Shown in pieces: positions 1-64,000 of a stretch of 64,000 nucleotides of DNA. This DNA is from Mustelus asterias (taxonomy: Eukaryota), in the NCBI RefSeq assembly GCF_964213995.1, contig NW_027591321.1, positions 1 to 64,000 of the forward strand, written 5' to 3'. Below the pieces are notes generated by a model that did not search any database, had not been told where the DNA came from, and worked only from the letters and a program-made list of their open reading frames with translations. Position 1 is the first letter of the stretch, and each line of letters begins with the position of its first letter. Made by a program: the position numbers and the translations under genes.

Positions 1-131
1 CCCTACGCTGGAAAGCCAGATCCAGTGGCTCTCCAGAAAGTAATCCGAGGACTGAAGGAGGAACTCTCCGCGGTGAGATCGAAACAGGGCAAGGATTACC
101 GTGATACAGAGCTTAGGCGGCTGAGAACAGA
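1..131 (+). CDS. CCDC61: CCDC61 internal exon (cut by window edge): PYAGKPDPVALQKVIRGLKEEL...
   Basis: Frame 1 translation resembles human CCDC61 PYQGKPDPVVLQGIIRSLKEEL; donor GA|GTGAGT at 131/132, phase 2. Confidence 0.9.
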
Positions 132-389
132 GTGAGTCTCATTTTCCCCCCCACCCCCCCCAACCGCTTTCTGTCTTCATCCTTTCCATCCAGCCACCTC
201 CCAAATTTCAATTCGTAGAGTCAGACGGCGCAGAAAAGGCACATCGAGCCTGCACCGACAATATCTACCACTAAAGTTGCGTTAATCCCATTTTCCAGCA
301 CTTACGATATTTTCAAGTGCTTATCCAAATACTTTTGAAAGTTTCTAAGGTTTCCGACCTCCACTACCTTTCCAGGCAGCGCTTTTTTA

Positions 390-481
390 GGCGGGATTCT
401 GACTTAAAGACGTTCAGTCATAATCCCATGGATGGTAGCTTCACTCCATTGGCTCCTCAGCCAAGCACATATTCCAAATGT
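390..481 (-). rRNA. 28S rRNA 3'-region fragment (pseudogene) inside a CR1 copy
   Basis: GCGGGATTCTGACTTA..G.CGTTCAGTCATAATCCCA..GATGGTAGCTTC.C.CCATTGGCTCCTCAGCCAAGCACATA is the reverse complement of a conserved vertebrate LSU segment, with several substitutions. Confidence 0.88.
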
Positions 482-858
482 TCTCACCTCCCTCTGAGTG
501 AAAAAGGTTTTTCTCAAATCCCCTCTGAATCTCCTGCCCCTCACCCTAAAACTCTGCCCCCTCGTGATTGACCCCTCAACCGAGGGGAACAGCTACTCCC
601 TGTTCATTCTGTCCATATCCCTTCATAATCTTATACCCCTCAATCATGTCCCCCCCTCAGCCTTCTCTGCTCCAGAGAAAACAATCCCAGCCTATCCAGT
701 CTCTCCTTACAGCTCAAATGCTCCAACCCAGGCAACGTCCTGGTGAATCTCCTCTGTACCCCCTCTATTGCAATCACATCCTTCCTATAGTGAGGTGACC
801 AGAACTGCACACAGTGCTCCAGCTGTGGCCTAACCGACATTCTGTACAGCTCCAACAT
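482..858 (-). mobile_element. CR1 LINE fragment
   Basis: VRPQLEHCVQFWSPHYRKD...LGLFSLEQRRLRG. Confidence 0.85.
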
Positions 859-1249
859 TAACACTCGATATCACGACTGATTTCATCCCATCCCTGCCCA
901 TCTCTCAGCACTGGCACAATATAATTCGACCACAAGGCGTGCAGATTCTCCACTCCTTGAGTGATATTGTGACAGCGCACAGCCAGGGTGTAACTCAGGC
1001 TCGCATCTCTTGCCCATACTTGGAAGTTACAACACATTGCACAGCTAGCCTGTGTTGGCATTTACCGGATGAACCCCCCCCCCTCTCCTTTAACATTTTG
1101 TGCTTTCATCCTCTTACCAACAATATTATTAAATGTTGATCCTATATTTGGCCTCAATGCCCAACCCTAACAACTTGTCGTGTGTAAAAAAAGAAATTAT
1201 CTTAGAATCATAGAATCGCTACAGTGCAGAAGAGGCCATTCGGCCCATG

Positions 1250-1565
1250 TCAAGCTCGTAATGTGGCTCATGTATATTCTGTAGAAGCAACGTACATTCA
1301 TTCACAAGAGCCTTGGTTTCTGCAAACAAAAGGAACATGTTCAAGCGATGCACCTTTTTTTTGAATTACCGGGGAACTTGGGGAACCCATAGATCCCCGT
1401 TGCTTTCTCACGGGAATGCCTCGGTCCATCAGAGTTAATTCGCCAGCCAATCCGCTCCCTTTTCTCCCGTAGTCTAAATCGTTGTGATTGTTTGAAATCT
1501 GCCATTCTGGCGCTGGTCCTGATGAGTGCGAGGCGGAAAGCTTCGATGACGCGTCTCTCTTTTCG
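1250..1565 (+). mobile_element. Penelope-like 3' fragment, family B (ORF C-terminus + degenerate hammerhead)
   Basis: Frameshifted translation QARNVAH...VEATYIHSQEP..CKQKEHVQAMHLF resembles Penelope GIY-YIG C-termini; GTC-CTGATGA-GT..-GGAA-AGCT-TC at 1516-1544; homologous to 57374-57668. Confidence 0.65.
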
Positions 1566-1616
1566 GGAACGTGCGCGTGCAATCATTCCTCTGCATCCCC
1601 TCCCTCCCTCTCCCAG

Positions 1617-1833
1617 GTTTGAGAAGTTGATGCAGGAGAAACAGGAGCTGGAGATGATGATCCTGAAGCTCCAGGAGCAGATGAAACACTCCAGCACGGC
1701 CTCCGTCTCCAAGGAGGCGAAGATCCTGAAGAAGATCATCCAAAGCCTGGAGGAGGAGCTGATGAAGGAGAAAACGAAAAATCAGAGGGCAGCAAACAAA
1801 CGGAACCAGGATTACCGGCAGGTCTTGGACGAG
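1617..1833 (+). CDS. CCDC61: CCDC61 exon, coiled coil: FEKLMQEKQELE...QDYRQVLDE
   Basis: Polypyrimidine tract + CAG acceptor; GAG|GTGAGA donor; 217 nt keeps frame (phase 2 to 0). Confidence 0.9.
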
Positions 1834-3165
1834 GTGAGATTTCCGATGATTGAGCCGGGACAGCAGCACTTGTGTTGACTAGGGTGGCGAGCACTGCTTC
1901 CTCACAGCGCCAGGGACCCGGGTTCGATTCCCGGCCTTGAGTCACTGTCTGTGTGGAGTCTGCACGTTCTCCCCGTGTCTGCGTGGGTTTCCTCCGGGTG
2001 CTCCGGTTTCCTCCTCCTGTCCAAAAGACGTGCTGGTTAGGGTGCACTGGCCATGCTAAATTGTCCCGTAGTGTACCTGAACAGGCGCCGGAGTGTGGCG
2101 ACCAGGGGATTTTCACAGTCACTTCGTTGCAGTGTTAATGTAAGCCTACTTGTGAACAAAGAAAAGTACAGCACAGGAACAGGCCCTTCGGCCCTCCAAG
2201 CCCGTGCCGATCGTGATGCCCTAACTAAACTTAAAACCTTCTGCCCTTACTCAGTCCGTATCCCTCTATCCCCTCCCTATTCATGGACCCATCCAGATGC
2301 CTCTTAAATGTTGCTAATGTACCTGCTTCCACCACCTCCTCTGGCAGCGCGTCCCAGGCACCCACCACTCTCTGCGTGAAAAACTTCCCCCGCACATCTC
2401 CCTTAAACTTTCCCCCTCCCATCACCTTGAACCTGTGCCCCCAAATAATTGACACTTCCACCCTGGGAAAAACTCTCTGACTATCCACCCTGTCTATGCC
2501 TAATAAATAAACCTATTGCAGAGTCTGGTCTCTGTGGATCAATATTCACTGGAAATAAGCAATCCCGGCAGAAACTGGAGATTGAGATTTTCCACCTGTT
2601 AATTCCATTCACTGGAAGTGAGGAATCTTGCCCTGGAACTGAAACACTCTCACACACACACACACACACACCCCCCCCCCCCCCCCGCCCCCCTCCCCAC
2701 CCCGCACCCCACCCCGTAAGGTCATTTATGTAAAACACCGGTTCAGTCTCAACTGGAGTATTGTGTCCCAGTTTCAGCACCACCCCTTAGGAAGGATGTG
2801 AAGGTCTTGGAGAGAGTGCGGGAAAAATTCCCGAGATTGATTCCAGGGATGAGGAATGTCAGGTAGATTGATTGGAGAAGTTGGTTACTTTTCGAGAAGA
2901 GAAGGATCATAGAATCTCTACGATGCGGAAGAGGCCATTCAGCCCATCAAGTCTGCACCAACTCTCTGTCAGAGTATCTTACCCAGGCCGTATCCCCGTA
3001 ACCTCACTCATTTACCATGACTAATCCACCTCACCGTAACATCTTGGCTCACTAAGGGGCAATTTAGCATGGCTAATCCCTCTAACCTTCACTGGGAGGA
3101 AACCGGAGCACCTGGAGGAAACCCACGCAGACACGGGGAGAACATGCAGGCTCTATACAGACAGT

Positions 3166-4590
3166 GAGGCCACAGCTGGAATACTGTGTGCAGTATTGGT
3201 CCCTTTATTTGCGGAAGGATATATTGGCCTTGGAGGGAGTGCAGAGAAGGTTCACCAAGTTGATACCAGAGATGAGGGGTGTTGATTATAAGGAGAGACT
3301 GAGCAGATTGGGTTTGTATTCGTTGGAATTTAGAAGGCTGAGGGGGGATCTTATAGAGACCTATAAGATAATGAAGGGGCTGGATAGGGTAGAGGTGGAG
3401 AGATTCTTTCCACTTAGAAAGGAAACTAGAACTAGAGGGCACAGCCTCAAAATAAAGGGGGGTCAGTTTAGGACAGAGTTGAGGAGGAACGTCTTCTCTC
3501 AGAGAGTGGTGAATCTCTAGAATTCTCTGCCCACTGAAGTGGTGGAGGCTACCTCGTTGAATATGTTTAAATCACCGATAGATGGATTCCTGATCGGTAA
3601 GGGAATTAGGGATTGTTGTAGGGAAATATCCCTTTACCAGTGCAGAATAGAAGTTGGGTCGCAAATCAAGGTTCAAAGCGTGTCTTTATTGTACAATTGC
3701 TAGGATCCTAGGGAGATCCAACATAACCCGCTCCGTAACAGTGGGCTGGTCAGCTCGATCTCAATCAAATCACATCAGCGGTGTAGCTTTATAGAGTTTC
3801 AAATTCGAGCGGGAACATTTAATTTGAGCGGGAACATTGGCTATATGTGTGTTATTTTATGTATTAAAATGGTCTATCAGTTTAAAAAGTCCCCAGGAAG
3901 TTTTATCGATTAGCATTTGTATGGTGTGTGTTCGTGTTAATGGGATTACTTGGTCCTGCCCCGGTGTCTAAATGCGTTTCCCATTATCTTCTCTATGTGT
4001 CCTCTTATCTGAATTGATCTTATTGTTTCGTGTCTGTGTTTCCTGCTTGTGAGATTGAGTGTTAATGTCATCCTGTCCTGTTGGATGTCTGGAGTATTTC
4101 ATTCTAATCTTTTATTTTTATATCTTAGTTTATCAGATTTTTATGTCTGCCTTGGCCGAATTGGTAATATTTCAGTGATAGCTTGGTTTTGATAACCCAC
4201 TCTATGTCTCGTTTCGTAGGGATCTTGATCGTCCTTGGCCAGTTTAAAATGCAGCTGCGCGCTGTTGCTAGGCAGATTAGGGATCTTCCGTAGTCTTTGA
4301 AATTCGCGAGTCTCTCAGCTGTGCAGGGGGGGGACCCGATCGAATATCCATCCGGGGGTGCCCCTCTGCATTGTTGGCCCGTTATGAGTGGTGCCAATTA
4401 GTCCAATAAGTAAATATGTTTGATGATACAAAATATGGTTTTCTGGAAAATTTCCTCCTTCAGGGATTATAGGGATCAGGCGGGTGGGTGGAACTGATCC
4501 ACTTCAGATCAGCCACGATCTTATTGAATGGCGGGGCAGGCTCGAGGGGCTAGATGGCCTACTCCTGCTCCTATTTCTTATGTTCTTATG
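3166..4590 (+). mobile_element. CR1/HER1-type LINE 3' fragment (split by solo LTR)
   Basis: ORF2 C-terminus RPQLEYCVQYWS...LEFRRLRGDLIETYKI...TRGH; CR1 3' stem-loop and CTTATGTT-type tail. Confidence 0.9.
3614..4462 (-). mobile_element. Solo LTR (849 bp) inserted in a CR1 3' end
   Basis: TG...CA ends; 5-bp TSD GGGAT (3609-3613 and 4463-4467); CR1 sequence resumes across it; minus-strand TATAAA (3788-3793) then AATAAA (3685-3690). Confidence 0.85.
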
Positions 4591-6271
4591 ACCCGAGTCT
4601 GGGAATCAAACCTGGGTCCCTGGCGCTGTGAGGCAGCAGTGCTAACCACTGTGCCACCGTGCCGCCCTGGAGTCGATAGAAACTATTCCCAGGATTAAGA
4701 GCCAGAGGGCACTGATTTAAGACGACTTATTTTTAATTCGTTCACAGGACGTGGGTGTGGCTGGCTAGGCCAGCATTTTCATTGCTCACCTCTAATTGCC
4801 CTCGAGATGGTGGTGCTGTTTCACCACCTTGAGCCACTGCTTTATTCTACCTCTAACCCAAGCTGTGGCTGACCTGGAGGCAGAGAGATTGATAGACTGA
4901 CAGAATTTGTAGAATAGTTGTAACCACAGGAGGCCCTTCAGCCCATTCTGCCTGTTCGAGCTCTCTCAAAGAGCAATTCACCCAGTGTCACCACCCTGCC
5001 TTCACCCTGCAGCCCTCTTCGGCTAATGGTCCAGTTCCTTTCTTGAAAGCTACGATTGAATTTACCACCGCGCTCTCAGTCAGCGCATTCCAGAACCTAA
5101 CCACTCGCTACGCGGCCAAAGCTTTTCACGTCACCCTTGCTACTTTTGTGTTTGGGAACCCCACCACCTGGAGATTCCCCTCCAAGTCGCTCACCACCCT
5201 GCCTTGGAAATATATCGGCTGTTCCTGGAACTCCTTCCCTAACAGCACTATGGGTGTACCTACACCACAGGGACTGCAGCTGTTCAAGATGGCGGCTCAC
5301 CCACCACCTTCTTAAGGGGCAATTAGGGATGGGCAATAATTGCTGGCCAGTGACACCCACATCGTTTGAATGAATAAAACAAAAAGCCAGGTTTGTATCG
5401 TTCTGAAATCCCCACCTGTCGCTATCAAAGGAATCTGCTGTCCTTTTCCATTACCGTTCGACCCTGGATCTTTATTTTATTCATTCATGGGACATGGGCG
5501 TCACTGGCTGCGCCAGCATTTATTGCCCATCCCTAGTTGCCCTTGGAGGGCAGTTGAGAGTCAACCACATTGCTGTGGCTCTGGAGTCACATGTGGGCCA
5601 GACCGGGTAAGGATGGCAGATTTCCTTCCCTAAAGGACATGAGTGAACCAGATGGGTTTTTCTGACAATGGTTTCATGGTCATCAGTAGATTCTTGATTC
5701 CAGATATTTTTTATTGAATTCAAATTCCACCATCTGCTGTGGCGGGATTCGAACCCAGGTCCCCAGAACATTAGCTGAGTTTCTGGATTAATAGTCCTGT
5801 TGAAAGTTGTTATCGAATCTGCTTCCACTGCCCTTTCAGGCAGTGCCTCCCAACTCTGTAATTTTATTTTCCTCCGCATCTTCCCTCTGGTTCTTTCACT
5901 GATCACATTTAATCCTGTGCGTCCTAGTTTGTTTTAAGTTTATTTATTAACGTCACAAGTCGGCTTACATTAACACTGCAATGAAGTGACTGTGAAAATC
6001 CCACACTCCGGCGCCTGTTCGGGGACACTGAGGGAGAATTTAGCACGACCAATGGACCCTAACCAGCACGTCTTTCGGACTGTGGGAGGAAACCGGAGCA
6101 CCCGGAGGAAACCCACGCAGACACGGGGGAGAACGTGCAGACTCCGCACAGACAGTGACCCAAGCCGGGAATCGAACCCGGGTCCCTGGCACTGTGAGGC
6201 AGCAGTGCTCATCACTGTGCTACCGTGCCCCCCATAAAGACAGATTTCGACAATTTGCACTAGATTACTCT

Positions 6272-6360
6272 ACACAGCGACAGTACTCGAACCTGCAATC
6301 TTCTGATAGCATCACTAGAAACACCGAGGTCAGACGCCTTATCCATTAGGCCACGTGGTC
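6272..6360 (-). pseudogene. tRNA-Arg(TCG) pseudogene with a 16-nt intron at position 37/38 (intron 6308-6323)
   Basis: Minus strand GACCACGTGGCCTAATGGATAAGGCGTCTGACC-TCG-G[tgtttctagtgatgct]ATCAGAAGATTGCAGGTTCGAGT matches vertebrate tRNA-Arg-TCG; U33>C plus T-stem and acceptor-stem mismatches. Confidence 0.85.
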
Positions 6361-6528
6361 AACACAAGGGTTACTGACCCTGCTGCCAAAGTTTCTCCTT
6401 CCTTTTCTCTATCAAACCCCTTCCTGATTTTGAACATCTCTATCGAATCTCCTTTGCTGCTCAGTATTTCCACATAACTGATTTATTTCCTCCCCGACCC
6501 CCCCTCCGCCCTGGTTTTTATTCCTCAG

Positions 6529-6611
6529 CTGGAAGAGGTAAAGGCTTCTGAGCGGAAACTCAAGGTGCGAATGAAGAACCTGAACACGGAGCTGAGTTTG
6601 TACAAAAGAGG
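6529..6611 (+). CDS. CCDC61: CCDC61 exon: LEEVKASERKLKVRMKNLNTELSLYKRG
   Basis: Resembles human LEEAKASERSLRARLKTLTSELALYKRG; ttcctcag acceptor, GG|GTGAGT donor. Confidence 0.93.
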
Positions 6612-7564
6612 GTGAGTTGGTGACAGAATATTCAGATTATCCCCGCCCGCTGATCCCCCGCGTCTGCGCTGGAGTTAGCTGACCCCTGTCAAAGTGACGA
6701 TCCTCCAAACCCCTGGGCAAGGGGAGGGGAGAACACCAACCAGTGACCCTGTTGGCCATTGGGCGAGGGTTAGACTCTGCTTGACTGTAATGCTGCCATG
6801 AGACGCATAGCTTGTCGTGGTCATTGCCCAAGCCTGTTCATGTGGGCAGCACGTTAGCACTGCTGCGGCACAGTGGTTAGCACTGCTGCCTCACAGCGCC
6901 AGGGACCCAGGTTCGATTCCGGCCTTGGATGATGACTCTGTGTGGAGTTTGCACTTCCTCCCCTTGTCTCTGTGGGTTTCCTCCGGGTGCTCCGGTTTCC
7001 TCCCACACTACAAAGATGTGCAGGTTAGGTGGATTAGCCATGGGAAATGTGTGGAGTAACGGGGATAGGGCAGAGGAGAAGGACTGGATAAGATACTGTG
7101 TCGGAGAGTCGGTGTGGACTCAATGGGTCAAATGGCCGCCTTCTGCACTGTAGGGATTCTATGATGCAATATTTTTAATTTTATTTGTCCCTCGGACATG
7201 GGTGTCGCCGGCTGGCCAGCATTTATTGCCCATCCCTAGTTGCCCCTTGAGAAGGTGGTGGTGAGCTGCCTTCTTGAATCGCTGCAGTCCGTGTGGTGTA
7301 GGTACACCCACAGTGAGGTTAGGGAGGGAATTCCAGGATTTTGATCCAGCGATAGTGAAGGAATGGCCGATATATTTCCAAGTCAGGATGTTGAGTGGCT
7401 TGGAGGGGAACTTGCAGGTGGTGGCGTTCCCCATGTATCTGCTGCCCTTGTCCTTCTGGATGGTAGAGGTTGTGGGTTTGGAAGTTGCTGCCTAAGGAGC
7501 CTTGGTGAATTGCTATCTGTGAACTATATAATGCACTTCCAGCATCAGGAAAATGACTGAGCAA

Positions 7565-8102
7565 AGCACAAAAAACTTACAGCTCAAGAACGGGCCCTTC
7601 GGCCCTCTGCACCGACCATGCTGCCCCGACTGAACTAAAACTCCCTACCCTTCCGGGGACCATATCCCTCTATTCCCATCCTATTCATGTATTTGTCCAG
7701 AAGCCCCTTAAAAGTCACTATCGTATCTGCTTCCACTACCTCCCCCGGCAGCGAGCTCCAGGCACCCACCACCCTCTGTGTAAAAAAACTTACCTCGTAC
7801 ATCTCCTTTCAACCTTGCCCCTTAAACCTATACCCCCTAGTATATGACTCTTCCACCCTGGGAAAAAGCTTCTAACTATCCATTCTGTCCATGCACCTCA
7901 TAATCTTGTAGACTTCCATCAGGTCGCCCCCCCCCTCAACCTCCGTCGTTCCAGTGAGAACAAATCAAGTTTCTCCAACCTCTCCTCATAGCTAATGCCC
8001 TCCATACCAGGCAACATCCTGGTAAATCTTTTCTGTACCCTCTCCATAGCCTCCACATCCTTCTGGTAGTGTGGCGACCAGAATTGAACACTATATTCCA
8101 AG
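7565..8102 (-). mobile_element. CR1 LINE 3' fragment
   Basis: LEYSVQFWSPHYQKD...LFSLERRRLRG plus 3' UTR. Confidence 0.85.
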
Positions 8103-8381
8103 CGCGACTGCTTGGACCACTTAGTCAATGAAGCCAAAAGAGGACTAATTCAGCCAAGTCAGTTTGTCTTGTAAAGCACAATTCCACTCCATTTCTTACC
8201 TGTGACCTCCAGTGTGCTGTTCTGCATGTGAATGCTCCTTTAAAGCACCTCAGGATGTTTTGTTATTAGATCCCGATATTCCCACTGTTCACAGCTGCAC
8301 ACTTTAACAATATCCTGCCCCCTCTTTTTACCCCAGTGTCCCATGTCTTACCCATCTGATGTTCTGCTTTTTAATTTTCAG

Positions 8382-8659
8382 TCGCCTCACTCCAGTGGGA
8401 CCCTCTCCGCAGAACCGATCCAGTTTAAACCTCAGCTCTGGCCAGCGTCCTCAGACCAGGGCAGACTCGGACAGCAGAGTTCACGTGGACTCGCGGGAAA
8501 GGAGCAAGCAGTGGTCGGGGCCCCGGGAGAGGGAAAGGTCCACGTCCAGAGAGCGAAGCGGCCGCTGGTCGGCGTTCCGGGAGAGGGAGCGCTCGTCTTC
8601 CCGGGAGAGCCAGCAGGCAAATCGCTGCCGCGTCCCCAGACTCTCTCCCTCTCCAACAG
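8382..8659 (+). CDS. CCDC61: CCDC61 exon, R/S-rich: RLTPVGPSP...RERSSSRES...LSPSPT
   Basis: ttttcag acceptor, G|GTACAG donor; 278 nt keeps frame; SSSRES and SPSPT motifs as in human. Confidence 0.88.
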
Positions 8660-8799
8660 GTACAGTACATCCCGCGGGGGGATAACGCTTGCGCGTCAAG
8701 TGAGAATCATGAAATGGTGGTGGCCACAGTGGTTAGCGCTGCTGTCTCACAGCGCCAGGGACCCGGGTTCAATTCCGGCCACGGGTCACTGTCTGTGTG

Positions 8800-9250
8800 G
8801 AACAAAGAACAGCACAGCACGGAAACAGGCCCTTCGGCCCTCCAAGCCTGTGCCGATCATGATGCCTGCCTAAACTAAAACCGTATGGACTTAGAGTCCG
8901 TATCCTTCCATTCCCATCCTATTCATGTATTTGTCTAATTGCCCCTTAAATGCCGCTATCGTACCTGCTCCCACCACCTCCCCGGGCAGCGCCTTCCAGA
9001 CATTCACCACCCTCTGTGTAAAAAAACTTGCCTCGCACATCTCCTCTAAATCCTTCCCCACGCACCTTAAACCTTTGTCCCCGAGTACTTGACTTTTCTA
9101 CCCTGGGAAAGAGCATCTGGCTACCCACTCTGTCCATGCCACTCATAATCTTGTAAACCTCTATCAGGTCACCCCATAACCTCCGTCGTTCCAGGGAGAA
9201 CAAACCGAGTTTATCCAACCTCTCCTCATAGCTAATACCCACCAGACCAG
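8800..9250 (-). mobile_element. CR1 LINE 3' fragment inserted in a SINE
   Basis: SYEERLDKLGLFSLERRRL.GDLIEVYKI plus 3' tail. Confidence 0.85.
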
Positions 9251-9331
9251 GCTCTGACAATCCTCTTCACCGGAGTCTGCACGTTCTCTCCGTGTCTGCA
9301 TGGGTTTCCTCCGGGTGCTCTGGCTTCCTCG

Positions 9332-9468
9332 CACACCTGAAGAAGGGGCTTGGAGCTCCGAAAGCTTGTGTGGCTTTTGCTACCAAATAAACCTGTTGGA
9401 CTTTAACCTGGTGTTGTTAAACTTCTTACTGTGTTTACCCCCAGTCCAACGCCAGCATCTCCACATCA
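9332..9468 (+). mobile_element. Penelope-like terminus, family A, single arm with hammerhead motif, inside a SINE
   Basis: CAC-CTGAAGA-A-GGGGCT-tgg-AGCTCC-GAAA-GCT-T-GTG followed by the family tail ...CCCCAGTCCAACGCCAGCATCTCCACATC. Confidence 0.75.
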
Positions 9469-12177
9469 TTCCTCCCACACTCCAGAGATGCGCGGGTTAG
9501 GTGGATTGGCCATGCTAAATTGCCCCTTAGTCCCAAGATAAGTAGTTTAGGAGGATTGGCCATGCTAAATTGCCCCTTAGTCCCAAGATAAGTAGTTTAG
9601 GAGGATTGGCCATGCTAAATTGCCCCTTAGTCCCAAGATAAGTAGTTTAGGAGGATTGGCCATGCTAAATTGGCCCTTCGTGTCAGGGGAATTAGCAGAG
9701 TAAATGGGGTTATGGGGATAGAGGCTGAGTGGGATTGTGGTCGGTGCAGACCCGTTGGGCCAAATGGCCTCCTTCTGCACTGTAGGGATTCCATGATTCT
9801 GTGCAGCACAGGAGGAGGCCATTCTGCCCTTTGTCTGTGCTTGCTCTTGCAAAGAGCAATCCCGTTCATCACACTCTCCTGCTTGATCCCCGTGCCACTC
9901 TGACTCTTTCTCCTTCCAGTATTTATCCAGCTCCTTTTTGAACGTTAATATTGAATCTGTTTCCACCACCTATCAGGCTGTTGCTTCCAAACCCTCGCCA
10001 CTCTTTTTCAAATAAAAAAGACATTTGCGCTGGTTCTGATTTGCTGCCAGTCACTTTAAACCTCATTATTGACCCCACAGCCCTTGGGAACCACTTCCCT
10101 TACTTGGAGACATTTGAAATCATGAGCCTATCAAATCTGCTGTTCAGGGGAAAGCCCCAGTTTCTCCAGTCTGTCAGCATAACATCCTGCATCCATTCAC
10201 AGTCCTGTTTAATTGAGGGTTGTGTTAACAGCCTGCATATTCCCACTCTCTTTGGTGAAAGTGAGCATTTAAGGCAGGAATGCTATCATTTTAAAGTTAA
10301 AGTTCATTTATTAGTTACAAGTAGGCTTACATTAACACTGCAATGAAGTTACTGTGAAAATCCCCCAGTCGCCACACTCTGGCACCTGTTCAGGTACGCT
10401 GAGGGAGAATTTAGCACGGCCAACGCACCTAGTCTTTCAGACTGTGGGAGGAAACCGGAGCACCCGGAGGAAACCCACACAGATACGGGGAGAACATGCA
10501 AACTCCACACCAAATCCAAGCCGGGAATCGAACCCGGGTCCCTGTGAGGCAGCAGTACTAACTACCGTGCCGCCTATTATTTTAGGCAGTTCCCCCAAGG
10601 CCAGGTGTTTACAATGGGTCCAATGCAGTGAGAAATCTCCCTCTAATCTGGACCTGTCGATATGTTTCTGTCCTATTTCTGAACTGTGCCTTGGCGTACC
10701 AGTGTGGTGTTTCCAATCGCCACCCCGGGCATTTTGTGAAGACTCCAGTAAGGTTACCAGTTTTGTGTGGGTGGGGGTGTGCGTGCCTGTGTGTGTCTGT
10801 GAGTGCATGAGGGCAGTAACTCTCCTTTTGGGCCTCCGCAGATCTCTGAGGGTCCATAGAGACTTTCCAGCAAAACGGTTGAGTGACGGTCGGAAGTTGG
10901 CTTGTTGAGTGTTGGGATGTGGGAATGGGATGCAGTAGGGACGAGAGGAGCACTGAGAACAATGGGGAAATCGCTGGCTCGACCTACAGTTCGCAAGGCT
11001 GCGGGGAAATGCAGATTTGTTTAATTATTCTTTCATGGGATGTGGGCATCGCTGGGTGGGCCAGATTTATTACCCATCCCTAATTGAGTGTCTCATAGAA
11101 TCCCTACAGTGCACAAGGAGGCCATTCAGCCCATCGAGTCTGCACCGACCACAATCCCACCCAGGCCCTATCCCTGTAACCCCACACATTTACCCTGCTA
11201 GTCCCTCTAACATACACCACTAGGGGTGACACAGTGGTTTTAGCACTGCTGCCTCACAGCTCCAGGGTCCTGGGTTCGATTCCCGGCTTGAGTCACTGTC
11301 TGTGTGGAGTTTACACGTTCTCTCCGTGTCTGCGTGAGTTTCCTCCGGGTGCTCCGGTTTCCTCCCACATTCCGAAAGACGTGCGGGTTAGGGTGCATTG
11401 ACCCGATGAGGCGCCAGACTGTGGCGACTGGGGGAATTTCACAGTAACTTCATTGCAGTGTTAATCTAAGCCTTACTTGTGACTGATAAATAAACAAACT
11501 TAACTATAAACCCTGGGACATTAAGGGGTAATTTAGCATGGCCAATCAACCTAACCTGCACATCTTTGGAGGAAACCGGAGCACCCAGAGGAAACCCACG
11601 CAGACACTGGGAGAACGTGCAAACTGCGCATAGACAGTGACCCAAGCCGGGAATCGAACCCAGGACCCTGGCGCTGTGAGGCAGAAGTGCTAACTACTGT
11701 GCCGACTGTCTCGCTCGGCCATTTCAGAAGGCAGTTAAGAGTCAACCACATTGCTGTGGCTCTGGAGTCACGTGTAGGCCAAACCGGGTAAGGATGGCAG
11801 ATTTCCTTCTCTAAAGGACATTAGCGAACCAGATGGGTTTTACAACAATTGACAACGGTTTCACGGTCATGATTAAACTTCTAAGTTCCAGATTTTTATT
11901 GAATTCAGGTTTCATCATCTGCCCTGGCAGGATTTGAACCCAGATCTCGCTTTGGGTCTCTGGATTACTAGTCCAGTGACATCACGATGCCACTGCCTGT
12001 CCCTGCGGTATTACTATTTGTATTTAGATGGGGGGCGGGGAGGGGGAGCACTGCGGTAACTAATTGACCAAAAGGTCATAGAGTTTGAGAAGCCTTGCAT
12101 TAGGATGCTCAATGTTGTGCTTCAGGGGCAGGGTGTAGTCAAACTGTTCTCACTCTCTCGAGCTTTGTTCTCCTCAG

Positions 12178-12256
12178 GAACCCGACAACCCCGATTTGAC
12201 CCCACTGCGTACGTCCACAGCAAGGAACGGAAGCAGAAGGAGACGGAGCAGAAGAA
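12178..12256 (+). CDS. CCDC61: CCDC61 exon: TRQPRFDPTAYVHSKERKQKETEQK
   Basis: Conserved RFDPTA..K.KERKQ motif; ctcag acceptor, GTAAGT donor. Confidence 0.93.
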
Positions 12257-12742
12257 GTAAGTCATTGAAAGGGGAAGTCGATGAACAAAAATCCTGATTC
12301 ATTTAGTGATAGAGACTGAGGGGTGATCTCACCAAAAAAATTACAAGTGTGCAAGCCGGAGAGAATCGCGCCAGATTTTTTTGGGGGCGAGCTCCCAGTT
12401 GCAATCGTATGGCACTTAAGTTTTTTTTAAAAAGCCAGGATGTGATTCTCGCCAGTAGGGGGAGGGGCAGAGCCTATTCTCGCCAGTGAAGCAGGTTGCT
12501 GAGCTCTGTGGGGGGGGCCATTGCGCAGGTGTGCTGATCTCCCAGTGCACTGTGTATACTGGGAGATCTGTCCCCCACGCCCCACCCCATGGACATCTGG
12601 ACCCACCACCGATTGCTCCCACCCGCGTCCCCCAGACTCGAACCCACGGATTGAGAAGCCAGAACACTGAGCCATGGCTAAGGCCTATGCAGTATTTTTA
12701 AGATCATGCTCATGTTTCTATCTCTCCCTCTCTCTCTCTCAG

Positions 12743-12879
12743 TCTGAAGAAGGTCTACAGAAGCATGAACTCCCTGACCAAAGAGGAACGAGGAAGGTCG
12801 AAATCCAGAAACTGCTCCCGGGAAGGCAGTGCTGGGAAGTTACAAGCAGGCAGCCGAAATCGTGGCCGCAGCTCGTCAG
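12743..12879 (+). CDS. CCDC61: CCDC61 exon: LKKVYRSMNSL...SRNRGRSSS
   Basis: (CT)n + CAG acceptor; ends in RNRGRSSS like human NRSRNRSSS; weak donor CAG|GTTTCT; 137 nt keeps frame. Confidence 0.8.
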
Positions 12880-13595
12880 GTTTCTGATTTAATTTATTAT
12901 TGCCATACGTATTAGTATACAGTGAAAAGTCTTGTTTCTTGTGCACTATGCAGACAAAGCATACCGTTCATAGAGAGGGAAATGAGAGAGCGCAGAATGT
13001 AGTGTTACAGTCATAGCTCGGGTGTAGAGAAAGATCAACTTAATGCGAGGTAGGTCCATTCAAAAGTCTGACAGCAGCAGGGAAGAAGCTGTTCTCGAGT
13101 CGGTTGGTTCGTGACCTCAGACTTCTGTATCTTTTTCCCGACGGAAGAAGGTGGAAGAGAGAATGTCCGGGGTGGATCCTGCAAAGCAGATGGGTGTTGG
13201 TCACACTTGGGGATGAGCCTGCGATCCGTGCCCTGGGAAGATTTTCCTATTTAACCAAATTTGGGAGGGTTGAATTGATCAGAATTTGTTTAAAAAGGCA
13301 AAGGGGCTATCCTAAATAGGAAAGGAAGACAGTCTTGAGGTCTACAAGGAAATAATCCTTGGGATATACGGTGGCACAGTGCGGCATATATAGGGCAGCA
13401 CGGTGGCACAGTGGTTAGCACTGTTGCCTCAGCGTCAGTGTCCCAGGTTCAATTCCGGCCTCGGGTGTGTAATTTCGTGGAGTCTCCACATTCTCCCCCG
13501 TGTCTGCGTGGGTTTCCTCCGGGTGCTCTGGTTTCCTCCCACACTCCAAAGATGTGCTGGTTAGGTGGAATGGCCGTGCTAAATTGCCCCTTAGT

Positions 13596-14088
13596 ACATA
13601 GAACATAGAACAGTACAGCAGAGAACAGGCCCTTCGGCCCACAATGTTGTGCCGAGCTTTATCTGAAACCAAGATCAAGCTATCCCACTCCCCATCATCC
13701 TGGTGTGCTCCATGTGCCTATCCAATAACCGCTTAAATGTTCCTAAAGTGTCTGACTCCACTATCACTGCAGGCAGTCCATTCCACACCCCAACCACTCT
13801 CTGCGTAAAGAACCTACCTCTGATATCCTTCCTATATCTCCCACCACGAACCCTATAGTTATGCCCCCTTGTAATAGCTCCATCCACCCGAGGAAATAGT
13901 CTTTGAACGTTCACTCTATCTATCCCCTTCATCATTTTATAAACCTCTATTAAGTCTCCCCTCAGCCTCCTCCGCTCCAGAGAGAACAGCCCTAGCTCCC
14001 TCAACCTTTCCTCATAAGACCTACCCTCCAAACCAGGCAGCATCCTGGTAAATCTCCTCTGCACTCTTTCCAGCGCTTCCACATCCTT
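13596..14088 (-). mobile_element. Young CR1 LINE 3' end inserted in an HE1 SINE
   Basis: Uninterrupted 135-aa ORF2 C-terminus; (CTATGTT)n tail; SINE resumes on both sides. Confidence 0.9.
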
Positions 14089-14457
14089 CTAGTGTCCCAA
14101 AACGTGCAGGTTAGTTGGATTAACGGTAAAAAAGTGGAGTTACGAGGATCAGGCCTGGGTGGGATGATCTGTCAGAGAGTCGGTGCAGACTCGATGGGCT
14201 GAATGGCCTTCTGCACTGTAGGGATTCTATTCTTCTATGACTTGTGAAGGGGCGATAGGTTAGGCGGGATGCAGATTCGAGCTTACCATTAGATCAGCCG
14301 TGATCTTATTAAATGGCAGAGCAGGCTCGAGGGGCTGAATGGCCTCCTCCGGCTCCTCGCTCGTAAGGGAGTTCTCCCTGCGGCCTCTGTCAGGTTAAGG
14401 GTCGGTTTCTCCCGCGTCCGTCGTGCTGCCGCTCACCTTGTTTCATCTCTTCCACAG

Positions 14458-14536
14458 CGGAGTTTCACCGGAGCAGATTCTCCTCCGCGAGTTCGGTCAG
14501 CGATTTGGAGGACAGCAGAGGACGTACTGAATCCAG
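14458..14536 (+). CDS. CCDC61: CCDC61 exon: EFHRSRFSSASSVSDLEDSRGRTES
   Basis: Resembles human RSRCSSASSCSDLED; ccacag acceptor, AG|GTAGAC donor. Confidence 0.9.
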
Positions 14537-15642
14537 GTAGACATTGAACACACAGTGCGCAGAGTTCCCACTGCCTGTGGTCAGTGGATTGGGTTTAATA
14601 TTGTCTGATGTGAGACTTCTAAATTCATCCAAAGTTGTTTCCAGCGGCAGCGACCACCATAACAGAAATAGGAACAGGAGTGGACCATTCGGCCCCTCTA
14701 TATAAGGTGGATAAGGATAGACTCTTTCCACTAGTTGAAGGTTCTGGAATCAGGGGCCTTAATCTAAAAAAAATAGGGCCCAGCCACTCGGGAGCGATTT
14801 TAGAAAACATTTCTACACGCAGAGTGCGGGGGAGGTTTGGAACACACTTCCTCAAACTTCATTGCAGTGTTAATGTAAGCCTAGCACTGCTGCCTCACAG
14901 TGTCAGGGTTCGATTCCCGGCCTCGGGTCACTGTCTGTGCGGAATCTGCACGTTCTCCCCGTGCCTGCGTGGGTTTCCTCCGGTTTGCTCCCACACTCCA
15001 AAGACGTTGGGTGGATTGGCCGTGCTAAATTGCCCGTCATTGGACTAGCAAGGTAAATATGTGGGGTTACCGGGGTAGGGCTTGGGTGGGATTGTTGTTG
15101 GTGCAAGCTCGATGGGCCAAATGGCCCCCCTGTGCACTGTATGGATTCTATGGTTCAAAGACTCGATGGGCTGAATATCTTCCTCCTGTGCTGTCTGGAT
15201 TCTGTGATTCAATGGCTCGATGGGCCGAATGGCCTACACTGTCGAAGGAGGCCATTCGGCATCTAAGAAATGGTGAGAGTCGCAGAGGATATGACAAATT
15301 TCCTTAGCCCCCTGAGAAAATAGAGACATTGGTGAGCTTTCTTAACTATAGCATCGCCGTGGAGGGACCAGGACAGGTTGTTGGTGGTCTGGACAGCTGG
15401 AAACTTGTGTGTATGATTCTAGGTGGCCTGTTCTAAGTTCTCGGTTTGTGTAGTTAGCTGGCTTGTCCAGATCCGTTTGACCGCTGGGTACACTTCAAGA
15501 TGCACACTGTACAGACCCGAAAGGTGGCAGACTTAGTCGCTGAGTCTTGTTGAGGGTTTGCTGAGTTCTGATGAGTTTAAAATAAACATTTTTTTTAAAC
15601 CCACCATCTCCTTCCTTCCTTCCTTCCGCCTTCCCGCAGCAG

Positions 15643-15706
15643 ATTGCAGAGGAGCAGAAAACCCAAGCGGCCATTGGGATTGGCTTCCTGGAGCAGTCCG
15701 AACTTG
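15643..15706 (+). CDS. CCDC61: CCDC61 exon: LQRSRKPKRPLGLASWSSPNL (alternative start 15640 via CAGCAG)
   Basis: Long pyrimidine tract, tandem CAGCAG acceptor, GTAAGT donor; phase 2 to 0 fits neighbours; WS.SN-like motif as in human. Confidence 0.8.
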
Positions 15707-15894
15707 GTAAGTAGATCCCTGATCCACGGGGAAACTGAATCCCCACCAGTCACGTTCCTGATTCGTCCGATTTTTAGTTCAAAGCCTCTGACCGCACCCT
15801 TAATTTGGCGCCTTCCGCGATCTCGGGACGTCCCAAAGCTCTTCACAACCTATCGGGTTCCTTTGAGATACAGTCGTGATTTTAACGTGAGAAT

Positions 15895-16725
15895 CGGGGT
15901 CCATTTTGTGCCCCGGATCTAAGGAAGGATGTGCCGGCCTTGGGGGAGGGTACCAGAGGAGGTTCGCGAGAATGATCCCGGGAAACAAAGGCTTGACGTA
16001 TGAGGAGAGTTTGAGGACTCTGGGTCTGTACTCGATGGAGTTTAGAAGGATGAGGTGGCACAGTGGTTCGCGCTGCTGCCATTCAGCACCAGGGACCCGG
16101 ATTCGATTCCTGCCTTGGGTCACTGTCTGCGTGGAGTCTGCACGTTCTCCCCGTTTCCTCCGGGTGCTCCGGTTTCCTCCCACAGTCCAAAGATGTGCAG
16201 GTTAGGTGGATTGGCCGTGCTAAATTGCCCCTTAAGTGTCAGGGAGATTATCAGGGTAAATACATGGGGTTATGGGGATACAGCTTGGAGGGGGATTGTT
16301 GTCAGTGCAGGCTCGATGGGCTGAATGGCCTCCTTCTGCACTGTGTAGGGATTCTGTTCTATGAGGAGGGATCTCATTGAAGCTTCCAGAAGACTGAGAG
16401 GCCTGTATAGAATCGACGTGGGGAAGATGTTTCCATTAGTTGGAGAGACTTAGATCTGAGGGCACAGCCTCAGAGTGAAGGGACGACCCTTTAGAACCGA
16501 GATGAGGAGGAATTTCTTCAGCCAGAGGGTGGTGAACCTGTGGAATTCATTGTCACAGAGGAGGCCGGGTCATTGAGACAGAGATAGATAGGTTCTTGAT
16601 TGGTAAGGGGGTCAAAGGTTATGGGGAAAAGGCAGGAGAATGGGGTTGAGAAACAGATCAGCCATGGCGGAGCAGACTCGATGGGCCGAATGGCCTAATT
16701 CTGCTCCTATATCTTACGGTCTTAT
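15895..16725 (+). mobile_element. CR1 LINE 3' fragment with nested HE1 SINE (about 16055-16362)
   Basis: QRRFARMIPG..GLTYEE.LRTLGLYSMEFRRM, then SINE, then CR1 continues to its tail. Confidence 0.85.
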
Positions 16726-17124
16726 GGGGTGACCAATGTTCTCGCAGCAAGATCCCACAAACAGCAACGCGGTGATGACCGGGTAATTTATTCTCTCATG
16801 ATGTTGATGGAGGCTTGGCCTGGTGCTGATCGACCGTGAGAGGCATAGCTGTAACTTCTACGTCCATCTCTCCTGATGTTCGATTTCCCCATCTCTAAAC
16901 TCGATAGGGCGTGGAATGATTGGGAACGCCAGCCTGAAGGGGCGGTAGGTTCGGGAGTTATGTTCGAAGGGGAACTGTCGAACGGAATGAACTTGCTGAC
17001 CACTTTGAAAGGGCAGGGAAATGGGTCTGCTTGGATAGTTCTAGAACCGGGAAGATGGGCCGAATGGGCCTTCTGTGCTGTGTGATCCTATGAAATCTGA
17101 GCCTCCTCGTTCTGTCTCTCCCAG

Positions 17125-17194
17125 CCTCAGAGGAAGCCAAAACAGAAGAAGCGTTTAGCCAGCACCCCGACTAAAAACAAAGCGTCTGACAAAG
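17125..17194 (+). CDS. CCDC61: CCDC61 exon: PQRKPKQKKRLASTPTKNKASDK
   Basis: tctctcccag acceptor, G|GTAAGC donor; 70 nt gives phase 0 to 1 as required. Confidence 0.8.
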
Positions 17195-18039
17195 GTAAGC
17201 ACACGGCACTGTGTTGTAGAATTAAATAGTTCCTTCACTGAACAGCAGCGGCAGTGTATTTATAGAGCACTCTTGATGTCATTAAACATTCCGAAGGTGC
17301 TTCACAGGAGCATTATGAGCCAAGTCGCCAGATTGATTCCAGGCGGCACGGTGGTTAGCACGGCTGCCTCACAGCGCCAGGGACCCGGGTTCGATTCCCG
17401 GCCTCGGGTCACTGTCTGTGTGGAGTTTGCACATTCTCCCCGTGTCTGCATGGGTTTCCTCCGGTTTGATTTGATTTATTATTGTCCCATGTATTAGTAC
17501 ACAGTGAAAAGTATTGTTTCTTGCGCGCTATGCAGACAAAGCATACCGTTCATAGAGAAGGAAAGGAGAGAGTGCAGAATGTAGTGTTACAGTCATAGCT
17601 AGGGTGTAGAGAAAGATCAACTTAGTGCGAGGTAGGTCCATTCAAAAGTCTGACGGCAGCAGGGAAGAAGCTGTTCTTGAGTCGGTTGGTACGTGACCTC
17701 AGACTTTTGTATCATCTTCCCGGTGGAAGAGAGAATGTCCGGGGTGCGTGGAGTCCTTAATTATGCTGGCTGCTTTGCCACGGCTGCGGGAAGAGTAGTT
17801 TGAGTCAATGGATAGGAGGCTGGTTTGTGTGATGGACTACAGTCCAAAGAAGTGCAGGTGAGGTGGATTGGCCATGTTAAATGCGCCCTTTTACGGGGAT
17901 AGGCCAGGTGTGTGGCCTGGGTAAGATGCTCTCGTCTGTGCGGACCCGATGGGCTGAATGGCCTCTTTCTGCACTGTAGAGATTGTGTGTCTCTGTGGAT
18001 GAAGGGTTTGTCTCACCCCCACTGCTGGGTGTGAGATAC

Positions 18040-18784
18040 TGTGACAATGAGAAATGTATTTTTATCATGTTTCTTGTGAGGGGTATGTTTTAAAATTCAG
18101 CTCTGGTTTACACGGTGCCAGTCTGTCTGGGCAGCAGGCAGCTCTCATGCTGAGAATGCAGGCTAATGATTGCTTTTAGCCCGGGATGTGTTTGTGTTAA
18201 TCCGGGTTAATGCATTTTTGTTTATTTGGGTTTCCCCCTGGGGTTTCGGAGTAGGGTTTTGATTAGGTTGATTGACAGCGACAGTCACGTACTTAAGAGG
18301 AGAAGCTAAGCTTACAGGGAAAAGCACACAGTTTCTGCCTGGTTTTGAAAGAAGCAAGAGGTCGGTCTCTCTCTCTGGAGGCTACTGTTTGGAGCTGTCA
18401 AAAGACAGGTGTCTCCCTGTCTCTCTCTCTCTCTCCGGAAGTGTTCAAAATGTTCTAGGGGTGATAACAAGTACAAACACGTAAACCTGGATGTTTTGTA
18501 ACTGATTTTGAAGAGGGGTTTTAAGTCTGTAAGAGGAATATTGCTTGGATTGGAACTTGGGGATAGGTTAGCAGTTAAGAGCTGCATCTTGTTAAGTGTT
18601 AAGCTGATTAATATGTTAAACTGTAACGTTAAATAAAGTTTGTTTTGATAAAAACTTTCTAATCTGTCAATAGAATCACACCTGGAGTGAAATATTATAT
18701 CCTCACAATGCCAAAATAGCAAATAGCTGGGGTCTAGTCTAACTTCATAATATACCTTGGGGTTTCTGATCTCGTACCCTAACA
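18040..18784 (+). mobile_element. Solo LTR (745 bp), Gypsy-like
   Basis: TGTGACA...CTAACA termini; 4-bp TSD ATAC (18036-18039 and 18785-18788); AATAAA 18632-18637. Confidence 0.8.
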
Positions 18785-18943
18785 ATACCCCTCAGAGGGA
18801 ACAAGGGGTTGTTGTCAGCTGTGCCGATCTGGTGCAGAGCAGGAGAGGAGAGAAGGTATTCATGTGTTTAGTGCAACTCTGATAGCAAATTGGATTTCCA
18901 AATGATCTAAAAATGCACGACAAACTTTCTTCCCTCTCTCCAG

Positions 18944-19038
18944 AAAATTACTTGGACTCGTGTGACCTTTCCGAAATCGATGCCAGGCTCAACGCGTTGC
19001 AGGAATACATGGAGAAGCTTGGCGCCCGGGCCGAGTGA
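18944..19038 (+). CDS. CCDC61: CCDC61 last coding exon: ENYLDSCDLSEIDARLNALQEYMEKLGARAE*
   Basis: C-terminal EIDARL.ALQEYM motif; ctccag acceptor; TGA at 19036-19038. Confidence 0.95.
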
Positions 19039-19666
19039 GCTGGGCAGAAAACCCTTCACTCGGGGAGGGGAGGAGGTACGACCGTGTGGGCGTCGACACA
19101 GAACCTGCCCTCAGCGATCCGCCTGGCCCGGGTCTTAAATCAGCAAAGCTCTACGCAGACCAAACAAGGCTTCCTTCTCTCGAACTGGAGGGAAGATCTT
19201 TGCTGCTTTATTTGTTTACTTGTAAATAGGAATTTTTTTTAAAATCGGTTTAAAATTGGTGGACATTTTAGATCCTGTGTCGCCTTCACGTGACTGTTGC
19301 ACTATTAGACAAGCCAAGGGTGCGTACAGTTACTGACTGTGACTCGATCTAAACACAGACACAGATTGTCGGGAGCGGGCGTGGGTAGAGTGTGACCCAT
19401 ATCTAGGTAGTTGGGAGAGCAGAGCCCATGGCTGGTGAAAACCGCTTCCCAGTGCTTTTTGCATTAATACAGACTGTGATTCTTCCCCATGTGCTGTGTT
19501 CTATACAATATCACAAGAGCTGTCTGTGAAATGATCGAGTGCTTGATTCCCTGGGGTCCCACATCACAGGCGTTCAAACCTTTCAGGGAAGGAGGCGCAC
19601 AAAACTGTCCACTCAATGAAATGTTGCAAAAGAAAAGGGTCATTCAGCCCCTTGCTACTATCCCAC

Positions 19667-19965
19667 CACGGTGGCACAGTGGGTTAGCACTGCTGCCTCA
19701 CAGCGTCAGGGACCCGGGTTCGATTCCGGCACTCGTGTGACAGTCTGTGCAGAGTTTGCACGTTCTCCCCGTGTCTGCGTGGGTTTCCTCCGGGTGCTCC
19801 GGTTTCCTCCCACAGTCCGAAAGACGTGCTGGTTGGGTGCATTGGCCATGCTAAATTCTCCCTCAGTGTACCCGAACAGGCGCCAGAGTGTGGCGACTGG
19901 GGGATTTTCACAGTAACTTCATTGCAGTGTTAATGTAAGCCTACTTTTCCTTATAAATAAACTAA
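19667..19965 (+). mobile_element. HE1-like SINE with alternative 3' tail (TTTTCACAGTAACTTCATTGCAGTGTTAATGTAAGCCTACTT...)
   Basis: Same head, different 3' third. Copies at about 1880-2157, 5932-6228, 10295-10572, 11225-11500, 23863-24118, 36455-36720, 39710-40000, 56700-57010, 57964-58240, 60490-60790. Confidence 0.82.
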
Positions 19966-20393
19966 ACCATTCATTGAGATTGTAACTGATCTCTAATCAA
20001 ACTCCATATCCCTGTTTTTGCCCCATATCCGTTAACCTTTGGTTAACAAAAATAAGCGTCTTTGGTTTAAGATTAACAATTGATTAAGTCACATCAGTTG
20101 TGGAAGAGTTCCAAACCTCTGCCAACCATTACTGCTCCCTCTGCCAGTTTGTTCCTTCACATCTTTTGTCATTTAATTTTTTAATTTCAGCCCATCCCAG
20201 ACCTTCCATTTTGTTCTGCTTCCCCGGTGTTTAAAGTTTATTTATTAGTCACAAGGCTTGCATTAACACTGCAATGAAGTTACTGTGAAATTCTTCTAGT
20301 TGCCACAGCCCGGCAGCTGTTCGGGTCAAGGCGCCCTAACCAGCACGTCTTTCAGAATGTGGGAGGAAACCCACGCAAACATGGGGAGAACAT

Positions 20394-20733
20394 GGGCGGC
20401 ACGGTAGCACAGTGGTTAGCACTGCTGCTTCACTGCTCCAGGGTCCCGGGTTCGATTCCCGGCTCGGGTCACTGTCTGTGTGGAGTTAGCGCATTCTCCT
20501 CGTGTCTGCGTGGGTTTCCTCCGGGTGCTCCGGTTTCCTCCCACAGTCCAAAGATGTGCGGGTCAGGTTGAGTGGCCAGGTTAAAAATTGCCCCTTAGAA
20601 TCCTGAGATGCGTAGGTTAGAGGGATTAGCGGGTAAATATGTGGGGGTAGGGCCTGGGTGGGACTGTGGTCGGTGCAGACTCGATGGGCCGAATGGCCTC
20701 CTTCTGCACTGTAGGGTTTCTATGATTCTATGA
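20394..20733 (+). mobile_element. Full-length HE1-type V-SINE with CR1-type tail, nested in an opposite-strand SINE
   Basis: tRNA-like head (A box TAGCACAGTGG, B box GGTTCGATTCC), central domain, GGCCGAATGGCC stem-loop, (CTATGATT)n tail; GAACATG repeated at both ends. Similar copies at about 6865-7165, 26958-27292, 32764-33090, 38838-39155, 44801-45078, 46880-47211, 47811-48140, 48237-48575. Confidence 0.85.
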
Positions 20734-20884
20734 ACATGCAAACTCCACACAAACAGTGACCCAAGCCGGGAATCAAACCCGGGGTCCCTGGCGCTGAGAA
20801 GCAGCAGTGCTAACCCACTGTGCTACCGTGCCGCCCAGCGTCCCCCTTTAACCATGCAAAACCCTTCACTTTGCTCCCCCTCCA

Positions 20885-20995
20885 CTTCAGCTCCAAAGAA
20901 GTCATTGGGCCTGAAATATTAACTCTTGTTACTCTCTCTCCGCAGATGCTGCCAGACCTGCTGAATTTTTTCCAGCACTTTCTGTTTTGATTTCG
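20885..20995 (+). mobile_element. Degenerate retroelement terminus, probably Penelope-like (family C)
   Basis: ...GAAATATTAACTC...CTCTCCGCAGATGCTGCCAGACCTGCTGAATTTTTTCCAGCACTTTCTGTTTT, a terminus I recognise as a common shark repeat. Confidence 0.45.
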
Positions 20996-21371
20996 GCAGA
21001 AGTATTTCCCAATTGCATTGCTGGGGTCTGGAGCTGATACCTTTATTGCAAAACCGAAGGCAAGATGATAGTGTGACAATAATAGACTTTGCATCCCCAA
21101 TAAATTATCTTCGAGGCCATTATGGATGAAGACCCATTTGGCCAGAAGGATTGCATTGTCCTTATTTTAGCATCCAATTATTTTTGGAATGTTCCCAGAT
21201 ATTTCCCCCCTGTCTCCGCTCCATATCTGGGAGTTCATTCCCTAATATCACGCCAAAATTAACCTTTTATCAATTTCCGCCAGTGGCTCTGCTAATGTTG
21301 TAGCAAATTAAGGACTATTTGATATTTACCTTTTTTCTATTCCCTTTAACTTTTGCGTCCACTCAAAACCT

Positions 21372-22090
21372 TTTTGATTTATTATTTTCACATGTATTAG
21401 CATACAGTGAAAAGTATTGTTTCTTGCGCGCTATACAGACAAAGCATACCGTTCATAGAGAAGGAAAGGAGAGGGTGCAGAATGTAGTGTTACAGTCATA
21501 GCTAGGGTGTAGAGAAAGATCAACTTAATGCGAGGTAGGTCCATTCAAAAGCCTGACGGCAGCAGGGAAGAAGCTGTTCTTGAGTCGGTTGGTGCGTGAC
21601 CTCAGACTTTTGTATCTTTTTCCCGACGGGAGAAGGTGGGGAGAGAGAATGTGCGTGGGGCCCTTAATTATGCTGACTGCTTTGCCGAGGTAGCGGGAAG
21701 TGTAGACAGAGTCAATGGACGGGAGGCTGGTTTGCGTGATGGATTGGGCTACATTCACAACCCTTTGTAGTTCCTTGCGGTCTTGAGCAGAGCAGGAGCC
21801 CCATACCAAGCTGTGATACAACCAGAAAGAATGCTTTCTATGGTGCATCTGTAAAAGTTGGTGAGAGTCGTAGCTGACATGCCAAATTTCCTTAGTCTTC
21901 TGAGAAAGTAGAGGTGTTGGTGGGCTTTCTGAACTATAGTGTCGGCATGGAGGGACCAGGAGAGGTTGTTGGTGATCTGGACACCTAAAAACTTGAAGCT
22001 CTTGACCCTTTCTACTTTGTCCCCGTTGATACAGACAGGAGCATGTTCTCCACTACGCCCCCTGCAGTCGATGACAATCTCCTTCATTTT
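21372..22090 (-). mobile_element. Rex1/Babar-like LINE 3' fragment
   Basis: KEIVID.R...VERVKSFKFLGVQITNNLSWS...LYFLRRLRKFG...FYRCTIESIL..CIT.WYG; (TCAAA)n-like tail. Shorter copies at about 12886-13175, 15305-15405, 17465-17835, 36033-36240, 39246-39700, 48720-48925 (KFADDTTVVG), 54763-55250. Confidence 0.8.
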
Positions 22091-22218
22091 GACCTTCCAG
22101 TCAACCCAGACCTTTAAGGATCAGCTACATGTCTATCCTCTGGGCTGCCTCCAACTCTGGGAAATAGGAACAGGTGTAGACCATTCGGCCCATCGACCCT
22201 GCTGTGCCATTTAATACG

Positions 22219-22450
22219 GTAAGAAGTCTCACAAGACCAGGTTAAAGTCCAACAAGTTTATTTGGTAGCACAAGCTTTCGAAGCGTTGCTCCCTCTTCAG
22301 GTGAGTGAAGTGTGAAGACAACTCTTCACTCACCTGAAGAAGGAGCAACGCTCCGAAAGCTCGTGCTACCAAATAAACCTGTTGGACTTTAACCTGGTGT
22401 TGTGAGACTTATTACTGCGCCCACCCCAGTCCAACGCCAGCATCTCCACA
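22219..22450. mobile_element. Penelope-like palindromic insert (inverted terminus + tail) with hammerhead motif, family A
   Basis: Inverted arms of about 90 bp; 12-bp TSD CCATTTAATACG (22207-22218, 22451-22462); CAC-CTGAAGA-A-GGAGC-aac-GCTCC-GAAA-GCT-C-GTG at 22331-22365. Confidence 0.8.
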
Positions 22451-25400
22451 CCATTTAATACGATCATGGCTGATCTTGGGTTCAACTCCACTTTCCCGCC
22501 TGCTCCCCGTGTCCCTTAATTCCCTGAGAAGGCAATGCTTTCTATCCTAGCCTTATATTCGACAGTGGAGCATCCACCAGCCCTCTGGGATGGAGAATTC
22601 CAAAGATTCAGAAGCCTTTGAGCAAAGTAATATCTCCCACATGTACCAGTGACCAGAGCTGATGTATTCTAGGTCCCCCGCACATTCTGACCACGTCACA
22701 TTTTAAACCTGTGTTTTATTCATATTTTCAAAAAAGAGATAAACTTACTCGTGGGAAGATTGTCCTGTGAAAATCTCATTCTGCAAGTTTTTTTTTGTGA
22801 GGGGGGGGGGGGTGGTTTGGCAAGAGATTGTGTTGGGACCAAGAAGTGGGATGAGTGAGACCTGGAACAGTCTCTGATGCCAAAAGACTTTAGTGTCCAT
22901 GCTCACGACATTAACAATTCCAAATGCCTAAATCCCCACCACTAAGTGCTTCAGACCTTGTGCCTGATCAGTTTGAGGAACCCACCCATTGAATTTCCAT
23001 CTTAACACTGTTTTCTTTTAACTTTATATTTTAAGATTGTGTTTGGGTTCAGGTGAACTCGGTGCCAGTCATTCCTAGGGACTGCTAGCTACAGTTCGAT
23101 AGCAGCAGAGGTCATTCAAAGGTTCGACCTGGTCTGATTTGGACAGCAAGATGCAATTTATCATAGAATCCCTACAGTGCAGGAGGAGGCCATTCGGCCC
23201 ATCGAGTCTGCACTGACCACAACCCCACACAGGCCCTATCCCCATTCATTTATCCCAGCTAGTCCCCCTGACACTAAAGGGGCAATTTAGCATAGCCAAT
23301 CAATCCAACCCACACATCTTTGGACATCATGTCCGAATGTGTGGACAACTCTAACCTTCTAGATGTAGCCCTCCTAATCTCGAAACAGGAAACAATTCTT
23401 GCAATCTAGAATTAAAAGCAGAAAATGCCCAACCACAGTCAGCGCCTGGGATTAACAATGTGCCTGGGGTGAGATCATTCTTCAGCATGCCTTCTATATC
23501 AGATTTGGAGCATTAAAACCTGCATCTGTTTTTCACCAAGGTAGCATTAACTCATGGATGGCACGGGGGCACAGTGGTTAGCACTGCTGCCTCACAGCAC
23601 CAGGGATCCGGGTTCAATTCTGGCCTCGGGTCACTGTCTCTGTGGAGTTTGTACATTCTCCTGTGTCTGCGTTGGTTTCATCCGGGTGCTCCGATTTCCT
23701 CCCACACTCGAGACATGTAGGTTAGGTGGATTGGCCATGTTATATTGACCTTCAGTGTCAGGGGGATTAGCAGGGTAAATACGTGGGATTACGGGGATAG
23801 GGCCTGGGTGGGATTGTTGTCGATGCAGGCTCGATGGGCTGAATGGGCTCCTTCTGCACTGTAAAGTTAGTTTATTTATTAGTCACAAGTAAGGCTTACA
23901 TTAACACTGCAATTAAGTTACTGTGAAATTCCTCTAGTCGCCACACTCTGGCGCCTGTTCGGGTCAATGCACCCTAACCAGCACATCTTTCAGACTGTGG
24001 GAGGAAACCGGAGCACCCGGAGGAAACCCACGCAGACACGGGGGAGAACGTGCAAACTTCACACAGACAGTGACCCAAGCTGAGAATCGAACCTGGGTCA
24101 GCTAACCACTGTGCCATCGTAGGAATTCTATGATCATACAAGGAACCTTTTGGATTTAACTAGAATGCAAAGCTATTGATGCTAGCAGAGTGAGGGGTGG
24201 ACAGTGTTTATTTGTGGTGGTAAATATTCCACATCTGCTTCCAGAATCAGTCTTCGATTCTGCTCCTAAACCTTTGCCCTCCTCCCTGCCTGCACTATCA
24301 GGACCAGGGACTGTGGTCTTACACAGGTCCCCTGTAACAGCTGTGACTTTATATAATCCGAAGTTTGAACCACAAAGCTACGTGTCATCAATAGATTTTA
24401 TTTGTATCAATCTTACAATCATTTTGTAAATAAATCTTTTTGGTACAACAAAATAAGCTGGTCTGTCATTAGAGCAAAGAAAATCACATTGCTTTACAGA
24501 GGACATGCTTTACCACACACCCACCCACACACACACCCACCCACACACCAGCATTCTGCACATATCCTTTGCCATCTTGGAGTGAGCAGAGATTGTTAGA
24601 TGGACGGACGAGCTGTGATACTCTGGCATGGTTCAGTTGTTTGATCAGTAACAGATTCAACCAAATAATTTAAATGATAGTCAAAACCGGGTATTTACAA
24701 TCCTTCAAGTCTCTTTACGATTTGGTGAGCACTTATTGAAGCCTCGACAGTGACCCCTCTCACTCAATTTGAATAAGGAAGAGACCAAGAGCCAGAAATA
24801 AGACAGGGCACTAATAAATCAGAGGAGGAATTCAGCTGGAACTTTACCCAGAGACTGATGAGGAGAATATGGAACTCTCTCTGCTACAGGGTGAGGTGTT
24901 GATGGAGTCACAGGGAAGCTCAGTCAACACTGGGAGGTGCAAGAGGAAAGGAATCTTGCATTTGTATAGTGTCATTCACAAACACGACTCACCCTTTCAA
25001 GCCAATAAAATAATGCAGGAGGCAGCCAGCAGTAGTGGACTCGCCAACATTAAGGGCATTTAAATGTTCATTGGATAAACATATGGATGATATTGGAAAT
25101 AGTGTAGGTTAGGTGGGCTTTAGATTGTTGCGCTGACCAGTGAAACCATCAAGGGCAGAAGGGCCTGTACTGCGCTGTAATGTTCCATTTGGCCCTTCAA
25201 GCCTGCACCAACAACAATCCCAGCCAGGTCCTATCCCCACAACCCCACGTATTTCCTTTAGTTCCCCCTGACACTAAGGGTCAATTTAGCACAGCCAATC
25301 CACCTAACCCGCACATCTTTGGACTGTGGGAGGAAACCCACGCAGAGACACGGGGAGAACGTGCAAACTCCACACCGACAGTGACTCAAGGCTAGAATTG

Positions 25401-26830
25401 AACCCGGGTGCTTGGAGGCAGCAGCGCTAACCACTGCGCTGCCCTTAAGTTGAGGCACCGTTGTGATGTAGGAGACAGCGGCCAATCTGTGCACAGCAAG
25501 ATCCCGCAAGGAATAGGTCACAAATGAGGTGAGATGGAGGGGAGGCCACACCAATAGTTGAACTGAATGACCTATCTATACACAGAAAATACCGTTTAAT
25601 TTTCCAAAGGAACCTGCGATGGGAGTTCTACTTGATCCATTCTTACCCCTTTTCTCTTACTGGCACCACCTGGGCTGCGGCAAGATCATTTACTTCTCTA
25701 AATATGATGCAGCTTGTCTCTCGAACTCCAGCTGCTCAGGCACTGGTTCTGAAAGGCAGCAGGACAGACACAACCCGAACCATGGCCACTGTGCAAAGAA
25801 CAGAAACATCTGTACCGCCTCCCTCAGTCATTTGAAGAAAAATGCCTTGGGATGTTCAACTTGCATTCAGGTCGATTGTTAAAAGCACAACCAGGCTTTT
25901 ATATCAGTCATGGGATCCAGCGAGATTCATCAACAGTTGGCACTGAATAGAAGGATCTCTTACAAAATACTGCTCTGTTTCATTCATCCAAAATGATGTC
26001 CAGAGGATGTGTATGTCTGCAAACCAACAACTGGACCAGGATCCAGCTCACTGACACTCTTGGAATCCCAAACACGGGGACAAACTCCACACAGACAGCG
26101 ACCCGAGGCCGGAATTGAACCCGGGTCCCTGGCGTGAGGCAGCAGTGCCAACCACTGTGCCACCGTGGGGTCAAATTTTTTTTTTTGAATTTCAATATCA
26201 GGCCAGAAGTGGGGTAACTGTAATTGTTCCCCTATTGTGGGGTAGCAGGTCATAGAATCATACACACATGCAGTGCAAAAGGAGGCCATTCGGCCCATCG
26301 AGTCTGCAACGACCACAATCCCACCCAGGCCGTATCCCCCATGAATTTAACCTAGATAGTGTCAGGGGGACTAAGGGTCAATTTAGCATGGCCAATCCAC
26401 CTAACCTGCACACCTTTGGATTGTGGGAGGAAACTGGAGCACCCGGAGGAAACCCACGGGGAGAACGTGCAAACTCCACACAAGACAGTGACCCAAGCCG
26501 GGGATTCGAACCCGGGACCCTGGCGCTGAGAGTCAGCAGTGCTAACCACTGCGCCACCCTGTTTTTTTTCTTTGAATTTCAATATCAGACCAGAAGGTGG
26601 GTAACCGTAACCCAGAAAGTCTCCCCCTATTGTGGGGTAGCAGATCATAGAATCATACACACATACAGGAGGCCATTCGGCCCATCGAGTCTGCACCGAC
26701 CACAATCCCACCCGGACCCTATCCCCATAACCCCATGCATTTATGCTAGCTAGTCCCCCTGACACTAAGGGGCAATTTAGCATAGCTAATCCACCTAACC
26801 TGCACATCTTTGGACTGTGGGAGGAAACCC

Positions 26831-26958
26831 ATGATGTGGAGATGCCAGCGTTGGACTGGGGTAAACACAGTAAGGAGTCTAACAACACCAGGTTAAAGTC
26901 CAACAGGTTTATTTGGTGGCAAAATAAACCTGTTGGACTTTAACCTGGTGTTGTTAGA
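26831..26958. mobile_element. Penelope-like palindromic remnant, family A (ribozyme part missing)
   Basis: Same tail and ACCAGGTTAAAGTCCAACAGGTTTATT inverted arms as the other copies. Confidence 0.7.
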
Positions 26959-28315
26959 ATCATAGAAACCCTACAGTACAGAAAGAGGCCATTTGGCCCA
27001 TCGAGTCTGCACCGACCACAATCCCACCCAGGCCCTACCCCCATATCCTGACATATTTACCCACTAATCCCTCTAACCTACGCATCCCAGGACACTAAGG
27101 GGCAATTTAAGCATAGCCAATCAACCTAACCCGCACACCTTTGGACTGTGGGAGGAAACCAGAGCACCCGGAGGAAACCCACGCAGACACGAGGAGAATG
27201 TGCAAACTCCACACAGACAGTGACCCGAGCCGGGAATCGAACCCAGGTCCCTGGAGCCGTGAAGCAGCAGTGCTAACCACTGTGCCGCCCACGGCTCCTT
27301 ACTGAGGAAACCCACACAGAGACGGGGAGAATGTGCAGACTCCACACAGACAGTGACCCGAGGCCGGGATTCGAACCCTGACGCTGTGAAGCAGCAGTGC
27401 TAACCACCGATTGTCAGCATGTACCAACATTCTTTGATACAAACTGCATTTGGTGTCCTTCGTACTGTTGCCCCCGCTGTCGTGTTGCTGCTGGACATGT
27501 TAGTGTTCTGGTGCAAGAGGCTGCAAGGAGAAACCTAGCAGTGAATTAAAACGGGACGAAATGTGTGCCTTTCTCAGTCCGTCCATTCTCAGTTTGAGTT
27601 GCTCCTGCTTTCCGCGACAAGATCTCGGGGGGAGGGAGCAGAAAGCGGGCGTCGTGGGAGCGCTGCACGGTGTAACACTCGGGGGGGGGGGGGGGGGAGG
27701 GGGAATTCCCAGAGACATACGGTTTTTCCTTGACGTCAGACACTTATGCGAGATTCACTTTGAGGTTAGGCAACTTCAGAAGACGATGCGGTTCCCAAAA
27801 TGTAGTTGCTGCGAGACTGAGATCTTCACTCCCCGTCTCCAGCGTGGCTCCTTCAACACTCACCCACTGCACCGCATGAGTCTTTTAGCACACACGGGTC
27901 ACAACTCGGGGGGTGGGGAAGGGGCTAGCGGGGAGAAGAGTTTTGACACACACACACACAGAGCAGAATTTAGACTTGCATGATTGACAAACTGTTAATG
28001 GGCCTCAAGGCACGCAAACACACGTGACGACAACACAAAGATTATACAGCCGTGTGTGGAGAGACAGAATGCACGTTTTGCAGCATCAACGTGTGTGAAT
28101 AAATGTCGTAATCTGATGTATTTACAACGGGCAGTTAGTTACTCAGTGGCACCCCAACTGCTTCCTGTAACCCCCACCCCACCCCCCCACAGCCCAATTC
28201 TTCAGGACTCCCTCGAAACGTGGCTCTTTAACTCGAGCAGCAGGTGGAATTGGTACGTAACTCCTGCCCGTGGACAGATTTGACCCTGCTCTCTGGCGAA
28301 GCTCAGTTCCGAGTG

Positions 28316-28641
28316 CTATTTCGAGGCCTCCGGGCGCGAGTGAATGAGACGATTGTTCTCTCGCACTCGAGCGTCGAGTTCCTCAGCAGTCAAGGAGAGG
28401 TGGGCGACCTGCTCCTGCAGGTTCTGCAGTGTGCTGGTCAGCTCCTCCTCCTTCCGCGTGGCGTTGGACGACTGCCGCATGTACTCGGCCAGGATACAAA
28501 CCCCACCGATGAAGAAGACAAACGCCTCTCCCAGGAGTTCCGCACCCAGATCCGCCGCCACCTCCTCGCTCAAGGGCTGTACCTGACCACTCCGGAATCC
28601 CATCATCCTCATTTTTGTCTTCATTTCGATCCAGTGGTATA
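28316..28641 (-). CDS. OPA3: OPA3 exon 2: [15 protein letters not shown]...[11 protein letters not shown]...*; spliced protein 155 aa
   Basis: ctctctcag acceptor; OPA3 motifs YHW.EM.TKMR.MGF and LGAELLGE; TAG at 28316-28318. Confidence 0.96.
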
Positions 28642-28944
28642 CTGAGAGAGGAGGAACACTCGGTCAGGTCAGAATGAGCTACGATAGGATCGCAGTCCCT
28701 GTCCCGCTGTCTATTACAGGCATTCTGTCAAACTCAAAACCTTCAGAACCCAGAAGGCCAAGTATTCAACTCCTCCCCTCCGCCCACTCACTGCTACACC
28801 CTTTTGCCCCCGACCCTCTCACCCATCCCCCTGCCGCACTCACCCCAACCCACCTCTTCCCACTGCGTCCCTCATCCCCCTCCCCACCGACCCTTCATCC
28901 ATTCCCCTGCACGCCCCCACCCCCCGTCCCGTACTCACTTTGCA

Positions 28945-29560
28945 CGCGCCCCCCCCGCCCCCCTCGTCCTTCGCCCCCCCCCCCGCCCTTCACCACCCCC
29001 CGGCCCCCTCGTCCTTCACCCCCCCGTCCTTCACCCCCCCGTCCTTCACCCCCCCGTCCTTCACCCCCCCGTCCTTCACCCCCCCACCCTTCACGTCCTT
29101 TACCCCCCCACCCTTCACGTCCTTTACCCCCCCACCCTTCACGTCCTTTACCCCCCCACCCCCCTCATCCTTCCCTGCCCCCCCACCCCCCTCGTCCTTC
29201 CCTGCCCCCCCACCCCCCTCGTCCTTCCCTGCCCCCCCACCCCCCTCGTCCTTCCCTGCCCCCCCACCCCCCTCGTCCTTCACTGCCCCCCTCGTCCTTC
29301 ACCCCCCTGCCCCCCGTCACCCCCCCGACCCCCGTCACCCCCCCCGTCACCCCCCCCGACCCCCGTCACCCCCCCCACCCCCGTCACCCCCCCCACCCCC
29401 GTCACACCCCCCACCCCCGTCACACCCCCCGACCCCCGTCACATCCCCCCCGACCCCCGTCACATCCCCCCCGACCCCCGTCACATCCCCCCCGACCCCC
29501 GTCATCCCCCCCGACCCCCGTCACCCCCCCCGACCCCCGATCCACCCACATCCTCGCCCC
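28945..29560. repeat. C-rich compound minisatellite in the OPA3 intron
   Basis: Successive units CCCCCCGTCCTTCAC, 24-bp CCCCCCACCCCCCTCGTCCTTCCCTG-like, and CCCCCCGACCCCCGTCAC. Confidence 0.95.
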
Positions 29561-29829
29561 ATCCCCTCGACCTTCACCCAGAGGGTGGTGAATGTGTGGA
29601 ATTCACTCCCACAGAAAGTAGTTGAGGCCAAAACTTTGAGAGATTTTAGGAAGAAATTAGATGTCGCTCTGGGGGTTAAAGGGATTTGGGGGGAAGGGAG
29701 GGGATCAGGATATTGAATTTGATGATTAGCCAATGATCAGAATGAATGGCAGAGCAGCTGGAGGGGCTGAATGGCCTCCTCCTGCTATCCCGTGTGTTTT
29801 AATTGGGTTTTTTCTCAAAGTGACTTTAA

Positions 29830-30230
29830 CCCCAGGCCCCGCCCCCACGCTCCTGTCCATCATCCCGAACCACCGCCTGATTGGCTAACCCTCTGCCGCC
29901 CCCGCTCTCTATTGGCTGACCGGGCTGTCACTCAGCCGGCCTGGCCCCGCCCCCTCGCGGCCTAGTCGCTTCAGGCTCCGCGGCCTCTCCCGCTCCCCCC
30001 GCCCCCGGGACTGACTCACTCACTCTGCGCGGGCGGCAGGCAGATGTAGCGCTTGAAGAACTGGCTCCGGCGGGCGTTTGCCTTGATGGAGTTGGCGAGG
30101 GGGCGGCTGACCTGCCGCACTCCCAACATCAACAGCTTGGCGATGGGGAAGGCGCCGACCACCATAGCGGCCGCTGCGTCACTTCCGGCAGCCAGGACAC
30201 CGCCCACCTGATGACGTCACCGGGACCGCC
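29830..30230 (-). promoter_or_regulatory. OPA3 CpG island/promoter: ETS/GABP site (ACTTCCGG 30181-30188), full CRE (TGACGTCA 30212-30219), GC boxes, two CCAAT boxes in intron 1
   Basis: Motifs read directly; CpG-dense; surrounds the start codon. Confidence 0.7.
30024..30165 (-). CDS. OPA3: OPA3 exon 1 (mitochondrial protein): [25 protein letters not shown]...YICLPPAQ
   Basis: Close to vertebrate OPA3 N-terminus; 142 coding nt then GTGAGT donor; lies in a CpG island. Confidence 0.96.
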
Positions 30231-31570
30231 CTCTTAAAGGACCATTCCCCCATCCTCTTAAAACGTCATCCCCACTTCTTAAAGGACCATTCCCCCATCC
30301 TTTTAAAAGACCATCCCCCGACCTCTTAAAGGACCATTCCCCCATCCTTTTAAAAGACCATCCCCATCCTCTTAAAGGGCCATCCCCACCTCTTAAAGGA
30401 CCATTCCCCCATCCTTTTAAAAGACCATCCCCCATCCTCTTAAAGGGCCATCCCCACTTCTTAAAGGACCATTACCCCATCCTTTTAAAAGACCATCCCC
30501 CGACCTCTTAAAGGACCATTCCCCCATCCTTTTATAAGACCATCCCCCGTCCTCTTAAAGGACCATTCCCCCATCCTTTTAAAAGACCATCCCCATCCTC
30601 TTAAAGGGCCATCCCCACCTCTTAAAGGACCATTCCCCCATCCTTTTAAAAGACCATCCCCCATCCTCTTAAAGGGCCATCCCCATCCTCCTAAAGGACC
30701 ATTCCCCCATCCTTTTAAAAGACCATCCCCCATCCTCTTAAAGGGCCATCCCACCTCTTAAAGGATCATCCCCCATCCTTTTAAAGGACCATCCCCCCCA
30801 TCCTCTTGAAGGCCATCCCCACCTCTTAAAGGACCATCCCCATCCTTTTAAAAGACCATCCCCATCCTCTTAAAGGACCATCCCCCCATCCTTTTAAAAG
30901 ACCATCCCCTGTCCTCTTAAAGGACCATTCTCCCATCCTTTTAAAAGACCATCCCCCATCCTCTTAAAGGGCCATCCCCATCCTCCTAAAGGACCATTTC
31001 CCCATCCTTTTAAAAGACCATCCCCCATCCTCTTAAAGGGCCATCCCACCTCTTAAAGGATCATCCCCCATCCTTTTAAAAGACCACCCCCCATCCTCTT
31101 AAAGGCCATCCCCACCTCTTAAAGGACCATCCCCCATCCTTTTAAAAGACCATCCCCATCCTCTTAAAGGACCATCCCCCCATCCTTTTAAAAGACCATC
31201 CCCTGTCCTCTTAAAGGACCATTCTCCCATCCTTTTAAAACACCATTCCTCATCCTCTTAAAGGGCCATCCCCACCTCTTAAAGGACCGTTCCCCCATCC
31301 TTTTAAAGGGCCATCACTCAACCTTTTAAAAGACCATCCTCTTCTTCTGAAGGGGCCATTGCTACCTTCTTAAAAGACCATCCTCAATCCTCTTAAAGGG
31401 CCACCCCATTCTCATTCTCCACTCTCTTAAACGACCATCCTTAATCCTCTTAAAGCGCCATCCCCATCTCCTTGAATGGTCATCTTCAACCTCTTAATGG
31501 ACTGTCCTCTTACAGGGACATGCCAGCCTCTTAAAGGGGTGCCTCACCCTCTTAAAGGACCATCCTTTCA
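30228..31570. repeat. About 21-22 bp minisatellite (CTCTTAAAGGACCATCCCCCATC variants) directly upstream of OPA3
   Basis: Direct tandem repeats, degenerating toward 31570. Confidence 0.95.
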
Positions 31571-31791
31571 GCAGTCGATGGCGACCCCATTATTGACCAC
31601 TGAAAGCAGGGGGGCAGACAGGGAAGTGAGGCTGAGACACAATGATTGTATAGTCTGTAACCTTATGGAATAGAGTACCTGGCTTGATGGGCCAAATGGC
31701 CTACTCCTGCTCTTAAACCATATGTCCCAATTATCTTTCTGTAAAACGCTGAACATTCGGGTTCAGAGGCAAGGTGACCCACTGAGCCATG

Positions 31792-32235
31792 ACCATAAGC
31801 TCATAAGATATAGGAGCAGAATTAGACCATTCAGCCCATCGAGTCTGTTCCGCCATTCAAGCATGTTTCTCAACCCCATTCTCCCGCCTTTCCCCCGTAA
31901 CATTTGAATCCCCTTACCACTCAAGAACCTGTCTATCTCTGTCTTAAATACACTCAATGACCCGGCCTCCTCTGTGGCAATGAATTCCACAAATTCACCA
32001 CCCTCTGGCTGAAGAAATTCCTCCTCATCTCAAAGGGTCGTCCCTTTACTCCGAGGCTGTGCCCTCGGATCCCAGTCTCTCCGACTAATGGAAACATCTT
32101 CCCCACGTCCACTCTATCCAGGCCTTTCAGGATTCTGTAGGTTTCGATGAGATCCCGCCTGATCCTTCTAAACTCCATCGAGTACAGACCCAGGGTCCTC
32201 AAATACTCCTCATACATCAAGCTTTTCATTCCCGG
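31792..32235 (-). mobile_element. CR1 LINE 3' fragment
   Basis: PGMKSLMYEE.LRTLGLYSMEFRR...DLIETYRI...FFSQRVVNLWNSLPQ. Confidence 0.88.
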
Positions 32236-33950
32236 GGTCACTCTCGTGACTAGAAGCAAAGGGAGCGAGTATGTAGACGACCTCATAAATTGACCACTGA
32301 AAGTGGTTAATTATTAAACAGTTCTGAATGGATCCAATGCAGAGAGCTATCATTATTAGCAGTGCTATCTTGAAGAGACCAAACACTGGATAATGTAGGC
32401 AGTGGGTGAATGATATCAGGCTAATTTAATCATAGAATTCCACTGATGCTGCAACAAGGTAACTAAGGTGAGGGTCAGTGGCTAGTTGCTCTTCTCAGTG
32501 CATAGAATCACTACAGTGCAGAAAGAGGCCATTCGGCCCATCGAGTCAACACCGGCCACAATCCCACCCAGGCCCTATCCCCGTAACCCCACATAGTTAC
32601 CCTGACACAAAGATGCAATTTAGCATGGCCAATCCACCTAACCCGCACATCCTTGGACACTAAGGGGCAATTTAGCATGGCCAATCCACCTAACCCGCAC
32701 ATCTTTGGACGCTAAGGGGCAATTTAGCATGGCCAATCCACCTAACCGGACCTCTTTGGACACGGGGCGGCACGGTAGCACAGTGGTTAGCACTGCTGCT
32801 TCACAGCTCCAGGGTCCTGGGTTCGATTCCCGGCTCGGGTCACTGTCTGTGTGGAGTTTGCACATTCTCCTCGTGTCTGCGTGGGTTTCCTCCGGGTGCT
32901 CCGGTTTCCTCCCACAGTCCAAAGATGTGCGGGTTAGGTTGATTGGCCAGGTTAAAAATTGCCCCTTAGAGTCCTGGGATGCGTGGATTAGTGGGTAAAT
33001 ATGTGGGGGTAGGGCCTGAGTGGAATTGTGGTCGGTGCAGACTCGATGGGCCGAATGGCCTCCTTCTGTACTGTAGGGTTTCTATGATTTCTAAGGGGCA
33101 ATTTAACATGGCCAGTCCACCTAATCGGCACATCTTTAGACACTAAGATGCAATTTAGCCTGACCAATCCACCTAACCCGCACATCTTTGGACACTAAGG
33201 GACAATTTAGTATGGCCAATCCACCTAACCTGCACATCTTTGGACACAAAGGGGCAATTTAGCATGGCCAATCCACCCAACCAGCACGTCTTTCAGACTG
33301 TGGAAGGAAACAGGAGCACCCGGAGGAAACCCACGCAGACACGGGGAGAACGTGCAGACTCCACACAGACAGTGACCCAAGCCGGGAATCGAACCCGGGT
33401 CCCTGGCGCTGTGAGGCCTCAGTGCTAACCCACTGTGCCACTGCGTTTCTGACATTACAACTGCAGCTACACGTAGCTGTGAGGTGCTTTGGGGTGTCCT
33501 GTGGTTGTGGCAGGTGCTACATTAATGCACGTCTTTTTTTCTCGACAGTATGGGGATTGCAGGCTTTGCCCCCGGGGAGGGAGAGGCCGTGGCGGGAATA
33601 TTTGGACATCGTGGGTGGAATTGTCTGAGCAGATAGCCCAGGGGCAATTTTAATTCACCTTCGATAGGCCGGCTTTCTGAGGCTAATCCCTCTCCTGAGC
33701 TGTGTTGGCAGAGGATTGGTTTGTGATGAGGGAATCTCTCTCTCCCTCTCTCTCTTTCTCTCTCTCTCTTTCTCTCCCTCTCTCCCTCTGTCTGTGGGAC
33801 AACCCACAGAGGCAACGATTAACTGGTCAGTTGGTATTTTTCACCCTGTCCAGTTCCATTGAGAGTATCAACTCTCAGCTCCAGCAGAGGAAAGTGTCCT
33901 GAAAATCCCACGACTGCAGCTAAACTCCAAAGGATTGAAGGAGAGACAGA

Positions 33951-34056
33951 GGCCGGAATTTTACCGGCACGCCCGCCCCGATTCCGGGGGCGGGCGAGGT
34001 TCGGTGAACGGCGTTCTCCGTGGACCTCGGGCGGACGCGCCAGTAAAATTATGCCC
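33951..34056. mobile_element. Short MITE-like element (related fragment at about 61344-61462)
   Basis: Imperfect terminal inverted repeats GGCCGGAATTTTAC / GTAAAATTATGCCC. Confidence 0.55.
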
Positions 34057-34065
34057 AGAGTGTGT

Positions 34066-34802
34066 GGGAGAGATGGAGAAAGGGAGACAGAGAGAGGCAG
34101 AGAAAGAGGGTGAGAGAGAGAGACAGAGAGATGGAGGTGAGAGGGACAGGGAGAGAGAAAGAGGGAGACAGGGAGAGTGAGAGAAAGGGAGAGAGAAAGA
34201 GAAGGAGGTGAGAGAGAAAGAGGGAGACGGAAGGAGAGTTGGAGGTGAGAGAGGGAGTGTGAAAGAGGGAGACAGAGAGAGGAAAAGAAAGAGGGTGTGA
34301 GTGAGATAGAGATGGAGGTGAGAGGGACAGGGAGGGAGAAAGATGGAGACAGAGGAAGAGGGAGAGAAAGAAGGTGAAAGAGAAAGAGGGAGACAGGGAA
34401 AGATGGAGGTGAGAGAGACAGGGAGGGAGAGAGTGAGAGAGAGGGTAACAGAGAGGGAGATAGATGTGAGAGAGACGGAGAGAGGGAGTGTGAAAAAGGG
34501 AGGCAGAAGGAGAGATGGAGGTGAGAGAGATGGAGAGAGGGAGTGTGAAAGAGGGAGACAGAAGGAGAGATGGAGGTGAGAGAGACGGAGAGAGGGATGT
34601 GAAAGAGGGAGACAGAGAGAGAGAGATGGAGGTGAGAGACGGAGAGAGGGAGTGTGAAAGAGGGAGACAGAAGGAGAGATGGAGGTGAGAGAGACGGAGA
34701 GAGGGATGTGAAAGAGGGAGACAGAGAGAGAGAGATGGAGGTGAGAGAGATGGAGAGAGGGATGTGAAAGAGGGAGACAGAGAGAGAGAGAGAGAGACAG
34801 GG
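34066..34802. repeat. GA-rich polypurine repeat upstream of the SLC30-like gene
   Basis: Recurring GAGATGGAGGTGAGAGAGA and GTGAAAGAGGGAGACAGA units. Confidence 0.92.
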
Positions 34803-35140
34803 AGCAAATGAAACAAATCAAATCTTGGAATGAAGATGGAACGCAGTAAACCGGCCCATCCAGTGAATTTAATCAGCTTAGCGATAAGATTGTTTCTAAC
34901 TTGGCAAAGTTCGGTCAGAGTAAGTGTCTTTGTCTGGGAAAATAACGTCTTTTTTTAAGAATTGAGAAAAAGATCACATTGAAACAAAACTCAGGGACTT
35001 TGCGAAGTCTTTCTGATTGGCTCAGAGTTTGCTGACAGCGGTTAGTGTTGGGTTGAGCCGAGGGAGGGGGGGGTCACAGATTGTTAGATTCTGTCGCTAT
35101 TTGGAGCAGGAGGCAGAGGGGCTGAGGTTTGGGGGGGGTC

Positions 35141-35633
35141 ATGGCCGCCTGTGGGGTCAACGCCGCTCGCTGGCTCTGGATATTGCTGCTGTCCGTCTCT
35201 GCGCTGCTGGGGCTGATCTTTAGCCAACTCAGTGACTCCCTCACCCTGCTCCTCGACTCCTTCCACTGCCTCCCGGTGCTCTTCGAGCTGGCGATGCCCC
35301 CCTTGGCCGACTGGCTGGCCCGCCGCCCCGCCCCCAGCTCGCACACCTTCGCCTGGGAGCGGCTGGCACCGGTGGGGGTGCTGGTAGCGGACGTGCTGTC
35401 GCTCTCGCTCTGCTGTTCGGTTAGCGTGGCCGCAATGGCGCGTCTGCTGGCTCCCCACCCCTTCCACCGGCCCGTCTTGCCCATCGCCGCCGGAACGGCT
35501 GGGATCTTCCTCAACCTGGGCGTCCACTTGTGGCTTCGCTCCGTGGGGAATGGCCGGAACTCCAGCCCGAGGCCAGATTCCGGACAGGATCAGCCGGACA
35601 CCAGCGCAGAAAATCCACAACCCAAGGACAAAG
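35141..35633 (+). CDS. SLC30A1/ZnT1-like CDF family protein, exon 1 (TM1-4), divergent
   Basis: Collinear with ZnT1 N-terminus (DSFH, TFAW.R, PH...P, G..G...N); good Kozak gtcATGG; G|GTAAGC donor, phase 1. Confidence 0.85.
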
Positions 35634-37115
35634 GTAAGCGGTGTAGACATCTCTGCGATTAGTTACTGAGTAACTCTGTCCAACTGCAAAGTGACGCCTT
35701 TAACCCCAAATCCCTTATCAAGCTGTCAGAAATCCACCCCGGGAGAGAACTCAAGCTTATTTATCTCAGAATCATCGAATCTCGACAGTGCAGAAGGAGG
35801 CCATTCAGCCCATCGAGTCTTGCACCAACCACAATCCCACCCCAGGCCCTATCCCCCTAACCTCACATATTTACCCTGCGAATCCCCCTGACACTATGGG
35901 GCAATTTAGCACGGCCAATCCACCTAACCTGCACGGTGGCACAGTGGTTAGCACTGCTGCCTCACAGCGCCAGGGACCCGGGTTCAATTCCCGACTTGGG
36001 TCACTGTCTGTGTGGAGTCTGCACGTTCTCCCTGACTCAAGAACAGCTTCTTCCCTGCTGCTGTCAGACTTTTGAATGGACCTACCTCGCACTAAGCTGA
36101 TCTTTCTCTACACCCTAGCTATGACTGTAAAGCTACATTCTGCCTTTCCTTCTCTATGAACGGTATGCTTTGTATGTACAGCGCGCAAGAAACAATACTT
36201 TTCATTGTAATACATGTGACAATAATAACTCAAATCAAAACAAATGTTTCTATGAGTAAATAGGGAGAAAGCGGTTCTGATGGGAGAAGGGCCGATAACG
36301 AGAGGGTCCCACATTTCTTTAAAAGTGGCAAAAGTATCAGGGCGGGACATGAAGAGAATTTGATTTTCTCTGAGTGAGCTGTTGTGATCTGGAAGGCACT
36401 GCCTGAAAGGGTGGTGGAAACAGATTCAATAATATCTTTCAGAAAGAAATTGGGGACGGCACGGCGGCACAGTGGTTAGCACTGCTGCCTCATAGCGCCA
36501 GGGTCCCGGGTTCGATTCCCGGCTTGGGTCACTGTCTGTGTGGAGTCTGCACATTCTCCCCGTGTCTGTGTGGGTTTCCTCCGGTTTCCTCCGAAAGACG
36601 CGCTGGTTAGGGTGCATTGACCCAAACAGGCGCCGGAGTGTGGCGACTAGGGGAATTTCACAGTAACTTCATTGCGGTGTTAATGTAAGCCTTACTTGTG
36701 ACACTAATAAATAAACTTTTTAAAACCTTTAAATTGGATAAATTCTTGAAAGAGAAAATATGCACGGCTATGGGGAAAGAGTGGGACTAATTGGATAGCC
36801 CCCTCAAAGAGCTGGTACAGGCATGTTGGGCTGAATGGTCTCTTACAGTGCTTGCTCATTCGGTGACTGGCGTGCTGTGGATTGACAACCAGTTGTCCAG
36901 AGGCATACCACAAGGGCGGCACGGTGGCACGGTGGCACGGTGGTTAGCACTGCTGCCTCACAGCGCTAGGGACCCGGGTTCAATTCTGGTCTCGGGTGAC
37001 TGTCTGTGCGGAGTCTGCACGTTCTCCCCGTATCTGCGTGGGTTTCCTCCCACAGTCCGAAGATGTGCAAGTTGGGTTGATTGGCCATGCGATAGCCCCC
37101 TCAAAGAGCTGGTCC

Positions 37116-37495
37116 AATTGCCCCTTAGTATCCAAAGATGTGCAGGTTAGGTGGATTGGCCGTGCTAAATTGCCCCTTAGTGTCCAAAGATGTGCAGGTT
37201 AGGTGGATTGGCCATGCTAAATTGCCCCTTAGTGTCCAAAGATGTGCAGGTTAGGTGGATTGGCCATGCTAAATTGCCCCTTAGTGTCCAAAGATGTGCA
37301 GGTTAGGTGGATTGGCCGTGCTAAATTGCCCCTTAGTGTCCAAAGATGTGCAGGTTAGGTGGATTGGCCATGCTAAATTGCCCCTTAGTGTCCAAAGATG
37401 TGCAGGTTAGGTGGATTGGCCGTGCTAAATTGCCCCTTAGTGTCCAAAGATGTGCAGGTTAGGTGGATTGGCCATGCTAAATTGCCCCTTAGTGT
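37116..37495 (+). repeat. 7 tandem copies of a 52-bp internal HE1 SINE segment
   Basis: TCCAAAGATG recurs every 52 nt from 37131 to 37443. Confidence 0.93.
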
Positions 37496-37614
37496 CAGGG
37501 GTAAATATGTGGGGTTACGGGAATAGGGCCTGGGTGGGATTGTGGTCGGTGCAGACTCGATGGGCCGAATTGCCTCCTTCTGCACTGTAGGGGTTCATTG
37601 CTGTGTCCCTTATT

Positions 37615-38825
37615 GTTTGTTAACATAAGTGATATAGATGTTAATATAGGGGGATGACACCAAGATTGGTAGGAAGGTGAATGGTTGAAAAGGTTGTAAG
37701 TTACAGGGAGATGTAGCTGGGTTGGTCAGATGGTCAGAGCAGTGGCAGATGGTATTTAACCCTGATAAGTGCGAGGTGACGCACTTTGGAAGAAGTAACA
37801 AGACAAGGGAGTATCTAATGAATGGCAGGACACTGGGAAGCTCAAAGGAAAAGATGGATCTAAGATAAAGTTTATTTATTGTCACAAGTAAGGCTTACAT
37901 TAACACTGCAATGAAGTTACTGTGAAATTCCCCTGGTCACCCACACTCTGGTGCCTGTTTGGATAAATGCATCTAACCAGCACGTCTTTCAGAGGAAACC
38001 GGAGCACCCGGAGGAAACCCACGCAGACATGGGGAGAATGTGCAGACTCCACACAGACAGTGACCCAAGCCGGGAATTGAACCCGGGACCCTGGCGCTGT
38101 GAAGAAGCAGTGCTAACCACCGTGCTATCGTGCCTAATTATTCACAGAGTCCTGAAGTTGGAAGATCGGGTTAATAGGATAGTTAAGAAGGCATGAGGAA
38201 CACTTGCTTTTCTCAGTCGTGGCAAAGAGTATAAGAGTAAGGAGTTAATGTTGGAGCTGTGCAGGGTGTTGATTAGACCACAGCTGGAGTACAGTGTGCA
38301 GTTCTGGTCACCTCACTACAGGAAGGATGTGATTGCACGAGAGGAGGCACAGAGGAGATTCACCAGGATGTTGCCTGGGACGGAGCGTTTGAGCTATAAG
38401 GAGAGGCTGGATAGGCTGGGATTGTTTTCTCTGGAGCAGAGAAGGCTGAGGGGGGAACATGATTGAGGTGTATAAGATTATGAGGGATAGGGACAGGGTG
38501 TGTAGGGAGCGGCTGTTCCCCATGGTTGAGGGGGCAATCACGAGGGGGCAGAGTTTTAGGGAAAGGGGCAGGAGATTCAGAGGGGAATTTGAGAAAACAT
38601 TTTTTCACTCAGAGAGAGGTGGGAATCGGGAATGCGCTGCCTGGGAAGGTAGTGGAGGCTGAAAACCTCACAACCTTTAAACAGTATTTGGATGAGCACT
38701 TGGAACATCCTAACATTCGCGGATATGGGACAAGTGCAGGAAAATGGGACTGGCTCACATATAGTGGTAGTTATTATCGGTGATGGGCTGAACGGCCTCT
38801 GTCTGCACTGTAGGGATTCTATGAT
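37615..38825 (+). mobile_element. CR1 LINE fragment (RT end to 3' tail) with nested SINE 37865-38132
   Basis: DDTKIG, WQM.FN.DKCEV.HFG, RPQLEYSVQFWSP motifs. Confidence 0.88.
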
Positions 38826-40772
38826 TCAATGACACCATGGGGTGGCACAGTGGTTAGCACTGTTGCCTCGCAGTGCCAGGGACCCGGGTTCGATTCTGGC
38901 CTCGGGTCACTGTCTGTGCGGAGTCTGCACATTCTCCCCGTGTCTGCGTGGGTTTCCTCCGGGTTTTCCCCCCACAGTCCAAAGATGTGCGGGTTAGGTG
39001 GATTGTCCGTGCTAAATTGTCCCTGAGGGTCAGGGGGATTAACAGGGCAAATACTTGGGGTTATGGGGATAAGGTAGGGATGCTCTGCCGGAGAGTCTGT
39101 GTAGACACAATGGGCCGAATGGCCTCCCTCTGTACTGTAGGGATTCTATGATTCTACTCTGAGTTTCTCATTTTGTTTTAAATTGCACCACTGTCTGTGG
39201 ACACTAGATGGCAGACTTTACTGCAAATTCCACACAAGCTGTAACTTTGATTTGATTTATTATTGTCACATGTGTTAACATACAGTGAAGAATGTTGTTT
39301 CTTGCGTACTATACAGACAAAGCATACTGTTCATAGAGAAGGAAAGGAGAGAGTGCAGAATGTAGTGTTACAGTCATAGCTAGGGTGTAGAGAAAGATCA
39401 ACTTAATGCAAGGTAGGTCCATTCAAATGTCTGACAGCAGCAGGGAAGAAGCTGTTCTTGAGTCGGTCGGTACGTGACCTCAGACTTTTGTATCTTTTTC
39501 CCGACGGAAGAAGGTGGAAGAGAGAATGTCCCGGGGTGCGTGGGGTCCTTGATTATGCTGGCTGCTTTGCCGAGGCAGCGGGAAGTGTAGACAGAGTCAA
39601 TGGATGGGAGGCTGGTTTGCGTGATGGATTGGGCTACATTCACAACCTTTTGTAGTTTCTTGCGGAGCCTTACCAAGCTGTGATACGTCCAGAAAGGATG
39701 GTCTCTGAGGGTGGCACAGTGGTTAGCACTGCTGCCTCACAGCGCCAGGGACCCGGGTTCGATTCCCGGCCTTGGGTCACTGTCTGTGTGGAGTCTGCAC
39801 GTTCTCCCCGTGTCTGCGTGGGTTTCCTCTGGGTGCTCCAGTTTCCTCCCACAGTCTGAAAGACGTGCTGGTTAGGGTGCATTGGCCGTGCTAAATTCTC
39901 CCTCAGTGTACCCGAACAGGCGCCGGAGTGTGGCGACTAGGGGATTTTCACAGTAACTTCATTGCGGTGTTAATGTAAGCCTAGTTGTGACTAATAAATA
40001 ACTTTAACTTTACTTTTCCGGGGACCGTATCCCTCTATTCCCATCCTATTCATGTACTTGTCCAGACGCCCCTCAAAATTCACTATCGTATCTGCTTCCA
40101 CTACCTCCCCCAGCGAGTTCCAGGCACCCACCACCCTCTGTGTAAAAAACCTGCCTCGTCCATCTCCTTTGAACCTTGCCCCTCGCACCTTAAACCTGTG
40201 CCCCCCCTAGTAATTGACTCTTTCCACCCTGGGAAAAAGCTTCTGACTATCCACTTCATGAAGAGTCACAGCCTCGACTTTCTCAGGAGGCTAGGGAAAT
40301 TCAGCACGTCCGTTACGCCTCTCACCAACTAACTGTTCGGGTCAATGCACCCTAACCAGCACGTCTTTCAGACTGTGGGAGGAAACCGGAGCACCCGGAG
40401 GAAACCCACGCAGACACGGGGAGAACGTGCAGACTCCACACAGACAGTGACCCAAGGCCGGGAATCGAACCTGGGTCCCTGGCACTGTGAGGCAGCAGTG
40501 CTAACCCACTGTGCCACCCTATGGCAAGGGTTTTAGTTCAAGTTGGGCAGCATGGTCGGTGCAGGCTTGGAGGGCCGAAGGGCCTGTTCCTGTACTGTAA
40601 TTTTCTTTGCGCTTTGTTCTCTCTCTCTCTCTCTCTCTCTGTGCCCTATTCATTTACAGGATACAGGCCCTTTGCCTTAGTGTAGCGCCTACAATCCACT
40701 GCAGTTTAACATTCAGACAGAATAACGAAACGTCTACAATGTGTTTTAATGGCCACCGTTTGCTTCTATTAG

Positions 40773-41416
40773 ATGTCACTGGATGCAGGAGAGAAGCAGA
40801 AGCGATCAGAGGCACGGCAGACCGGGGCGCCCACGGCAAGAGGGCGGCGGTAACCAGCGGGTGGGAGATCCTCGTCTGCCTCACCGGCGTGGCTCAGTCG
40901 GTGTTGAATTCGGTGCTGGCCCTTGTCGTTGGTCTACTCCACAGCCTCCCAGTGCCAACAACCGGCAGCTGGCACAGAGACAGCCTCCCCTACCTGGACC
41001 CCGGGTTCTCGCTGCTCACCGCCGTGGTGCTGGTAACCGCAGTGGCCCCTCGGCTGAAGGTGTCGGTTCTGCTGCTGTTGGAGTGCGTTCCGGCGCAGCT
41101 AGACTTGCGGCGTTTGAGCGACCGGCTGACGGCAGTGAGCGGCGTGGTGGCGGTGCACGAACTCCACGTCTGGCGCCTCTCGGCTCGCCGGGTCGTGGCC
41201 AGTGCCCACGTGCAGTGCCGCAGCCTGGCCGGCTTTGCCCGTCTAGCTGGGGATCTGCGGCGGGTATTCGACAGCGAGGGGATTCACTCGGTCACCCTCC
41301 AACCCGAGGTCATCAACCCCGCTGTCGCCGGGGGCAACCCCACAACCTCCTGCCAGCTCGCCTGTGGCCCCGACTGCGCCACGAAACTGTGCTGCGATTG
41401 GCCGGAGGGAGCGTAG
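40773..41416 (+). CDS. SLC30A1/ZnT1-like protein, exon 2 (TM5-6 + cytosolic domain); spliced protein 378 aa
   Basis: YLDP, VHELHVW.L...VASAHV, GIHSVTLQPE and C.LAC...C..K.CC are ZnT1/ZnT10 hallmarks; ctattag acceptor in phase 1; TAG at 41414-41416. Confidence 0.9.
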
Positions 41417-41464
41417 GAGGCGGCTGGAAAATGGACAACAAATCAACTGTGAAATATCACCAAA

Positions 41465-41837
41465 NNNNNNNNNNNNNNNNNNNNNNNNNNNNNNNNNNNN
41501 NNNNNNNNNNNNNNNNNNNNNNNNNNNNNNNNNNNNNNNNNNNNNNNNNNNNNNNNNNNNNNNNNNNNNNNNNNNNNNNNNNNNNNNNNNNNNNNNNNNN
41601 NNNNNNNNNNNNNNNNNNNNNNNNNNNNNNNNNNNNNNNNNNNNNNNNNNNNNNNNNNNNNNNNNNNNNNNNNNNNNNNNNNNNNNNNNNNNNNNNNNNN
41701 NNNNNNNNNNNNNNNNNNNNNNNNNNNNNNNNNNNNNNNNNNNNNNNNNNNNNNNNNNNNNNNNNNNNNNNNNNNNNNNNNNNNNNNNNNNNNNNNNNNN
41801 NNNNNNNNNNNNNNNNNNNNNNNNNNNNNNNNNNNNN
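41465..41837. other. Assembly gap (373 N) in the SLC30-like 3' region
   Basis: Run of N. Confidence 1.
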
Positions 41838-42390
41838 AGTGTGTGTGTGTAAGAGACTGTGTGTGTAAGTGTGTGCAAGAGTGTGTGTGTAAGAGAGTGT
41901 GTGTGTAAGTGTGTGTGAGCGAGTGTGCAAGAGTGTGTGTGTGTAAGAGTGTGTGTGTAAGTGTGTGAGTGAGTGTGCAAGAGTGTGAGTGAGAGTGTGT
42001 GTGTGAGAGTGAGTGTGTGAGTGTGTGTGAGTGAGTGTGCAAGAGTGTGTGTGAGAGTGTGTGTGTGAGAGTGTGTGTGTAAGAGTGTGTGAGTATGAGT
42101 GTGACAGTATGTGTGAGTGTGAGAGTGTGTGTGAGAGTGTGTGTGTGTAAGAATGTGTAAGAGTGTGTGGGTATGAGTGTGGCAGTATGTATGAGTGTGT
42201 GTGCATGTGTATGTGTGTGTGTGAGTGAGTGTGCAAGAGTGTGTGTGTGTGTAAGAGAGTGTGTGTGTGTGAGTGTGTGTGAGAGTGTGTGTGAGAGTGT
42301 GTGTGTAAGAGTGTGTGTGTGTATGTGAGAGTGAGTGTGAGTGTGTAAGAGAGTGTGAGTGTGTGTGTGTATGTGAGAGTGTGTGTGAGT
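41838..42390. repeat. Imperfect (GT/GA)n microsatellite
   Basis: Direct reading. Confidence 0.95.
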
Positions 42391-43089
42391 ACCCTGGTGT
42401 ATTCTCTATGGCAACGTCTCGACTAACCAGAGTCAAATTCCCAACCAATCATAAAAAAATCAATTTAGATAAACGGACGGTGCTGGAGCGATCTCTGGCA
42501 TCCGCAGTGATTTTCTCTTGTAATTACACAGTATCAATTGTTACTCCCTTTGCAATTTGGTATTTTTGTATCTGTCCTTCAACAACATGTCTCTTTTTCC
42601 AGAAATTCTCAAACTCTGTACCAGCAAGCAACTGTTAATAAACACTTGATTGATTGCAATGAATATGAATCACAGAATCCCTACAGTGCAGAAGGAGGCC
42701 ATTCGGCCCATCGAGTCTGCACCAACTCTACAATAGAGCATCTTACCCAAACCCTAACCCTATTTATCCCATTAATCCCCCCATCTTTGGACACTAAGGG
42801 GCAATTTAGCACGCCCAATCCACCTAACCCGCACATCTTTGGAGTGTGGGAGAAAACTGGAGCGCCCGGAAGGTAACCCACGCAGACACGGGGAGAATGT
42901 GCAAACTCCGCACAGACAGTGCCGGGATTCAAACCGCGTCCCTGGCGCTGTGAGGCAGCATTGCTAACCACTGTGCCACCCCTAACTCATGAATCCATGA
43001 TTTGATTGATTTTGCGTTTTTTGGCAGCCGGTGTCATTTGGAGACGCTCCCTCGCTGTTAACAGGGAGGCCAATTTTGAGACGGTCCCT

Positions 43090-43264
43090 GGGTGGGGCGG
43101 GGAGAGGCGGGGCCTCCCGGGGAGGGGGCGGGGGCCTCCGCTGTGATGGACACGCGCGGCGGCCAATCAGAGGGCGGGGAAGGCGGGACATCCGGTCAGC
43201 GGCAGGCGCGGCCTAGCGGGCGGGGAGAAGCCTGAGGCTCGAGTGAGTGAGGGAGCCGAGGAGG
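43090..43264 (+). promoter_or_regulatory. MRPL28: MRPL28 CpG-island promoter and probable non-coding exon 1
   Basis: Several GGGCGG boxes, GGCCAATCAG at 43161-43170, donor GAGG|GTAAGG at 43264/43265; the first coding exon has an acceptor 13 nt before its ATG, so an upstream exon is needed. Confidence 0.75.
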
Positions 43265-43514
43265 GTAAGGACGCCTCCTCTGCCGCTGGTGGGGGCCTCT
43301 GGGGCCGGGAAACCGGCCTCTCCTGAGCTGGCTGCCCTCAGGGAGGGAAGGGAGGGGAGTTGTGGTCCTCAGGACCCTGGGGGTGGGAGTGGGGGATGTC
43401 AGTGACCCCCATTCCTCCCCCTTTGCTGGAATTGTCAGCCAAGGATTTGGGGGGTTGGGGGGGGGAATTGGGGGGTGAAAACAAAATATGTGATGCCTAC
43501 TGTAGCCGAATAGC

Positions 43515-44720
43515 CCCCACGATACAAAGCTATGTAGAGGGACAGGGGAGGAAGCGGGGGGGCTGCAGAAGGACTTGGGCAGGCTAGGAGAGTGGGCAAA
43601 GAAGTGACAGATGGAACACAATGCGGGAAAAGTGTGAGGTTATGAACTTTGGAAGAAGGAGTGGAGGCAGAGACTATTTTCCAAATGGGGAAATGCTTCG
43701 GAAATCGGAAGCACAAAGGGACTTGGGCGTCCTGGTTCAAGATCCTCTCAAGGTTAACGAGCAGGTTCAGTCGGCAGTTAGGAAGACAAATGCAATGTTA
43801 GCGTTCATGCCGAGAGGGCCAGAATACAAGATGTGGAGATGCCGGCGTTGGATTGGGGTAAACACAGTAAGAAGTCTCACAACCACCACATTAAAGTCCC
43901 AACAGGTTTATTTGGTAGCAAATGCCACTAGCTTTCGGAGCGCTGCCCCTTCGTCAGGTGGAGTGGAGATCTGCTCTCAAACAGGGCATAGGTGTCTTTC
44001 TGTGTGCACTGTGAGGTGAGCAGATCTCCACTCCACCTGATGAAGGGACAGCCTGTTCCAAAAGCTAGTAGCGTTTGCTACCAAATAAACCTGTTGGACT
44101 TTAACCTGGTGTTGTTAAACTTCTTACTAGAATACAAGAGCAGGGATGTACTTCTGAGGCTGTATAAGGCTCTGGGTCAGACCCCATTTGGAGTATTGTG
44201 AGCAGTTTTGGGCCCCATATCTAAGGAAGGATGTGCCGGCCTTGGAAAGGGTCCAGAGGAGGTTCACCAGGATGATCCCTGGAATGAAGAGCTTGTCGTT
44301 TATGAGGAACGGTTGAGGACTCGGTCTGTACTTGTTGGAGTTTAGAAGGGAGGGGGGGGATCTTATTGAAACTTGGAGGATATGGCGAGGCCTGGATAGA
44401 GTGGACGTGGAGAGGATGTTTCCACGAGTAGGAAAAACTAGAACCAGAGGGCACAACCTCAGGCTAAAGGGACGATCCTTTAAAACAGAATGAGGAGGAA
44501 TTTCTTCAGCCAGAGAGTGGTGAATCTGTGGAACTCTTTGCCACAGAAGGCTGTGGAGGCCAGGTCATTGAGTGTCTTTAAGACAGAGATAGATAGGTTC
44601 TTGATTAATAAGGGGATCAGGGGTTGTGGGGAAAAGGCAGGAGAATGGGGATGAGAAAAATATCAGCCATGATTGAATGGCGGAGCAGACTCGATGGGCC
44701 GAATGGCCTAATTCTGCTCC
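43515..44720 (+). mobile_element. CR1 LINE fragment in MRPL28 intron 1 with nested Penelope-like insert
   Basis: KCEVMNFGR...QRDLGVLV..., LE.VQRRFTRMIPG, CTTATG tail. Confidence 0.88.
43832..44128. mobile_element. Penelope-like palindromic insert, family A, inside a CR1
   Basis: Inverted arms; 11-bp TSD AGAATACAAGA (43821-43831, 44129-44139); hammerhead motif on the minus strand at about 43925-43961. Confidence 0.8.
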
Positions 44721-45404
44721 TATGTCTTATGGTCTTATGATGCCTCCCCATGTGCAAGTGCCCCTGACACCGAACCCAAAATAGTGGAGGCGAGAGGGAG
44801 AATCATAGAATCCTACAGTGCAGGAGGAGGCCATTCGGCCCATCGAGTCTGCACCGACCACAATCCCACCCAGGCCCTATCCCTATAACCCCATACATTT
44901 ACCCTGCTAGTCCCCCTGACACAATTTAGCAAGGCCAATCCACCTAACCTGCACAATTTTCGGACTGTGGGAGGAAACACGGGGGGAATGTGCAGATTCC
45001 ACACAGACAGTGACCCAAATTGGGAATCGAACCCGGGTCCCTGGCGCCGTGAGGCAGTAGTGCTAATCACTGTGCCCCCATGCCAATGTTGAAGGCAGGG
45101 TCGTAGGGTTTCCAGATCTGCCCCACTGGTTGCCTGCACTTTGAATGCAGGTACAGGAGGAGGCCATTCAGCCCCTCAATCCTGGCTCTGCCATTCCCTT
45201 GCATCAAGGCTGAATTGTGAAGAGGGGGGAAGGAATCGGTTCGCATAGGGACGGAGGGGAGATGGGGGCGCGGTCTATGGAAGTCTCCATGGATTCCTAC
45301 ATGGAAGGAGGCTGTTGGCCCTTTGTGCCTGTGCTAGCTCTTTGAAAGATCTACCCAACTAGTTGCCCCCCCCCACCGAAAGCTGGCAGCCCAGATGTGG
45401 AAAG

Positions 45405-45965
45405 AAAGAATGTGCATTTATATAGCGTCCTTCAAGATGTCCCAAAACATTTAATAGCCGACGAAGCACTTTTACGAAGTTTAATGTAAGAAACCTGACA
45501 GGCAGATTTGGCACAGCAAGATCCCATAAACAGCAATCGAATGGATGGGTTAGATAATTAGATGCAGAGTATTGGTTTTAGGACAAATATTGGCCAAGAG
45601 AGTGTTGGGGGCCTGGAACGCGCTGCCAAGTGAGGTGGTTGAGGTAGACACATTAGCGACATTTAAGACTTATCTGGATACACATGAACAGATGGGGAAT
45701 TGAGGAATACGGGCGTTTGGTCGAGATAGGACAACATGATTGGCACAAGCTTGGCGGGCCGAAGGGCCTGTTCCTGTGCTGTACTGTTCTTTGACACTGG
45801 GGAGAACGCCCCTGCTCTGTGGGAGGGCAACCCAGGTCTCCATTTTAACCCCTCGTTTGGGATGGGATAGCATTTTGCTAATGCCGTTGCGACTCGGAAT
45901 TTCAGAGGCCCAGACTGATGCATCTCTGACTGTGCAGCACTCCCTCAGGACTGCACTGGGAGTGA
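45405..45965 (-). mobile_element. DeuSINE-like (SacSINE1/AmnSINE1-type) ancient SINE split by a CR1 fragment
   Basis: GCACAGCAAGATCCCA.AAACAGCAAT and GTGCAGCACTCCCTCAG.ACTGCACTGG blocks; other fragments at about 16740-16820, 25455-25510, 52695-52890. Confidence 0.55.
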
Positions 45966-46376
45966 CAGATACAAGAGGGTCCAGAGGGGCAATTTTTTCA
46001 CACAGAGGGTGGTGAGTGTCTGGAACGAGCTGTCAGAGGTAGTAGGAGAGGCGGGTACAATTTTGTCTTTTAAAACGTGTTTAGACAGTTACATGGGTAA
46101 GATGGGTATAGAGGGATATGGGCCAAATGCGGGCAATTGGGACTAGCTTAGGGGTTTTTAAAAAAAAGGGGCGGCATGGACAAGTTGGGCCGAAGGGCCT
46201 GTTTCCACGCTATGACTATGTCTATGTTTGAGTTCCTGGAACAGGATTCGAACCCACTACCTCTTGGCTGCATGGATTCAGCACTAGCAGTGGGATAGGC
46301 AGGAGTTGAGTCTGTGTTATTGTACCCTTCCTCTGAACTGGCCTTGTTCTGCCTCCTCCCCAGGTCTCGGTGAAGG

Positions 46377-46664
46377 ATGCCCCTCCACAAGTACCCGCCG
46401 CGGATCTGGCAAGCCCTGCGACTGAGGCAGGGAATCTACGCTCGCTTACCAGCTCACTACCTCCGCTCCCTCGGAGAGACCCAGGAGCCAGCCCCCGTCC
46501 ACTTCAAACCCCACGGGGTTAAGTACAAACGGAACCCGCGCACAGGGCAACCGGAACGCGTGCAGGACGTGCCCATTCCCATCTACTACCCGCCGGAGTC
46601 GCAGAGCGGGCTGTGGGGCGGGGAGGGTTACGTACAAGGATTCAGATACGCCAACAATGACAAG
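46377..46664 (+). CDS. MRPL28: MRPL28 (mitochondrial ribosomal protein bL28m) first coding exon
   Basis: MPLHKYPP..., [24 protein letters not shown]; acceptor AG ends 46363; donor AAG|GTAACG; 288 nt. Confidence 0.97.
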
Positions 46665-47588
46665 GTAACGGAGTTGCGGTACGACCTGCGGGGGTGACTA
46701 ATTCCGGCATTCATTTTTCCTCCTTCCTATTCGAGAGGCATCTTGAAATGGGGGGGGGGGAGGGGGGGAATGTGGGCACAGCCTGTGAGGCTTCTGGACT
46801 GATGCCCAGGTGAATGATTTGTGACCTTTGGGTTCAACTCACCAAAGGCATCTGCAGCGATCTCAACTCGATGGATAAATCATAGAATCCCTACAGTGCA
46901 GAAAGAGGCCATTCGGCCCATCGAGTCTGCACCGACCACAATCCCACCCTATCCACATATCTCTACATATTTACCCACTAACCCCTCGAACCTATGCATC
47001 CCGGGACACTCGGGGGCAATTTAGCACGGCCAATCAACCTCGCCCGCACATCTTTCGGACTGTGGGAGGGAACCGGAGCACCCGGAGGAAACCCACGCAG
47101 ACACGGGGAGAATGTGCAAACTCCGCACAGACAGTGACCCGAGCCGGGATTCGAACCCAGGTCCCTGGAGCTGTGAAGCAGCAGTGCTAACCACTGTGCC
47201 ACCGTGCCACCCTATCTAAAATTATTAAGCTAGCCTCTGGTGACCATGGCAACCATCATCGATTGTTAAAAACTGGCTCACTGATGCTGGCCTTGCCAGC
47301 GACACCCACATCCCCGTTTAAGAATTAAAAGCAAAAACAGAAAATTGGCATCGCTTAAGCCAACGATTGTGTGTGTGTGTGTGTGTGTGTCCCAGTTAAA
47401 GTGTCTCGCACGGCCATTTCAGAGGGCAGTTGAGAGTCAACCATTGCTGTGGGCTCTGGAGTCACCTGAAGACCAGACCGGGTAAGGACAGCAGATTTCC
47501 TTCCCTAAAGGGACATTAGTGAACCAGGTAGGTTTTTCCGACAATTGATCCCTTTAGCCCCAAGAGCTATGTCTAATTAAATAGCTAG

Positions 47589-47793
47589 AGTTTTAACAAC
47601 ACCAGGTTAAAGTCCAACAGGTTTATTTGGTAGCAAATGCCATTAGCTTTCGGAGCGCTGCTCCTTCGTCAGAAGGAGCAGCACTCCGAAAGCTAATGGC
47701 ATTTGCTACCAAATAAACCTGTTGGACTTTAACCTGGTGTTGTTAAAACTCTTACTGTATTCACCCCAGTCCAACGCCAGCATCTCCACATCA
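47589..47793. mobile_element. Penelope-like palindromic insert, family A
   Basis: Near-perfect inverted arms; 15-bp TSD TAATTAAATAGCTAG (47574-47588, 47794-47808). Confidence 0.8.
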
Positions 47794-49144
47794 TAATTAA
47801 ATAGCTAGCAGGTGGCACAATAGTTCACACTGCTGCTTCACAGCTCCAGGGACCCGGGTTCGATTCCCGGCTTGGGTCACTGTCTGTGCAGAGTCTGCAC
47901 ATTCTCCCCCATGTCTGTGTGGGTTTCCTCCGGGTGCTCCGGTTTCCTCCCACACTCCAAAGATGTGCGGGTCAGATGCATTGGCCATGCTAAATTGCCC
48001 TTTCGTGTCCCGGGATGCATAGGTTAGAACGATTAGTGGGGTAAATATGTGGGGTTACGGGGATAGGGCCTGGAAGGGGTTGTGGTCGGTGCAGACTGGA
48101 TGGGCCGAATGGCCTCCTTCTGCACCTGTAGGGATTCTGCGGTAAGCCTACTTGTGAAACTAATAAATAAGCTTAATTTCTCCTTGAAATCAGACCTGGT
48201 CACCTTCACTGAGATGGGTTTTCGACTACAGATGTTCATAGAAATCATAGAAACCGTACAGGTGCAGAAGGAGGCCATTTGGCCCATCGAGTCTGCACCG
48301 ACCACAATCCCAACCAGGCCCTACCCCCACATATTTACCCGCTAATCCCTCTAACCTACGCATCCCAGGACTCTAAGGGGCAATTTTTAACCTGGCCAAT
48401 CAACCTAACCCGCACATCTTTGGACTGTGGGAGGAAACCGGAGCACCCGGAGAAAACCCACGCAGACACGGGGAGAACGTGCAAACTCCACACAGACAGT
48501 GACCCAAGCCGGGAATCGAACCCGGGACCCTGGAGCTGTGAAGCAGCAATGCTAACCACTGCGCTACCGTGCCGTTTTTCCGACACTCCGTTTCCGTTTA
48601 CCGTGTTGTTCGTTGAGTTTAAATTCCCCCAGCTGCCGTGGTGGGATTTGAACCCGTTTCCCTGAAGAGCATCATCCTGGGGTCTCTGTATTACTAGTCC
48701 AGTGACATTGCCCCCAAACTATGTCTCCTTCACTTTGTCGACACTGAGGGAGAGATTATTGTCACCGCACCAGTTCACCAGATTCTCTACCTCATTCCTG
48801 TAACTCCGTCTCGTCATTGTTTGAGATCCGACCCACTACGGTGGTGTCGTCAGCAAACTTGAAAATGGAGTTGTAGGCAAATGTGGCCACACAGTGATAG
48901 GTGGATAAGGAGTATAAGAGGGGGCTGAGGTGGAGAAGATGAGCGGGGGGAGGGGGGGGTGGCGCAGAGGATTCCAGATTCCAGAGTTTATGGGCTGCCA
49001 AGACGGATGGGAGGGGTGGGGTTCCACAGTTCGATGACCGGCAGGGGGGGGAGCGATGGAAATCGGGTGGTGTGCAGTAGGCCTGAATTAGGTAGGGTGT
49101 GAATTGGTTAAGGTACATTTGTGTGTGCGGCTCACTCGCTGCAC

Positions 49145-50467
49145 CGTCAGACTGTCCCGGCTGGGAGCAGCGTCAGACTGTCCCGGCTGGGGGCAGCGTC
49201 AGACTGTCCCGGCTGGGAGCGGTGTCAGACTGTCCCGGCTGGGAGCGGCGTCAGACTGTCCCGGCTGGGGGGCAGCGTCAGACTGTCCCGGCTGGGAGCA
49301 GCGTCAGACTGTCCCGGCTGGGGGCAGCGTCAGACTGTCCCGGCTGGGAGCAGCGTCAGACTGTCCCGGCTGGGGGGCAGCGTCAGACTGTCCCGGCTGG
49401 GGGGCAGCGTCAGACTGTCCCGGCTGGGGGGCAGCGTCAGACTGTCCCGGCTGGGGGCAGCGTCAGACTGTCCCGGCTGGGGGGCAGCGTCAGACTGTCC
49501 CGGCTGGGGGCAGCGTCAGACTGTCCCGGCTGGGGGGCAGCGTCAGACTGTCCCGGCTGGGAGCAGCGTCAGACTGTCCCGGCTGGGGGCGGCGTCAGAC
49601 TGTCCCGGCTGGGGGCAGCGTCAGACTGTCCCGGCTGGGAGCAGCGTCAGACTGTCCCGGCTGGGTGCGGCGTCAGACTGTCCCGGCTGGGTGCGGCGTC
49701 AGACTGTCCCGGCTGGGGGGCAGCGTCAGACTGTCCCGGCTGGGGGCAGCGTCAGACTGTCCCGGCTGGGGGCGGTGTCAGACTGTCCCGGCTGGGTGCG
49801 GCGTCAGACTGTCCCGGCTGGGGGGCAGCGTCAGACTGTCCCGGCTGGGGGCAGCGTCAGACTGTCCCGGCTGGGGGGCAGCGTCAGACTGTCCCGGCTG
49901 GGGGCAGCGTCAGACTGTCCCGGCTGGGGGGCAGCGTCAGACTGTCCCGGCTGGGGGCAGCGTCAGACTGTCCCGGCTGGGAGCAGCGTCAGACTGTCCC
50001 GGCTGGGAGCGGCGTCAGACTGTCCCGGCTGGGGGCAGCGTCAGACTGTCCCGGCTGGGGGCAGCGTCAGACTGTCCCGGCTGGGGGCAGCGTCAGACTG
50101 TCCCGGCTGGGGGCGGTGTCAGACTGTCCCGGCTGGGGGCAGCGTCAGACTGTCCCGGCTGGGAGCAGCGTCAGACTGTCCCGGCTGGGGGCGGTGTCAG
50201 ACTGTCCCGGCTGGGGGCAGCGTCAGACTGTCCCGGCTGGGAGCAGCGTCAGACTGTCCCGGCTGGGGGGCAGCGTCAGACTGTCCCGGCTGGGGGCGGT
50301 GTCAGACTGTCCCGGCTGGGGGCAGCGTCAGACTGTCCCGGCTGGGAGCGGCGTCAGACTGTCCCGGCTGGGGGCAGCGTCAGACTGTCCCGGCTGGGGG
50401 GCAGCGTCAGACTGTCCCGGCTGGGGGCAGCGTCAGACTGTCCCGGCTGGGAGCAGCGTCAGACTGT
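49145..50467. repeat. 23-24 bp GC-rich minisatellite (GCAGCGTCAGACTGTCCCGGCTGGG), roughly 55 copies, MRPL28 intron
   Basis: Direct tandem repeats. Confidence 0.97.
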
Positions 50468-50499
50468 AACGGCCTGTTCTCTGTTTGCCTCCTCTGCAG

Positions 50500-50652
50500 C
50501 TCTCCACACGGCTGAGGAAGACGTGGAAACCGCAGTTGTTTGTGCGAGAGCTTTACAGCGAAATCCTGGACAAAACCTTCACCATCCAGGTGACCATGCG
50601 GACTCTGGACTTGGTGGACGCTTGCTACGGTTTTGACTTCTACATCTTGAAG
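50500..50652 (+). CDS. MRPL28: MRPL28 exon: [23 protein letters not shown]...GFDFYILK
   Basis: L28 family motif; ctgcag acceptor, AAG|GTTAGG donor; 153 nt. Confidence 0.96.
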
Positions 50653-51157
50653 GTTAGGGCTTCTTGGATTGATGGGAGTTTGGTCAGGTGGCTGTTCTCT
50701 CTTTCCCTTCTCGAGGCTCAGAACTAAGGAAGTCGGGCGGTGGTTTGTGGGTGTTGGGGGGGGGGGGGGGTGTGTGTGGGGTGGGGGGGTGGTGGGGTGG
50801 TGGGGGGGGGGGGGTTGGGGGGAGAGAGAGAGACAGTGAGACCGACATCATCATTCAATTCCCCAGCACTGAGGACACTTTGCTGAAAGATCACACTCAC
50901 TGCCTCCCATTCCAACCCCCTCCCTGTGGAAATAGACAGAACAAACCCTTTAGTAATAATTTGCCCCTGCATAATGACTTTGAGGCAGTCACAGGCGCAA
51001 GGCATGTTTGCAGCAATGCCCTCACTCATCTTTCTGTTTCGAGTGTGGGTCTGTTTGCCGCTCTGAGTGGTCCCTTTAAGATTACCGCACTACCTCACAT
51101 CTTAAAAGGATTGTTTGTGGTACATATGACCTGTTCAACCGGACGGGACAGGACGGG

Positions 51158-51622
51158 CACTGACTGACTGACGGATACTGACTGACTGACGGATACTGAC
51201 TGACTGACGGATACTGACTGACTGACGGATACTGACTGACTGACGGATACTGACTGACTGACGGATACTGACTGACTGACGGATACTGACTGACTGACGG
51301 ACACTGACTGACTGACGGACACTGACTGACTGACGGATACTGACTGACTGACGGATACTGACTGACTGACGGACACTGACTGACTGACGGACACTGACTG
51401 ACTGACGGATACTGACTGACTGACGGATACTGACTGACTGACGGATACTGACTGACTGACGGATACTGACTGACTGACGGACACTGACTGACTGACGGAT
51501 ACTGACTGACTGACGGACACTGACTGACTGACGGACACTGACTGACTGACGGACACTGACTGACTGACGGACACTGACTGACTGACGGACACTGACTGAC
51601 TGACGGATACTGACTGACTGAC
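51158..51622. repeat. 18-bp minisatellite (ACTGACTGACTGACGGAY), about 26 copies
   Basis: Direct tandem repeats. Confidence 0.97.
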
Positions 51623-52149
51623 TACTGTCGCATGCCGCGAGTTGTTAGGGTCTGGAACGCACTGCCTGCAAGTGGTGGAGGCAGGTTCAACCAAGGCAGT
51701 TAAAAGGGCATTGGACATAAACAATGTGCAGGGGTCCGGGGAAAAGGCAGGGGAATGGCACTAAGTCACGATGCTCCCATTGGGGAGACCCAATGGGCCG
51801 AATGGCCTCCTGTACCGTGATAATTCTGTTTTCCTGTGAAGTTTTATAAAGTAGGGAATCGGGCTGTCTGGTAGTCTTATCGATCACGGAATGGTGCCGT
51901 TCCCCCTCAGTTCCAACCCACATTTACCTTTGTGTTGTTACGGTGAATGATAGCGGCAATGGGGAGGGGGGGGGGTGGGATTCTGGGATTTGAGAGACAG
52001 TGGGACCACTGGACTATCGGATTGGTAAATTTTAAGGAATGTCTCAAAGGAGCAGAGAGAGACTCAGAGATTTAGGGAGGAAATTAACCTCCTTTTTGCT
52101 CTTGTCTCTGACCTCGAACGATTGGTTGGAAGATCCATTACTGTCTACA

Positions 52150-52680
52150 CTTCTGGTCACCCGATTATAGAAAGGATATTATTAAACTAGAAAGAGTGCA
52201 GAAAAGATTTACTAGGATGCTACCAGGACTTGATGGATTAAGTTATAAGGAGAGGCTGGACAGACTGGGACTTTTTTCTCTGGAGCGTAGGAGGCTGAGG
52301 GGTGATCTTATAGAGGTCTATAAAATAATGAGGGGCATAGACAAGGTAGATAGTCAATATCTTTTCCCAAAGGGAGGGGAGTCTAAAACTAGAGGGCATA
52401 GGTTTAAGGTGAGAGGGGAGAGATACAAAGGTGTCCAGAGGGGCAATTTTTTCACACAGAGGGTGGTGAGTGTCTGGAACGAGCTGCCAGAGGTAGTAGT
52501 AGAGGCGGGTACAATTTTGTCTTTTAAAAAGCATTTAGAGTTACATGGGTAAGATGGGTAGAGAGGGATATGGGCCAAATGCGGGTAATTGGGACTAGCT
52601 TAGGGGTTTAAAAAAAGGGCGGCATGGACAAGTTGGGCCGAAGGGCCTGTTTCCATGCTGTAAACCTCTATGACTCTATA
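52150..52680 (+). mobile_element. CR1 LINE 3' fragment (close relatives at about 45966-46220 and 59448-59565)
   Basis: 118-aa open ORF2 C-terminus; 3' UTR shared among the three copies. Confidence 0.9.
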
Positions 52681-52940
52681 ACAGTTGTAGCTGAGGTATA
52701 AATATTAGTGGCAGGACACAGAGGATTTATTGTGTCCTTGTTTCTCAGCTAGTGACCAGGGAATCTTTTACTCCCACTCAATCGAGCAGATGTTATCCCC
52801 ACAGTGCGGCGCTCCCTCAGTACTGCGTCCAGAGTGTCTGCACGTACATCGGAATGCTCTGGGATTATTGAATGAACCTGACTGCCCACTGGAGCTTGTT
52901 TTTAATTAATTATTTTTTTTTGACACCGATCGTTCTCCAG

Positions 52941-53075
52941 ACTCCCAAGGTGGACCTGAATTCAAAGCTGGGAGTGGATCTGAAGCGTGCAATGCTGCTG
53001 AGACTCGCTCGCAAGGACACTGAGCTTTACCCCGAGGATGCAGCAAAACGGGAACGCATCTACGAGAAGTATAAG
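52941..53075 (+). CDS. MRPL28: MRPL28 exon: [23 protein letters not shown]...IYEKYK
   Basis: ctccag acceptor, AAG|GTACGG donor; 135 nt. Confidence 0.96.
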
Positions 53076-53830
53076 GTACGGTTACCCAGACTCAGGATTG
53101 AGATAGCAGCCGCTAGCCTTAAAACGAGGGGATCCTTCCGGGATCAGTCGAGTGCAGACTGAAGTCATTCTCCTTGGAGCAGAGAGGAATGACGGGGGAG
53201 CTGCGGATTGGGAGATGTTGGACATTTAAAGGTGGGAACAGGAGGAGGCTGTTCAGCCCCTCAAGCCTTCCCTTCCAGGGTCTGATGAGATCCAGACTGA
53301 TCTGGGGCGGCACAGTGGGTTAGCACTGCTGCCTCACAGCGCCAAGGACCCAGGTTCAATTCCGGCCTTGGGTCACTGTTTGTGTGGAGTCTGCACGTTC
53401 TCCCCGTGTCTGCGTGGGTTTCCTCCGGGTGCTCCGGTTTCCTCCCACACTCCAAAGATGTGCAGGTTAGGTGGATTGGTTATGGTAAATTGCTCCTTAG
53501 TCATAGAAAGAAATCATAGAAATCCTACAGTGCAGAAGGAGGCCATTTGGCCCATCGAGTCTGCACCGACCACAATCCCACCCAGGCCCTACCCCCACAT
53601 ATTTACCCGCTAATCCCTCTAACTACGCATCTCGGGGACAATTTGTAACCTGGCCAATCAATCTAACCTGCACATCTTTGGACACCAAGGGGCAATTTAG
53701 CATGGCCAATCCACCTAACCTGCACATCAGGTCACCTAATCATCACACAGATAGTGACCCGAGCCAGGAATCGAACCCGGGACCCTGGAGCTGTGAAGCA
53801 GCAGTGCTAACCACTGTGCTACCGTGCCGC

Positions 53831-54281
53831 CCTTGGTGTCCAAAGATGTGCAGGTTAGGTGGATTGGCCAAGGTAAATTGCCCCTTACTGTCCAAAGATG
53901 TGCGAGTTAGGTGGATTGGCCGTGCTAAATTGCTCCTTAGTGTCCAAAGATGGGCAGGTTAGGTGGATTGGCCATGCTAAATTGTCCCTTAGTGTCCAAA
54001 GATGTGCAGGTTAGGTGGATTGGCCGTGCTAAATTGCTCCTTAGTGTCCAAAGATGGGCAGGTTAGGTGGATTGGCCATGCTAAATTGCCCCTTGGTGTC
54101 CAAAGATGTGCAGGTTAGGTGGATTGGCCATGCTAAATTGCCCCTTGGTGTCCAAAGATGTGCAGGTTAGGTGGATTGGCCATGCTAAATTGCCCCTTAG
54201 TGTCCCGGGATGTGCAGGTTAGGTGGATTGGCCATGCTAAATTGCCCCTTAGTGTCCAAAGATGGGCAGGTTAGGTGGATT
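53831..54281 (+). repeat. About 8.5 tandem copies of the same 52-bp SINE segment
   Basis: Unit starts every 52 nt from 53839 to 54255. Confidence 0.93.
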
Positions 54282-54415
54282 AGCAGGGTAAATACTTGCG
54301 GTGGGCCTGGGTAAGATGCTCTTGTGGCGAGTTGGTGCAGACTCGATGGGCTGAATGGCCTCCTGTACTGTAGGGATTCGATGATAAACTGATGCGGAAT
54401 TTCTTTGTGTGGCAG

Positions 54416-54502
54416 GAGTTTGTCATTCCTGAAGAGGAGGCGGACTGGATCGGCCTGAGCCTCGAGGAAGCCGTGGAGAAACAGAGGCTGCTGGAGAAGC
54501 GG
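54416..54502 (+). CDS. MRPL28: MRPL28 exon: [29 protein letters not shown]
   Basis: ggcag acceptor, GTAAGG donor; 87 nt. Confidence 0.96.
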
Positions 54503-55908
54503 GTAAGGGTTAATATTCCAACTGAACCTTTAACCCCGCGCCGGCCACTGCCTCCTCTCTTCAATACTGTCGGCTGGAGGTTATATTCAAAGTGGGCTAT
54601 GGAGAAAGACCTGGTGAAAAGATTCAAATTGGCCAAAGAGCTGGCAGAGGCACGATGGGCAGAACGGCCTCCTGTGTGGGTTATTCTACGAACTTGATCA
54701 TTTATATACAGAATTATGAAAAGCAAGTTCAGGTCATTCTGACTGGATTAAGCATCAGCATTGTTTGATTCATTATTGTCACATGTATTAGCATACATGA
54801 AAAGTATTGTTTCTTGCGCGCTATTCAGCATACCGTTCATAGAGAAGGAAATGAGAGAGTGCAGAATGTAGTGTTACAGTCATAGCTAGGGTCTAGAGAA
54901 AGATCAACTTAGTGCGAGGTAGATCCATTCAAAAGTCTGACGGCAGCAGGGAAGAAGCTGTTCTTGAGTCGGTTGGTACGTGACCTCAGACTTTGATTTG
55001 ATTTATCATTGTCACATGTATTGGGATACAGTGAAAAGTATTGTTTCTTGCGCGCTTTACAGACAAAGTATACCGTTCATAGAGAAGGAAAGGAGAGAGT
55101 GCAGAATGTAGTGTTACAGTCATAGCTAGGGTGTAGAGCAAGATCAACTTAATATAAGGTAGGTCCATTCAAAAGTCTGATGGCAGCAGGGAAGAAGCTG
55201 TTCTTGAGTCTGTTTGCAAGTGATCTCAGACTTTTGTATCTTTTTCCCCAGGGTGGAAGAGTCAATTACTCGGGGGCACAGGTTTAAGGTGCGAGGGGCA
55301 AGGTTTAAAGGAGATGTACGAGGCAAGTTTTTTTACACAGAGAGTAGTGGGTCCCTGGAACTCGTTGCCGGGGGAGGTAGAGGAAGCAGATACGACAGTG
55401 ACTTTTAAGGGGCATCTGGACAAATACATGAATAGGATGGGAATAGAGGGATATGGTGCCCGGAAGGGTAGGGGGTTTTAGTTCAGTCGGGCAGCATGCA
55501 GGCTTGGAGGGCCAAAGGGCCTGTTCCTGTGCTGTAATTTTCTTTGTTCTTTTTCTTTGTTTTGTTCTTTGTTCCCAATGGAAGAGAGACTGTCCGGGGT
55601 GCGTGGGGTGCTTGATTATGCTGGCTGCTTTTCCCAAGGCAGCGTAAAGTGCAGTTGCCAGGAAAGGCTGTTTATTTGAAGTGTCAAACACAATATGTGA
55701 CAGTACTCCGAAGCATCCCAGTTTTTTTTAAGGATGTCGGAATGCCTTGTGTGCCCCTCCGCTGCCACTTAAAGCCCCCTTTGGGTGTCCAACTCGCTGC
55801 CGCTCGCTGACAAAAATAAAGCAATTGAACTCTAAGTGACCGAAATCGCTGGCGATGACAAGCATCGTGCGGGGCGAACTTAACATCTTTCTGAAAATTG
55901 TTTTTCAG

Positions 55909-56007
55909 GATCCAGTGCCGCTGTTTAAGGTTTATGCCGAGGAATTAGCCCACGAACTGAGCATGCAGAAGCTGTCGGAACCGGTAATTGTTGAGCAGAA
56001 ATCGTAA
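55909..56007 (+). CDS. MRPL28: MRPL28 last exon: DPVPLFKVYAEEL...*; spliced protein 253 aa
   Basis: ttttcag acceptor; DPVPLFK motif; TAA at 56005-56007. Confidence 0.94.
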   Translation, partial: DPVPLFKVYAEELAHELSMQKLSEPVIVEQKS

Positions 56008-56274
56008 CCAAGCTTGGGGTCCATTTATGATCTTCAGAGCCCGCAGGTTATATATAATATATATATTTTATGGCCAGTGGCAGATTTGTTTTGGCAACAC
56101 TTGTCCCCTGAAGTTAGCCTACCTGGTTTGAGAGTGCCGATGAAACTGCCTCAAGGGTCGAAGGGCAAAGTGACTATGAACTCCTGATATAAACTCCTAA
56201 ATTAAAACGCTGAGGTTATTTTTTAAAAAGTGTGTACAGGGGCAGCCCATCCGACCTGGCATAATGGGACTGCA

Positions 56275-56280
56275 AATAAA
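56275..56280 (+). terminator. Probable MRPL28 polyadenylation signal
   Basis: First AATAAA after the stop codon (about 270 nt downstream), followed by a GT/CT-rich tract. Confidence 0.6.
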
Positions 56281-56465
56281 CATTCCTTCCTAAGAATAAT
56301 ACGGTGAAGAATGCTTTAATGTGTCTCTCTCCGTCAGGGACACACGACTGGGATCCTTTTGAAACATCCAGTGGGTACAGATCTTGGGCCGAATCTGCAC
56401 TGTAGGGTTTCTGTAATTCTATGAAATCTCTTAATTTAACTTTTGCTTGACATTACAATACTTGA

Positions 56466-57668
56466 ATATTGCTGAGAAGTGGGACATGTTGCCAAATTTT
56501 AGCATCTTGCACTCATCAGGACAAATACAAGAATACCAAATTTCAAATGATCACAATTTATACTACAGGAGGAGAGAGTGCTGATTCATTAGCAAGTTGA
56601 CTCTGATTGGCTGAGGTGTTGCCATGGGGAACTCTTGGGTAATTAGTCAACTTGCCAGCCAATCAGCACCCTTTTCTCCTGCAAAGCTTTAAAGTTTAAA
56701 ATTAAAGTTTATTTATTTATTAGCGTCACAAGTGAGGCTTATATTAACACTGCAATGAAGTTACTGTGAAAATCCCCTAGTCGCCACACTCCGGCACCTG
56801 TTTGGGTACACTGAGGGAGAATTTAGCACGGCCAATGCACCCTAACCAGCACGTCTTTTGGACTGTGAGAGGAAACCGGAGCACCCGGAGGAAACCCACG
56901 CAGACGTGGGGAGAACGTGCAGACTCCGTACAGAGAGTGACCCAAGCCGGGAATTGAACCCGGGTCCCTGGCGCTGGGAGGCAGCAGTTCTAACCAATGT
57001 GCCACCGTGCTTCCCAATTTATACTACAGGAGAAAAGAGTGCTGATTAATTGGCGAGTTGACTCTGATTGGCTGAAGCGTTGCCATGGAGAAGGCAGTGG
57101 GGAACTCCTGGTCGATTTGCCAGCCAATCAGTACCCAGTTCTCCTGTGGTACAAATTGCGGTGATTGTTTGAAATTTGGTGTTTGTCCTGTTGAGTGCAA
57201 GGCACAAAGCTTCGGTGACTTGGCTTTCTTTTTCAGCATTGTGGTTTATTGGAGCTTGCTGTGCAATAAATAGCTGTTGAAGTTTTATAGCTGTAACGCA
57301 CTAAACTGTACAATCTCTTGCAATTGAAATACCGTGGGTGTTTCCGGAGTAGCACCCAATTATAGATAACCAGTAGAGCTCGTAATGTGGCTCATTTATG
57401 CTTGCTCAAAGTGCACACGTTCATGCGAAGGAACCCACCCTCTGCAAACAAAAGGAATATGTTCCAGCCCTGCACCTTTGTTGAACTATCCAGGTGAGCC
57501 CATAGTTTCCCTTCCATTGCTTTCTCCATGGCAACTGCTTCGGCCAATCAGAGACAACTTAGCAACCAATCACCACCCTCCCGTAGTATAAATCGTTGTG
57601 ATTGTTTGGAAATTTAGCACTCCTGATGAGTGCACGACGGAAAACTTCGGCAGCACGTCTCTTTTCAG
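56466..57668. mobile_element. Cluster of Penelope-like family B termini in alternating orientation, interrupted by a SINE (about 56700-57010)
   Basis: Repeated blocks (GCCAATCAG.ACCC, AAATT...GATTGTTTG.AAATTT, CCTGATGAGTGCA.GA) on both strands; 57374-57483 encodes RARNVAHL...PTLCKQKEYVPALHL with a frameshift. Confidence 0.65.
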
Positions 57669-58532
57669 CCAAATTCCCAGGTAAAGTGCCACATAAGCAT
57701 AAATGTTTCTTTTCCTCTCAATAGGACCATTGCAACATGTAGATATGTAACAGTGAAACTGATCAGAGTTGAATCGCAGTTGGTGAGGAAAGTTTCAAGT
57801 TTTACAGTCACGTTTACTGCGATCACTCGTCTCCTATGAAATTCCTTTCCGTCTCCTTTCAATGATTTACAGCCAATGAAAATGCAATCATTGTTCATAG
57901 AATCCCAGAAACCCTACAGTGCAGAAGGAGGCCATTCGGCCCATCGAGACTGCACCAACCACAGGTGGCACAGTGGGTTAGCACTGCTGCCTCACAGCGC
58001 CGGGGACCCGGGTTCGATTCCTGGCTCAGGTCACTGTCTGTGCGGAGTCTGCATATTCTCCCTGTGTCTGTGTAGGTTTCCTCCCACAGTCTGAAAGACA
58101 TGCTGGTTAGGGTTCATTGGCCGTGCTAAATTCTCCCTCAGTGTACCCGAACAGGCGCCGGAGTGTGGCGACTAGGGGATTTTCACAATAGCTTCATTGC
58201 AGTGTTAATGTAAGCTTACTTGTGACACTAATAAATAAATATCCTATCCCCATACATTTATCCTAGCTAGTCCCCCTGACACTAAGGGGCAATTTACCAT
58301 GGCCAATCCACCTAACCCGCACATGTTTTGGACTGTGGGAGGAAACCCACGCAGACGTGGGGAGAATGTACGAACTCCGCACAGACAGTGACCCAAGACG
58401 GGAATCAAACCCAGGTCCCTAATGCTGTGAGGCGGCAGTGTTAACCACTGTGCCGCCCACCGATGCAGTGTAGGAAGCTCACTTTCTGCACAGCAAGCTC
58501 CTACTGATGGGAATACAATACATGGATAACCT

Positions 58533-58615
58533 CAGCCGGTACGGGAATCGAACCTGCGCTGTTGGCGGAGCTCTGCATCACGAACCAGCCGTCCAACCAA
58601 CTGAGCTAACCGACT
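58533..58615 (-). mobile_element. tRNA-Ile-like SINE head (not a functional tRNA)
   Basis: GTCGGTTAGCTCAGTTGGTT...CGCCAAC..CGCAGGTTCGATTCCCGTACCGGC resembles tRNA-Ile(AAT) D and T arms, but the anticodon arm is expanded and scrambled. Confidence 0.6.
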
Positions 58616-59921
58616 CTCCTGAATATGTTAGGGCCAAGATGTTTTAATCTCTTGGAACCGAGGGATATGGGGAGCGTGCTGGGAAGTGGAGTTCAGACAG
58701 AAGGTCAGCCATGATTATGTTGAGTGGTGGGAGCAGGTTCGAAGGACCGAATGGTCTACTCCTATTTCTTATGTCCTCAATTTATCTTTTTGCACAGCGA
58801 TGCTGAGATCTGCAATAGTAACTTTTAAAAAGGGAATCGGGTAAATACTTGAAGGGGGGGAGAATAGCGCTATGGGGTAGGAGTAGGGTGGGTGGTGTTA
58901 ACACCGGTAATAGTATACGGTGAAGGAATCTGAAGCTTGACTTTACCTGAAGCTAATTTATTCTCAGAATCATAGAAACATAGAAACCCTACAGTGCAGA
59001 AGGAGGCCATTCGGCCCATCGAGTCTGCACCGACCACAATCCCACCCAGGCCCTACCCCCACATATTTACCCGCTAATCCCTCTAACCTACGCATCTCAG
59101 GCCTCTAAGGGGCAATTTTTTTTTTTTTAACCTGGCCAATCAACCTAACCCGCACATCTTTGGACAGATGTGGACATCTTTGCACTTCCTATTCCCCCTC
59201 CCAGCCCCAACTGTTCAGCTGTGTCCATCTATCGTTAAGCCAATGATCATCACCCGTCTTTAGCAATGGGGAGGAGGGGGTATTATCACTCGATTAGTAA
59301 TCCAGAAACCCAGGGTGATGCTCTGGGGAACCAGGTTCAACTCTCACCACAGCAGATGGTGAAATTTGAATTCAATTTTTCAAAAAAAAAAACCCTGGAA
59401 TTAAAAGTCTAATGGTGACCACGAAACCATTGTCGATTGGTGTAAAATGGGTATAGAGGGGAATGCGGGCAATTGGGACTAGCTTAGGGTTTTTTTTAAA
59501 AAAAGGGCAGCATGGACAAGTTGGGCCGAAGGGCCTGCTTCCGTGCTGTAAACCTCTCTGACTCTAAAAACCCATCTGGTTCACTGATGTCCCTTTAGGG
59601 AAGGAAATCTGCCGTCCTTACCTGGTCTGGCCTACACGTGACTCCAGAGCCACAACGATGTGGTTGCCTCTTAAATGCCCGCAGAGAGGGGCCATAAATG
59701 TTGGCCCAGCCAGTGACGCCCACATCCCATGAATGAATTTTTAAAAAATTGGCTTAGCAATGTAATTGCCAAATGATGCAATTGTTAATACGTTGGCATA
59801 AAAAGTTCAGCATGGGAAAGATGGTCCGAATAGCCTCCTCCTGTGCTGTTTCATTCCAAGGTTCGACAGATACCCAGAGTGAGTGGGATGTGGCTGAAAT
59901 CTGTATTTCCAAACTTTATAC

Positions 59922-60008
59922 TCGCCCGATGAAGGAGCAGCGCTCCGAAAGCTCGTGATTCCAAATAAACCTATTGGATTTTAACCTGGTGTTGTGAGAC
60001 TTCTTACT
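59922..60008 (+). mobile_element. Penelope-like terminus fragment, family A
   Basis: CCGATGAAGGAGCAGCGCTCCGAAAGCTCGTG...CCAAATAAACC...TTAACCTGGTGTTGTGAGACTTCTTAC. Confidence 0.7.
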
Positions 60009-60024
60009 TGTAATCATTTGGATG

Positions 60025-60345
60025 AGGTGATGGCCTAGTGGTATTATCGCTAGACTATTAATCCAGAAACTCAGCTAATGTTCTGGGGGACCCGGGTTCG
60101 AATCCCGCCACGGCAGATGGTGGAATTTGAATTCAATAAAAAAAATCTGGAATTAAGAATCTACTGATGACCCATTGTCGGAAAAACCCATCTGGTTCAC
60201 TAATGCCCCTTTAGGGAAGGAAATCTGCCATCCTTACCTGGTCTGGCCTACATGTGACTCCAGAGCCACTGCCCTTGGGCAACTAGGGATGGGCAATAAA
60301 TGCTGGTCAGCCAGCGACGCCCATGTCCCACGAATGAATAAAAAA
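60025..60345 (+). mobile_element. Second tRNA-derived SINE family (tail ...GGGCAATAAATGCTGG...CCCACGAATGAATAAAAAA)
   Basis: A box TGGCCTAGTGG, B box GGTTCGAATCCC; copies at about 5470-5795, 11715-11995, 59270-59748; tail shared with LINE-like fragments 5160-5380 and 7175-7505. Confidence 0.75.
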
Positions 60346-61664
60346 TTTACCACACAAATCACGTAGTCTGTACCGCAAATCTATGAAGAAAGACGAAGAT
60401 TTATTTGCAATGTTTAATCTCCAGCAACAGAAAGTACTCGAGGCGCAGTATCTGCAGACTTGTTGCCTTTGCACAAGCTCACCCGAGAGCGTGGTACAGC
60501 GGTTAGCACTGCTGCCTCACAGCGCCAGGGACCCGGGTTCGATTCCCGGCTTGGGTCACTGTCTGTGCGGAGTCTGCACGTTCTCCCCGTGTCTGCGTGG
60601 GTTTCCTCCGGGTGACCCGGTTTCCTCCCACAGTCCGAAAGACGTGCTGGTTGGGGTACATCGGCCATGCTAAATTCTCCCTCCGTGTATCCGAACAAGC
60701 GCCGGAGTGTGGCGGCTGGGGGATTTTCACAGTAACTTCATTGCAGTGTTAATGTAAGCCTACTTGTGACCCCAATAAATAAACTTTAAACCTGTCCTGG
60801 TCCCTCCATACTGGCGCGACAGGTTAAGAAAGCCCACCAACGCCTATTACTTTTTCACAGTAACTTCATTGCAGTGTGAATGTAAGCCTACTTGTGACCC
60901 CAATAAATAAACTTTAAACCTGTCCTGGTCCCTCCATACTGGCGCGACAGGTTAAGAAAGCCCACCAACGCCTATTACTTTTTCACAGTAACTTCATTGC
61001 AGTGTAAGCCTACTTGTGACACTAACAAATAAACTTTAAAAAACAGTGTTTACTTCATGTGAACATAGACTTTCAGGTTTGAGGTGGGCAAACACGCACA
61101 CTTTCACACAGAATGAGCCGCTATGGTGTTGTTGTTAAACAGCGAATGCTATAAATCTGCACCAACGATGTCACAGGTTGGCTTCAAATACCTCCAGAAG
61201 AAAGTCGCACGTCGAGCACTCGCCTCTTACACTCCAGCTGCTGTTTGGTTGCAAACCTTTGCTAAAGTCGCAGCCACCGACCTAAGGCCTGAAATTTCCA
61301 AACAGTTAGAATTGGCCCCCTGTGGCGACGGAGACGAAAGTAATGGCCAAGATTTTAGTGTCCCGCCCACCACGGGAATCGGAGCGGGCGAGGGGCGGAC
61401 AATGGGCAGGTGCGTTAACCTCGGGCGGGATTTTACAATTTTGGGACGAGCGAGGCTGTAAATGTTTCAGTCTGATGACCTTAGAGTCTCAGAATGGTCG
61501 CAGCGCAGAAGGAGCCCGTTCTGCTGGTGATTGTCTGAGCTGCTGTCTCCCTGAAGGAGACAATTCACCCTCCAGCTTCTGCCCCGTAACCCTGAGCATT
61601 CTTCCTTTTCAGATAACAGTCCAACTCCCTCCTAAGATCCCTGACTGAATCTGCCTCCACCACA

Positions 61665-62718
61665 CAGTCCCTGTCAAATACTGACACAGGAACCCTGTCA
61701 AATACTGACACAGGAACCCTGTCAAATACTGACACAGGAACCCTGACAAATACTGACACAGGAACCCTGTCAAATACTGACACAGGAACCCTGTCAAATA
61801 CTGACACAGGAACCCTGACAAATACTGACACAGGAACCCTGTCAAATACTGACACAGGAACCCTGACAAATACTGACACAGGAACCCTGACAAATACTGA
61901 CACAGGAACCCTGTCAAATACTGACACAGGAACCCTGTCAAATACTGACACAGGAACCCTGACAAATACTGACACAGGAACCCTGTCAAATACTGACACA
62001 GGAACCCTGACAAATACTGACACAGGAACCCTGACAAATACTGACACAGGAACCCTGTCAAATACTGACACAGGAACCCTGTCAAATACTGACACAGGAA
62101 CCCTGACAAATACTGACACAGGAACCCTGTCAAATACTGACACAGGAACCCTGTCAAATACTGACACAGGAACCCTGACAAATACTGACACAGGAACCCT
62201 GACAAATACTGACACAGGAACCCTGACAAATACTGACACACAGTCCCTGTCAAATACTGACACAGGAACCCTGACAAATACTGACACAGGAACCCTGACA
62301 AATACTGACACAGGAACCCTGTCAAATACTGACACAGGAACCCTGTCAAATACTGACACAGGAACCCTGACAAATACTGACACACAGACCCTGTCAGATA
62401 CTGACACACTGACCCTGACAAATACTGACACAGGAACCCTGTCAAATACTGACACACAGACCCTGTCAAATACTGACACACACACCCTGACAGATACTGA
62501 CACAGGAGCCCTGACAAATACTGACACAGGAACCCTGACAAATGCTGACACACAGACCCTGTCAAATACTGACACAGGAACCCTGTCAAATACTGAGACA
62601 GGAGCCCTGTCAAATACTGACACAGGAACCCTGACAAATACTGACACGGGAACCCTGACAAATACTGACACAGGAACCCTGTCAAATACTGACACAGGAA
62701 CCCTGACAAATACTGACA
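61665..62718. repeat. 24-bp minisatellite (CCCTGWCAAATACTGACACAGGAA), about 44 copies
   Basis: Direct tandem repeats. Confidence 0.97.
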
Positions 62719-63545
62719 GAGTCTGGAGACCCTCTCATTTACTGGCACATCTCTGGAAGCCCCATAATTAGTGGCCTATTTCTAGGGATCCACTCAGACA
62801 ATGACACACTCGCCGTGATCCTGCAACTTTTAAATAGTTGGTGCCAGTGTCTCAGAGAAAAATGTACTTTGATGACTGTCAGTAGCTGTAGATATAAAAC
62901 ACAGGTAAATCAACCAGTTGTATGTTACACCATGCCAGCTGTCTCTGGTGTGTGGGCGAGACAGAATGTAAACAGGAGTCAGATTTAGCCTTGGTGACAC
63001 ATTTAGACTTTGTGTCACATTTTTGCAGTCATCTGAGTGGCACATGATGCAGACCTCAATTCAGCATCGAGAAAGCAAGTTTCGCAGGTGACCTTCCAGC
63101 TCCACAAGCCAATATCTGTGTTCCCGTTTCCCGCCCCCAGAACTGCCGCCCACTGCAGCATCAGCTGCTCCGCTCGTGATCTGCTGCTGTGGGAGGAGGA
63201 CGGGAATTTGGCTCGACCCTCCAATCCCCCCCCCTCCTCTCCCCGCTGTGGGCTGCCAGTGAGGGAGGAGTCACTCGCAGAAGTGCTGCAAGAACCCGGA
63301 GTCCCAAGCACCTCTAGAGGGAGATCTCCTCACATGGGTGGGCCAGCGATGGGAAGGATTGCTGCCTCCTCTTCCCCCTTCCTTCATTCTCCAGTGACAC
63401 TGGCTCTTGGCAATGTCCGGCCCAGAAAGCACCACGGGCCACTGGGTGTCTGCGCCACCCGAGTGCTCCCTCTTTCTTCATATTGCACCAATGACGACAC
63501 TTATTCATTCTTTCATGGGTGTCACTCTCTGCAACACACCTTCGA

Positions 63546-63748
63546 AGTAAGAAGTCCCACAACACCAGGTTAAAGTCTCAACAGGTTTATTTGGTAGCAC
63601 GAGCTTTCGGAGTGTCACTCCTTCTTCAGGTGATGAAGGAGCGGCGCTCCGAAAGCTCGTGCTACCAAATAAACCTGTTGGACTTTAACCTGGTGTTGTG
63701 GGACTTCTTACTGTGCCCACCACAGTCCAACGCCGGCATCTCCACATC
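63546..63748. mobile_element. Penelope-like palindromic insert, family A
   Basis: Inverted arms plus tail; minus-strand hammerhead motif 63598-63632 with stem II GGAGT/ACTCC. Confidence 0.78.
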
Positions 63749-64000
63749 TTTGGGGGCATAAGCCCCTTCACCAAAGTCCTTTTACTTAGGGCACGGTGGC
63801 ACAGTGGTTGGCACTGCTGCCTCACAGCTCCAGGGACCCGGGTTCGATTCCCAGCTTGGGTGACTCTCTGTGCAGAGTTTGCACGTTCTCCCCGTGTCTG
63901 TGTGGGTTTCCTCCGGGTGCTCCGGTTTCCTCCAACAGCCCAAAGATGTGCGGGTTAGGTGGATTGGCCGTGCTAAATTGCCCCTTAGGGTTAGAGGGAC

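What the first reader, a model, noticed from the sequence alone, without database searches (positions are those of the whole stretch)
35141..41416. Intact ZnT1-like gene with a dismantled transmembrane zinc site: candidate pseudo-transporter or metal sensor
Seen: an uninterrupted 378-aa, two-exon ORF with canonical splice sites. Known: SLC30/CDF transport needs the TM2 HxxxD and TM5 HxxxD site (ZnT1: SDSFHMLSD and FLHVLGDALGS). Here TM2 reads LDSFHCLPV (His kept at 35264-35266, Asp>Val at 35276-35278) and TM5 reads LTGVAQSVLNS (His>Gly 40886-40888, Asp>Ser 40898-40900). Other polar/acidic TM residues are lost too (VLEVV>LGLIF, RAEV>RLAP, LEAIERF>VAAMARL) and there is no His-rich loop. The cytosolic domain (VHELHVW, AHV, GIHSVTLQPE) and the ZnT1/10-type Cys cluster (CQLACGPDCATKLCC) are well conserved. 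Inference: this selective loss looks unlike neutral decay and fits a non-transporting regulatory subunit (analogous to ZnT6 in the ZnT5/6 heterodimer), a scaffold keeping ZnT1's signalling roles, or a carrier with a new substrate.
Basis: partly seen in the sequence, partly recalled or inferred. Interest (0 to 1): 0.8.

Follow-up and report, generated by a model that had tools for sequence, protein, structure and literature searches.

The report
Ancient ZnT1 duplicate lacking transport site
This intact shark gene is a duplicate of the zinc exporter ZnT1, shared with bony fishes and salamanders, that lacks three of the four residues ZnT1 needs to carry zinc yet keeps its cytosolic zinc ligands, so it likely acts as a zinc-binding helper subunit rather than a pump, and its probable zebrafish counterpart is already known to back up ZnT1 in jaw development.

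Summary
The two-exon, 378-aa gene is intact, and NCBI holds the identical protein, labelled Mustelus asterias. It is no shark oddity. It belongs to a third ZnT1-type lineage (tree support 100/100) found in five other sharks, coelacanth, lungfish, salamanders, caecilian and ray-finned fishes, including a protein named slc30a1b. True ZnT1 and a ZnT10-like gene lie elsewhere in this genome. Across the lineage the TM2 Asp (0 of 41) and TM5 His (0 of 43) are gone; the TM5 Asp survives only in cypriniform fishes (8 of 43). The cytosolic zinc ligands are kept (35 of 35, one Glu excepted). Membrane-domain change burst on the lineage's stem, then slowed. Best reading (0.4): a non-transporting, zinc-binding partner subunit, like ZnT6. 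Rivals: a remodelled slow or other-metal carrier (0.3), or a stand-alone scaffold or sensor (0.24). Published zebrafish slc30a1a/slc30a1b double mutants lose their jaw arches while single mutants do not, which argues against an obligate ZnT1 subunit and makes the question testable now. Matching that gene to this lineage is about 80% sure. No transcript, dN/dS or binding evidence was obtained. Ten literature searches found no note of the lost site; two look-ups found no earlier scan finding on it.

The parts
35141..35633 (+). Exon 1: start codon, TM1-TM4 and first part of the His-poor cytosolic loop (aa 1-164 plus 1 nt)
   Evidence: Pfam Cation_efflux E 4e-16; helices 8-31, 34-60, 75-103, 112-139 in the model
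35634..40772 (+). Phase-1 GT..AG intron in the TM4-TM5 loop; same phase and same loop as the intron of this genome's canonical ZnT1
   Evidence: ZnT1 exon 1 is 622 nt, phase 1; no exon like the Heterodontus loop insert was found inside it
40773..41416 (+). Exon 2: rest of loop, TM5, short extracellular loop, TM6, cytosolic domain, Cys tail, stop codon
   Evidence: ZT_dimer; best solved-structure match human ZnT1, E 8e-30
35210..35212 (+). Gly24 = ZnT1 Glu25 (outer vestibule); lost only in this species among the five sharks with an N-terminus
35255..35278 (+). TM2 site: Asp39 (= D40, kept), His42 (= H43, kept), Cys43 (= M44; T/S/C in 41 of 41), Val46 (= D47; Asp in 0 of 41, Val or Ile in 37 of 41)
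35285..35287 (+). Glu49 (= ZnT1 A50), one helical turn inward of the lost Asp; His/Asn/Asp/Glu in 26 of 41 lineage members; possible substitute ligand (inferred from helical spacing only)
35387..35392 (+). TM3 Ala83-Asp84: canonical Asn85 lost (0 of 33); Asp at the next position in 5 of 5 sharks
35513..35515 (+). Asn125 = ZnT10 Mn ligand N127, kept in 30 of 33
   Evidence: role from PMC12480533 passages
40886..40912 (+). TM5 site: Gly203 (= H251; His in 0 of 43), Gln206 (= G254; Q/K/H/R/E in 35 of 35), Ser207 (= D255; Asp in 8 of 43, all cypriniform), Ser211 (= S259 / ZnT10 S252, kept)
40997..40999 (+). Asp240 = ZnT1 D317 of the outer vestibule, kept in 35 of 35
   Evidence: role from PMC11051671 passages
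41156..41308 (+). Cytosolic-domain zinc ligands His293, Glu294, His296, His310, Glu343 (= H370, E371, H373, H387, E420); each 35 of 35 except E371 (30 Glu, 4 Asp, 1 His)
   Evidence: sites from PMC11549101 passages and PMC11051671 section 9
41351..41395 (+). C-terminal Cys cluster C358, C362, C366, C371, C372 (= C433-C447), each 35 of 35

Best explanation
The gene is an intact member of a ZnT1 duplicate lineage older than the shark/bony-fish split, whose protein has lost the central HD-HD site but keeps the cytosolic zinc ligands, and it likely works as a non-transporting, zinc-binding partner subunit that would pair through its cytosolic domain with an active ZnT1 or ZnT10 protomer and tune its trafficking or activity. 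Shown: intact gene; CDF fold of the predicted model; lineage membership; loss of D47/H251/D255 and of the inner polar residues N85, E78 and the His loop; retention of D40, H43, N127, D317 and the cytosolic ligands; a burst of membrane-domain change on the stem followed by ordinary conservation. Inferred from mutants of human ZnT1 and ZnT10: it cannot carry Zn or Mn by the known route. Inferred by analogy with ZnT6 only: heterodimer formation and a regulatory role.
For: Human ZnT1 H43A/H251A, D47A/D255A and D47N/D255N lose Zn efflux, whereas the cytosolic-site mutant H370A/H387A transports normally (PMC11051671 section 9). This lineage shows the mirror image: transport-critical residues absent (D47 0 of 41, H251 0 of 43, D255 8 of 43), while H370, H387, E420 and five Cys are kept in 35 of 35. 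ZnT10 D47A and D248A/N abolish Mn transport (PMC12480533 passages), and the shark protein lacks both equivalents. Position 47 is nearly fixed as Val/Ile (37 of 41), as if plugged; position 251 takes many residues, as if free. Stem branch 1.03 substitutions/site in the membrane domain against 0.43 in the cytosolic domain (larger in 196 of 200 resamples); the reverse holds on the path to bat ZnT1 (12 of 200); within sharks the two are alike, 0.20 and 0.18. Intact ZnT1 and a ZnT10-like gene exist in the same genome as possible partners. Precedent: ZnT6 misses two ligands and is an auxiliary protomer paired via the cytosolic domain; ZnT1 also heterodimerises with ZnT2, 3 and 4 when co-expressed (PMC7949119 passages). 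Zebrafish slc30a1a and slc30a1b are co-expressed in pharyngeal region, gut and sox10+ cells (PMC8706747 passages).
Against: Zebrafish double mutants are far worse than slc30a1a single mutants, so slc30a1b does something when zygotic ZnT1a is absent. An obligate ZnT1 subunit should not, unless maternal ZnT1a or ZnT10 is the partner; slc30a1b single mutants are healthy adults. Outer-vestibule residues that matter for transport in ZnT1 (E25, D40, D317) are still conserved, and new polar residues flank the site, which fits a working pore. Truncating ZnT1's cytosolic zinc sites did lower activity in cells (PMC11549101 passages), so these sites are not purely non-transport. ZnT1's extracellular Cys loop, part of its dimer interface, is missing here.
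Confidence: 0.4

Rival explanations
1. It is still a carrier, with a remodelled site: a homodimer that moves zinc slowly, or another cation, using D40/H43/N127/S259 plus new polar residues at positions 44, 50, 86 and 254.
For: Three of ZnT10's four Mn ligands (D40, N127, S252) are kept, and cypriniform members, zebrafish included, have all four plus E25. ZnT10 shows that a ZnT can move its site off HD-HD. Lineage-wide polar replacements: T/S/C44 in 41 of 41, Q/K/H/R/E254 in 35 of 35, H/N/D/E50 in 26 of 41. The membrane domain is as conserved as the cytosolic domain among sharks (TM1-4 71-80%, CTD 72-84%, loop 37-55%). Zebrafish double mutants accumulate zinc in neural-crest cells, and simple redundancy is the plainest reading of the genetics. 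The insect degenerate paralogue ZnT77C is described as supporting zinc release (PMC5509326 passage).
Against: The shark protein lacks D47 and D255/D248, each required in ZnT1 or ZnT10 mutants, and also E99 and, in this species, E25. Replacements at 50, 251 and 255 vary between clades, unlike a fixed new site. The zinc measurements compared double mutants with 'control' embryos; no slc30a1a single-mutant comparison was in the sections read. The zebrafish protein has one more ligand than the shark protein, so its genetics may not transfer.
Confidence: 0.3
2. It is a stand-alone scaffold or zinc sensor: a homodimer that keeps ZnT1's non-transport jobs (Raf-1 activation, L-type calcium channel inhibition), switched by zinc at its cytosolic sites or by metal in the retained outer vestibule.
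For: Explains backup of ZnT1a loss without transport. ZnT1 binds Raf-1 and the calcium-channel beta subunit (PMC7949119 passages). Cytosolic ligands are kept, and so are the outer-vestibule residues in most members, while the inner half of the path is lost.
Against: The published double-mutant phenotype is attributed to zinc overload acting through Snai2-Jag1b. No binding surface for these partners was mapped here. In sharks the outer acidic layer is itself thinned (E99 0 of 5; E25 lost in this species).
Confidence: 0.24
3. It is a duplicate decaying under relaxed selection, on its way to being a pseudogene.
For: Long branches. slc30a1b-null zebrafish are viable. No frog or amniote member appeared among the named hits. 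This species alone lost E25. No metal-response core in 1.5 kb upstream, against 3 at ZnT1 (motif recalled, weak).
Against: Recorded as an open protein in 45 lineage sequences from sharks to teleosts, with invariant ligands. Membrane and cytosolic domains 63-84% identical among sharks against 37-55% for the loop. Synthetic phenotype in zebrafish.
Confidence: 0.03
4. The degenerate site is an assembly or alignment artefact.
For: The contig is a 95.5-kb scaffold and the TM5 region is hard to align.
Against: Contigs of other runs read the same TM5 codons. Five other shark proteins share the TM5 changes. A gap-free, motif-anchored reading gives the same register in these. The model's TM5 is one unbroken helix, 191-222, with no Asp and no His before residue 220.
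Confidence: 0.01

Closest known systems
Zebrafish/teleost slc30a1b (PMC8706747; UniRef-named Pygocentrus slc30a1b; Danio E7FCR4 / XP_009292164)
   Same: Same 100/100 clade; same D-x-F-H-[TS]-L-x-[VI] TM2 motif, lost TM5 His, short extracellular loop, no His-rich loop, invariant cytosolic ligands.
   Different: The zebrafish protein has Asp at 255 and keeps E25 and E99; the shark protein has Ser, Gly, Ala there. Carp slc30a1b has 5 exons against 2 here. The sections of the papers read treat slc30a1b as an ordinary redundant zinc exporter and do not mention the lost site. Identity of E7FCR4 with the knocked-out gene is likely, not shown.
ZnT1 / SLC30A1
   Same: Best sequence and Foldseek match; nests with vertebrate ZnT1 in trees (100/99; 97/97); same two-exon, phase-1 layout; cytosolic zinc ligands and Cys tail.
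   Different: Lacks D47, H251, D255, N85, E78, the His-rich loop and the Cys-rich extracellular loop; different neighbours (OPA3, MRPL28 instead of LPGAT1/NEK2/RD3); the true ZnT1 lies on G000:C15.
ZnT10 / SLC30A10 (Mn exporter with a shifted site D40/N127/D248/S252)
   Same: Short extracellular loop, no His loop, three of four Mn ligands, top VIA-align row tied with ZnT1 (Z 23.4, rmsd 3.4, 279 aligned, against Z 22.6, rmsd 3.5, 288 aligned).
   Different: Has His, not Asn, at 43; lacks D47 and D248; grouping with ZnT10 is rejected (p-AU 0.006); a ZnT10-like gene lies on G000:C15 at 35.3 Mb.
ZnT6 / SLC30A6 (auxiliary protomer of ZnT5-ZnT6)
   Same: A conserved ZnT with an incomplete transport site (PMC7949119, PMC5666860 passages).
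   Different: Different subfamily. ZnT6 misses two ligands, this protein three. ZnT6 has a shown partner; none is shown here, and zebrafish genetics suggest activity without zygotic ZnT1a.
Insect ZnT77C and nemertean degenerate ZnT1-like proteins
   Same: ZnT1-type proteins that keep H43 but lose D47 and H251; ZnT77C is described as supporting ZnT63C.
   Different: They fall outside the vertebrate ZnT1 group in the best tree, suggesting separate origins; a shared origin with the nemertean proteins is not rejected (p-AU 0.23).

Membership tests
CDF / SLC30 fold | Six-helix membrane domain plus metallochaperone-like cytosolic domain | tested here: met
   Pfam; model pLDDT 75.4 with six long helices; Foldseek to human ZnT1 E 2.9e-17; VIA Z 22-23
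CDF / SLC30 zinc transporter (functional) | TM2 HxxxD and TM5 HxxxD transport site | tested here: not met
   H-V / G-S; lineage-wide
CDF / SLC30 zinc transporter (functional) | Measured cation efflux | not testable with these tools
   needs a transport assay
ZnT1/ZnT10 subfamily | HELHxW motif, H387, E420 and five-Cys tail; groups with ZnT1/ZnT10 | tested here: met
ZnT1 (SLC30A1) orthologue | Two exons, phase-1 intron in the TM4-TM5 loop | tested here: met
ZnT1 (SLC30A1) orthologue | His-rich loop and Cys-rich extracellular loop | tested here: not met
   1 His against 9-10; 16 aa with 0 Cys against 45-51 aa with 5 Cys
ZnT1 (SLC30A1) orthologue | LPGAT1/NEK2/RD3 neighbourhood (PMC4281218 section 6) and being the genome's canonical copy | tested here: not met
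   flanked by OPA3 and MRPL28; canonical ZnT1 on C15
ZnT10 (SLC30A10) | Asn43, and Mn site D40/N127/D248/S252 with D47 | tested here: not met
   His at 43; D248 and D47 equivalents absent; clade with ZnT10 rejected, p-AU 0.006
slc30a1b lineage | One clade with proteins named slc30a1b, apart from ZnT1 | tested here: met
   100/100; shark-only duplication rejected, p-AU 5e-7; shark members grouping with the second degenerate lineage alone rejected, p-AU 3e-4
slc30a1b lineage | The clade's zebrafish member is the gene knocked out as slc30a1b | tested here: inconclusive
   for; against: 54% identity to human in a review table versus 25% measured to a mammalian ZnT1; guide sequences are in figures that could not be read
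Teleost whole-genome-duplication copy of ZnT1 (as the a/b suffix suggests) | Teleost b copies group with teleost ZnT1 | tested here: not met
   rejected, p-AU 1e-48 (only one, partial, teleost ZnT1 was in the tree)
ZnT6-type auxiliary protomer | Incomplete transport site under long-term conservation | tested here: met
ZnT6-type auxiliary protomer | Heterodimer with an active ZnT that needs it | not tested
Pseudogene | Frame breaks, or neutral divergence across domains | tested here: not met
   open frame; domains conserved over the loop; dN/dS itself not computed

The most novel reading that the evidence does not exclude
Jawed vertebrates carry a lineage of zinc-sensing pseudo-transporters derived from ZnT1. 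Its zebrafish member rescues jaw-arch development in ZnT1a-null embryos without moving zinc, so part of ZnT1's essential developmental role is signalling through its cytosolic zinc sites, not export.
Probability: 0.22. Interest if true: 0.82.

Novelty: new variant of a known kind. Interest (0 to 1): 0.6.

Why it matters
Zebrafish slc30a1b is used as if it were a redundant second ZnT1. If it is this lineage, a protein missing at least two of the four canonical ligands (three in sharks) buffers ZnT1 loss in jaw-arch development. Either a ZnT can export zinc without the site thought indispensable, or ZnT1 has an essential non-transport role. Both bear on open questions: what the cytosolic zinc sites of ZnT1 are for (a mutant of one transports normally in liposomes) and whether native ZnT heterodimers matter. 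Mutant fish lines already exist, so rescue with point mutants tests this directly. It would also correct the family tree: the a/b pair is not a teleost duplication, and databases name the lineage inconsistently as ZnT1, ZnT10, ZnT6 or 'zinc/cadmium resistance protein'.

Tried and rejected
Expression: no RNA holder listed. The one run guessed to be RNA gave two short contigs inside exon 2 that reach no splice site, so the 35633/40773 junction was not seen in reads; only NCBI's identical protein model agrees with it. The six variants are 3 silent and 3 replacement; five are seen in low-depth contigs, and they are too few to use. Synteny of orthologues in other species: not obtained, for the same reason. 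Complex prediction of the two cytosolic domains: tool not available, no verdict. Hidden middle exon like the Heterodontus loop insert: none found. CCDC61 identity of the coiled-coil exon: Pfam and the Atlas gave only generic coiled-coil hits, so the name is recalled. 30 kb beyond the window gave no further clear gene by a crude codon scan. The count of conserved columns kept (20 of 54 membrane, 20 of 27 cytosolic, Fisher p 0.002) is inflated, because the comparison set was chosen by the site motifs; branch lengths were used instead. The first tree was the quick method and pulled the butterfly protein in by a long branch; it was rebuilt with 33 of the 60 rows. No frog, amniote, ray or chimaera member was among the named hits, but two searches scored only about 8,000 candidates and one listed 150 of 3,087 hits, so absence is not shown. 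Literature: searches for slc30a1b, znt1b (63), the Ensembl id (80), shark/ohnolog (77) and teleost paralogue/HXXXD (88) found no statement of the lost site; most subscription papers are not in the library. Earlier scan findings: none by sequence, one unrelated by words.

Full report
Observation. The gene is as described: exons 35141-35633 and 40773-41416, GT..AG, phase 1, 378 aa. NCBI holds the identical protein, labelled SLC30A1-like from Mustelus asterias. The four site codons read His, Val, Gly, Ser. Contigs of 3 of the 4 runs laid cover the TM5 codons without a difference. Pfam, solved-structure search and an AlphaFold model all give a full CDF fold closest to human ZnT1 and ZnT10.

It is an extra copy. 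The same genome has a canonical ZnT1 with intact HD-HD on C15 at 42.57 Mb and a ZnT10-like gene on C15 at 35.3 Mb. The window gene shares ZnT1's two-exon, phase-1 layout. It sits head-to-head with OPA3 (start codon at 30165, minus strand) and upstream of MRPL28, not in the LPGAT1/NEK2/RD3 block that marks ZnT1 (PMC4281218 section 6). From recall, human OPA3 lies on 19q13.3, a region paralogous to 1q32-41 where SLC30A1 lies. That would fit origin in the early vertebrate genome duplications, but it was not tested.

The lineage is old. Five other shark proteins are 64-76% identical. A search of 1.84 billion representatives and two profile searches brought up relatives named from coelacanth, lungfish, newt, axolotl, caecilian, bichir, paddlefish, sturgeon, bowfin and many teleosts. 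In a 33-protein tree, 14 of them form one clade at 100/100, nested with vertebrate ZnT1 at 100/99. Rejected by AU tests: a teleost-duplication origin (p 1e-48), a shark-only duplication (p 5e-7 and 8e-6), grouping with ZnT10 (p 0.006) and shark members grouping only with a second degenerate lineage (p 3e-4). Not rejected: a shared origin with degenerate nemertean proteins (p 0.23). Branches are long, so these tests share the model's weaknesses. About 20 of the 45 proteins counted below were placed by tree; the rest were assigned by motif and profile score.

What was lost and what was kept. Using human ZnT1 numbers, a gap-free reading anchored on motifs worked for 41 of 45 proteins in TM2 and 43 of 45 in TM5. 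Asp47 is present in 0 of 41 (Val or Ile in 37), His251 in 0 of 43, Asp255 in 8 of 43, all cypriniform fishes including zebrafish. In the aligned set of 35, Asn85 is gone in 33 of 33 and Glu78 in 29 of 32, while Glu25 (30 of 32), Asp40 (31 of 32), His43 (30 of 32), Asn127 (30 of 33) and Asp317 (35 of 35) stay. His370, His373, His387, Glu420 and five C-terminal Cys are kept in 35 of 35. Kept membrane residues include those that line ZnT1's outer cavity (PMC11051671 passages); lost ones are the central site and, by their place in the helices, the inner half. New polar residues appear at 44, 254 and often 50, and sharks add Asp at 86. On the stem of the lineage the membrane domain changed 1.03 substitutions per site against 0.43 for the cytosolic domain (larger in 196 of 200 resamples). 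The path to bat ZnT1 shows the reverse (12 of 200), and within sharks the two are level. This is a one-time change of function followed by conservation, not decay.

What mutants say. In human ZnT1, double mutants of the central site lose zinc efflux, while H370A/H387A in the cytosolic domain does not (PMC11051671 section 9). Truncating the cytosolic sites did reduce activity in cells (PMC11549101 passages). In ZnT10, Mn binds D40, N127, D248 and S252, and D47A or D248A/N abolishes transport (PMC12480533 passages). The shark protein fails both patterns. The inference is that it cannot carry Zn or Mn by a known route; this was not measured.

The zebrafish link. A clade member is named 'Solute carrier family 30 member 1b' in UniRef. 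Zebrafish is reported to have two SLC30A1 genes, and carp 1b is 482 aa with 5 exons (PMC4281218 passages), like the 462-482-aa proteins of this clade from zebrafish and two other cyprinids. Against this, a review table gives slc30a1b 54% identity to human ZnT1 (PMC3944790 passages), whereas the clade's zebrafish protein is 25% identical and 41% similar to a mammalian ZnT1. I put the match at about 80%. In PMC8706747 (abstract, passages, sections 10 and 14, first part of 15, supplement legends; figures not seen) single mutants show no early phenotype, slc30a1b nulls are healthy adults, and double mutants lose nearly all pharyngeal arches and accumulate zinc in neural-crest cells. The text read does not mention the site. 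If the match is right, a protein without D47 and H251 backs up ZnT1.

Mechanism. I commit to a non-transporting, zinc-binding partner subunit that pairs via the cytosolic domain with ZnT1 or ZnT10 (0.4). It rests on the mirror-image conservation pattern and the ZnT6 precedent (PMC7949119 and PMC5666860 passages). Pairing is untested. The zebrafish genetics pull the other way: they fit a remodelled carrier (0.3) or a stand-alone scaffold or sensor (0.24) more simply, unless maternal ZnT1a or ZnT10 is the partner. The zebrafish protein also has one more ligand than the shark's. Decay (0.03) and artefact (0.01) are nearly excluded.

Novelty. The gene is annotated in sharks and, probably, named and knocked out in zebrafish, and transport-deficient ZnTs are a known kind. 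What I did not find in print is that this lineage lacks the transport site and predates the shark/bony-fish split. Hence a new variant of a known kind, interest 0.6, mainly because existing fish mutants make the transport-versus-signalling question testable.

Noticed in passing
L005 (G000:C4445:16547-17101, +); proteins P0045, P0075, P0194, P0195, P0220: A second degenerate ZnT1-derived lineage in cartilaginous fishes (electric ray, skates, sevengill shark, catshark) that also loses D40 but mostly keeps ZnT1's Cys-rich extracellular loop (100/100). This genome has its exon 1 near the end of a short contig, apparently with a frame break near the start; exon 2 was not found. It may share a degenerate ancestor with the window gene (78/82).
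   Followed up: partly
P0073 (bichir), P0026 (arapaima): Further ZnT1-like proteins with incomplete sites in ray-finned fishes, of unsure placement.
   Followed up: partly
P0244, P0010 (insects), P0103, P0157 (ribbon worms), P0134 (unnamed): Invertebrate ZnT1-like proteins that also keep H43 and lose D47 and H251; loss of the site in a ZnT1 duplicate seems to have recurred.
   Followed up: partly
window 28319-30165 (-): OPA3, two coding exons, head-to-head with the gene about 5 kb away.
   Followed up: partly
window 46377-54694 (+): MRPL28: first coding exon matches bL28m at E 2e-47; likely later exons near 50470, 52872 and 54374.
   Followed up: partly
window 1393-19035 (+): Coiled-coil and Arg/Ser-rich exons (1393-1875, 8308-8682, 18886-19035) that I recall as CCDC61; not confirmed.
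   Followed up: partly
P0004 loop; P0027, P0171, teleost members: A short hydrophobic-Asn-Pro motif in the otherwise variable cytosolic loop is shared by Heterodontus, coelacanth, paddlefish and teleost members but is absent here and from the intron; possibly a lost exon or binding motif.
   Followed up: partly
L007 upstream of ZnT1; window 33641-35140: Three metal-response-element cores within 450 bp of the ZnT1 start, none in 1.5 kb before the window gene (motif recalled, counts small).
   Followed up: partly
window 49092-50633: Long GC-rich tandem repeat, open in at least two frames, apparently inside an MRPL28 intron.
   Followed up: no
P0023: Unnamed 768-aa protein that is a tandem fusion of two complete ZnT1-like units, both with intact sites.
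   Followed up: no
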